Part shown: in pieces, positions 1-19,700 of the stretch | Position numbering within the stretch: the first letter of the stretch is position 1 | Layout of the letters: the number at the start of each line of letters is the position of its first letter | Source of the DNA: a virus | Reading direction: 5' to 3' (one strand) | DNA: 19,700 nucleotides | UHGV virus genome: UHGV-1796434 | Notes under the pieces: generated by a model | Told to the model about the DNA's origin: nothing | The model's input: the letters and a program-made list of their open reading frames with translations, nothing else | Databases searched by the model: none | Program-made: the position numbers and the translations under genes

Positions 1-304
1 CTTCTCCCAAACCAAGGTTTTCGAGAGCTGTTTTCACCGTGCCATCCGATTTGATATCGCCAAACGGATTCTTGCGGCTTAACAGCAGCGCACGAAGCGC
101 GGTAAGCAACTGGTCGTGCCGCGCCTTCTCCAGGCTGGCACCGGATGCCTCCACCACGCTGCAGAGTTCTTCCTGCAACATATCAAAGTAGTCATCATCC
201 AGATCGGTGGCAGGCGTGCCAGTCTGGGGGTTACCACGGGTAAAACCGTTCTTACCCGCGCCGAACTTATCCTTCTGCGCGGTTTTCGTGTCTATACGAT
301 GCAT
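1..304 (-). CDS. Tail fibre protein, N-terminal 101 codons; CDS continues beyond the left edge
   Basis: ATG at 302-304 (minus), 3 nt after the stop of the upstream gene, preceded by GGAG. Hand translation gives [47 protein letters not shown]..., which I recall as the conserved N-terminus of enterobacterial prophage tail fibres. Position directly after the gp48-like gene fits. Not in the ORF track because it is edge-truncated. Confidence 0.6.
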
Positions 305-307
305 GGA

Positions 308-892
308 TTACTCCGGATATTTAAAAATTACGTAGGTATGCGACGGGCAGAGTTTGTTAAGCACACACTCGACAACGGTGTCACCCCAGATACGCAGTGC
401 GGAATCACAGGGATCGCCACATGTCATCCAGGTGGTGTTGGTGGTGGTTGGCATGTTGACCTGCCAGTAATACCGCCATTCCGGCGCATTCACCGCGTCA
501 GTACAGGCCGATGAGCAGGTGAACGTGCTTTTGTCGTATCGCGTGATGGTGGCATCTGGTCTGCCCAGGGCAGCAAGCTGTGCAAGATAAAAATCCTCGT
601 TGATGCCGCCCGCCAGGTTAACCTTCGCATCCAGCCGTTGCTGACGCTGGCGAAGGGTCTGCGTTCCCGCCGGAATACATTCATCCGGCAGACCGCACAG
701 ACGCTCCCAGCGGTTTATCAGTTCAGTGGTGGTGCGCGGATCCAGCTCCCGCATCAGGGCATCCGCACGCTGATGAACACGGGTTAATGACGGTGCCGCA
801 CCGGCAATCGCCGGATCGCTGGCTGACCACGCCGGACCGGGCGGCAACAGTGCCGATAACAGGCGGATGTAATCATCGTTTGTCACGTCCAT
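308..892 (-). CDS. Mu gp48-like tail/baseplate protein (DUF2313, YmfQ-like)
   Basis: 194 aa track ORF. Sequence and position (last baseplate gene before the fibre) resemble the DUF2313 proteins of Mu-like tails; family call from memory. Confidence 0.6.
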
Positions 893-1941
893 GAAATCGT
901 CCCCAGTACCGCCAGTTCGTTTTTCGCAATGGAGATATTGTCCACCGGTGCAAGCAACTGATGGCTGTATTCCCCGTTCGCACCGGAAATCGCCTCACTG
1001 ATACGCGATACCTTCAGTTCTCCCTGCGGATAACCATCACGCAGCAGGAACGAACGCAACTCCGCGGTAATGGCTGCCCGTATTTCCGGTGTGTCCGGCG
1101 TCACGCGGATATGAAAATCCACCGTATGTGCCACCGGCCTGAATACATACAAATCAGAGCCTGCCACCGGGGCCAGTGGCCAGATATGTTGTCTTGCTGC
1201 CGTTTCCGTTGATTCTTCCGGAATGGGATTAATCAGGTCACTGCTGGCAATCATCACACCGACAGTTCCCGTTCCCATCCAGTGACGGTATGTCCATGCG
1301 CGGGTAATGCCGGGCACTTCTTTAGCCCAGACGACATAGTCCCCGTCAGCCCCGCCCTGAGGCGTCCAGTAATACCGCTCAATGACGCGGGCGCGCCACG
1401 TTTCCAGCTCTTCAGTATCAAATCCACCTGTCAGGGTATCTGCCACGCCGGAAGACGGCAGACCATTAACCGGCGTGACCAGGATTAATGACGTACCGTC
1501 GTCAGCGTTACCGACCGCGCCTGCACTTGAGCAGGCGATCGGCACGCGCAGGACACCACCGGAGCTGGTTGCATCGGCAGTTGCCGTGTACTGAACCAGG
1601 TCATCGCGCTGAATAACACTCCCGGCGGTCACCTTCAGGCCATCGCTGACACCTTCCCAGCGCATATACCCGCTGGCAGCCGTGGCCCCCTTGCGCGGAC
1701 ACCGTTTCATCGCAGCATGTCGCGCCAGCCAGGACTCATCGCACAGGTCAGGCAGCATGTTCATTGCCAGATAATCGATGTACCCGTAAACCGTATGCAG
1801 CGCCGCCGCATACACCTTTGCCCGCACGTCTTCATCCATGCGCCGGAGCGTGTCGCTGACGTCCAGCCTGGCGAATAAATCGTTACGGAGCATACTGATA
1901 TTTTCTGCCAGCGTCGGGCGCTGAAATTCACTGTCCGCCAT
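883..1941 (-). CDS. Baseplate J-like protein (Mu gp47-like)
   Basis: 352 aa track ORF, overlapping its neighbours by a few nt; size and position match the baseplate J family in Mu/P2-type tails. Confidence 0.7.
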
Positions 1942-2356
1942 GCGTTATCGCACTCCACAGATCATCAAAAGAAATCATTACCGGTCCGTCACGACGCCAG
2001 AGAGTGATACTGTTACCCAGTTCATTAATCCCGGTGCGGTGGATATCCAGATCAATACGGGACACCACGCCGTCATCAATCATCCATTGCAGGCATTCGC
2101 GGATATACCCCCTTACCGTCAGCACCAGCTGATTGGTCAGTTTGCTGCGCTGAAGCAGCCACAGTCGGGAGCCGTAACGGTCATTCTGTACCGCAGGCCA
2201 GGTATCCCCCCACCATCCCATCGGGACGTCGGCGTTGTCATCAGGCTCCGCCCGCCGCCAGGTAAACAGGGAAATCACCACGGCGCGGGTCAGCGGATCC
2301 AGCGGTGCGCTGGCGCAGGTGCGTTTACCGTTCACCGTCAGCCACAGTTCCATCAT
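1928..2356 (-). CDS. Mu gp46-like small baseplate protein
   Basis: 142 aa track ORF between the spike and J-like genes; translationally coupled to both neighbours. Confidence 0.6.
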   Translation of the reverse strand: MMELWLTVNGKRTCASAPLDPLTRAVVISLFTWRRAEPDDNADVPMGWWGDTWPAVQNDRYGSRLWLLQRSKLTNQLVLTVRGYIRECLQWMIDDGVVSRIDLDIHRTGINELGNSITLWRRDGPVMISFDDLWSAITHGGQ

Positions 2357-2901
2357 GCCTCCATCGATTTATCAGGTTTGTCGGTGTTACTGCCCTGACC
2401 GTTCTCTCTGTGACGATGCCCGTTATAGGCAAGCCGCATCGCTGACATGGTGGTGCCGCTGGAGTCGCACAGGTCTTTCACCTGTCCTGTCACTTCCAGG
2501 TCCATTTCAAAACGTGCTTTAGGTGAATTGCGAAACGTGATCGTTTTACCTGCACCGTCCACCACGATCCCCTCCCGGGTCAGCGTCACGGACTGCCCCT
2601 GATCGTCATAGACAGCCACCTCACCCGTCTGCAGCCCTTTCAGGCGGTAGCGCCGGTCCGACACCGTAACAACCACCGCATGAGAACGGTCACCATCCGG
2701 AAACAACACCACCGCTTCCGCACCGCTGTTTGCCCTTGCGGTAAAACCGTAGGGTTCAAGATGTTCAACCCCGGCTTTGGGTTCACCGGCAATCAGGGAC
2801 ACATCCACGGTCTGACATTTCGTGGCGGCACTGATACTTTTCACCACCGCCCGCCCAATCAGGCCGAGGAGTTGTCGCTGCATGGCTTCAATCGCCTTCA
2901 T
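2353..2901 (-). CDS. Baseplate assembly/spike protein V (Mu gp45-like)
   Basis: 182 aa track ORF; size and position match gpV-type baseplate spikes. Confidence 0.65.
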   Translation of the reverse strand: MKAIEAMQRQLLGLIGRAVVKSISAATKCQTVDVSLIAGEPKAGVEHLEPYGFTARANSGAEAVVLFPDGDRSHAVVVTVSDRRYRLKGLQTGEVAVYDDQGQSVTLTREGIVVDGAGKTITFRNSPKARFEMDLEVTGQVKDLCDSSGTTMSAMRLAYNGHRHRENGQGSNTDKPDKSMEA

Positions 2902-3980
2902 CAGAACGGGTCCTCCTGTACTCTGGCTTTTTTCTTTTTCCGCGCGCCGGGGGCTTCGGGTTCAGGCAGATAAGCATCAGGTGGGCCGACACGGATTTCC
3001 GTCAGGGTGCCATTCTGGTCCTGAGTAAACGTGACTTCCGAGACAAGCAGTTCGGTATTGTCGAAACCACAGACCGGATCGAAGACAATCACCCGCTGGT
3101 TGGGCTGCCACAGCGTACCGTTACCCTGTCGCCAGCCCTGCACCACATAGGTGGTTTCATCCGTCCGCGCCGCCCGTTGTCGGGCTTCAAAGTCAGCACG
3201 CGCAATACAGCCTGCCCCCGTAGCCTGCCCTGTCTGCCTGATATACATCGGACGGTAACGGGCAATAAATGCGTCCTCTGTGCGGGCCCGCAGCGCAGTT
3301 GTGGTGGCCTCACCGAAATCATCGTCGTTTCCGGCACGCTGCCCCGCCACCTGGTAAACAGAAAACCGCTCCCGGATACTCTTCTCCGTATCACAGGAAA
3401 GGATGTTTTCCCCGAGTACCAGCGCGGTATGTGCCCGCGTTGAGCCAATACCGCCAATCACCAGCCTGCCGTGCGGGTCGTCATAAGCCAGCGCCTGCTG
3501 CTGACCGAGTATTTTGTTAATCACCTCGATCACCGTTTCACCGTGATCAGGCTGGACATCAGGAATAACACCCGACGGCGCACCGCTGTTCACCACCTCA
3601 ATGCCGAAGGGCGCAGCAAGCGCCTGCGCAATCTGTACCAGTGATCGTCCGTTAAACTGTGTCGGTTCAGCTGCACAATCAATCAGGTCAGCGGTCAGAC
3701 TGCGTCCGGCAATACCGGTGCTGACCGAACGGGCATCGTAACGAACGGGCGTCGCCTCCACCCAGCCGGTGATCACCAGCTCATCACCAATCAGCACCTC
3801 CACTTTTGAACCGTTTTTAATGCGCGGCTGAAGCGTGGTGATACCCTCATCACCCGGCCACTGGCGGGTGATCTCCACACTGAAATCCCGCGCCAGTCGT
3901 TCAACACCGGCACCGATGCGCACCGATGTCCAGCCATTCCACTCCCGGCCATTTACCCGTAGCGTGACATTGTCGTTCAT
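2901..3980 (-). CDS. Mu gpP (gp44)-like baseplate hub/tail protein
   Basis: 359 aa track ORF directly after the DNA-circulation gene, overlapping stop/start junctions. Confidence 0.6.
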   Translation of the reverse strand: MNDNVTLRVNGREWNGWTSVRIGAGVERLARDFSVEITRQWPGDEGITTLQPRIKNGSKVEVLIGDELVITGWVEATPVRYDARSVSTGIAGRSLTADLIDCAAEPTQFNGRSLVQIAQALAAPFGIEVVNSGAPSGVIPDVQPDHGETVIEVINKILGQQQALAYDDPHGRLVIGGIGSTRAHTALVLGENILSCDTEKSIRERFSVYQVAGQRAGNDDDFGEATTTALRARTEDAFIARYRPMYIRQTGQATGAGCIARADFEARQRAARTDETTYVVQGWRQGNGTLWQPNQRVIVFDPVCGFDNTELLVSEVTFTQDQNGTLTEIRVGPPDAYLPEPEAPGARKKKKARVQEDPF

Positions 3981-5347
3981 TGCACTGGCACCTTCAGAGG
4001 GATCACCGGCACAAAGCCGGGATGCGTAATGGCATTACGCCGGATAATGTCCGCATCACGCGCCGCGTTATCAAACCAGGTCGCCGCCAGCACCAGCGCG
4101 GGTAAAACCTCATCCGGTGTGCGCTGAATGATCCGTGCAGACTGTTCAAGGCGCGTGTTGATATCCGCATTCAGATCTGCTTTCACCCGGCGCAGTGCCA
4201 GAAACAGCGCATCACTGGTTGTACGGGACAACTCCTTATCAATTGCCGTATTCAGTGTGTCGCGAATGTCAGTCAGTTCTTCCCACGTTGGCAGGTCAAC
4301 CGTGTTTTTCACCGCCGGTGCATTGTTCAGTGCCGGATGCGTGACGGAAGGCCAGCCAGTGCTCTGCGCAGGTGTTGTTGACTGCCCCACTGCGGCATTC
4401 TGCATCACCGCGGAAGTTGTTGGCGCAGGCAATCGGGTGACGGCATACGCCGCTTCGCTGATTGCGGTCGTACGAAGGGTGCTGGCAACCTCGTTACGCT
4501 GATGCGTCGCCGTGGCGGTGGTTTTACTGTCCGTTTTCCAGACGCCGCGCGGTTGCAGATCGCTGCCGAGGCTGACACCGGAAAGCGTTTTGATCATGGT
4601 GACCAGGTCGCTGGCGTTACCATAAAGGCGTTTCCCGGTACGCCACATTTTCTGCATCTGCTCAACGAAATTTTTGCCTGACGATGGTGGCGGCAGAAGT
4701 ACCGAGATATCCCCCTGCAACAGCCTGGCAGCATCCGATACGGCAGAATCCACCACTTTCATCGCATCAGAAACATACCCAAGCATTGTGCTGGCATTAC
4801 CGACGACGTCGTTCTGCACAAAATCCGCCACGCCATCGATACTGAAACCGCTGAAGCTGTCACTGATGCAGTCATCCAGTGCAGAACAGGATGACATCAG
4901 CGTCTGCGCCGTCGCCGCACCTGATGTGGGGTAAGAGAGTTCTCCCGCTTCGACAAACTTCAGGTCAAAGCGGACAATACGCCCTTCACTCTTCGATGTG
5001 CTGACCCGAACCTCTCCGTCAACACAGACTTTCAGCTCACCGTAAGTCGGATGGACAAGCGTGCCGGGACCGGGTTTATTCAGCGCGTCAATCAGACGAT
5101 CGCGCTGGTCAAAGCAGTCATCTCCCACCACATAAGCTGTGATGGACGGGCGGAAAGTGATTTTCCCCAGGTCTTCGGTATAGGGTTTGTCGCGGTTCGG
5201 GTATTCGTGCGTTTCCACACGACGACCGGTTCCCGCACTTTCTTCTTCAACCTTAAACGGCACACCGCGAAATGACGCGTCCTGAAGTCTGTCTTTCCAC
5301 GTCATATAAACTCCGTACATAAAAAATCCCACCGGAGTGGGACTCAT
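3977..5347 (-). CDS. Tail/DNA circulation protein (Mu gpN/gp43-like)
   Basis: 456 aa track ORF immediately downstream of the tape measure gene, the conserved Mu-like order. Confidence 0.6.
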   Translation of the reverse strand: MSPTPVGFFMYGVYMTWKDRLQDASFRGVPFKVEEESAGTGRRVETHEYPNRDKPYTEDLGKITFRPSITAYVVGDDCFDQRDRLIDALNKPGPGTLVHPTYGELKVCVDGEVRVSTSKSEGRIVRFDLKFVEAGELSYPTSGAATAQTLMSSCSALDDCISDSFSGFSIDGVADFVQNDVVGNASTMLGYVSDAMKVVDSAVSDAARLLQGDISVLLPPPSSGKNFVEQMQKMWRTGKRLYGNASDLVTMIKTLSGVSLGSDLQPRGVWKTDSKTTATATHQRNEVASTLRTTAISEAAYAVTRLPAPTTSAVMQNAAVGQSTTPAQSTGWPSVTHPALNNAPAVKNTVDLPTWEELTDIRDTLNTAIDKELSRTTSDALFLALRRVKADLNADINTRLEQSARIIQRTPDEVLPALVLAATWFDNAARDADIIRRNAITHPGFVPVIPLKVPVQ

Positions 5348-5365
5348 TAACAGATTAATTTTTCA

Positions 5366-7201
5366 TTACCTGCCAAAGCGCGTATAGCCAACATCATGGC
5401 TAACATCAAAACCGCTGGATCGCGTTTCCATAACCCGCATACCCGGAGGCGAATTCACAAAAGAGACCTTGATCTCACCATCAACTTTTGGCGCAGAAGC
5501 TTTGTTAATCATGAAGGGATTCGGGCCTGTGGCATCGGAGGCGTTGTTTGACTGAGCCGGATCTACCGCCTGATAAGGTGTGTATCCCCGCGCCGGTATT
5601 CCCGTCCCATAAGCATCATAAGCACCCGCGTCCCACTGCGCAGAGTTAATGGCATCGACCGTGTCACCGGAACTGTCGGTAAACCACTCAATAATTGGCT
5701 TCAGCTTGTCCCACATATCCTGAAACCACTTAACAACCGGTCCCCAGTTATTGATCACCATCCCCAGCGGCGACCAGGCAAAAACCTTCTTCAGAAGTTC
5801 CCAACCTGCCTCAAAATAAGGACCAATGGTTTCCCAGAGCTTCTTGAAATAAGGTCCGACAACATCCCAGTTAGTGATAATTAATCCCGCAGCCAGGGCT
5901 ATCGCCGTCGCAATCATTCCAATCGGCGTCATCGACATGATCCTGCTGACAATACTGATGGCACCGCCAACGCCCATCAATCCCAGTTTCAGAATCGCAA
6001 GACCGGCAGCAAGCCCGACGACGCCGCGAATAACCCGGGGATTTTCATCCGCAAACTTCGTGAATTTTTCCCCCAACTCCCCCAGCCATTGCGTGATATT
6101 TTTAGCGTCACCAGAAAATGCGCCGCCAATAGCTGCAAAACCGTTAGTTGCGGTCCCCGTCATTGCCTCCCACAGGTTGGACAGCGTACCAAGCTGTGCC
6201 TGAACACGTTTATTCAGGCTGGCCTGTTTATTCATCTTCTGCTGGATCTGATCGTAACCATCCTTTCCTTTATCGATCAGAGCATTGACCACCTGAAGGG
6301 TTTCGGCATCATCACCAAATATTGCCTTAAGTACACCTGTTCGCTTAACGTCGGTCAGTTTTCGCAGCTTTGCCAGTTGCTTAAACATGTTATCAAGACC
6401 GCCAAAACTCCCTTTGCCGTCAGTAAAATCGAGCTGCACTCCGAGTTTCTGGCGGGCCATGACTTTATTGACGTCCCTGATTTTCTTAACGCTTAATCCG
6501 GACTGGATAACTTTTCGCAGGGCATTACCTGCCGACTCCCCGTTCATCCCCATCTGATCCATCATGACGCTGATAGGGGCAAGGCTCTGTGCAGCCTGAA
6601 GACCGTCCTTATTCACCATCTTCAGAACAGAACTGGTTTTAGTGAAGAATGACAGCATGTTGGTATCGTCCACGCCCAGATAAAACGCCTTCTGAATTGT
6701 GTCGAACAGCCCCATCATGTCTTCTGAGGCCGTTCCGGTAGCATCCTGCATCTTTGCGGCAAACTCAGCAGCCGCTTCCGGTGTTTTTTTCAGTTGTACC
6801 GCAAGATAAGCTGTCGCTTTACCCACACCACCAAGAATGTTTTCTGCCGGGATCCCCTGACGCACCAGCATCTGCATCATGTTCTGGAAATCAGCCGTTG
6901 TACCGGGTAGCTGGTTACCCAGGCCAATAGCCAGTTTATTGATGTCCTGAAAGCGCTTTCCAACCTCGCCGTTCGCATCCATCATGGCGACTTTCAGCCC
7001 GGTAGCGGCGTTTTCCTGATCGGCATAAGATTTCAGGGAAAGCGTCAGCCCCGCTGCCAGTCCGCCACCAAGCGCCAGCCCACCCTGTGACGCTTCTTCC
7101 GCCTGGCGTTTAAATCCCCGGATTTTCTTTTGCATTTTCGACAGCGCGGGAGAAAGCCTGTCGACACCGGTGATCAACGCCTTAAGCTCAAATTCAGCCA
7201 T
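5366..7201 (-). CDS. Tail tape measure protein
   Basis: 611 aa track ORF; ATG at 7199-7201 with AGGAG upstream. Ala/Gly/Leu-rich helical N-half, hydrophobic glycine-zipper-like segment and position after the chaperone pair are typical of tape measure proteins. Confidence 0.75.
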   Translation of the reverse strand: MAEFELKALITGVDRLSPALSKMQKKIRGFKRQAEEASQGGLALGGGLAAGLTLSLKSYADQENAATGLKVAMMDANGEVGKRFQDINKLAIGLGNQLPGTTADFQNMMQMLVRQGIPAENILGGVGKATAYLAVQLKKTPEAAAEFAAKMQDATGTASEDMMGLFDTIQKAFYLGVDDTNMLSFFTKTSSVLKMVNKDGLQAAQSLAPISVMMDQMGMNGESAGNALRKVIQSGLSVKKIRDVNKVMARQKLGVQLDFTDGKGSFGGLDNMFKQLAKLRKLTDVKRTGVLKAIFGDDAETLQVVNALIDKGKDGYDQIQQKMNKQASLNKRVQAQLGTLSNLWEAMTGTATNGFAAIGGAFSGDAKNITQWLGELGEKFTKFADENPRVIRGVVGLAAGLAILKLGLMGVGGAISIVSRIMSMTPIGMIATAIALAAGLIITNWDVVGPYFKKLWETIGPYFEAGWELLKKVFAWSPLGMVINNWGPVVKWFQDMWDKLKPIIEWFTDSSGDTVDAINSAQWDAGAYDAYGTGIPARGYTPYQAVDPAQSNNASDATGPNPFMINKASAPKVDGEIKVSFVNSPPGMRVMETRSSGFDVSHDVGYTRFGR

Positions 7202-7376
7202 GTGTGCGTTTCTCCTGCTCTATCCTGTTTGCCTGACTGACCAGCAAGGGAATTTCACTGATCGGCATATTCAGCAATTCGAAGGGATTAATGCGCCAGT
7301 AGCTGGCGCAGTCAAAGAAGCGATCAGTGAGGTATTCAGCCGTCAGGCCTGGAGGAAAAAACCAGCCACAAGCCAC
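7194..7376 (-). CDS. Tail assembly chaperone, -1 frame extension (expressed by frameshift from 7343..7612)
   Basis: 60 aa track ORF in the -1 frame relative to the upstream chaperone ORF, overlapping its 3' end. The track start is a GTG; the likely real entry is the slippery site at about 7355-7361. Confidence 0.45.
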   Translation of the reverse strand: MACGWFFPPGLTAEYLTDRFFDCASYWRINPFELLNMPISEIPLLVSQANRIEQEKRTHG

Positions 7377-7612
7377 GCCGCTGCATTCAGGTCTGCCGGA
7401 GACATCTGGTCGACAGAGCTTTGCGGCACTTTCGCCAGCCGCACAATGTATTTCGACACCACATGCGCCAGAAGTCTGACGGACTCATCCTGATTCATCT
7501 GGTAGGGATACCCCAGCTCGCGGACATCCTTCCCGGTGGGTTCATCAAACTCCAGTACGGAGAGTGTCTCGCCATGAGCAATAATCGGTTTCTTTAACTC
7601 AAGCTCTTTCAT
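7343..7612 (-). CDS. Tail assembly chaperone (G-like)
   Basis: 89 aa track ORF between the tail tube and tape measure genes; ends ...AAWLVAGFFLQA with a T TTT TTC slippery heptamer near its stop. Confidence 0.55.
   Translation of the reverse strand: MKELELKKPIIAHGETLSVLEFDEPTGKDVRELGYPYQMNQDESVRLLAHVVSKYIVRLAKVPQSSVDQMSPADLNAAAWLVAGFFLQA
7355..7361 (-). other. -1 programmed frameshift slippery heptamer (T TTT TTC) in the tail assembly chaperone
   Basis: Minus-strand codons GCT GGT TTT TTC CTC CAG GCC TGA; the run is the complement of plus-strand a6 at 7356-7361. A -1 slip reads on into the 7194..7376 ORF. Confidence 0.45.
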
Positions 7613-7968
7613 TACTGGTAATCCCCTTCTTCACCGTGGAACTCAAGATCAACCGTGCCTTCTTCGGCATTATGGTTCGCTTCGCCGTGCAGCCAGGCAG
7701 ACGACAATACATAGACCTGACCGTTCGCCAGCTCGGCAGTGATGGTCATCTCAACAGACGAGGTGATTTTGCTCACCGGAAAATTCTTCGGCACCTTGAA
7801 GGTTCCTTTGACATAAGGCGCGCGGTGAGTTTCCTTGCGGTCCACTGAACCATCCAGACCGATGATGTCATCGTTAACCGTTTTGTTCATGGGCACCTCA
7901 ATGCCGCCGGTCAGCGATAGCTGCTGACCGTCAATTTTGAAATAACAGGTTCCCCCGATACGGGCCAT
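7612..7968 (-). CDS. Tail tube protein (Mu gpM-like)
   Basis: 118 aa track ORF immediately downstream of the sheath gene with overlapping stop/start. Confidence 0.65.
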   Translation of the reverse strand: MARIGGTCYFKIDGQQLSLTGGIEVPMNKTVNDDIIGLDGSVDRKETHRAPYVKGTFKVPKNFPVSKITSSVEMTITAELANGQVYVLSSAWLHGEANHNAEEGTVDLEFHGEEGDYQ

Positions 7969-9464
7969 TATGCAGACTCCTCTGAATACTGAAGACGGAA
8001 CTGGTTAACCACGGCAAAGACACGCAACTGGTTAACATAGTCAGGCGGGAACAGCGTGTTCAGGCGGTTCGGATCGCTGGCATCACGCTCCACAATCAGG
8101 TACTGCTTGAACAGTTCGTAGTTTTCCACGATCCCCGCACGCTCGAGCTGACGGTAGGTTGCCAGCAGTTCCCCTTTGATCACCGCCGGGGTGACAATCG
8201 CCTGACCGGGACCAAAGCGGGTACCGTCACTGGCAAGCTTGTGACGCCCGTACTTACTGGTAATGACGGATTTCAGTTTGCGCAGTACATACGCGCTGGT
8301 ATGCAGCGTCTCGCTGTCGAGGTAGCTGTTATCCGCAACACCGTAAGCGTTTTTCCTGTACGTGGTGACATCACGCTGAATGCGCAGCACCCCGCTTTCG
8401 ACATACGCCGTTGCCACGCCATGAGACAGCAGGGTCTGTTGTTCGGTCATCGTGAACCGTTTCCCCTTCGGCGCAGGCAGCATACCCACCAGCTCACCGG
8501 TCTGCGTGGGACGTGCCGGATCGTTGCGAATAAACACCGCTGCGCGGGCGGTACGGCTTGCCGCCAGCTCGTCGGCAGGCGTCTGGGTCTCTTTTTCGTA
8601 TCCCGCCAGGGTAATGTGCTGCTGGTTAAACTGGTCACCTGCGGTCACCAGTTCTGACAGCGTGCCGATCTTTGCCGTGTACACATGACCATACAGCTGA
8701 CGCGCATAGCTCCAGCGACCGCTGGTATCGTTCATCTCGGTCACCAGCGTGTTAACGGAGGCCGTGTCGTTGAACGGCAGGCCGATATAATCAAACGGCT
8801 CATCCGCCATTGCAGCCACCGCGCCGGTGAGAACAGGAGCGCCCGTTCCGGCGGTACCCGTCGCCACGGCAATCTGTACGCCCGCTGGCAGCACTTCGCC
8901 CCCACCAAAGCCGTAGTAATTGAGGCTGACAGGAATTTCATTCCCGCAAAGCCCCTTATGACGCGCGGTCAGTGTGACCACGCCTGCCGAAGATGAGGCA
9001 GTAAACGGCAGGGTCGGAACGGCATTGATGGCATCTTTGATACTGCTGGCAATCGTCGCGACGTTATCGCCGTTGGTCACCGGTGCCTGCACGCGGGTAC
9101 GTCCCACATAAACATTCACCGTGCCGGTTTCGGTTGCCGCGCCGGTCACCGTCAGCGTAACTGTTGCCGCCGCGCCCGTGGATTCAGGAACGGCAATCAC
9201 ATACAGTTCACCAAACGGGTCGGTCTGGCGATAAGCCTCGACCATACGCGCCAGCTGACTTCCCGCACCACAAATCTGGCGTGCATAGTCTGCCGATGGC
9301 ATCAGCACCAGACTGTTGGCAACAATCTCTGCACCGTTATTGGCATGACCAATCAGCAGCGATGCTCCGCTGTCCTGTGCAGTATTCGCCGCCGAGTTAT
9401 CCATTTCCGCATAAAAAATCGGAACCAGCGTATTCGACGGAATGGTGTTAAAGCTTATCGTCAT
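7968..9464 (-). CDS. Contractile tail sheath protein (Mu gpL-like)
   Basis: 498 aa track ORF; ATG verified at 9462-9464. Length, Gly/Thr/Ala-rich composition and position upstream of the tube gene. Confidence 0.8.
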   Translation of the reverse strand: MTISFNTIPSNTLVPIFYAEMDNSAANTAQDSGASLLIGHANNGAEIVANSLVLMPSADYARQICGAGSQLARMVEAYRQTDPFGELYVIAVPESTGAAATVTLTVTGAATETGTVNVYVGRTRVQAPVTNGDNVATIASSIKDAINAVPTLPFTASSSAGVVTLTARHKGLCGNEIPVSLNYYGFGGGEVLPAGVQIAVATGTAGTGAPVLTGAVAAMADEPFDYIGLPFNDTASVNTLVTEMNDTSGRWSYARQLYGHVYTAKIGTLSELVTAGDQFNQQHITLAGYEKETQTPADELAASRTARAAVFIRNDPARPTQTGELVGMLPAPKGKRFTMTEQQTLLSHGVATAYVESGVLRIQRDVTTYRKNAYGVADNSYLDSETLHTSAYVLRKLKSVITSKYGRHKLASDGTRFGPGQAIVTPAVIKGELLATYRQLERAGIVENYELFKQYLIVERDASDPNRLNTLFPPDYVNQLRVFAVVNQFRLQYSEESA

Positions 9465-9618
9465 CGGTATTCACCTTTTTATTCACGCGCCGGATATCAC
9501 CCGCTGCTTCACGGCGCAGCCAGTAGTTGTTCTCATCAACATTTCGCCCCTCGGCGGGCAAAAGGTCGCCGCGGGCAGGGTCAGGAACTGACCGCCCTTT
9601 AACAGGTTTCACAAACAT
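9448..9618 (-). CDS. Small protein (56 aa) immediately upstream of the sheath gene; possibly DUF2635-like
   Basis: Hand-translated, below the track size cutoff: ATG at 9616-9618, product MFVKPVKGRSVPDPARGDLLPAEGRNVDENNYWLRREAAGDIRRVNKKVNTDDDKL, stop TAA at 9448-9450, overlapping the sheath start by 17 nt. Family call is from memory. Confidence 0.35.
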   Translation of the reverse strand: MFVKPVKGRSVPDPARGDLLPAEGRNVDENNYWLRREAAGDIRRVNKKVNTDDDKL

Positions 9619-9626
9619 GAAGATTC

Positions 9627-10187
9627 TCAGGAAGGAAGGGTTATTTCGGTGTGATGTTCGATATCGCCGTCAGGCCCGTTACCGGGATCGAGATAATCAA
9701 CATCAATCGCCAGCGTTCGCAGTTCATCCAGACTGTTCAGGTCATCCTGCTGGCGGGTATCGTCTTCGGTCAGCTCGCTGATGACCGAAAAATCGAACTG
9801 ATAAATCAGCTCATGACGATTCAGATCCAGCAGCGTGCCGCCGTCATAGGTAATCGGGTTACCGCACGCTTCCGGGTTCCAGCCCAGCAGAGCCTTAAAG
9901 AGCATCTGCCGGACATCGTCCACCACATCATACGAGGCAAACTGACCGCGCTCATCACGCCCGTTACTCAGTATGACAACCACGGAGAAGCCCTCTTTCA
10001 GCTCCTGCCAGTAGTCGGTCTGGCTTTTGTTTTCTCCCGGAGAGTCATCACCCGGTACCACATACGCCGCCGGGAGTCTCAGCTTTCCGACCTCCGGCAG
10101 ATTTTTGAACTGTGCCGCGCCTGCCACCCGGTTTTCAAAATACGGGCAGCGGGCACGCAGTGCAGCAATAACAGGCGTCAGTTTCAT
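9627..10187 (-). CDS. Putative tail terminator/completion protein (Mu gp37-like)
   Basis: 186 aa track ORF between the neck genes and the sheath gene; call rests mainly on gene order. Confidence 0.4.
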   Translation of the reverse strand: MKLTPVIAALRARCPYFENRVAGAAQFKNLPEVGKLRLPAAYVVPGDDSPGENKSQTDYWQELKEGFSVVVILSNGRDERGQFASYDVVDDVRQMLFKALLGWNPEACGNPITYDGGTLLDLNRHELIYQFDFSVISELTEDDTRQQDDLNSLDELRTLAIDVDYLDPGNGPDGDIEHHTEITLPS

Positions 10188-10690
10188 CTGTGTCGTCGCT
10201 CCGGCTTCAGTGATTTACGCAATTCCCGCGCCAGAAAATAGCGTGTCCAGCTGCGGTTCTTTTCAAGCGTTTCCACCATAAAGTTATTACGTGGAGCCAG
10301 CCGCCAGCCGCTGCCACCGGATGCACCACGATGATGACTACGACGACGTTTTGCTCCTCCCCGGACACCAAAAAACAGAAACGCCGGATAGAAGTCACCA
10401 GAGATCATCCGGTTCCCCTTCCCGTTGCGCTGGTTAGGGGCAATGCGTGTCATAAAACCGGCTCGCTTTTTACTGGCTCTCGGCACCATGTAACCAATCG
10501 AACGAGCCAGGCGTCCGGTCTGATAACCGGGGTTTTCACCCGGTGCCGACCGCGCACGGCGCATCACCAGCCGACGGGCATCACGCATATGACGCTGCCC
10601 AATCGTGACAAACGCCCGCCGGACACGGGCGCGGTTAAAGCGCATCTCCGCGGGCTGCTGAACATCAACGTGAAAAAAGGGAGTCGCCAT
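10184..10690 (-). CDS. HK97 gp10-family neck/tail completion protein
   Basis: 168 aa basic track ORF following the head-tail adaptor gene; true start may lie downstream of the track start because it overlaps the upstream gene. Confidence 0.5.
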   Translation of the reverse strand: MATPFFHVDVQQPAEMRFNRARVRRAFVTIGQRHMRDARRLVMRRARSAPGENPGYQTGRLARSIGYMVPRASKKRAGFMTRIAPNQRNGKGNRMISGDFYPAFLFFGVRGGAKRRRSHHRGASGGSGWRLAPRNNFMVETLEKNRSWTRYFLARELRKSLKPERRHR

Positions 10691-11075
10691 TGCTGCCTCC
10701 GTGACTCTGCGTAAATTCGCCCAGTTCCGTACACTCCAGCAGCAGAAAGCGCCGCGCCCCGTTCAGATCGCGCTGACGTTTCACCCGGTACACACTGTCA
10801 TCACAGACCACCTCATAATCAGCAGTGATCCCCCGGCGGTAGCGAATGGTGATGTAATGGGTGATGGCGTCTCCGGTCTGCGCGGTTTCCTGCCAGGTGG
10901 TGGCACTGGTCTGGATAACCTTCGCCCATGTCCGGAACGTAACCGGGTATTGAGGCTCCACGCCAAAGTTATCCGCGGGCATATCCACCCGCAGGCGGAT
11001 CAGGACGCGTTTATTCAGTTCACCGGGGTCCGGCAGAATGTAGGTTGCGCTGGTCTGCGCCTGACGAATTTTCAT
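10665..11075 (-). CDS. Head-tail adaptor (head closure) protein
   Basis: 136 aa track ORF, second gene after the major capsid in the usual HK97-like order. Confidence 0.55.
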   Translation of the reverse strand: MKIRQAQTSATYILPDPGELNKRVLIRLRVDMPADNFGVEPQYPVTFRTWAKVIQTSATTWQETAQTGDAITHYITIRYRRGITADYEVVCDDSVYRVKRQRDLNGARRFLLLECTELGEFTQSHGGSNGDSLFSR

Positions 11076-11395
11076 TGCGGAAAGTACCTGTACGGGCCGA
11101 CAAGCCAGCCAAAACTCTGCGGCATGTCGAGTTTCTCCACTTCCGTAACCGACGAGCGGTTTTCGTAAAAATGGCTGATAAGCATCAGCATCCCCAGACG
11201 AATATCATCCGGCAGGTGCAGCCCGTCCGGATCGCTCTCCGGAATGGTTTCATCCGGTGCATAGAGCTTCCGGTTCAGATACGTTTCCGTCCGCTTTTGC
11301 GCCGCACAGGCCAGCAGTTGCAGATGGCGGTCATCAGCATCGAAATCCTCATCCAGCCGGAGTTGGGCTTTAATCTCTTCCATTGTCAGAAGCAT
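11072..11395 (-). CDS. Head-tail connector protein (gp6-like)
   Basis: 107 aa track ORF; sequence style and position typical of gp6-like connector proteins. Confidence 0.55.
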   Translation of the reverse strand: MLLTMEEIKAQLRLDEDFDADDRHLQLLACAAQKRTETYLNRKLYAPDETIPESDPDGLHLPDDIRLGMLMLISHFYENRSSVTEVEKLDMPQSFGWLVGPYRYFPQ

Positions 11396-11397
11396 AC

Positions 11398-11598
11398 TCA
11401 GCCCTCTTTACTGGCCGTGGCTTTTTTCTCTTTTGCCGCTTTACTGCTTTTTGCACTGGTTCCGCGCTCTGCTAACCCGGCCTGAAGTGCAATCTCCTGC
11501 ACCCGGGCAGGAAGCGCCCCGTCGTCATACTCACCGGCCCGAATGACCTCAACACGCATACCGTCCGGTGACCATTTCAGATCTTGTTTCAGGATCAT
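11398..11598 (-). CDS. Hypothetical small protein with Lys/Ala-rich C-terminal tail
   Basis: 66 aa track ORF between capsid and connector genes; ATG verified at 11596-11598. C-terminus TSAKSSKAAKEKKATASKEG is low complexity and basic. No family recognised. Confidence 0.35.
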   Translation of the reverse strand: MILKQDLKWSPDGMRVEVIRAGEYDDGALPARVQEIALQAGLAERGTSAKSSKAAKEKKATASKEG

Positions 11599-11620
11599 GA
11601 TTCTTCACCCGTCAGAACAG

Positions 11621-11640
11621 GGGGCGCGGTTCCGCGCCCC
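11621..11640 (-). other. GC-rich stem-loop immediately downstream of the major capsid gene
   Basis: GGGGCGCGG-TT-CCGCGCCCC at 11621-11640, between the capsid stop (11648) and the next start (11598). No U-tract, so more likely an mRNA stability or processing element than a terminator. Confidence 0.3.
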
Positions 11641-11647
11641 TGAGTGA

Positions 11648-12853
11648 TTACGCCGCTGCAATCTTCAGCAGTTTGATGGCCTGCGAATCGACCAGCATCC
11701 CGCCGGTGCGCTTGGTGGTATAAAAACCGACAAACGGTTTATTGGTGTACGGGTCACGCAGAATGCGGGTGCCGATACGGTCAACGATGGTGTAACCCCG
11801 TTTGAAGTTACCAAATGCAATGGCTTTCGCATCAGCGGCGATATCCGGCATCTGTTCGTTTTCAGCGATACCGTAACCCGCCAGAGAGGACGGCTGCCCC
11901 AGTTCCAGCCCCGGACGCCACAGATAGTTACCCTCGGTGTCTTTCAGCAGACGGATGGCAAACAGGCTGTTGTTGTTCATCATGAACTTCGCGCCAGTGC
12001 GGTGTGCCTTACGCAGCGTGTAAATCAGTTTGATAATGGCGTCTGCGGTCACCGCGGTCGCTTCGCCGGATACAATATGCTGAAGTTTGCCGAACGCCCG
12101 GACCTTGTCGGTTTCATCAGTGGATTCATACGCCAGGAACCCTTTCGGCTTCTTGGTGCCATCGCCTGAGGTAAAGGCAATTTCTTCCTGTTCGGCAAAT
12201 TCGGTTGCCAGCTCGCTGTTGATCCAGGCCTCCACGTTGAAGAAGGCATCGTCCAGCATTTTCTGGGTAGCCTGCGGGTTGCCGTAGATTTCCCCCATGA
12301 GAGGTTCAATCAGCTCCAGTCTGGAGGTGGCAGTCTGGGATCGCGTATCCGTTTCCCCCACCCACCCGGAAGCCGTACCGCCCAGATTCACCAGTTTTTT
12401 GTAGTCGGAACCGCCAACGGTGATCACCGTGGCTTCCTGACGCATCACCACTTCATCTTTCAGCAGGTTAAGAATGTTGCGATCCAGTTCTTCCGGCACG
12501 GCGTAGCCACCGTCTTCATCGGTACCCACCTGCAATGCCTTACGCTCCAGATCGCGCAGACCGTCTTCACGGCCTTTACGTAGAAAGCCCACAAACGCCT
12601 CTTTATGCTCGGTGGCCAGTTTATTTTGCGCTCCACCTGCCGGACGTTTCAGCTCAAGCAGCTCTTTTTCAAGGTCGCTTTTGAGATTTTCCAGCTCGCT
12701 GAGTTTCCCGTTCAGGGTTTCCACCTGCCCGGCAAGCTTGCCTTTTTCCTGCTCAATCGCATCCACGCGCTTGTCGTTCTTTGCTTTGAAGTCGTCAAAC
12801 TTCTGCTGCAGCTCCTGCGCGACCTGTTCGACATCTTTAATATCAACCGCCAT
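11648..12853 (-). CDS. Major capsid protein, HK97 family
   Basis: 401 aa track ORF; ATG at 12851-12853 with AGGAGA SD. Charged coiled-coil-like N-terminal segment followed by a capsid-type body; position after the protease. Confidence 0.8.
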   Translation of the reverse strand: MAVDIKDVEQVAQELQQKFDDFKAKNDKRVDAIEQEKGKLAGQVETLNGKLSELENLKSDLEKELLELKRPAGGAQNKLATEHKEAFVGFLRKGREDGLRDLERKALQVGTDEDGGYAVPEELDRNILNLLKDEVVMRQEATVITVGGSDYKKLVNLGGTASGWVGETDTRSQTATSRLELIEPLMGEIYGNPQATQKMLDDAFFNVEAWINSELATEFAEQEEIAFTSGDGTKKPKGFLAYESTDETDKVRAFGKLQHIVSGEATAVTADAIIKLIYTLRKAHRTGAKFMMNNNSLFAIRLLKDTEGNYLWRPGLELGQPSSLAGYGIAENEQMPDIAADAKAIAFGNFKRGYTIVDRIGTRILRDPYTNKPFVGFYTTKRTGGMLVDSQAIKLLKIAAA

Positions 12854-12867
12854 CGTATTTCTCCTGA

Positions 12868-13518
12868 TTAGAAGTTCAGATTTTTCAGTGCATTTAGTGC
12901 AGAGCCCACATCCTCAGCGTCGCGCAGGGACAGTGCGCCATAGCCCCCGGCCATGAATGCTTTGGCCTGGGTACGGGAGAGTCCGACATCACGCAGGACT
13001 CTTTCGATTTTTTTCTGTTCGGGGATTTCCCCGCGGGCCAGCGCGTTCTTGACGTCGCTGATCCGCGCCTCGTCGTTAGACGGAAACGTCACCAGACTGA
13101 CTTCCCAGAGGTCGATTTCTTTCAACAGAAAGGCTTCTTTGCTCCGGTCGTATTCCCAGTCTTTCAGGACGTACCCAATAGAAAGGCCGGTTAACGAACC
13201 GGCCTTCATGTGTGCATGTGCGCGTTTTGCGAGGGGATCATCATCAATAAGCAACCGTCCCCTGACGTAAAGCCCGACATCGTCTTCCTTCATTTCGGTG
13301 TAAACACCGATGGGTTCATCCATGCGGTGCTGCCAGAGCAGCGCAGGTAACGCTTTTCTGTCACTCCACGCCCGCAGGGAAGCAGCAAATGCCCCGGACA
13401 TCACCACATCATCGTGGCTGTCCTTTACACCAAAGACGGAGCCATACCCTTCAAACTCACCGGAGTCACTGACAGATTTCAGACTCAGCGGTACATCAAG
13501 ACGTTGTTTCGTCTGCAT
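12868..13518 (-). CDS. Prohead maturation protease, HK97 family
   Basis: Track ORF is 12868..13554 (228 aa). I prefer the internal ATG at 13516-13518, which has an AAGGA SD 8 nt upstream, whereas the first ATG has none. Product starts MQTKQRLDV... with an SGEFEGYGSVFGVKDSHDDVV motif typical of HK97-type proteases. Confidence 0.7.
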   Translation of the reverse strand: MQTKQRLDVPLSLKSVSDSGEFEGYGSVFGVKDSHDDVVMSGAFAASLRAWSDRKALPALLWQHRMDEPIGVYTEMKEDDVGLYVRGRLLIDDDPLAKRAHAHMKAGSLTGLSIGYVLKDWEYDRSKEAFLLKEIDLWEVSLVTFPSNDEARISDVKNALARGEIPEQKKIERVLRDVGLSRTQAKAFMAGGYGALSLRDAEDVGSALNALKNLNF

Positions 13519-14737
13519 TGGCGTTATCCTTCTGCTTACCGGCTTTACTGCCATCGGAGGGTTTCGTGGTCATGTTCATCGGTGTGAGATAGACATCCCC
13601 ACCGGGACGCGGATTCATATCTTCCAGGCCGCGGCAGTCATTGGGAGAGTAAATTCCCCAGTTAATCCCGGTGGCGTAGGCTTCAAAACGGGACTTCATA
13701 TCCCCGCGCAGTAACGCCCCGGCGTTAAATTTGGCGTAATAAACGCCCTGCTTACTTTTTCGTACCAGTCCGGTGTTGATCCGCTGCTCAATGCGGGTCA
13801 GATACGGCACCAGTGAATAGTTGATAAATCCGAGCCCCAGCTCTTCGATATTGTTGAAGGTGGCGCGATCGGTGTTCTGCACCATGTGCAACGGCACCCG
13901 GAACAGACGACAAATTTCTTCAAGCTGAAACTTGCGGGTTTCCAGGAACTGGCTGTCCTCTGCGTTCAACGCCATCGACTTCCAGTCCAGCCCCATCTCA
14001 AGGATCATCGGGCGGTGAGCATTGCCAAGCCCGGTGTGACGCTCCTCAAAATCTTTCTTCAGGCGCTCATAAGCCTGATCCGACAGCGTCTGCTCTGTAC
14101 GCAAAACACCCGACGTCACCGCGCCATTGCTGAACAGTCTGGCCCCGTGCTCTTCGGTCGCTGCCGCCAGCGATATTGCCTCGCGGGCATAGGCGATGGG
14201 ATTCAGCCCCACCAGTCCGTCCAGCGTCAGCGTACGCACATGCCAGATATCCTCCTGGCTCAGTACATCCGTGGAGCCATCCGGGAATGTGACCTGATAG
14301 ACCGGTTCCCAGCTACTGTTAAGCTTCGGTACCACACAGCCGGGATCGACGGGCAGCAGTTCAGCCACTTCGCCAAATGCTTTCACTTTGTAGGCGTAAA
14401 AGTTTCCCCGCAGGCACAGACAGGTGACCACCAGCTCCCAGAACTCCTGCGGCGTCATATAGCCATTGGGATGCGTGGAGATCAGTTTATGCAGACGTTC
14501 GCCGGTGGCTCTCTGCTTCAGGCTGCCGTTCAGGTGATACAGATTGCAGGGCAACATCCCGACCGACTCTGCCAGCACTCTGACGCAGGAAAAAACCGCC
14601 GTCAGTCGCATAGCCCGCTGACTGCTGATCTGCTTTCCGGTATAGGTGTCATACGACAGCCCGATGGCATCCGCCAGCTCTGCTGGCGTGGTCACCGGTG
14701 CGTCACTTTTTCGTTGAAATAATCCCGAAAAGAACAC
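13496..14737 (-). CDS. Portal protein, HK97 family
   Basis: 413 aa track ORF; GTG start at 14735-14737 with GGAGGT SD, overlapping the stop of the upstream small ORF by 1 nt. Confidence 0.8.
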   Translation of the reverse strand: MFFSGLFQRKSDAPVTTPAELADAIGLSYDTYTGKQISSQRAMRLTAVFSCVRVLAESVGMLPCNLYHLNGSLKQRATGERLHKLISTHPNGYMTPQEFWELVVTCLCLRGNFYAYKVKAFGEVAELLPVDPGCVVPKLNSSWEPVYQVTFPDGSTDVLSQEDIWHVRTLTLDGLVGLNPIAYAREAISLAAATEEHGARLFSNGAVTSGVLRTEQTLSDQAYERLKKDFEERHTGLGNAHRPMILEMGLDWKSMALNAEDSQFLETRKFQLEEICRLFRVPLHMVQNTDRATFNNIEELGLGFINYSLVPYLTRIEQRINTGLVRKSKQGVYYAKFNAGALLRGDMKSRFEAYATGINWGIYSPNDCRGLEDMNPRPGGDVYLTPMNMTTKPSDGSKAGKQKDNANADETTS

Positions 14738-14919
14738 TATTTACCTCCGCCGACAGACGACTGTGTACGGTCGAGATATCGCGCCACCAGCCACGACCAG
14801 AACAGGCACAGCGCCCCGGCAACAACAAAACCCGCCGGGGGATAAATCAGCCAGGCACCATACGCCAGCAAAAGCGCACCCAGCACGCCCACCAGAGGCG
14901 CGAGAATCAGCATGATCAT
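14737..14919 (-). CDS. Small hydrophobic protein with two predicted transmembrane segments
   Basis: 60 aa track [66 protein letters not shown] at 14917-14919 with GAGGT SD placed just after the terminase stop; its stop overlaps the portal start. Confidence 0.45.
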
Positions 14920-14930
14920 AATTACCTCAG

Positions 14931-16664
14931 TTAAAGCGAGCGGATCCCGTAGGACTCAATGTGATCAGACAGCGTGTCTTCTTTCTCGTACAGCATGGCT
15001 CTGCCAACCGCCATAATCAGCGCAACTGCACCATCGATTTTGTTTTCCGCCTGCTCCTTGACGGGCTTCACCACATCATCGTTACCCGGAATGGTTTTGC
15101 CGACCACGTTGCCGATACACCAGGTCATGATGGGATTGCCGTCATGATGAAAGCGCCCCGATTCAATCGCCGCTTCCAGCTCTTTCATCGGATCGGACAT
15201 GTTGGTGTAGTTCTGAATGATGGTGACGGGGTTCAGGTCTTCATCAGCAAGGTCATGTGACAGCCCGGTCGCCCCGAAGGGGTCGATGGGTGACTCACTG
15301 ACCGGGCTGATTTTGTTCGCCGCTTTGGCCTCTTCGAGGATGTAGCGATAATCCACCTCCGCACCATCGGTAACGGTCAGAACGCCCATTTCCACCCATT
15401 TCTGAAAGCGTTCGGCTGTCCGGCGATCTTCATTTTTCTCGACGCTGTACACCGTGTCATACGGTACCCAGAAACGCGGGGCCACACTGTAGTAATGCGT
15501 TTTACCGTCAATCTCGCGGGTATAAAGTCGCGCCATGCTGTTCATATCCAGCTTACGCGCCAGGTCAAAGGCCAGAATGCACGGCTGCCCCTCGAACTGC
15601 TCAAGGGTCAGTGATTTATCCTCGCAGCTCTGCCAGCTCACCAGGTTGAAATACGCCGAACGCGCCGACACCCAGATATTGAGGTGTTTTGTTTTAAAGA
15701 CGTTTGCCAGACGGGCGTTATTTTTCGCACGCTGCTGCTGACTTAACAAAAATTCGCGATAAACCGACACGCCAATATTTGGATTGGCTTTTTCCAGCAC
15801 CTGCGGGTCGGTCCAGTCGTCACCTTCATCAACGGTATAGATGATCCCGAACAGTTCATCGTTTGGCACCGAGCCGTTGAGCATCTCGATGACTTCCCGC
15901 CGTTTGTCGTAGCACGGCCCCTCAATGTTGTACCCGGCGGTGGTAATGGCCCACATCAGTGGCTGGCGTCGCGCCCCCATCCCGGTAAGCATCGTGGTGT
16001 AAAGCGCATCTGTGGCGTGCTCGTGATATTCATCCACCACGGCACAGTGGGGTGATGAACCATCACCGGGGTTACCGATCAGCGGTTCAAACCGCGCACC
16101 ATCCTCCGGACGGTTCATGTTTGAGGCGTTAACCTCAATCCCGAACGCTTCCGTCAGCATGGGTGTGCGTTTACACATCAGTCGCGCCGGGCGAAAGACT
16201 TCCCACGCCTGTTTCTCTGTCGTGGCACCGGAATACACTTCCGCGCCGAACTCGTTATCACAGGCAAAACAATACAGGGCAACACCGGCAGAGATTGCCG
16301 ATTTGCCGTTCTTACGGGGAATTTCGGTATACACCTCCCGGAAGCGGCGCAACCGGGTGCCTTTATTGACCCAGCCAAACGCACAGCAGATCACAAATAG
16401 CTGCCACGGCTCCAGCGTGATGGGCATCCGTTTAAATGCCCACTCACCCTTGGTGTGCGGCAACAGCTGAATAAATTTGGCGGCCCGTTCAGCCAGGTCC
16501 TTGTCGAAGCGGTAACGAAACGACTTACTTTTTTCCGCCATCAGGTCATCAAGATGGCGCTGGCAGGCCTGAATCACAAACTGGCAGGCAATAATCTTTC
16601 CGCGCACGACATCCCGGGCATACTGATTTGCAGCATTTACGTTGGGGTAAGATTTCCGGCTCAT
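14931..16664 (-). CDS. Terminase large subunit
   Basis: 577 aa track ORF; ATG at 16662-16664 overlapping the small-subunit stop (ATGA). Contains a P-loop-like PRKNGKS segment; length and position typical. Confidence 0.85.
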
Positions 16665-17155
16665 GATTCGATAATTTTCAGAAACGGGTTAGTGGCTTTC
16701 TTCTTCCCCGCCAGGCCAATCAGACGCTGGCGGCTGCTGGGGTCGAGTCCGAGCATTGCCCCCGTACTGCTCATCTCGGACTCCTGTTCTTTTTTGGCGG
16801 TCAGCTCCGGATTTTTGACCATACCGCCCATTGCACCGGTGATGGTGTTGCCCTGTCTGGCAATATTTTTCACGGCACGTCGCCAGAACTCGTAGGCCAC
16901 GCACCACCGCTCAAGCACCGCGAGGTCAGTCACGCACAGCAGGCCCTGACCGCAGAGTTCTTTGGTTGTCAGTTGCCACATGATCGTGGCGAGAGGGAGA
17001 TCTTCTTCAGCGAACCACTCCGGTGGCTCAACACCTTTGATGGGCGTAAAAACAGGTTCATCTTTATTCAGGGCTCGCTTGCCGGGGTTTCCGGCCAGCG
17101 CCTTGCGCGCCGTTGGCTTGGGGCGACGCCCGGAACGCCCCGCCGTTCCAGCCAT
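16661..17155 (-). CDS. Terminase small subunit (P27 family)
   Basis: Track ORF starts at GTG 17164; I prefer the ATG at 17153-17155 ([14 protein letters not shown]...), which has AGGAG 8 nt upstream. Family call from memory of P27-type small subunits. Confidence 0.7.
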
Positions 17156-17205
17156 ATGCGGCACTCCTGGTTAAATTTCATTTTTCGCGGGTATAAAAAA
17201 ACGAT

Positions 17206-17254
17206 GGGGCGGGCAGTCCGGAAGACGTCAGGCCGCAGGGATTTGACCCGCCCC
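17206..17254. promoter_or_regulatory. GC-rich inverted repeat in the HNH-terminase intergenic region; candidate cos/terminase recognition region or terminator
   Basis: GGGGCGGG at 17206-17213 and CCCGCCCC at 17247-17254 flank a 33 nt spacer containing GACGTC; on the minus strand the distal arm is followed by a T7 run. Location matches where HK97-like phages place cos. Confidence 0.3.
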
Positions 17255-17280
17255 TCCCCTCAGGCAGTTGAGAATTATTA

Positions 17281-17631
17281 TCACTTCAACCGTTCACGGG
17301 CCGTCTTCGCCTTATGACACGGCCAGCACAGACTCTGCAGATTACAGTCGGCATCAGTGCCGCCATGCGCTTTAGGGATGATGTGGTCAACGGTTTTCGC
17401 CTCGCGCACCACACCAGCACGCAGGCACAACTGGCATAAACCTTTGTCACGTTTCAGCACACGCGTGCGGATAACGTCCCACTTCGAACCGTAGCCGCGC
17501 TGATGACGGGATTGTCCTGGCTTGTATTGCTTCCAGCCTTCGCTTTTGTGGCTTTCGCAATAACCTGACGGGTCAGTGGTGGTATGGCGGCACCCGCGAA
17601 CACGGCAGGCTTTTGGTGTGCGTGGTGGCAT
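17281..17631 (-). CDS. HNH endonuclease (terminase-associated)
   Basis: 116 aa track ORF; ATG at 17629-17631 with AAGGA SD. N-terminal Cys cluster (CRVRGC...C) and C-terminal HNH motif (DHIIPKAHGG...N...LCWPCH). Sits immediately upstream of the terminase genes, as in HK97-like phages. Confidence 0.8.
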   Translation of the reverse strand: MPPRTPKACRVRGCRHTTTDPSGYCESHKSEGWKQYKPGQSRHQRGYGSKWDVIRTRVLKRDKGLCQLCLRAGVVREAKTVDHIIPKAHGGTDADCNLQSLCWPCHKAKTARERLK

Positions 17632-17720
17632 TATCCGTCCTTCGGTGATGTAGCTGCTTCTGTTGGGTTCATAGTTGAAATCCTGTTACGCCATAGCAAT
17701 GTATCTGCCATCATAATGGC

Positions 17721-17747
17721 AATAAAAAAGCCCCGCGATTGCGGGGC
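17721..17747 (-). terminator. Rho-independent terminator after the 133 aa gene
   Basis: Minus-strand reading AGCCCCGC-AATC-GCGGGGCT followed by TTTTTTAT: an 8 bp GC-rich stem, 4 nt loop and U-tract, about 20 nt downstream of the stop. Confidence 0.55.
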
Positions 17748-17765
17748 TGATGGTTATATAAAATA

Positions 17766-18167
17766 TTAGCCAATTAAGTCGTCAATTTTTTTCTGAATAT
17801 AACCATCCAGCAAACGCCTTGAAACGTCAACTAATGTTCCAATGCTTGCATCTTTAAAGCCGGTCTTGAGAGAATTCCAAACCTCTTTATTCCTGAGAGC
17901 TTCAAGGAAGTCATGACCGCTTGAAGTTAATCGTAACGGTATAACGAACCATGATCCTCCATCAGCAGCCTCAGAGAAACCAAACCCATACTTGCCGTCT
18001 GTTCTAGCAATTAGTTGACGATCAGCCAATAAACGCATATGGAATAAAAATTCATCGGTGCTGTAGTCATACCCAGCCAGCTGCAGCTGCTTTATATCAG
18101 TATGCGGCTCTTCAGACGCCTCGAAAGCTTCCAAAAGACCTTTCAAATACTCGTGATCTATTTTCAT
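17766..18167 (-). CDS. Hypothetical protein, 133 aa (possibly DUF2513-like)
   Basis: Track ORF with ATG at 18165-18167 and AAGGGAA SD 5 nt upstream; followed by a rho-independent terminator. Lies in AT-rich DNA. DUF2513 resemblance is from memory only. Confidence 0.5.
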   Translation of the reverse strand: MKIDHEYLKGLLEAFEASEEPHTDIKQLQLAGYDYSTDEFLFHMRLLADRQLIARTDGKYGFGFSEAADGGSWFVIPLRLTSSGHDFLEALRNKEVWNSLKTGFKDASIGTLVDVSRRLLDGYIQKKIDDLIG

Positions 18168-18241
18168 AACATTCCCTTTTATGAATGAGGGAATAATTTA
18201 ACATTAAACTAGGCACTTGATGAATACTTGGCGTAATGTCG

Positions 18242-18436
18242 CTAGTGGTCGAGTTGCAATACACCGTGATTCAGTAACTCTAAATAAGCGATGAGCCCGG
18301 CATAAACGGGGATAAACTCACAATCATCTTCGAATTCTGGGATTATTCCGGTTGCGATGGTGTATTGAGGCTGGCTATCTTCCTTCGCGAAGGATGCAAG
18401 GTCTTCAAACTGCTTAGCTGTAAGAACCACTGTCAT
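18242..18436 (-). CDS. Hypothetical small acidic protein, 64 aa
   Basis: Track ORF MTVVLTAKQFEDLASFAKEDSQPQYTIATGIIPEFEDDCEFIPVYAGLIAYLELLNHGVLQLDH, with 11 Asp/Glu against 2 Lys. Start lies directly after the upstream terminator hairpin. No family recognised. Confidence 0.4.
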   Translation of the reverse strand: MTVVLTAKQFEDLASFAKEDSQPQYTIATGIIPEFEDDCEFIPVYAGLIAYLELLNHGVLQLDH

Positions 18437-18448
18437 ACCTCTGTCGTT

Positions 18449-18473
18449 AAAAAGCCTCGCTATTGCGAGGCTT
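18449..18473 (-). terminator. Terminator-like hairpin after the 73 aa gene
   Basis: Minus-strand reading AAGCCTCGC-AATA-GCGAGGCTT followed by TTTAA; the short U-tract runs into the SD and start region of the next ORF, so termination may be partial. Confidence 0.45.
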
Positions 18474-18490
18474 GGTTCGGAAGCTGATTA

Positions 18491-18712
18491 TTACTTGGTG
18501 AAGTGTCTGATAGCCTTCTCAACTTTTTCGTCAGTGACCATACCGTCACAACGTGCGACGTTATAACTTATCCCGTCTAGTTCGTACTCCTCGATAGGCA
18601 TAGTAAGCACGCCGCCCTTGTCACCCCTGAAGGTAACAATCTCCAGGTCGTCCTGGACAACAACATGATCAAACGCGTCACCCGGTAAAATAGCTATGAC
18701 ATTCTTTGGCAT
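18491..18712 (-). CDS. Hypothetical small protein, 73 aa
   Basis: Track ORF is 18491..18760 from a GTG. I prefer the ATG at 18710-18712 (MPKNVIAILPGDAFDHVVVQDD...), preceded by AAGGGG with 6 nt spacing. Followed by a terminator hairpin. Confidence 0.45.
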   Translation of the reverse strand: MPKNVIAILPGDAFDHVVVQDDLEIVTFRGDKGGVLTMPIEEYELDGISYNVARCDGMVTDEKVEKAIRHFTK

Positions 18713-18760
18713 TTTTATCCCCTTTTTTTTGCGGAGGATTAAATTACCACATTCATTCAC

Positions 18761-19006
18761 TTATGAACCAGATTCAGCTTCAAACCACAGTAGTGTGTCT
18801 TCCGACTCTTTGATAGCTTTCGTCGTTCTGGCTACCAGCCCGCTTTCAGATGTTACCCAGCTTAACTGGTTCACAAAGATTTGATACTTCAACGGATCGT
18901 CACCAACAAACTTAATCGCGTCTGCTGCAGCGGCGGTGTCATAGTACAGTTTCGCCAGCAGGTTTAAGCGGATCTGCTATGCAGGTGTAACCGTGATTTT
19001 AGACAT
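18761..19006 (-). pseudogene. Small ORF (about 81 codons) interrupted by an in-frame amber codon at codon 10
   Basis: Hand translation from ATG 19004-19006 (AGGGGA SD 6 nt upstream): MSKITVTPA, then TAG at about 18977-18979, then the frame stays open for 71 codons (QIRLNLLAKLYYDTAAAADAIKFVGDDPLKYQIFVNQLSWVTSESGLVARTTKAIKESEDTLLWFEAESGS) to TAA at 18761-18763. No in-frame ATG downstream of the TAG. Confidence 0.4.
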
Positions 19007-19121
19007 TGTTTATCCCCTGGTGGGTATATTTATTGTCTTATCCGCTTGTTGGGATATCCATTATCAAAGCCACTCTGCAAGGAATGGCTTTTATGATGGC
19101 AATAAAAACAGTCGTAGGAGG

Positions 19122-19370
19122 TTAGATTAAGTCTTCACGTTTTTCATATTCATCGATATGATAAAGATGCATAAACTTTTCATCATGCCCACCAAATATC
19201 TGTGTTATCGATTCGTCATCCCGGCCTTCAACAATTAAATGCTTTTCATGTGTTCCTGGCATAAATAACGCCTTTACAACATATTCTAAGTGGTGTTTGA
19301 ACTGTACGTGAAGCTCTCTTGCATCCTCAAAAGGAATATTTTCGGTAAGTTCAAAATAACGAAATGCCAT
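19122..19370 (-). CDS. Hypothetical small acidic, His-rich protein, 82 aa
   Basis: Track ORF; ATG at 19368-19370 with GGGAGGT SD 4 nt upstream. Product MAFRYFELTENIPFEDARELHVQFKHHLEYVV... has several His residues and is AT-rich in codon usage. No family recognised. Confidence 0.5.
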   Translation of the reverse strand: MAFRYFELTENIPFEDARELHVQFKHHLEYVVKALFMPGTHEKHLIVEGRDDESITQIFGGHDEKFMHLYHIDEYEKREDLI

Positions 19371-19413
19371 ATCTACCTCCCGTATAATGAGAGCTCATCA
19401 TTAATGAATTTTC

Positions 19414-19431
19414 TTGTCATGACAATGACAA
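19414..19431. promoter_or_regulatory. Operator-like palindrome TTGTCATGACAA plus an extra TGACAA half-site, upstream of the 82 aa gene
   Basis: Perfect 12 bp palindrome at 19414-19425 followed by a direct repeat of the half-site at 19426-19431, about 45-60 nt upstream of the 82 aa gene start and overlapping TTGTCA -35-like hexamers on the minus strand. Confidence 0.3.
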
Positions 19432-19700
19432 ATTATTTCAGGTTCCATTAGATATAGCTTTGTAATGAACTGGCACTTATCTCAACACAGCCCTTACCGC
19501 GCGCCAGATGCTCAATATCAAGCATCAGCAATGAGATGTTTAATCTGGATTCGCTCCAGAAGTAAGCACCACCCTGTCTACAGAGCCAGATGTGAAGGAT
19601 GATTGATCCTACCCACGTAATATGGACACAGGCCTAAGCGAGGTTCTTGTTTTCAAATTGTTCCGGACTGAGGCCGCCACACCAACTGTGCCGCCGCCAC

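Follow-up and report, generated by a model that had tools for sequence, protein, structure and literature searches.

A ymfR-family gene for a predicted two-helix membrane protein between the genes for terminase large subunit and portal of HK97-type head modules

The DNA analysed here, referred to as the window, is a stretch of 19,700 nucleotides from the virus genome UHGV-1796434. Read along the minus strand, it carries an HNH endonuclease gene (17281..17631) upstream of the terminase genes, the gene for a terminase small subunit of the Terminase_4 / P27 family (16661..17164), the terminase large subunit gene (TerL; PF03354 and PF20441, phrog_9; 14931..16664), a small ORF (14737..14919), the portal gene (PF04860, phrog_12; 13496..14737), a Peptidase_S78 prohead protease gene (12868..13554) and the gene for a major capsid protein of the HK97 fold (11648..12853). 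The listed start of the prohead protease ORF overlaps the 3' end of the portal gene, its true start probably being a downstream ATG, as annotated in SfII. The small ORF lies within a late head and packaging operon. A sequence-only reading had placed a 60-codon ORF with two hydrophobic segments at 14737-14919, and both the ORF list and the sequence confirm these coordinates, with 60 codons followed by a TAG stop at 14737-14739; the strand, which that reading left unstated, is minus.

The ORF is packed tightly between its neighbours, with intergenic distances of 11 nt upstream and -1 nt downstream. On the minus strand the TerL TAA stop (14931-14933) is followed by C-TGAGGT-AATT-ATG, so that a Shine-Dalgarno GAGG (14925..14928) begins 2 nt past the TerL stop and ends 5 nt 5' of the ATG, and an equivalent GAGG is present in 11 related loci. 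At the other end the junction reads TAGTG, the last base of the TAG stop being the G of the portal GTG start codon, and a 1-nt stop/start overlap with the portal gene (TAGTG, TAATG or TGATG) is kept in all 15 of the intact loci. The Shine-Dalgarno of the portal gene, GGAGGT (14743..14748), lies inside the coding sequence of the ORF, in its last Gly-Gly codons, and at the DNA level a C-terminal GG[DEK] or KGD corresponds in every case to GGAGG or GGGGG. This arrangement supports the earlier proposal that the ORF would be translationally coupled on both sides, to TerL and to the portal gene.

The predicted protein is a helical hairpin of 60 residues. Hydropathy, the AlphaFold2 helix at residues 2-25 and an alignment of 40 sequences place a first transmembrane helix at codons 2-25 (14845..14916), with G14 and G21 invariant; alignments identify a short, conserved turn, YPPAG, at codons 26-30 (14830..14844), which is predicted to face the periplasm; and hydropathy, AlphaFold2 and the alignment again define a second transmembrane helix at codons 31-47 (14779..14829), with an invariant G35, a WSW motif and R47 as an anchor. 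The remaining codons 48-60 (14740..14778) encode a variable hydrophilic tail ending in GGA GGT AAA, within which lies the Shine-Dalgarno of the portal gene. Kyte-Doolittle means over 19 residues peak at 2.67 in helix 1 and about 1.8 in helix 2, both above the usual threshold of 1.6, and the AlphaFold2 model is a helical hairpin (residues 2-25 and 27-56) with a mean pLDDT of 76.5, in agreement with the original description of a two-helix membrane protein. Because R47, R51 and K60 all lie on the C-terminal side of the helices, the positive-inside rule predicts an inner-membrane protein with both termini in the cytoplasm and the turn in the periplasm. Tandem-duplicated members of the family with four helices occur naturally, which suggests that the hairpins may pair with each other. 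In a fold search the AlphaFold2 hairpin matched only uncharacterised hairpins in BFVD, none of them at E <= 0.001, there was no match in a PDB sequence-profile search or in NCBIfam, and in Pfam there were only sub-threshold matches to two-TM DUFs such as DUF1206 (19/40 members, best E 0.0015, below the cut-off).

Over 183/183 nt the ORF is identical to ymfR of a K-12 derivative, ymfR being a gene of e14, a prophage of E. coli K-12. Among 5426 complete E. coli genomes, 1362 contain the region. The product of the ORF matches phrog_502 ("membrane protein") with an E value of 2.5e-28, residues 1-55 aligning to positions 3-57 of the 58 in the profile, and the same profile is matched by 40/40 diverse family members. 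The same gene has been annotated in SfII (SfII_03), ST64B (sb3), phiP27 (L37) and phiKO2 (gp3), and a literature search found no functional study of ymfR, sb3, L37 or gp3. The gene is thus already named and widely annotated, and is neither a new gene nor a recent add-on. The family comprises 167 clusters at 90% identity, and a profile search extends it to 382 clusters at 50% identity, the clusters of distant members being metagenomic.

The conservation of the family also answers the concern that the frame might be open by chance. The frame is intact in 15/16 genome loci, the copy in Shigella flexneri being frameshifted; dN/dS ranges from 0.05 to 0.45, with pN far below a pS that is near saturation; and the two-helix character is retained across the 382 clusters at 50% identity. 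The ORF is a real protein-coding gene, as the sequence-only reading had supposed. Selection is unevenly distributed along it: pN/pS is 0.2-0.3 in codons 1-47 and 0.6-1.3 in the tail, and in the 40-sequence alignment the three glycines G14, G21 and G35 are invariant. Constraint is confined to the membrane hairpin, including the YPPAG turn, with the C-terminal tail evolving almost neutrally, so that YmfR must act inside the bilayer.

This same distribution bears on the possibility that the ORF is purely a device for translational coupling, in which a translating ORF sets the ratio of TerL to portal and delivers ribosomes to the portal start whilst the peptide itself has no function. Such a device would account for the portal ribosome-binding site inside the ORF, for the overlap of stop and start in every intact locus and for a tail that is neutral except in the codons that encode the Shine-Dalgarno. 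It would not account for purifying selection on codons 1-47, for three invariant glycines or for the retention of two helices in 382 clusters, and in operons of the HK97 type the portal gene is coupled straight to TerL with no such ORF between them; we therefore consider it very improbable.

The order TerL, small ORF, portal is found in 16/16 genome loci. Of ten distant representatives nine lie directly upstream of a phrog_12/PF04860 portal gene, with TerL confirmed upstream in six, and the position at the junction is still kept where portals are only about 30% identical. In addition to ST64B, P27, phiKO2 and SfII the gene is found in SfV, PY54, SfI and SfIV, and it occurs in phages with sipho-type tails (phiKO2, PY54) as well as contractile ones (SfII), and with a protease of either the S78 or the S49 type. 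It had been claimed that packaging operons of HK97-like phages normally have no gene at this position, and this is only partly true: HK97 and mEpX2 have no gene at the TerL-portal junction, but the gene is common in the HK97-type modules of proteobacterial phages. It is present in three of eight evenly sampled proteobacterial phages and is missing from Pseudomonas phi2 and BR123a, Burkholderia PR5 and Vibrio 1243; HK97 and about half of the sampled proteobacterial relatives lack it, as do all four of the sampled phages of Gram-positive hosts. Among the phages examined a closely related portal was always accompanied by the gene, and its absences are in distant lineages. Taken together, these distributions show the ymfR-type gene to be an old and optional component of the HK97-type head modules of proteobacterial phages.

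Several of these comparisons separate the history of TerL from that of the genes downstream. SfV and the window share 97% identity in TerL, with only 33% in the small protein and 29% in the portal, whereas SfV and the Ralstonia phage Dina share 62% in the small protein and 58% in the portal and 36% in TerL. At three Serratia loci (L095, L096 and L098) the portal is 73% and TerL 35-37% identical, at two further loci (L065 and L073) the small protein and portal reach 98% and 99% and TerL 78%, and in phi467 and 606R7 the match begins just before the TerL stop and continues onward. The subtype of the small protein thus tracks the portal and not TerL, the gene being inherited with that of the portal whilst TerL is exchanged. 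A hydrophobic N-terminal motif of the portal, MFFxGLF, was considered as a possible associate of the gene, but it also occurs in the portals of phages without it (NatCom_11578, Javan558, Vash and PR5) and is uninformative.

Several reference genomes miss or mislabel a ymfR-type gene. The small ORF is unannotated in SfV and PY54, and in SfV the annotated start of the portal gene is over-extended across it. Furthermore, some GenBank records label a ymfR orthologue "head-tail joining protein W".

The sequence-only reading had suggested that the gene could be a moron expressed with the late genes, for example for superinfection exclusion or membrane depolarisation. In its more specific form this would make ymfR a lysogenic-conversion gene, expressed from the prophage and blocking the entry of superinfecting DNA in the manner of HK97 gp15, P22 SieA or T4 Imm. 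The gene sits in a prophage and codes for a small protein of the inner membrane, the PHROGs category of the family is "moron, auxiliary metabolic gene and host takeover", and in the defective e14 prophage ymfR has stayed intact between truncated genes for TerL and portal, all of which favour such a role. Against this, ymfR is flanked on the minus strand by neither a promoter-like nor a terminator-like site, the site totals being those expected from shuffled sequence, and junctions of 11 nt and 1 nt are too tight to hold one; a "putative terminator" annotated inside SfII_03 was not recovered in our scan, and the RNA of ymfR shows no special structure (fold z = -0.14). The base composition is that of the neighbours, with a GC3 of 0.67 compared with 0.65 and 0.67, and the small excess in GC (0.60 compared with 0.54 and 0.56) is due to its content of Gly, Ala and Leu. 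The synteny is ancient, the Shigella flexneri copy has lost its frame, there are no matches for YmfR in PADLOC at E <= 1 and no similarity to T4 Imm (hhalign probability 0.15), and ymfR mRNA rises (log2FC 4.5) together with the other tabulated e14 genes on treatment with an SOS-inducing drug (PMC10012262). Its lack of signals of its own, its composition, its synteny and its co-induction with e14 genes thus speak against the moron proposal, which we consider improbable; neither superinfection exclusion nor membrane depolarisation gained support in the analysis. The moron label of PHROGs does not suit a gene that behaves as an old part of the head module with linkage to the portal, and we are highly confident that the ORF is a genuine and known member of the ymfR family that is not a moron.

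The gene may instead encode a late membrane effector that has nothing to do with head assembly, an oligomeric hairpin that alters permeability or potential, tunes the timing of lysis or inhibits a host membrane protein, with its place in the packaging operon serving late co-expression only. There are parallels for such a placement, as in T7 the spanin genes 18.5/18.7 lie between terS and terL and in P2 the lysis genes are inside the late structural operon. The purely intramembrane constraint, the Gly-rich helix faces and the tandem-duplicated four-helix forms would all suit an effector of this kind, as would the dispensability of the gene in many relatives and its occurrence, among the phages sampled, with Gram-negative hosts only. 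Furthermore, an ASKA ymfR clone fed an auxotroph by D-alanine release in a first-round screen, but the signal was common to 65/392 clones and was gone in round two, and the authors partly blame leakage or lysis from membrane-protein overexpression (PMC10299036). A contribution to lysis is also made less attractive by the complete S/R/Rz/Rz1 cassette that SfII-type phages have elsewhere; in SfII these genes are at 37.5-38.8 kb, about 35 kb from the ymfR-type gene by map position. YmfR has two transmembrane helices, its tail carries a net charge of only +1 and is not conserved, and homologues do not share its M1/M3 dual start, so that it would seem to lack the charged C-terminal domain of a holin. 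Unlike the gene of a class II holin or pinholin, ymfR has no place in a lysis cassette beside an endolysin. Finally, accessory genes rarely hold a single position down to about 30% identity of their neighbours. A late effector of this kind remains a tentative explanation, and it is nearly equal to one that links the protein to assembly.

The assembly-linked explanation, which we prefer but hold with low confidence, is that YmfR is a late membrane factor whose role is bound up with the portal or with head assembly. Ribosomes arriving from TerL would translate ymfR and be handed on to the portal gene through the 1-nt overlap of stop and start, so that YmfR would be made beside the portal and just before it; YmfR might then prepare or label the place on the inner membrane where portal-initiated procapsid assembly or packaging occurs, possibly acting through a host membrane protein and not by direct binding of the soluble portal. 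T4 provides the precedent for membrane-bound portal initiation, gp40 being a chaperone for the portal initiator gp20 (PMC9958956, section 3.1). Several findings count against an assembly role: the cytoplasmic tail, the only part able to touch a soluble portal, is unconstrained, the MFFxGLF motif is shared by portals without the gene, HK97, mEpX2, phi2, BR123a, PR5 and Vibrio 1243 build heads without it, all four sampled phages of Gram-positive hosts lack it, and YmfR has no sequence similarity to T4 gp40. The linkage to the portal could moreover be a mere by-product of recombination inside a well-conserved TerL and of the embedded portal ribosome-binding site. In its most far-reaching form, that a large branch of HK97-type phages of Gram-negative bacteria uses YmfR / PHROG 502 as a hitherto unrecognised membrane factor when heads are assembled from the portal or packaged, the assembly-linked explanation seems rather unlikely. 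If true, initiation of procapsids in association with the membrane, of which T4 is the only known case, would be widespread, and E. coli K-12 itself would hold a simple genetic handle of 60 residues for it. The presence of a conserved membrane protein in an operon for head assembly is still unexplained, and could be tested cheaply in K-12-compatible systems.

The position in the head module next to the portal gene would also be expected of a minor virion or ejection component, whose hairpin would be packaged together with the portal or close to it and would enter the inner membrane of the recipient as the DNA enters. Membrane-active ejection proteins are found in other phages, such as P22 gp7/16/20 and phiX174 H. 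YmfR has no soluble domain and no known route to the capsid interior, and the phages that carry it have tails of the contractile as well as the non-contractile kind, in which DNA entry is already the task of tape-measure proteins; a literature search found no virion proteomics data on the family. A role in ejection would thus seem highly unlikely.

Amongst known systems the closest is YmfR of e14 itself (WP_000605606.1; PHROG 502), which has the same length, the same two-helix hairpin and the same position between TerL and portal; in K-12 the flanking TerL (aaaE) and portal (beeE) genes are truncated pseudogenes, and in the window both are intact. More distant is PHROG 7105, the small ORF of the SfV and Ralstonia Dina type, a two-helix hairpin of 50-54 aa at the same junction whose ORF overlaps both neighbouring genes; the SfV protein gives 2e-5 against phrog_502 and 5.5e-9 against the family HMM, but besides its 33% identity to YmfR it has neither the YPPAG nor the WSW motif and goes with another portal subtype. 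Lambda gpW occupies the same slot, between the A and B genes for TerL and portal, and is of similar size (68 aa), but it is a soluble head-completion protein, YmfR is a membrane hairpin, and BLASTP gave no alignment between them at E <= 100, the "head-tail joining protein W" label being a positional mis-annotation. HK97 gp15, T4 Imm, P22 SieA and the class II holins or pinholins resemble YmfR in being small phage proteins of the inner membrane with one or two TM helices; of the exclusion proteins Imm was compared by sequence, with gp15 and SieA likened by description only. T4 gp40 differs from YmfR in being acidic, 114 aa long, without a TM helix and encoded far from gene 20, and homology between the two was rejected (hhalign probability 0.04), so that what they may share is a functional analogy only, gp40 being a small phage protein without which portals are not initiated in association with the membrane.

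The ymfR-family ORF of the window has the coordinates given by the sequence-only reading, which did not name a strand; it runs from 14919 to 14737 on the minus strand and encodes 60 residues followed by a TAG stop. The terminase large subunit gene (TerL, 14931-16664; PF03354 and PF20441, phrog_9) lies upstream and an HK97-type portal gene (13496-14737; PF04860, phrog_12) downstream, within a module of the SfII/ST64B/P27/e14 prophage type that reads HNH endonuclease, TerS (Terminase_4), TerL, small ORF, portal, S78 protease, HK97-fold capsid protein, head-tail adaptors and contractile tail. The longest protease ORF (12868-13554, minus strand) overlaps the 3' end of the portal gene by 59 nt, however the equivalent SfII gene is annotated with an overlap of only 23 nt and therefore a downstream ATG is probably the true protease start.

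All 183 nt of the small ORF are identical to ymfR of the e14 prophage of K-12-derived E. coli ('protein YmfR', WP_000605606.1), and 1362 of 5426 complete E. coli genomes contain a 261-nt stretch around ymfR. PHROG 502 'membrane protein' is matched by the protein (E 2.5e-28) and by all 40 diverse members of the family, and near-identical genes are annotated in SfII (SfII_03), ST64B (sb3), phiP27 (L37, 'putative integral membrane protein') and phiKO2 (gp3, 'similar to phage phi27 gene'). The gene already has a name, ymfR/PHROG 502, and has been annotated widely. Four GenBank records (ON470584.1, ON470603.1, ON470580.1 and PQ793804.1) give the orthologue the name 'head-tail joining protein W'; as no similarity was found between lambda gpW and the ymfR-family protein, this label is a purely positional mis-annotation. 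In the e14 prophage of a K-12 derivative (locus L124, 1894-3631) TerL is truncated at the N-terminus and the portal at the C-terminus, with ymfR between them intact and identical to the window copy. No functional study of ymfR was found in the literature searched, where it is mentioned only in lists of genes lost with e14, one SOS transcriptome and one overexpression screen. Its mRNA rises (log2FC 4.5) alongside the other listed e14 genes, such as ymfL, ymfM, ymfQ and tfaP, on treatment with an SOS-inducing compound (PMC10012262), and it appeared in the first round of the screen, the authors of which ascribe the signal partly to leakage (PMC10299036).

After the TerL stop TAA comes C-TGAGGT-AATT-ATG, with GAGG 5 nt upstream of the small ORF's start codon. 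At its 3' end (...GGC GGA GGT AAA TAG TG) the final codons spell the portal ribosome-binding site GGAGGT, and one G is common to the stop TAG and the portal start GTG. These overlaps and ribosome-binding sites position the ORF for coupled translation between TerL and portal. That it is a pure coupling device is less likely. The ORF is a real, conserved gene: among 16 loci drawn from different bacterial species 15 have an unbroken frame, and dN/dS is 0.05-0.45 (Nei-Gojobori, with synonymous sites near saturation), which is not the pattern of a frame open only by chance in relatives, the outcome that would have told against the sequence-only reading. Of the 16 loci only one has a disrupted copy, that in the second prophage of Shigella flexneri CP182557.1 (L094, 3001-3179), where a 1-nt deletion causes a frameshift after codon 27 and a 71-aa aberrant product.

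Two segments of the protein exceed the usual membrane threshold in hydropathy, as that reading had noticed, and the AlphaFold2 model, built with a 40-sequence alignment of the family as input, is a helical hairpin (H2-25 and H27-56, pLDDT 76.5) predicted to lie in the inner membrane; a virion component is a less likely identity for it. The same alignment, which spans about 30-90% identity, has three invariant glycines, two in helix 1 (G14, G21) and one in helix 2 (G35), and its strongest motif is YGAWL[IV]YxPAG[FY]I. Over codons 1-47 (two helices and turn) pN/pS is 0.2-0.3, compared with 0.6-1.3 over the 13-residue tail, where the sole conserved feature, a terminal GG[DEK] or KGD, coincides with the portal GGAGG or GGGGG. 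Constraint on the protein is confined to its bilayer part.

It had been suggested that the gene is a moron, for example for superinfection exclusion. There are no promoter-like or terminator-like sites flanking the ORF on the coding strand, where totals match shuffle expectation, its GC and GC3 match those of its neighbours and its position is conserved to about 30% portal identity, so this interpretation is not supported. No unusual RNA structure was found at the ORF, and the gene occurs with differing tail and protease types. Exclusion from a lysogen is likewise less likely, the protein having no matches among defence-system models or to T4 Imm. The protein is probably not the phage's holin either, since a full set of lysis genes (S/R/Rz/Rz1) lies elsewhere in SfII.

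A search of 1.84 billion cluster representatives with the family profile (E <= 1e-3) matched 382 clusters, almost all of 45-80 residues. Of ten distant representatives whose surroundings were looked up, nine have a phrog_12/PF04860 portal directly downstream, with 1-nt or 4-nt overlaps; TerL was confirmed upstream in six of these nine, and the protease was of S78 or S49 type; the tenth was a tandem-duplicated form near an S78 protease in otherwise unrecognisable surroundings. Such natural duplications to four helices suggest that the hairpins pair. Four-helix members of 102-122 aa are the profile hits P0152, P0165, P0173 and P0232 and locus L126 (1500-1808); P0173 adjoins an S78 protease, and the protein encoded upstream of it, 320 aa long and without a PHROG match, may be a portal of very divergent sequence. 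A metagenomic relative of high GC content has another two small genes, of 56 and 52 aa, between portal and S49 protease (L104, 5474-5813; L105, 3619-3958).

Named phages with a family member include phiKO2, PY54, Klebsiella Kpn74, Vibrio K233, Ralstonia Dina, Edwardsiella EPP-1 and SfV, and 12 phages evenly spaced among 2061 records holding a portal homologue gave three of eight from Proteobacteria and none of four others. The expectation that HK97-like operons normally have no gene at this junction thus holds for HK97 itself, where TerL is joined directly to portal as in mEpX2, but fails for the wider group. In SfV (L002, NC_003444.1) an unannotated 53-codon two-helix ORF (2289-2450; phrog_7105, 2.8e-21) shares bases with the end of TerL (ATGA). 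The portal gene is annotated from 2392, a start extended across this ORF; more probably it begins at the GTG at 2440, with MLLDALFRSK as its first residues. In Yersinia phage PY54 (L111, NC_005069.1) a 65-codon member (2295-2492; family HMM E 2.6e-25) is unannotated in the 190-nt TerL-portal 'gap' and ends TGATG at the portal start. Both family member and portal are fragmented in Kpn74 (L113, OQ790078.1, 2137-3756), the portal into three CDS, in what look like sequencing or assembly frameshifts. DNA 95-100% identical to the E. coli/Shigella prophage module occurs in a 'MAG: Bacillota bacterium' (L086, JAEWTL010000102.1) and in 'Enterococcus phage Efm 3-10' (OR844959.1, 1764 bp), which probably reflects mis-binning, contamination or mislabelling and not a Gram-positive host.

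In several comparisons sequence identities show that TerL has been exchanged while small gene and portal remained together. SfV has 97% identity to the window in TerL, 33% in the small protein and 29% in the portal, yet compared with Ralstonia Dina the values are 36%, 62% and 58%. Three Serratia loci (L095, L096, L098) give 35-37%, 52-66% and 73% against the window, a fourth (L099), with the small-gene type of L095, gives 85%, 71% and 72%, and two viral contigs (L065, L073) give 78%, 98% and 99%; in phi467 and 606R7 the match begins just before the TerL stop and holds only from there onward. Small-protein identity has a Spearman correlation of 0.65 with portal identity and 0.44 with TerL identity, figures that are descriptive only as the 136 pairs are not independent. 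Among the loci compared there was no case of the small gene parted from its portal type. This linkage could be a functional tie, or could merely reflect crossovers within well-conserved TerL together with the portal ribosome-binding site embedded in the small ORF.

We infer that two roles are about equally likely. It is possible that the protein is a late-acting membrane effector with no part in assembly, which would influence the timing of lysis, membrane energetics or a host membrane protein, the gene staying in the packaging operon for timing only; in T7, spanin genes are located between terS and terL. The purely intramembrane constraint, the dispensability of the gene and the host range of the family favour such an effector, although there is a complete lysis cassette elsewhere and the protein has no holin features. 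Just as tentatively, it may be a membrane factor tied to head assembly, which would prepare or mark the place on the inner membrane where portal-initiated head assembly or packaging occurs. The ancient, portal-linked position within the structural module argues for an assembly factor; the unconstrained cytoplasmic tail and the absence of the gene from many relatives and from those phages of Gram-positive hosts that were sampled argue against it. An assembly factor of this kind would follow a logic known from T4, where the initiator gp20 is bound to the membrane, contacts YidC and depends on a small phage protein, gp40 (PMC9958956). The likeness, in membrane-bound portal initiation and a small phage protein, is one of analogy and not homology, as gp40 is an unrelated protein that lacks a TM helix, whereas the ymfR-family protein is a two-helix hairpin.

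Follow-up and report, generated by a model that had tools for sequence, protein, structure and literature searches.

What is the function of the short stretch of non-coding DNA that separates an HNH endonuclease gene from the gene for the small terminase subunit (terS) in this prophage? The gap lies within a 19.7 kb stretch of viral DNA, the whole of which was analyzed and is referred to here as the window. An earlier note on this DNA had proposed that the gap is a cos or packaging recognition site built around a GC-rich inverted repeat, and had offered a terminator of the HNH transcript as the alternative. We compared the gap with mapped cos sites, with the same locus in distant relatives and with shuffled versions of its own sequence.

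Gene neighbourhood of the gap

Around the gap, every gene is encoded on the minus strand, in the order HNH endonuclease, terS, large terminase (terL), portal, S78 prohead protease and HK97-fold capsid, with all six genes assigned through Pfam (Table 1). This set is an HK97-type module, and its large terminase is 26% identical to HK97 gp2 (E 5e-30). The earlier note had taken the HNH gene to be the final gene ahead of cos, and this is the arrangement that was observed, as the gene directly adjoins the gap in the window and, among 35 diverse loci, an HNH gene precedes terS in 32.

The length of the gap depends on the start codon that is used for terS. With the GTG at 17164, as in the program's list of open reading frames, the TerS protein has 167 aa and the gap measures 116 bp. 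With the ATG at 17155, which is the terS start annotated in SfV, SfI, SfII and SfIV and is preceded by AGGAG at 17168-17164, the protein has 164 aa and the gap measures 125 bp. Further along the module, a 60-aa open reading frame (14737-14919, minus strand) between terL and the portal gene corresponds to phrog_502, a 'membrane protein' of the moron or auxiliary category, for which this is an odd site.

Table 1. Genes and sequence elements at the HNH-terS gap, with positions in the window and, for elements of the gap, positions relative to the cut (-1 and +1 being the bases on either side of it)
Feature	Window position	Strand	Position relative to cut	Evidence or remark
HNH endonuclease gene, HK97 gp74 / GVE2 HNH class	17281..17631	-		Pfam HNH, E 5e-15; closest solved relative 5h0m, GVE2 phage HNH, E 1e-11
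G-rich box AGGGGAGGGGCGGG, holds the HNH-proximal repeat arm	17247..17260	-	-55..-42	mean 1.03 bits per column, 35 unique sequences
TCAAATC motif, starts 41 nt upstream of the cut	17240..17246	-	-41..-35	same offset in window and HK97
Variable spacer, most of the hairpin 'loop'	17220..17239	-	-34..-15	0.5 bits, lowest conservation of the region
GGAC, directly upstream of the cohesive-end 10-mer	17216..17219	-	-14..-11	1.42 bits per column; A and C invariant (MAFFT)
cosN, 10-bp cohesive end 5'-TGCCCGCCCC-3', includes the whole terS-proximal arm 17206-17213	17206..17215	-	-10..-1	equals the SfI run-off gap
T7 run, T-tract just inside the packaged left end	17195..17201	-	+5..+11	T5 at +7..+11 nearly invariant in relatives
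AYACCCGCGAAAAATGAAATTT, most conserved block, putative TerS site (cosB-like)	17173..17194	-	+12..+33	1.65 bits at +12..+23 (includes alignment-anchor columns, see text), 1.27 bits at +24..+33
terS, P27-family small terminase	16661..17155	-		Pfam Terminase_4, E 2e-21; phrog_83 terminase small subunit
terL, HK97-type large terminase	14931..16664	-		Pfam TerL_ATPase and TerL_nuclease

Correspondence with mapped cos sites

In a megablast search against annotated phages, the late region of the window was ~97% identical to SfI, SfII, SfIV and SfV, which are serotype-converting myoviruses of Shigella flexneri, as well as to some E. coli phages, and the linear records of several of these phages start or stop within the gap. 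Direct experimental evidence for a cut comes from SfI, where run-off reads were obtained on virion DNA with primers in the HNH and terS genes. Compared against the prophage, these reads left a 10-nt gap that the authors named the cos site (PMC3636060). The same 10-mer is present in the window in one copy, on the gene strand. For SfII, cos was placed by its authors at bp 59-125 (PMC3772137), which corresponds to 17222-17156 of the window, and the cos of SfIV was reported by its authors to be identical (PMC3851460), and according to the SfI paper the SfV cos had only been postulated (PMC3636060). In SfV and SfIV, the break of the record falls between 17223 and 17222, which is 17 nt upstream of where SfI is cut. 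This break was considered as a mapped cut and rejected, as it marks where the 67-bp region that those authors call cos begins.

The HNH, terS and terL genes that flank the gap in SfI, SfII, SfIV and SfV are the same as those of the window, and the cos regions of these phages are 99-100% identical to the gap. Together with the presence of the SfI-mapped cohesive end, this bears out the main proposal of the earlier note, namely that the gap is the packaging site. The SfII gap differs from the window at a single base (99.3% identity), the Sf phages carry a few substitutions in the variable spacer, and position +1 is A in the window and SfV and G in SfI. The earlier note had pointed to SfV and HK97 for comparison, and both agree with its proposal. 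SfV is identical to the window from -14 to +50, its five base differences all being located upstream of -24, and the linear record of HK97, as well as that of the virion-derived Edwardsiella phage EPP-1, breaks at the same aligned point as the SfI cut, with the 10-mer at -10..-1 on one side and +1 on the other. T16 and the T24-30 A-tract of the HK97 record are the published TerS contacts, and position 1 of this record is therefore the published +1.

The GenBank record of phiP27, an Stx2e phage and the namesake of the P27-family TerS (Terminase_4), carries a 10-bp misc_feature labeled 'cos-site', CGCCCGCCCC, at exactly the same aligned position as the 10-mer of the window. With a TerS that is 50% identical, phiP27 shows the same layout and spacing as the window, and the G-rich box and TCAAATCCCTG are identical in the two. 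In contrast, the spacer differs, as does the distal downstream block, which reads AAATTAAAAATT in phiP27 and AAAAATGAAATT in the window.

The site differs from a cos of the lambda type. In lambda, cos has 12-nt 5' overhangs, no HNH partner, gpNu1 as the TerS and IHF sites in cosB. In contrast, the cohesive end is 10 nt long in SfI and phiP27, the TerS of the window belongs to Terminase_4 and is unrelated to gpNu1, and a search for the IHF consensus WATCAANNNNTTR with at most one mismatch yielded no matches in 17141-17300. The likeness to cosQ-cosN-cosB of lambda is one of analogous three-part logic, with an upstream element on the last-packaged end, a nick site and a downstream TerS region adjoining terS.

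Based on these correspondences, we consider it highly probable that the gap serves as cos in a temperate myovirus prophage of the SfI/SfII/SfV type, with an HK97-style, HNH-assisted terminase. Such a cos site is already known, having been mapped experimentally in near-identical Shigella phages.

A linear layout shared with distant relatives

For the survey of relatives, one genome per species was scanned with a TerS alignment consisting of the window and phiP27, which yielded 35 loci with TerS identities from 99% down to 29% in Enterobacterales, Aeromonas, Pseudomonas, Burkholderiales, Roseomonas and others. Although the loci were chosen only by TerS homology, the cut region aligned ungapped with a common layout in 31 of the 35 (33-99% identity), and MAFFT added only a handful of single-column gaps. 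The locus with a TerS 29% identical (L129) showed the same upstream layout as judged by eye.

Read along the gene strand, this layout consists of the G-rich box, TCAAATC, ~20 nt of variable sequence, GGAC and the C-rich 10-mer, followed after the cut by RTCG, the T-run, AYACCCGCGAAA (+12..+23) and AATGAAATT (+24..+33). The flanking elements stand at fixed spacing, including the T-run and ACCCGCGAAA at +5..+23, both when 35 unique sequences are aligned ungapped on the anchor and in the MAFFT alignment. Information content peaks downstream of the cut, where the T-run, which together with nearby CCGCG served as the alignment anchor so that these columns are conserved partly by construction, reaches 1.56 bits and is conserved also in loci without the upstream stem. 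The two arms of the inverted repeat show moderate conservation, at 1.0-1.25 bits each. The TCAAATC motif appears as TCAAATC, TAAAATC or GAAAGTC among relatives.

The upstream half of this layout is also recognizable in HK97. Upstream of the cut, HK97 and the window both have a G-run, (A)TCAAATC from -41, (T)GAC and then a C-rich 10-mer that ends at the cut, with TGAC in HK97 where the window has GGAC. HK97-type cos sites in general have a G-run at the position of the G-rich box, and in the HK97-type cos regions surveyed (L135-L210) the G-run before ATCAAATC ranges from ~G7 to G11 among HK97-like phages that hardly differ in other respects. On the upstream side, the G-rich box is therefore under no tight constraint as to its length. 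Downstream of the cut, ACCCGCG stands at +14..+20 in the window, between T7 and A5, whereas HK97 has ACCCG at +18..+22 followed by T7, a shift of 4 nt.

Two further features of the region were noted. T7 and A5 (+21..+25) form an inverted pair flanking ATACCCGCG at 17181-17201 of the window, and this pair is paired by RNAfold; as DNA, it places A-tracts of opposite orientation on either side of a GC core, and protein-binding sites at which the DNA is bent or wrapped typically have this shape. Dyad symmetry within the variable spacer was seen by eye in several loci, e.g., AGGCGATCGCCT in L106 and AGCCGG-AA-CCGGCT in L124, and was dropped because spacer palindromes were not enriched over shuffles in 32 sequences (Fisher p = 0.52).

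An earlier scan of viral contigs with TerS returned solely loci that were 99-100% identical, which for this reason are useless for covariation and were used only for a map of fine-scale variability. Among 45 unique near-identical relatives, 70% of sites vary in the cos spacer (-34..-15) and 75% in the post-stop spacer. Between -13 and +50 there is zero variation, which partly reflects linkage, as these relatives were picked by TerS identity. This drop in substitutions, seen in the comparison of 17155-17330 of the window with L016-L095, suggests that a mosaic or recombination boundary may coincide with the cos cut or lie a short way upstream of it. A 5.6 kb contig of a 'Bacillota bacterium' MAG (L096, JAEWTL010000102.1) matches the enterobacterial prophage of the window with 96-99% identity across terS, cos and HNH and is probably misbinned or contaminating.

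Mosaic surroundings and the possibility of an inert site

Homology to SfI, SfII, SfIV, SfV and vB_EcoM-689R6 does not extend beyond the start codon of HNH. The 2 kb of the window upstream of it (17632-19700), which includes DUF2513/phrog_585, phrog_9518 and phrog_35226, is unmatched in these phages, the Sf phages having unrelated DNA upstream of HNH, and only a 155-bp piece of it (~19449-19603) matches Sf6 gene 65 and mEp phages. Among 5426 complete E. coli genomes, only 6 have the DUF2513-HNH-terS arrangement at a coverage of at least 80%.

These surroundings raise the question of whether the gap might be a cos site by descent that is inert here, in a defective prophage that never packages. 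In favour of this reading, no more than 19.7 kb of the element can be seen, Sf-phage homology ends at the HNH start and the upstream mosaic is rare. We nevertheless regard an inert site as improbable. The packaging, head and tail open reading frames in the window are all full length with the expected domains present, the sequence from -13 to +50 is identical in 45 of 45 unique close relatives, and the differences from SfV, which is an isolated phage, are confined to the five bases upstream of -24 described above.

The inverted repeat

The GC-rich inverted repeat, the 33-nt core and the T7 run are present as the earlier note had described. In a repeat search, the two 8-nt arms, at 17206-17213 (GGGGCGGG) and 17247-17254 (CCCGCCCC), are 100% complementary with 33 nt between them, and on the gene strand the terS-proximal arm is followed by ATCG and then by the T7 run. 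An 8-bp repeat alone is within chance expectation, as dinucleotide shuffling of the gap gave a perfect inverted repeat of at least 8 bp (loop 3-60) in 175 of 2000 cases (~9%), and among 338 real 116-nt stretches of the DNA studied here 29 had one. The non-random feature of the gap is clearly its conservation across distant relatives.

That the repeat is itself functional, either as a DNA hairpin or cruciform or as an inverted pair of binding sites for a dimeric packaging protein, is very unlikely. Such a role could draw on the individual conservation of each arm and on the perfect repeat (8/8 Watson-Crick pairs) in the window, SfI, ST64B and phiP27, but these are the only four sequences with full pairing. 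One further sequence has 7/8 pairs, at least 7/8 are kept in only 5 of 31 diverged sequences, and the repeat is perfect only within the SfV/P27 subgroup. Two Paraburkholderia loci (L121 and L123) have 0/8 pairs and both retain the remaining layout, and in HK97, where a G9 run stands opposite CGCCGCCAAA, there is no perfect inverted repeat.

Covariation analysis led to the same result. Across 31 relatives, 71.8% of the cells of the 8-bp stem were paired compared to 71.7% in column shuffles, i.e., with no excess covariation, and slid registers paired almost as well as the register of the stem. In a fixed-register test, the number of Watson-Crick pairs was 4.48 within loci versus 4.52 between loci (3291 of 5000 permutations), again with no excess. 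With the register left free, a slight excess of complementarity within loci was obtained (4.94 versus 4.66 nt, an excess of 0.28 nt; 179 of 5000 permutations), and this excess is confounded by relatedness.

As the SfI-mapped 10-mer is located at 17215..17206, one of the two arms makes up most of the cohesive end and is fully accounted for as such. The other arm (17247-17254) is part of the conserved G-rich box, and the inverted repeat arises because this G-rich box faces the C-rich cohesive end. The repeat is incidental and is neither a selected structure nor one with a structural role, and the suggestion that it serves as the recognition structure is not upheld, its pairing being neither conserved nor covarying.

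The terminator that the earlier note had raised as its alternative, in which the hairpin and T7 run would form a Rho-independent terminator ending the HNH (late or lysis) transcript, is scarcely credible. The stem is GC-rich, the 49-nt hairpin RNA folds at -23.4 kcal/mol (-15.6 kcal/mol for the outer stem alone) and the T7 run begins 4 nt downstream of the stem, but a terminator needs a small loop (~3-8 nt) where 33 nt separate the arms here, and the 4-nt AUCG spacer before U7 means that the U-tract does not directly follow the stem. The RNA fold of the gap was not more stable than its own shuffles (z = -0.52), RNAalifold returned zero consensus pairs for the alignment of 31 diverged relatives, and an Rfam search of the whole window returned zero family matches. 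The distance of the T-run to the cut and to ACCCGCG is fixed even in L121 and L123, where the stem is absent, and terS, terL and the head genes, which lie directly downstream on the same strand, would presumably need read-through. Moreover, a consensus terminator scan made no call at the hairpin, yet called a canonical terminator 450 bp upstream.

This canonical intrinsic terminator (17729-17748, minus strand) consists of AGCCCCGC-AATC-GCGGGGCT followed by TTTTTATT, has an RNA dG of -16.6 kcal/mol, and is flanked by the DUF2513 gene (17766-18167) on one side and HNH on the other. Since HNH, cos and terS all follow it, they presumably depend on antiterminated late transcription.

Proposed cleavage and TerS binding

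HK97 serves as the model for how such a cos site would most likely be used. Its cohesive ends are 10-nt 3' overhangs, cleavage of cos by TerL is stimulated by the HNH protein gp74, and the motor stalls at cos through TerS (PMC11331095, PMC9410871). The binding site of HK97 TerS is 15 bp long, spans +15..+29 (CTAACCCGATTTTTT) and contains an A-tract that is recognized by shape (PMC11331095). The Discussion of PMC9410871 gives 10-nt 5' overhangs for lambda and 12-nt 3' overhangs for HK97, whereas the Figure 1 legend of the same paper and a later PNAS paper give 10-nt 3' overhangs for HK97; the lengths for lambda and HK97 appear to have been swapped in that one sentence.

By homology to the mapped sites, concatemeric DNA of this prophage would be cut at the 10-bp TGCCCGCCCC. 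Staggered nicks, predicted at 17206/17205 on the minus strand and 17215/17216 on the plus strand, would leave 10-nt 3' overhangs, as suggested by the SfI 'gap' and by HK97. Because the SfI run-off reads left a gap and not an overlap, both 5' ends would be recessed, as expected of 3' overhangs. The cut would be made by TerL, probably aided by the HNH protein encoded immediately upstream.

The P27-family TerS may bind the conserved block just inside the packaged end, i.e., the T-run and AYACCCGCGAAAAATGAAATT at +5..+33, and this binding would position and stall the motor and thereby place cosN in the nuclease site, as in HK97. By analogy with HK97, we propose that the block at +12..+33 is the TerS recognition site, as it overlaps the HK97 TerS window of +15..+29. 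A/T-tracts are found in this highly conserved sequence 12-33 bp inside the packaged end, where a T-run and an A-run flank ACCCGCG. Since the T-run stands in the most conserved block and at the position of the HK97 TerS site, it is more likely to belong to a TerS site than to be the tail of a terminator. The third conserved element, the G-rich box with TCAAATC at -55..-35, is on the side that would be packaged last and is possibly cosQ-like or a contact for HNH or TerL.

The TerS of the window showed no detectable sequence or profile similarity to HK97 gp1, and searches against solved structures returned no sequence or profile homologues of it. The alignment used for structure prediction consisted of database homologues at 65-88% identity and was shallow. 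As the upstream half of the layout is nonetheless shared by HK97- and P27-type phages with dissimilar TerS, it might be read by the TerL/HNH pair that they have in common. This leads to the tentative idea that cos is modular, with the upstream half and the cut site read by TerL and HNH and only the downstream half (the T-run, ACCCGCGAAA and what follows) being specific to TerS. In such a modular site, and with the same reservation, the G-rich box and TCAAATC could be a cosQ-like termination element or a docking site for HNH.

Implications for the phage family

With the cos site itself known from the Shigella phages, the points that are new here are mild ones. The hairpin is a by-product, and a three-part linear layout is kept ungapped across very distant hosts, with its upstream half common to HK97. 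If cos is indeed modular, conservation of this layout would extend from Enterobacterales to Burkholderiales and one alphaproteobacterium, and modularity would explain a mosaic recombination boundary at cos. The layout also provides three DNA targets for asking which packaging protein reads what in HNH-dependent cos systems, namely the G-rich box with TCAAATC, GGAC with the 10-mer, and the T-run with ACCCGCGAAA. Finally, the virion chromosome of this SfV-like prophage has its left end at cos, and this position can be used in annotating the prophage, orienting its map and interpreting PhageTerm data.

Follow-up and report, generated by a model that had tools for sequence, protein, structure and literature searches.

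What are five small, AT-rich genes doing next to the packaging module of an SfV-like prophage, and how did they come to lie there? The window analyzed here, a 19,700-nt stretch of the virus genome UHGV-1796434, had been read in a first-pass annotation as carrying a cluster of horizontally acquired cargo at this place. The five small ORFs were all located as that annotation described them, on the minus strand between 17766 and 19370 and all co-directional: orf82 (82 aa), an interrupted DUF2560 frame of about 81 codons, orf73 (73 aa), orf64 (64 aa) and a 133-aa DUF2513 protein. Each has a Shine-Dalgarno sequence of the GGAGG, GGGGA or AGAGG type 5–9 nt 5' of its ATG, as had been proposed. The GC content averages 41.9% across 17640–19450 as compared to 55.6% across 1–17640, and the change is sharp, at ~17640; the reported drop thus stands, whereas its reported depth (28–40% GC) was overstated. 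The acidity ascribed to several products extends to all five, with isoelectric points of 5.21, 4.89, 4.64, 4.05 and 5.14 for orf82, DUF2560, orf73, orf64 and DUF2513, respectively. The Kyte-Doolittle 19-residue window maximum does not exceed 1.31 across the five products, none of which has a transmembrane segment, and we conclude that they are small soluble cytoplasmic proteins. An Rfam scan for non-coding RNA returned nothing above any gathering score, with weak terminator-driven matches only.

The borders of the cluster are defined on both sides. The HNH endonuclease gene (17281–17631, minus strand; Pfam HNH, 5e-15) opens the conserved HNH-cos-terminase packaging module, and the homology shared by SfV, SfII, 689R6, O157 and the present window begins precisely at its ATG. 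By alignment, the HNH gene is the fixed downstream border of a variable slot. At the upstream border lies the 3' part of a post-Rz 61-aa small ORF (19449–19603, minus strand), which belongs to a family common among lambdoid and P22-like phages, is 92–96% identical to Sf6 gene 65, epsilon34 gene 67 and HK620, and is found in 1922 of 5426 E. coli genomes. This ORF is truncated by the terminal 97 bp of an IS3 element (19604–19700), which interrupts the prophage at a point between lysis cassette and cluster: identity of strain MEI7BO1-21 to the present DNA ends at 19603, and 19604–19700 matches thousands of places annotated as 'IS3-like element IS3 family transposase'. In intact relatives, the holin, GH24 lysozyme and Rz genes lie immediately upstream of the slot. 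The earlier remark that HK97-like phages usually carry lysis genes at this position, and that no cluster product is holin-like or lysozyme-like, is accordingly half right. No product matches a Pfam or PHROG holin, endolysin or spanin family, but the lysis genes are neither missing nor replaced, as they lie upstream and were severed by IS3 at 19604. With no transmembrane segments, no lysis-family match and the true cassette upstream in relatives, a lysis function for the cluster itself was rejected.

Comparison with SfV-like phages addresses the origin of the cluster. Positions 1–17632 of the window are 97% identical to vB_EcoM-689R6, and SfII, SfI and SfV match equally closely, the latter matches stopping at 17204–17280. 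SfV, SfI, SfII, SfIV and vB_EcoM-689R6 share with the present prophage 17.6 kb of packaging, head and tail genes at 97% identity, HNH-cos-TerS-TerL included, and differ from it in what fills the slot. In SfV the slot holds no genes, and only 26 bp separate Rz1 from the start of the HNH gene; relative to SfV the cluster is therefore an insertion, and because SfV has none of the five genes, they are dispensable for this phage type. SfII carries an IS911 remnant and a 206-aa ORF, vB_EcoM-689R6 carries a 168-aa ORF, and a DNA-level search detected none of the five genes in SfV, SfII, SfI, SfIV or vB_EcoM-689R6. Slot contents vary even among relatives whose HNH-TerS modules are 95–97% identical, and also include iss/bor, a 145-aa hypothetical gene and the orf64–DUF2513 pair; O157:H7, too, has other contents. 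Among 5426 complete E. coli genomes, 1100 contain the HNH-TerS module and 6 the full cluster. The idea of horizontally acquired cargo is borne out by these comparisons, and we hold with high confidence that the region is a slot for variable accessory genes, flanked in an SfV-like prophage by the lysis cassette on one side and the HNH-cos-terminase module on the other.

The five families do not move together. A co-occurrence table finds them separately from one another, and the same genes occur in the same slot beside lambda-type, P22-type, Terminase_2/3/6 and HK97-type terminases. These distributions indicate that the genes are mobile independently, as single genes or pairs, and since they travel independently a conserved multi-gene system is absent. 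The same observations bear on the proposal that the products are auxiliary lysis-timing or DNA-packaging factors. Its appeal is positional, as the orf64 homologs of N15, mEp390, BS15R-A and Citrobacter prophages come after the lysis cassette and enterobacterial DUF2513 genes are usually among the last genes ahead of terminase. We consider it improbable, given that the genes neighbor four different terminase types, that SfV lacks them, as do many relatives whose lysis and packaging genes are the same, that transmembrane segments and lysis-family matches are lacking, and that DUF2513 lies near xis/int in one phage and, in many phyla, on the chromosome as a solitary gene. The slot itself is now precisely bounded, from Rz/Rz1 to the HNH start codon, in SfV-like and other lambdoid prophages, and at least five small gene families circulate in it across phages with different packaging machines.

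Two intrinsic terminators had been annotated, and both are present on the minus strand. The one following DUF2513 (17729–17748) has an 8-bp stem with 7 GC pairs followed by TTTTTTATT, and its RNA fold reaches -17.2 kcal/mol (z = -3.9 relative to shuffled sequences). The other (18450–18473; AGCCTCGC-AATA-GCGAGGCT, followed by TTTTTAA) lies directly 5' of orf64 and folds with -16.2 kcal/mol (z = -4.2 relative to shuffles). This hairpin is common to strain BS15R-A, with a compensatory change of the outer pair from G-C to A-U, and phage N15 has an annotated terminator at the equivalent place, ahead of gp56. As megablast homology to BS15R-A-type prophages stops at ~18470, the hairpin is seen to form the 5' border of an orf64–DUF2513 module. 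The terminator directly adjoins orf64 and leaves no space for a promoter; bracketing of the pair by terminators, with no promoter space, points to late-lytic expression rather than to the behavior of a moron expressed in the prophage.

We propose that AT-rich modules entered the slot here in at least three independent acquisitions. One is orf82, accompanied by a promoter-like element of its own; another links orf73 to a DUF2560 gene in decay; and a third is orf64 plus DUF2513, enclosed by the two terminators. Because the cluster genes run in the direction of the late operon and stand behind terminators, their transcription would depend mainly on Q-antiterminated RNA polymerase in the late lytic phase, and orf82 may additionally be expressed in the lysogen from its own predicted promoter. 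With an IS3 lying between the cluster and the late promoter side, the genes of this particular prophage may be expressed abnormally. The products would have intracellular targets, either nucleic acids or proteins of the host or of competitors, in accessory roles of the conflict type (counter-defense, exclusion or regulation) and not in lysis or packaging. Taken as a whole, this account of slot, modules, expression and intracellular action is likely to be correct; that at least one cluster gene has a conflict-related function is a narrower claim, to which we give less than even credence.

The module nearest the upstream border consists of orf82 (19122–19370, minus strand; 35% GC), a member of an orphan enterobacterial family with a dN/dS of 0.06–0.13. 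The predicted fold is ferredoxin-like, β-α-β-α-β, with a conserved histidine cluster, and the closest known likeness is to GhoS and Cas2-like ferredoxin-fold small proteins. A consensus scan detected a sigma-70-like promoter candidate ahead of the gene (19397–19425, minus strand; TTGTCA, 17 nt, AATGAT). The motif TTGNCA-17-NATGAT is retained 5' of the Enterobacter and Serratia homologs, and in weaker form in Scandinavium, while the flanks diverge. Promoter-like sites in the region are no more frequent than in shuffled sequences, and we treat this element as a candidate at the consensus level that is positionally conserved. It overlaps a TTGTCAT/ATGACAA palindrome; an operator role of the TTGTCATGACAA palindrome is not supported, as other genera do not conserve it. 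We also considered, and rejected, a toxin locus of the GhoS/GhoT-like or type I kind. Two antisense hydrophobic ORFs (18993–19130 and 19006–19125, plus strand) resembled small membrane toxins; E. coli S1 has them in broken form and Serratia lacks them, and hydrophobic frames arise by chance on T-rich strands. The type V arrangement of a ferredoxin-like antitoxin and an adjacent small membrane toxin gene was not found.

In the second module, orf73 (18491–18712, minus strand; pI 4.6) represents an orphan family with no match in Pfam, PHROG, NCBIfam, PADLOC or PDB. Its homologs form 12 clusters among 5.8 billion proteins and yield 24 representatives among 1.84 billion; the 10 representatives scanned have no Pfam or PHROG match. 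In every locus read, orf73 occupies the post-lysis slot, and its dN/dS is 0.12. The linked DUF2560 gene (an 81-codon frame at 18761–19006, minus strand; phrog_571) matches PF10834 (6e-13) with 49.2 bits against a cutoff of 25, but its reading frame is not intact, as an amber TAG stands at codon 10 (18979–18977). It is a family member by descent, and is likely to be either a pseudogene or the source of an N-terminally truncated product. Citrobacter copies 5' of orf73 were broken independently, by a frameshift and by a stop. One relative bears an annotated DUF2560 coding sequence long enough to cover orf73.

Such decay invites the reading that the entire cluster is junk, made of functionless remnants of past insertions. 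The two independent interruptions of DUF2560, the IS3 hit on the prophage itself and the long DUF2560 annotation that spans orf73 would all fit. We nevertheless judge this reading very improbable, because orf82, orf73 and orf64 have dN/dS values of ~0.06–0.13, the Shine-Dalgarno sequences are intact in all four uninterrupted genes, and DUF2513 proteins retain 46–60% identity across phyla, with 8 invariant residues in an alignment of 50 sequences; between E. coli prophages and MAGs of Planctomycetota, Flavobacterium and Nitrospirota the identity is about 50–60%. A dN/dS of ~0.1, as seen in the intact genes with informative comparisons, is the mark of purifying selection. By these comparative measures, the low ratios of orf82, orf73 and orf64 and the 129 homolog clusters of DUF2513 identify the cluster ORFs as genuine genes and exclude chance frames.

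The third module begins with orf64 (18242–18436, minus strand), which encodes the most acidic product (11 D+E versus 2 K+R) and is assigned to the phage N15 gp56/mEp390_053 family (phrog_9518, 3e-34; dN/dS 0.09). Its relatives detected by tblastn, among them mEp390 and N15 gp56, lie just past the lysis cassette in the contexts read; spanin genes are within a few genes in every such context, and orf64 mostly follows them directly. N15 gp56 is 46% identical to orf64 over 61 residues and shares its post-lysis position and the terminator ahead of it. The two loci differ in that gp57 and a methylase gene are the neighbors in N15 and DUF2513 is the neighbor here, and gp56 is itself uncharacterized. 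As to DNA mimicry of the Ocr or ArdA anti-restriction type, orf64 gave no Pfam match to either family and no PDB sequence match.

The DUF2513 protein (17766–18167, minus strand) matches PF10711 with 50.8 bits (gathering cutoff 29.6), covering 98 of 100 profile positions, and PF10711 is its sole match at E ≤ 1, with no membership of MarR, PadR or related Pfam families. Its structure is predicted with high confidence as a winged helix with a four-strand wing and three C-terminal helices, from which we regard it as probably a DNA-binding protein; a profile search of PDB sequences found no match. It resembles MarR/PadR/YjcQ-type winged-helix proteins in its modeled fold and differs from them in that its four-strand wing is unusually long and three helices are added at the C terminus. 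It is also acidic overall and solitary in most genomes, without a cognate operator or a regulated neighbor.

In all 32 DUF2513 loci compared, the gene is AT-richer than its surroundings. Enterobacterial prophages carry it between lysis and terminase, adjoining or at most two genes from the terminase or HNH gene, and phage Chlobot carries it near xis/int. Outside Enterobacterales it stands alone among housekeeping genes, and its role need for this reason not be phage-related. All-against-all clustering of neighbors in the 32 loci revealed no conserved partner, the enterobacterial lysis and terminase genes being the only recurrent ones. A Pfam scan of 106 neighbors outside Enterobacterales yielded 79 families, and each of the 25 families listed was seen once. 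The Thiothrix copy is preceded, 30 bp upstream, by a gene for a Type ISP restriction enzyme. An integron-cassette origin is not supported, as the Herminiimonas locus has one flanking direct-repeat pair and no array, and no attC-like series surrounds the gene in Aeromonas. We entertain, as quite unlikely, that DUF2513 is a self-contained single-gene mobile factor with a stand-alone conflict activity, and that orf82, orf73 and orf64 are unrecognized counter-defense inhibitors in the post-lysis slot. If so, the winged helix could silence or exclude incoming DNA or block host defense.

Database searches bear directly on the conflict-type roles, for which the first-pass annotation had named superinfection exclusion, anti-defense or a small defense module as possibilities. 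A PADLOC-DB 2.0 search with the five products gave no match at E ≤ 1, PADLOC, Pfam, NCBIfam and PDB revealed no homology to known defense or anti-defense proteins, and PDB sequence searches (four proteins as single sequences, three as profiles) returned nothing significant. A known defense system was rejected on the PADLOC and NCBIfam results. Nothing relevant came out of literature searches on DUF2513, PF10711, the RefSeq accessions and N15 gp56. The view that none of the five belongs to a characterized family holds: two are Pfam DUFs (DUF2513 and DUF2560) and one falls in the N15 gp56 family.

Could the genes be lysogen-expressed defense or superinfection-exclusion morons, like HK97 gp15, P22 SieA or BstA-type prophage defenses? 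The lysogen-expressed bor/iss genes in the slot of relatives, the low GC of orf82 with its positionally conserved promoter-like element, and the restriction enzyme next to the Thiothrix DUF2513 gene speak in its favor. It is made quite doubtful by the missing PADLOC matches, the absence of membrane proteins (0 of 5), the placement of orf64–DUF2513 directly behind a terminator without promoter space, and the failure to find a conserved partner gene. Late-expressed inhibitors of host defense or agents of host takeover, with acidic products that block a host DNA-binding or defense protein and a DUF2513 protein that binds DNA, would suit five small, soluble, acidic products under purifying selection (orf64 being extreme), their orientation with the late operon behind terminators, and the high-confidence winged-helix prediction. 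We rate this, too, as unlikely, since no product matches ArdA, Ocr or another Pfam anti-restriction family, DUF2513 is frequent outside phages, and late timing is ill-suited to action at DNA entry. Late expression is unusual for classical anti-restriction proteins.

Our preferred reading thus remains that of a variable slot filled by separately acquired modules, and we see in it ordinary phage mosaicism with function-unassigned genes and no new system or mechanism. Variable slots of temperate phages are a repeated source of new defense and counter-defense genes, and the present one supplies candidates for functional screens, namely an acidic protein of the N15 gp56 kind, the two orphan families and the confidently modeled winged-helix protein. 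Among known systems, the closest parallel is with the lambdoid morons, the accessory-cargo concept reportedly developed for HK97 and HK022 by Juhala, Hendrix and colleagues. Like morons, the cluster lies between co-linear, near-identical late-operon genes, varies in presence among relatives, differs in base composition and is bounded by terminators, and iss/bor occupies the same place in relatives. It departs from Bor/Iss in that the latter is a lipoprotein gene on the opposite strand that is expressed in the lysogen, whereas the cluster genes point the same way as the late operon and specify small cytoplasmic proteins; of the moron's own promoter, the cluster has a candidate for orf82 only.

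The region at 17640-19450 contains five small open reading frames, all on the minus strand and spanning 17766-19370, each preceded by a Shine-Dalgarno sequence. They are orf82 (19122-19370), a DUF2560 frame of 81 codons interrupted by TAG at codon 10 (18761-19006), orf73 (18491-18712), orf64 (18242-18436) and a DUF2513 protein of 133 aa (17766-18167). The GC content is 41.9% across the region, compared with 55.6% elsewhere in the window, and falls to 35% in orf82. All five products are acidic (pI 4.05-5.21) and no transmembrane-like stretch was found in any of them. These data confirm the first-pass annotation of an AT-rich cluster of small, mostly acidic ORFs.

Over 1-17632 the window shares 97% identity with Escherichia phage vB_EcoM-689R6, and the Shigella phages SfII, SfI, SfIV and SfV match at an equal level up to 17204-17280. 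The linear SfII and SfV records both have their ends between HNH and TerS, which bears out the labels SfV-like and HNH-cos-terminase. Intact E. coli relatives with the whole cluster have the gene order Q, two opposite-strand genes, a lambda-type holin, a GH24 lysozyme, an Rz-type lysis protein, a 61-aa ORF, orf82, DUF2560, orf73, orf64, DUF2513, HNH, TerS and TerL. Hence, the cluster has not replaced the lysis genes, which sit just upstream. In the window, the lysis cassette is out of view owing to an IS3 end (19604-19700) that truncates the 61-aa post-Rz ORF. None of the complete E. coli genomes listed has this exact junction, and the prophage here may therefore be defective. Between Q and the holin, the opposite-strand pair of one relative (L001, 9553-11755) codes for a 392-aa hypothetical protein and a nucleoid-associated protein, and a DNA methyltransferase takes their place in other relatives; this interval is probably a second variable cargo slot of the same prophage family.

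The site between the lysis genes and the packaging module is empty in SfV, where only 26 bp separate the end of Rz1 from the start of HNH, and otherwise filled in relatives: by an IS911 remnant and a 206-aa ORF in SfII, by a 168-aa ORF in vB_EcoM-689R6, and, in further E. coli prophages whose HNH-TerS is 95-97% identical, by an opposite-strand iss/bor lipoprotein gene, unrelated hypothetical genes, or orf64 and DUF2513 only. In an alignment of five relatives, homology starts exactly at the HNH ATG and the upstream sequences are unrelated. These findings show the cluster to be inserted in a variable slot and support the proposal of acquired cargo with defined boundaries. Among 5426 complete E. 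coli genomes, the HNH-TerS module occurs in 1100, the orf64-DUF2513 pair in 10 and the full cluster in six. At the DNA level, 17600-19448 has no match in any deposited phage.

The five genes also travel as independent passengers. Across all fetched loci, a tblastn co-occurrence table places orf82 alone in E. coli S1, Serratia, Scandinavium and Enterobacter, orf64 without DUF2513 in mEp390, N15 and Citrobacter, and DUF2513 with none of the other four at about 60 loci; DUF2560-orf73 is the only linkage. The same genes occupy the post-lysis slot beside lambda Nu1/GpA, P22-type, Terminase_2/3/6 and HK97-type HNH/Terminase_4 modules; the slot thus behaves like a cargo site common to lambdoid phages.

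For the DUF2513 protein (PF10711, 2e-13), 129 clusters of homologues were found, and most of the 120 listed are about 135 aa long. In its AlphaFold2 model (pLDDT 96.4), three C-terminal helices follow a winged-helix domain whose long wing has four strands. Its close subfamily (38-62% identity) spans Alpha-, Beta- and Gammaproteobacteria, Planctomycetota, Flavobacterium and Nitrospirota. Outside Enterobacterales the gene is solitary among unrelated housekeeping genes. The subfamily has no conserved neighbour among the compared loci (L018-L042, L010, L013, L016), and the gene is richer in AT than its flanks at 32/32 loci, by a mean of 11.5 points. Phylum spread, solitary setting and AT excess together mark DUF2513 as a putative widely transferred single-gene element. 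Solitary copies lie between direct repeats of about 60 nt with 79% identity in Herminiimonas (L037, 7903-7965 and 8422-8485) and between perfect 17-nt direct repeats in a Myxococcales MAG (L016, 5744-5760 and 6787-6803); the repeats may be insertion footprints, and no integron-like array was seen. In Thiothrix nivea (L010, 2773-6408), DUF2513 lies 30 bp 3' of, and co-directional with, a gene for a 1065-aa Type ISP/MmeI-like restriction-modification enzyme, and two further unannotated genes follow.

DUF2560 appears to be decaying: it carries an amber codon in the window (18977-18979) and a frameshift plus stop in Citrobacter (L076-L079, about 4700-4990), an independent loss in two lineages with the linked downstream orf73 intact. 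In E. coli strain 2c3, a single 141-aa CDS annotated as DUF2560 family protein covers the orf73 position (L085, 2392-2817) and, judged from the annotation, looks like a mutation-caused fusion. The product of orf73 has no match in Pfam, PHROG, NCBIfam, PADLOC or PDB and is rare: sets of 5.8 billion and 1.84 billion proteins contain only 12 clusters and 24 representatives, respectively. Like gp56 of phage N15, orf64 falls into phrog_9518; its position in N15, mEp390 and BS15R-A is immediately behind the lysis cassette, and in N15 a terminator precedes it as well. Homologues of orf82 form only 11 clusters, and every organism named by a source belongs to Enterobacterales; the orf82 model is ferredoxin-like (pLDDT 86), with invariant histidines H21, H26 and H71.

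All five genes point in the direction of the late operon. Minus-strand terminator hairpins at 17748-17729 and about 18473-18450 (fold z-scores near -4) bracket orf64-DUF2513, leaving no space for a promoter since the orf64 ATG lies only about 14 nt from the preceding hairpin. Strain BS15R-A has the same hairpin immediately after lysC, with a compensatory G-C to A-U change between the two. The pair would thus be expressed mainly by Q-antiterminated polymerase during late lytic growth. About 27 nt 5' of the orf82 ATG, a TTGNCA-17-NATGAT element is preserved amid diverging flanks at the homologues from Enterobacter and Serratia and, less well, from Scandinavium; at the consensus level, it fits a moron-type promoter. 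A long imperfect hairpin without a U-tract follows orf82 (minus strand, 19030-19121; -22.9 kcal/mol, z = -2.7), and the Serratia homologue has one of different sequence at the same place, suggesting a conserved RNA structure. There are exactly two copies of the 13-mer TTTTTATTGCCAT in the window, against an expected 0.02: one after the DUF2513 terminator stem (minus strand, 17716-17728) and one after the orf82 stop (minus strand, 19096-19108); TTTTTATTG is also found 3' of the Serratia orf82 homologue. As a shared sequence, the 13-mer may mark a module boundary or serve in recombination.

Accessory cargo of the post-lysis slot is the best-supported reading of the cluster, whose products are small and predicted to be cytoplasmic and whose genes are individually mobile. 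The genes are dispensable for this phage type, since SfV lacks them. Junk is one alternative to a functional role; dN/dS is 0.06-0.13 where comparisons are informative, a clear signature of purifying selection. Prophage-expressed defence and auxiliary lysis or packaging roles are others, and nothing was found that ties the cluster genes to lysis, packaging or a catalogued defence system. For at least one gene, the likeliest class of function is a role in conflict, be it counter-defence, exclusion or regulation, a preference that we hold tentatively and at less than even confidence.

The cluster is one more example of a familiar kind of feature, and its value lies in the candidate list that it provides for functional screening.

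Follow-up and report, generated by a model that had tools for sequence, protein, structure and literature searches.

Classical amber mutations of phage genes include the 'am' mutants of lambda and T4 and CAG>TAG alleles that are suppressed by supE. The decay pseudogenes of E. coli prophages arise when a point mutation inactivates a gene that lysogeny does not require, and secondary lesions then follow. The gene described here, a disrupted member of the DUF2560 family (Pfam PF10834; PHROG 571) in the window, by which we mean the whole 19,700-nucleotide viral sequence that was analysed (UHGV-1796434), resembles both. It bears the same CAG>TAG lesion as such amber alleles, and supE would in principle restore the wild-type residue; however, its amber codon is of natural origin and has become fixed in prophages of wild, non-laboratory strains. 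The gene is evidently not essential, the prophage has no suppressor tRNA, and supE is absent from E. coli strain 20, in which the allele occurs naturally. As in the decay pseudogenes, a point lesion has inactivated a gene unneeded in lysogeny and a secondary lesion has followed (a stop-loss fusion in strain 2c3), yet the prophage around the gene is not decayed, the late genes that were compared being intact. Set against DUF2560/PHROG 571 itself, a family of small proteins from enterobacterial phages and prophages, the window copy has the same length, start and genomic slot, but carries TAG at the invariant Gln10, together with the replacements E3K, R50W and L74W. The window copy is a pseudogene member of the DUF2560 family, and not a functional one.

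The disrupted gene occupies positions 18761-19006 on the minus strand and comprises 81 codons and a stop. From the ATG at 19006, nine codons (MSKITVTPA) are followed by the premature amber codon TAG (codon 10, 18979-18977), after which 71 sense codons lead to a TAA at 18763-18761; the conceptual product reads MSKITVTPA*QIRLNLL...ESGS. An SD-like AGGGG (19014-19018, minus strand) lies 7 nt upstream of the ancestral ATG, and comparison of the upstream 25-mers showed that the intact relatives have AGAGG at this place. Re-translation thus reproduced exactly the frame given in the initial annotation (ATG with SD, nine codons, TAG, 71 codons, TAA). If codon 10 is taken as Gln, the conceptual protein scores 55.2 bits on the Pfam DUF2560 profile (E=8.4e-15; the gathering cut-off of the family is 25 bits) and also matches phrog_571 at E=4.7e-23. 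The Pfam match covers residues 5-72 (profile positions 2-69 of 72) and hence spans the TAG; it follows that the frame is not open by mere chance. The profile matches, the length of ~80 aa, the conserved Met and the late-operon position all place the window copy in the DUF2560/phrog_571 family, but its frame is interrupted, as it is in 11 of 11 related copies, by TAG at codon 10.

A search of a collection of 5.8 billion proteins returned 33 relatives, from which 25 intact proteins (78-82 aa) were aligned. These originate from Enterobacter, Leclercia, Phytobacter, Salmonella, Escherichia and metagenomes. All 25 share Met1, which aligns with the ATG at 19006 (consensus start MSEITVTPAQQIRLNLL), and in all 25 residue 10 is Gln; residues 3-17 are strongly conserved, and collinearity with the window copy runs from Met1 to the C-terminus. 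The initial annotation had proposed a nonsense mutation in a real gene with an upstream ATG start, and the common Met1 and Gln10 bear this out; a true start downstream of the TAG, which it had named as the finding that would overturn its proposal, is at odds with the upstream Met of every aligned homologue. At the DNA level, codon 10 is a sense codon elsewhere, the point that it had proposed to check: 10 of 10 intact relatives have CAG, with C at base 18979. In eight of these ten (L009 and seven viral contigs) CAG stands in an identical 26-nt context, and the seven contigs encode intact proteins of 81 aa. Residues 1-9 and the 25 nt upstream are likewise conserved between the window copy and its intact relatives. 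Since Gln10 is invariant and the DNA relatives have CAG, the TAG (18977-18979, minus strand) is a single CAG>TAG transition, C>T at 18979. The intact members display pairwise dN/dS values of 0.05-0.23, indicative of purifying selection. A collection of phage genomes contained no near-identical DNA; the protein homologues in it are all distant, come mostly from Klebsiella phages and carry either no annotation or a hypothetical one.

The amber allele is not peculiar to the window. The same 1,051-bp region was found at 99.6-99.9% identity in six complete E. coli chromosomes, all with the TAG, from Hong Kong wastewater, Swiss soil, three water or sediment isolates from the USA, and a Canadian chicken; these six are the only carriers of the prophage lineage among 5,426 complete genomes. 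The TAG is also present in four IMG/VR viral contigs and in the sole matching metagenome contig, from human gut, so that 12 independent sequences carry it (the window and 11 others). Furthermore, shortened annotations of the allele (P0001, P0034, P0035, P0036, P0037 and P0038) occur on about 174 Escherichia contigs. An intact copy of the amber-clade allele, recognisable by K3, W50, D70-T71 and W74, was not found in the 5.8-billion-protein search or among the viral and metagenome contigs. The amber clade is shallow (identity of at least 99.6%), and the TAG is confined to it, all diverged relatives having CAG. After the TAG, the frame is open for 71 codons in every copy; the divergence within the clade is too small for this to carry statistical weight in either direction. 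The TAG is an inherited mutation, fixed in the prophage lineage, and neither an error nor a private recent event. The mutation had been called recent, and this is so only in relative terms, given that an entire prophage lineage, present on several continents and on about 174 contigs, is fixed for the TAG.

The window haplotype has a missense change of its own, N21Y (AAC>TAC; codon 21 TAC, Tyr, 18944-18946, minus strand), where other amber copies have AAC. This haplotype recurs in viral contig L017 and in protein P0034, which is present on 71 contigs.

The genomic setting of the gene can be read from E. coli strain 20, whose prophage is collinear with the window at 97.9% identity over 19.6 kb. 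That prophage is inserted at the tRNA-Thr gene adjoining proA and extends over about 37-38 kb with a complete-looking gene set, in which one other gene is frameshifted. It contains an integrase, a repressor region, a Q antiterminator, a holin-lysozyme-Rz cassette and small ORFs, DUF2560 among them, and continues with an HNH gene, TerS (P27 family), TerL, an HK97-type head and a contractile tail. The window and strain 20 share the order holin, lysozyme, Rz, small ORFs, DUF2560, small ORFs, HNH, TerS, TerL. Of the other late genes compared, namely 27 complete CDSs and the aligned part of a 61-aa ORF, every one has its full length in the window and none has an internal stop; the DUF2560 gene is the only broken one. 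Intact DUF2560 genes occupy the same slot between the lysis genes and the small terminase in three further loci (L008, L010 and L012), where they are associated with unrelated packaging modules. Judging by its position, the gene looks like a conserved late-region accessory gene of the phage rather than host-derived cargo, and the 'cargo' label of the initial annotation is better replaced.

Downstream of the remnant and in the same frame lies a gene of 73 aa (18491-18712, minus strand) with a strong SD of its own, which is intact in the window. Its ATG (18712) stands 48 nt beyond the old DUF2560 stop. This ORF produced no match in Pfam, PHROG, NCBIfam or PADLOC.

Combining these observations, we consider it very probable that a dispensable accessory gene of the phage has here become a fixed nonsense pseudogene, a case of ordinary gene loss. 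The gene belongs to the DUF2560/phrog_571 family, an acidic protein of ~81 aa with a predicted four-helix fold that is encoded in the late operon of lambdoid prophages, between the lysis cassette and the small terminase. A single C>T in the ancestor of the E. coli prophage lineage replaced the CAG (Gln) of codon 10 by TAG; a ribosome that begins at the ATG at 19006 would release a peptide of nine residues, and the gene would be null in ordinary, non-suppressor hosts. As the frame offers no in-frame ATG or SD-preceded start downstream of the TAG, a functional product is presumably not made. The loss would have been tolerated because the gene appears to be dispensable for keeping the prophage, and the next gene would be translated from its own SD. 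Because RNA polymerase modified by Q is resistant to Rho-dependent termination in lambdoid late operons, the terminase and head genes would not be expected to suffer from polarity. Finally, the remnant seems to have begun to drift, with radical replacements at invariant residues and, in one sub-lineage, the loss of its natural stop.

The sequence of the remnant offers some signs of such drift. Thirteen sites separate the amber lineage from every intact relative, six of them synonymous and seven non-synonymous (E3K, Q10*, N19K, R50W, E70D, A71T and L74W), as against 45 synonymous and 16 non-synonymous changes on control branches. When changes on the stem and within the clade are pooled, a Fisher test against these controls yields p=0.008 with stop changes included and p=0.029 with missense changes only; for the stem branch alone the difference is not significant (p=0.17). 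In a leave-one-out test, the amber allele radically breaks three invariant columns (E3K, R50W and L74W), while comparably diverged intact sequences break none to two. The gene had been described as otherwise intact; this holds for the frame but not for the residues, since these three replacements fall at positions that are invariant in the intact homologues. Taken together, the evidence for relaxed constraint on the remnant after its inactivation, drawn from sequence comparison, is moderate and not decisive.

Variants that segregate within the amber clade (N21Y, D36E, T52I and *82Y in the remnant) were also considered as evidence of decay, and this was rejected on the basis of a control: in the same clade, the intact neighbour genes show an equal non-synonymous excess (8N:2S) at a density similar to that in the remnant. 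These polymorphisms lie in neighbouring ORFs of 82, 73, 64 and 133 aa (17766-19370). Such a ratio may reflect either weak constraint in the prophage state or variants too young to have been purged.

One sub-lineage, represented by strain 2c3 and viral contig L019 (loci L002 and L019), has departed further from the ancestral gene. Here, the natural stop has changed from TAA to TAC (18763-18761), and two additional changes are found, a G>A at 19017 in the SD region and a C>T in the intergenic spacer (18737). The TAA>TAC change joins the remnant in frame to the downstream 73-aa ORF, and PGAP calls the resulting fusion a 'DUF2560 family protein' of 141 aa.

With respect to what the intact protein may do, a confident AlphaFold2 model of the closest intact homologue (pLDDT 90.9, pTM 0.80) comprises four helices (residues 8-19, 24-34, 38-50 and 57-79), with Gln10 within the first. 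With a pI of about 4.6-4.9 the DUF2560 product is acidic; its GRAVY is about 0, and no hydrophobic segment stands out. A Foldseek search against the PDB gave no informative neighbour (best E=2.1), and a structural search of BFVD retrieved only uncharacterised phage proteins of DUF2560's own family. Neither the DUF2560 product nor four small neighbour proteins matched PADLOC or NCBIfam, and there was no relevant Pfam match. The suggestion in the initial annotation that the product might be an antitoxin or immunity partner of a neighbour gains nothing from these searches, in which no defence, toxin or antitoxin family was matched by the gene or its neighbours. In the literature, the term 'DUF2560' was found in just two papers, both times outside the title and the abstract. 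Frameshifted or shortened DUF2560 copies have arisen independently in other lineages, which is consistent with a dispensable gene.

The loss could also have been adaptive. The knockout might have been selected, for example, if the protein is costly or toxic when its expression is leaky, or if it triggers an abortive-infection or other defence sensor of the host. Such selection would explain why the amber form is the sole form of the allele found, in a prophage that is otherwise intact and looks functional; the broken allele is, moreover, geographically widespread, the rest of the late region is intact, and the gene has been disrupted independently elsewhere. However, all of this is equally accounted for by a neutral knockout that hitch-hikes on a successful prophage. 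The lineage is, besides, a rare one (6 of 5,426 complete genomes), and the searches revealed no defence-related or toxin signature and pointed to no function for the family. Adaptive loss therefore seems to us improbable, albeit the best placed of the alternatives; if true, it would provide the first functional handle on a widespread and uncharacterised family of phage proteins.

A shortened but functional protein, initiated beyond the TAG, is rather less credible still. It has in its favour the RefSeq CDS models of 70 aa (from ATC, codon 12, 18973) and 51 aa (from ATT, codon 31, 18916), a frame that is open in all copies, and a TTG at codon 39 (18890-18892, minus strand). The TTG is the first canonical in-frame start past the TAG and opens a 43-aa ORF (18761-18892); it stems from a synonymous CTG>TTG change that only the amber lineage has, and is preceded by a GGT(G) motif, a weak SD, from which a short C-terminal product could in principle be made. 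On the other hand, ATC and ATT are very weak initiation codons and neither is preceded here by an SD, and the aligned homologues, which begin at the upstream Met, are highly conserved over residues 3-17. The existence of three PGAP models for approximately one sequence points to start placement driven by homology, and not to a real start. The TTG39 is probably a coincidence, being one of several C>T and G>A transitions on the branch. Furthermore, going by the structural model, any restart product would lack at least part of helix 1: a product from ATC12 would lose its beginning, and one from TTG39 would lose helices 1-2 and keep only helices 3-4. Finally, the radical changes at the invariant R50 and L74 fall within the supposed shortened product.

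Nor do we give much credence to a full-length protein made through amber suppression only, or at a low level by leaky termination at UAG-C, a reading that stands marginally below the previous one. A Gln-inserting supE tRNA would restore the exact ancestral residue, and the allele persists in many strains with the downstream frame open. Programmed read-through sites have a conserved stop codon, however, and here the stop is limited to one shallow clade and is not conserved across the diverged homologues, which have CAG. Neither the window nor the prophage has a suppressor tRNA: the window lacks tRNA genes, and the whole prophage has none within or beside it except the thrW of the host, at the attachment site. 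A supE-type tRNA-Gln (CUA anticodon) was detected in 155 of 5,426 complete genomes, and all 60 of these for which records were listed are K-12 laboratory lineages or their derivatives. Strain 20, as a natural host of the allele, has wild-type glnX and glnV, both with CTG anticodons. In addition, invariant residues have been replaced and the natural stop has gone in one sub-lineage. Expression in suppressor hosts only, which the initial annotation had offered as one possibility, is thus unsupported by the tRNA content of the window, the prophage or this one natural host. The possibility of a sequencing or assembly error, raised at the same time, whereby the genome is truly CAG and the TAG a consensus artefact, has a negligible likelihood, since the same TAG is found in 11 other sequences, assembled independently and differing in laboratory, platform, continent and sample type, and since shortened gene calls of the amber allele are found on about 174 contigs.

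The reading as a fixed nonsense pseudogene has consequences chiefly for annotation. RefSeq/PGAP has three CDS models (70, 51 and 141 aa; WP_226234448.1, WP_435366616.1 and WP_489816917.1) for essentially identical DNA. All three begin at a non-canonical ATC or ATT that lacks an SD, and in no case is a pseudogene indicated. The short CDSs with ATC and ATT starts are mis-annotations of a pseudogene, and these artefactual models have seeded clusters of a 'DUF2560 family protein' on about 174 contigs. The locus is a textbook nonsense pseudogene in an accessory gene, of small biological weight, and its main value lies in the correction of such records. It also adds a small datum on the family, namely that DUF2560 would be dispensable for the maintenance of an otherwise intact prophage.

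Several observations on the surrounding region may be added. At its 5' edge, the DUF2560 gene borders on a mosaic junction (19009-19038; loci L007 and L008): four other E. coli prophages match the region of the upstream 82-aa ORF at ~94-95% up to a point 3-32 nt short of the ATG, past which their sequences differ. L008 has, in the same slot and directly before a P22/Sf6-like terminase, a DUF2560 allele that is only 28% identical, and L007 lacks the gene. The end of the window (19604-19700; 97 nt), at the end of the Rz and lysis genes, does not align with the strain 20 prophage, and marks another mosaic boundary, inside the lysis cassette. On the other side of the remnant, the HNH endonuclease gene (17281-17631; region 16661-17631) directly precedes the genes for the small terminase, of the P27 family, and the large terminase, and all three are intact; the order HNH-TerS-TerL is typical of HK97-like cos-packaging phages. 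In the strain 20 prophage, in a part outside the window (L025, 16097-18299), two genes on the opposite strand, encoding a hypothetical protein of 392 aa and a 'nucleoid-associated protein' of 344 aa, sit between the Q antiterminator and the holin. The Q-to-holin interval is the classic moron, or cargo, position in lambdoid phages.

Follow-up and report, generated by a model that had tools for sequence, protein, structure and literature searches.

A clade-restricted palindrome at the predicted -35 region of a small moron in an E. coli lambdoid prophage

Introduction

Morons are phage genes that stand out by a different GC content, carry a promoter and a terminator of their own and can be expressed from repressed prophages (PMC3594210). 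In lambdoid phages they include HK97 gene 15, lambda bor and lom, and others (Juhala et al. 2000; Cumby et al. 2012, PMC3594210). The locus described here shares with them a small gene placed between conserved late modules, a deviating GC content, and different sites in different phages. It also shares a sigma-70-type promoter of its own upstream (predicted in the present case) and a terminator directly downstream (present in the homologues). It differs from them in that the copy studied here has lost its terminator and is cut off from the late promoter by an IS3 element.

The region upstream of this gene contains a perfect palindrome, which invites comparison with a second group of systems, the operators of phage and host regulators. 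The lambda OR and OL operators, the 434 operator (ACAA-N6-TTGT) and the LexA boxes resemble it in having a perfect dyad that overlaps a core promoter element. In contrast to these, the dyad discussed here is neither conserved along with its promoter nor repeated elsewhere in the phage, and its half-site and spacing differ both from the immunity-region type of a related prophage (TTGTACC-N5-GGTACAA) and from the regulator consensuses that we compared. Operators of GntR/FadR-type regulators follow the general form tnGT-N(0-4)-ACna, as in the DgoR site TTGTA(G/C)TACAA. They share a TTGT....ACAA dyad with the present element, a likeness in sequence form only. The operator of the ribbon-helix-helix protein ArtA (ACATGACATGT; PMC2777438) is an array of contiguous short repeats containing CATGACA; it is a look-alike only, ArtA being derived from a Staphylococcus plasmid, and no binding protein is encoded near the element here.

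Here, we describe the gene, its upstream region and the ends of its cassette, and compare them with diverged homologues. We consider it likely that the palindromic element is just the -35 region of the moron promoter, without a separate operator function.

A small late-region gene with the features of a moron

The DNA analysed (19,700 nucleotides, hereafter the window) belongs to an E. coli lambdoid prophage whose late genes all lie on the minus strand. Related genomes that lack the insertion sequence show the order holin, endolysin, Rz-like gene, a 61-aa open reading frame (ORF), the 82-aa gene that concerns us here, a DUF2560 gene with further small ORFs, HNH endonuclease and terminase. In the window, only the 3′ part of the 61-aa ORF (19448-19603, minus strand; PHROG 11822) remains, its 5′ end having been removed by IS3, which is inserted in this ORF, the one following the Rz-like gene. 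The right end of IS3 (19604-19700, minus strand) contains the C-terminus of a transposase that is co-directional with the 82-aa gene, and it ends 233 bp upstream of the ATG. The insertion parts the cassette and the packaging genes from holin, endolysin and the late promoter, so lysis or late expression is probably defective in this prophage. The same 82-aa cassette (94.6% identical over 19009-19603) is also present in a second E. coli genome, where it precedes a different packaging module.

The 82-aa ORF (19122-19370, minus strand) belongs to PHROG 35226, a family of unknown function. Its protein is predicted to adopt a ferredoxin-like fold with the order beta-alpha-beta-beta-alpha-beta, and the model contains no helix-turn-helix or ribbon-helix-helix motif. 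Searches with the protein gave no match in Pfam, NCBIfam or PADLOC and nothing significant in BFVD, a protein-pattern scan of the GTDB representative genomes found no homologue of the gene, and there was no match in 50,697 deposited phage genomes. The family is very small: it comprises 11 clusters in 5.8 billion proteins, and a profile search of 1.8 billion representatives returned 8 matches, one of them spurious. Its members reside in prophages of E. coli, Enterobacter, Scandinavium, Cedecea and Serratia, and the gene is carried by only about 10 of 5,426 complete E. coli genomes. One lysogen that has the cassette is E. coli strain 20 (NZ_CP064847, at 931.3 kb).

The cassette (19058-19467) has a GC content of 35.6%, against 55.5% for the structural genes (1-17000). 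Its position within the late region varies from phage to phage, being found between Rz and terminase, between Q and the lysis genes, or between KilA-N and terminase. DNA homology between diverged cassettes is limited to approximately 19100-19450, that is, to promoter, ORF and terminator. Judged by its sequence features, the 82-aa gene, an undescribed member of a well-known class, is a classic moron, because it forms an AT-rich cassette between lysis and packaging genes and is followed, in the homologues, by a terminator directly after the stop codon. The mobile unit would be a cassette of about 350 bp, consisting of promoter, 82-aa ORF and terminator, that has moved among lambdoid prophages of Enterobacterales.

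A palindrome with a third half-site upstream of the moron

The element that drew attention to this region consists of three contiguous hexamers at 19414-19431. On the coding (minus) strand they read TTGTCA (19431-19426), TTGTCA (19425-19420) and TGACAA (19419-19414); on the plus strand, TTGTCA occupies 19414-19419 and TGACAA both 19420-19425 and 19426-19431. The initial annotation had described a perfect 12-bp palindrome with a third TGACAA half-site as a direct repeat, and the coordinates bear this out: the palindrome TTGTCATGACAA spans 19414-19425 and its second half is directly repeated at 19426-19431. The whole element lies 44-61 nt upstream of the ATG (19370) of the 82-aa gene.

Perfect 12-bp palindromes occur 7 times in the window, against 5.2 +/- 2.3 in first-order Markov shuffles, and since this is the level expected by chance, the palindrome alone is unremarkable. 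The palindrome together with an adjoining third half-site is found in only 1 of 500 shuffled windows, which makes the composite uncommon, though it was chosen post hoc.

A conserved, predicted sigma-70-type promoter

Upstream of the 82-aa gene, the coding strand contains a single sigma-70-like match, and the element overlaps it, in agreement with the earlier remark on an overlap with the best -35-like hexamers. This match, TTGTCA-17 bp-AATGAT, agrees with the consensus at 9 of 12 positions. Its two hexamers are separated by 17 bp, within the range of 16-18 bp, and both -11A and -7T are present. By itself, such a match is not significant, as a consensus scan of the 1-kb region gives 3 matches where 2.7 are expected. 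Sigma-70 holoenzyme would read the middle TTGTCA (19425-19420) as the -35 hexamer and AATGAT (19402-19397), 17 bp downstream, as the -10 hexamer. From sigma-70 geometry, transcription is predicted to start about 7 nt past the -10 hexamer (19388-19392, minus strand), near 19390, and the promoter should be moderately good. The resulting leader would be about 20 nt long and would present a strong ribosome-binding site, the Shine-Dalgarno sequence GGGAGG (19381-19376, minus strand), 5 nt before the ATG; all homologues have retained a purine-rich block resembling GGAGG.

Relative to a start at 19390, the three-hexamer cluster extends from -41 to -24, with the palindrome covering -35 to -24 and the third half-site -41 to -36, so that the dyad overlaps a core promoter element. 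The element had been assigned to the leader of the gene; since it lies upstream of the predicted transcription start, it belongs to promoter DNA and not to the 5′ untranslated region.

What makes the promoter credible is its conservation. We compared 12 distinct upstream sequences (sources: IMG/VR, metagenomes and Logan assemblies; protein identity as low as 54%), and in nearly all of them the best promoter-like match falls at one aligned position; the exception is L020, in which the best match lies 12 nt further upstream. The conserved arrangement is TTG(T/C)CA-17 bp-nAnnAT, with the -10 hexamer as (A/G)ATGAT or GAATAT and its end 26-28 nt upstream of the ATG. All or nearly all sequences keep the TTG of the -35 hexamer, -11A likewise belongs to the invariant or near-invariant columns, -8A is invariant and -7T nearly so. 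The -35 TTG, A-11, A-8 and T-7 are key sigma-70 contacts. The homologues also share part of the spacer (AAAAT-CA, approximately -23 to -16) beyond what a sigma-70 promoter demands of this segment, and this conservation is unexplained by plain sigma-70 recognition. We infer promoter activity from this conservation: very probably, the 82-aa gene has a promoter here that allows its transcription independently of the late operon. With a promoter of its own and a GGGAGG leader, the gene could, as we propose, be expressed from a repressed prophage. In an intact phage, it would also be read by late transcription.

Several other signals in this region were considered. A perfect TATAAT on the plus strand (19383-19388) was rejected, having no -35 partner and no conservation, and no divergent plus-strand promoter was found to start from the palindrome. 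A perfect 10-bp palindrome, TCATTAATGA, at 19398-19407 (minus strand) overlaps the -10 hexamer, and the CUCUC at the predicted 5′ end of the mRNA is able to pair with GGGAG of the Shine-Dalgarno sequence (19383-19401 region); like the conservation within the spacer, both are statistically unconvincing. A hairpin between the -10 region and the Shine-Dalgarno sequence was also discarded. Its arms seemed to covary by eye (ATGATGA/TCATTAT, ATATGGG/TTCATAT, GATAGTG/CACTATT), but RNAalifold gave no consensus structure, and single-sequence z-scores ranged from +0.6 to -3.2, mostly weak, with inconsistent folds, several of which paired CUCUC with the Shine-Dalgarno sequence instead.

Conservation separates the promoter from the palindrome

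The initial annotation had read the palindrome as the binding site of a dimeric repressor and had made conservation in homologous loci one yardstick for it; outside the E. coli clade, this conservation is absent. Among the 10 sequences outside the clade, identity to the window is 77% for the -35 hexamer and 77% for the -10 hexamer, while the upstream hexamer reaches 48% and the other arm of the palindrome 40%. The six palindromic pairs fare no better: 3, 3, 3, 2, 4, 0, 0, 1, 1 and 1 of them are kept in these 10 sequences, where about 1.5 of 6 are expected by chance and a conserved CATG core explains most of the threes. With 0-4 of 6 pairs kept and flanks at 40-48% against 77%, the dyad is not conserved in homologous loci, which speaks against a dimeric-repressor operator. 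Only the middle hexamer of the three (as TTGYCA) is conserved; in the Enterobacter clade, its two flanks read TTGGTG and TGCTAC. The full palindrome with its direct repeat is restricted to the E. coli clade, a group of copies that share more than 93% identity among themselves, and the hexamers flanking the -35 hexamer differ from those of the relatives at more positions than does the rest of the promoter.

The motif does not behave as an operator would in other respects either. It had been suggested to look for it elsewhere in the genome and in related prophages; it is a singleton in the window (2 occurrences at up to two mismatches, against 0.84 expected) and occurs at chance frequency in a related intact prophage (15 occurrences at up to three mismatches, against 13.7 expected). 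The latter search covered a 24-kb stretch, about 16.6 kb of it occupied by early, regulatory and lysis genes. CI/Cro operators of the prophage itself were rejected as an explanation, the immunity-region dyads of the related prophage being of the different type TTGTACC-N5-GGTACAA. In IMG/VR, the 18-mer occurs only in the moron cassette and inside a terminase ORF (GGSIVIVMTRW). In the GTDB species representatives (596 Gb) it has 25 matches, in unrelated metagenome-assembled genomes, against about 17 estimated by chance, and the enterobacterial representative genomes contain no second copy.

The remark that the site resembles neither LexA, Fur nor CRP sites proved correct, the best matches being 12/19 for Fur, 12/20 for LexA and 12/22 for CRP. 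Nor are the consensuses of FNR, PhoB, ArgR, RutR, DgoR, FadR, the 434 operator or MlrA close; for DgoR the closest site agrees at 7/11 positions, for FadR at 8/14. A literature search with the 12-mer and its 10-mer core yielded no enteric operator, only primers and one Staphylococcus ribbon-helix-helix operator, and no regulator gene was found to travel with the cassette in the loci compared. Since the motif is not found again in the prophage, agrees with none of the known operator consensuses and is not conserved as a dyad, the operator reading is unsupported. Of the earlier proposal that the palindrome serves to control a cargo cluster independently of the late genes, one half thus stands: independent transcription is indicated by the conserved -35 and -10 hexamers and by the marks of a moron, while a repressor-controlled cluster is not.

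A possible operator gained within the E. coli clade

The lack of conservation in distant homologues leaves room for an operator of recent date, in which the promoter of the E. coli clade would have gained a site at which a dimeric or multimeric regulator binds, blocks access to the -35 hexamer and makes expression of the moron conditional. We regard this as unlikely. Candidate regulators would be a host protein of the GntR/FadR type, which binds tnGT-N4-ACna dyads, or a protein of the ribbon-helix-helix type, whose targets are arrays of short direct and inverted repeats. Such a site would account for a perfect dyad with a contiguous third half-site at -41 to -24, a composite that is rare by chance, and the dyad is intact in all copies of the E. 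coli clade, including two different phage backgrounds. The ArtA operator of a Staphylococcus plasmid, TTGTCATGACATGTCATG, shows that arrays of this kind can be operators, though it is a look-alike only. On the other hand, the dyad is conserved in no homologue outside the >93%-identical clade, and its integrity within the clade says little: with approximately 5 variable sites (counted by eye) in about 100 nt, the absence of variation in 18 bp is unsurprising, and selection on these 18 bp is not demonstrable because the within-clade variation is too small. Furthermore, no second copy exists in the window, in the searched part of the related prophage or in the enterobacterial representative genomes, and neither a known consensus, an enterobacterial operator from the literature nor a regulator gene in the cassette points to a binding protein.

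A more specific version, to which we assign a rather small chance, is that a real operator arose recently in the E. coli clade over a promoter that was constitutive in the ancestor, after template switching or slippage, for example, had turned the flanks into copies of the -35 hexamer, and that a host regulator of the GntR type or ribbon-helix-helix type binds the array. If true, expression of a prophage cargo gene would depend on a host signal.

Origin of the flanking hexamers

The two hexamers that make the palindrome and the direct repeat occupy -41 to -36 and the first six bases of the spacer, positions that are unconstrained in a sigma-70 promoter, and would be free to drift because sigma-70 makes no base-specific contacts there. 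The flanks are a peculiarity of the E. coli clade, and presumably a neutral one. Their becoming copies of the -35 hexamer in one clade may be due to chance, aided by partial matches already present in the ancestor (TTG upstream, TG downstream). The three-hexamer arrangement is nevertheless improbable as pure drift, as judged from its occurrence in 1 of 500 shuffled windows, and the sequence may have changed directionally, towards symmetry, within the E. coli clade. Template switching and slippage are mutational routes by which quasi-palindromes and short repeats are perfected. Either of them could provide an alternative origin of the flanks.

Unlikely alternatives: read-through without a promoter, and RNA structure

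Very little probability remains for the view that the region contains no functional element, the palindrome and the promoter match being accidents of AT-rich DNA and the 82-aa gene being expressed only on the late transcript from pR'. The gene is always co-directional with the late genes, the consensus match is only 9/12 and not enriched over shuffles, and the distant homologue L035 has a short, unrelated upstream region, all of which would fit this view. It leaves unexplained, however, why the -35 TTG, the 17-bp spacing, -11A, -8A and -7T are kept while their neighbours drift. A dedicated terminator after the ORF makes little sense for a gene that is expressed purely by read-through, and an autonomous unit would agree with the low GC content of the cassette and its mobility.

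Barely credible is an RNA-level element, namely a hairpin in the late transcript (UUUGUCAU pairing with AUGACAAG) for processing, stability or attenuation, since the minimum-free-energy fold of the 77-nt intergenic RNA does contain an 8-bp stem of the first TTGTCA copy and the TGACAA arm but is no better than shuffles (z = -0.59), its complementarity is absent in the homologues, it has no U-tract, and the leader region has no match in Rfam.

The downstream end of the cassette

In the homologues, the stop codon of the 82-aa gene is directly followed by an intrinsic terminator, CCGCCnnnnGGCGG and then a run of 6-8 T, with folding energies of -11.8 to -12.8 kcal/mol. Because this terminator comes directly after the gene, the ancestral promoter serves one gene. 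In the window, a decayed remnant is left (CCTCCTACGACTGTTTTTATTGC; 19098-19121, minus strand), which gives no fold (0 kcal/mol). The decay is specific to the E. coli clade; the terminator is strong in all homologues. What follows the decayed terminator in the window is a hairpin without a U-tract, described below. With the terminator decayed, read-through into the next small ORFs is possible, and transcripts might run through the boundary hairpin into the DUF2560 gene and an 89-aa ORF, as far as can be told from sequence.

The DUF2560 gene (18761-19005, minus strand) has an in-frame TAG at codon 10 (MSKITVTPA*QIRL...), and in related genomes RefSeq annotates only the C-terminal 51 aa. It belongs to a series of small ORFs at 17100-19130, between the moron and the HNH endonuclease and terminase genes, that have a GC content of 42-47%. 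At least two terminator-like hairpins lie among them, one found by a scan (17729-17748) and one by eye (approximately 18445-18472), and no sigma-70-like site was found in 17100-19130. The whole series resembles a row of additional morons or their remnants.

Conserved hairpins mark the edges of the cassette. At the downstream edge, the boundary hairpin CATCATAAAAGCC...GGCTTTGATAATGG (19058-19098, minus strand) folds with -17.8 kcal/mol (z = -3.0); at the upstream edge lies a gutted copy, CATTACAAAGCTATATCTAATGG (19445-19467, minus strand), and homology with the diverged cassettes stops at approximately 19448-19450. In general, the hairpin is 37-41 nt long, has the form CATTACA-[10-bp stem, 3-6-nt loop]-GATAATGG, and folds with -16 to -23 kcal/mol. 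It is found in at least 120 prophage contigs of IMG/VR, in many cases preceded directly by an intrinsic terminator and followed closely by terS or a GGGATAA/GGATAA repeat region. Across 15 variants of the hairpin, compensatory changes are seen in 8 of 15 pairs, and Rfam contains no match. It could be a recombination site at module boundaries, an RNA-processing site or an element of the packaging region.

Implications

For annotation, the 82-aa gene (PHROG 35226) is to be described as an autonomous moron with its own predicted promoter, and not as part of a repressor-controlled cargo operon. For method, the locus illustrates that a perfect palindrome over a -35 box can be an accident of one lineage; the consensus of that box, TTGACA, already resembles one arm of a dyad. 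A handful of diverged homologues suffices to tell a promoter from an operator. The biological interest of the locus lies in the role of a small, ferredoxin-like protein in the lysogen, on which the palindrome has no bearing.
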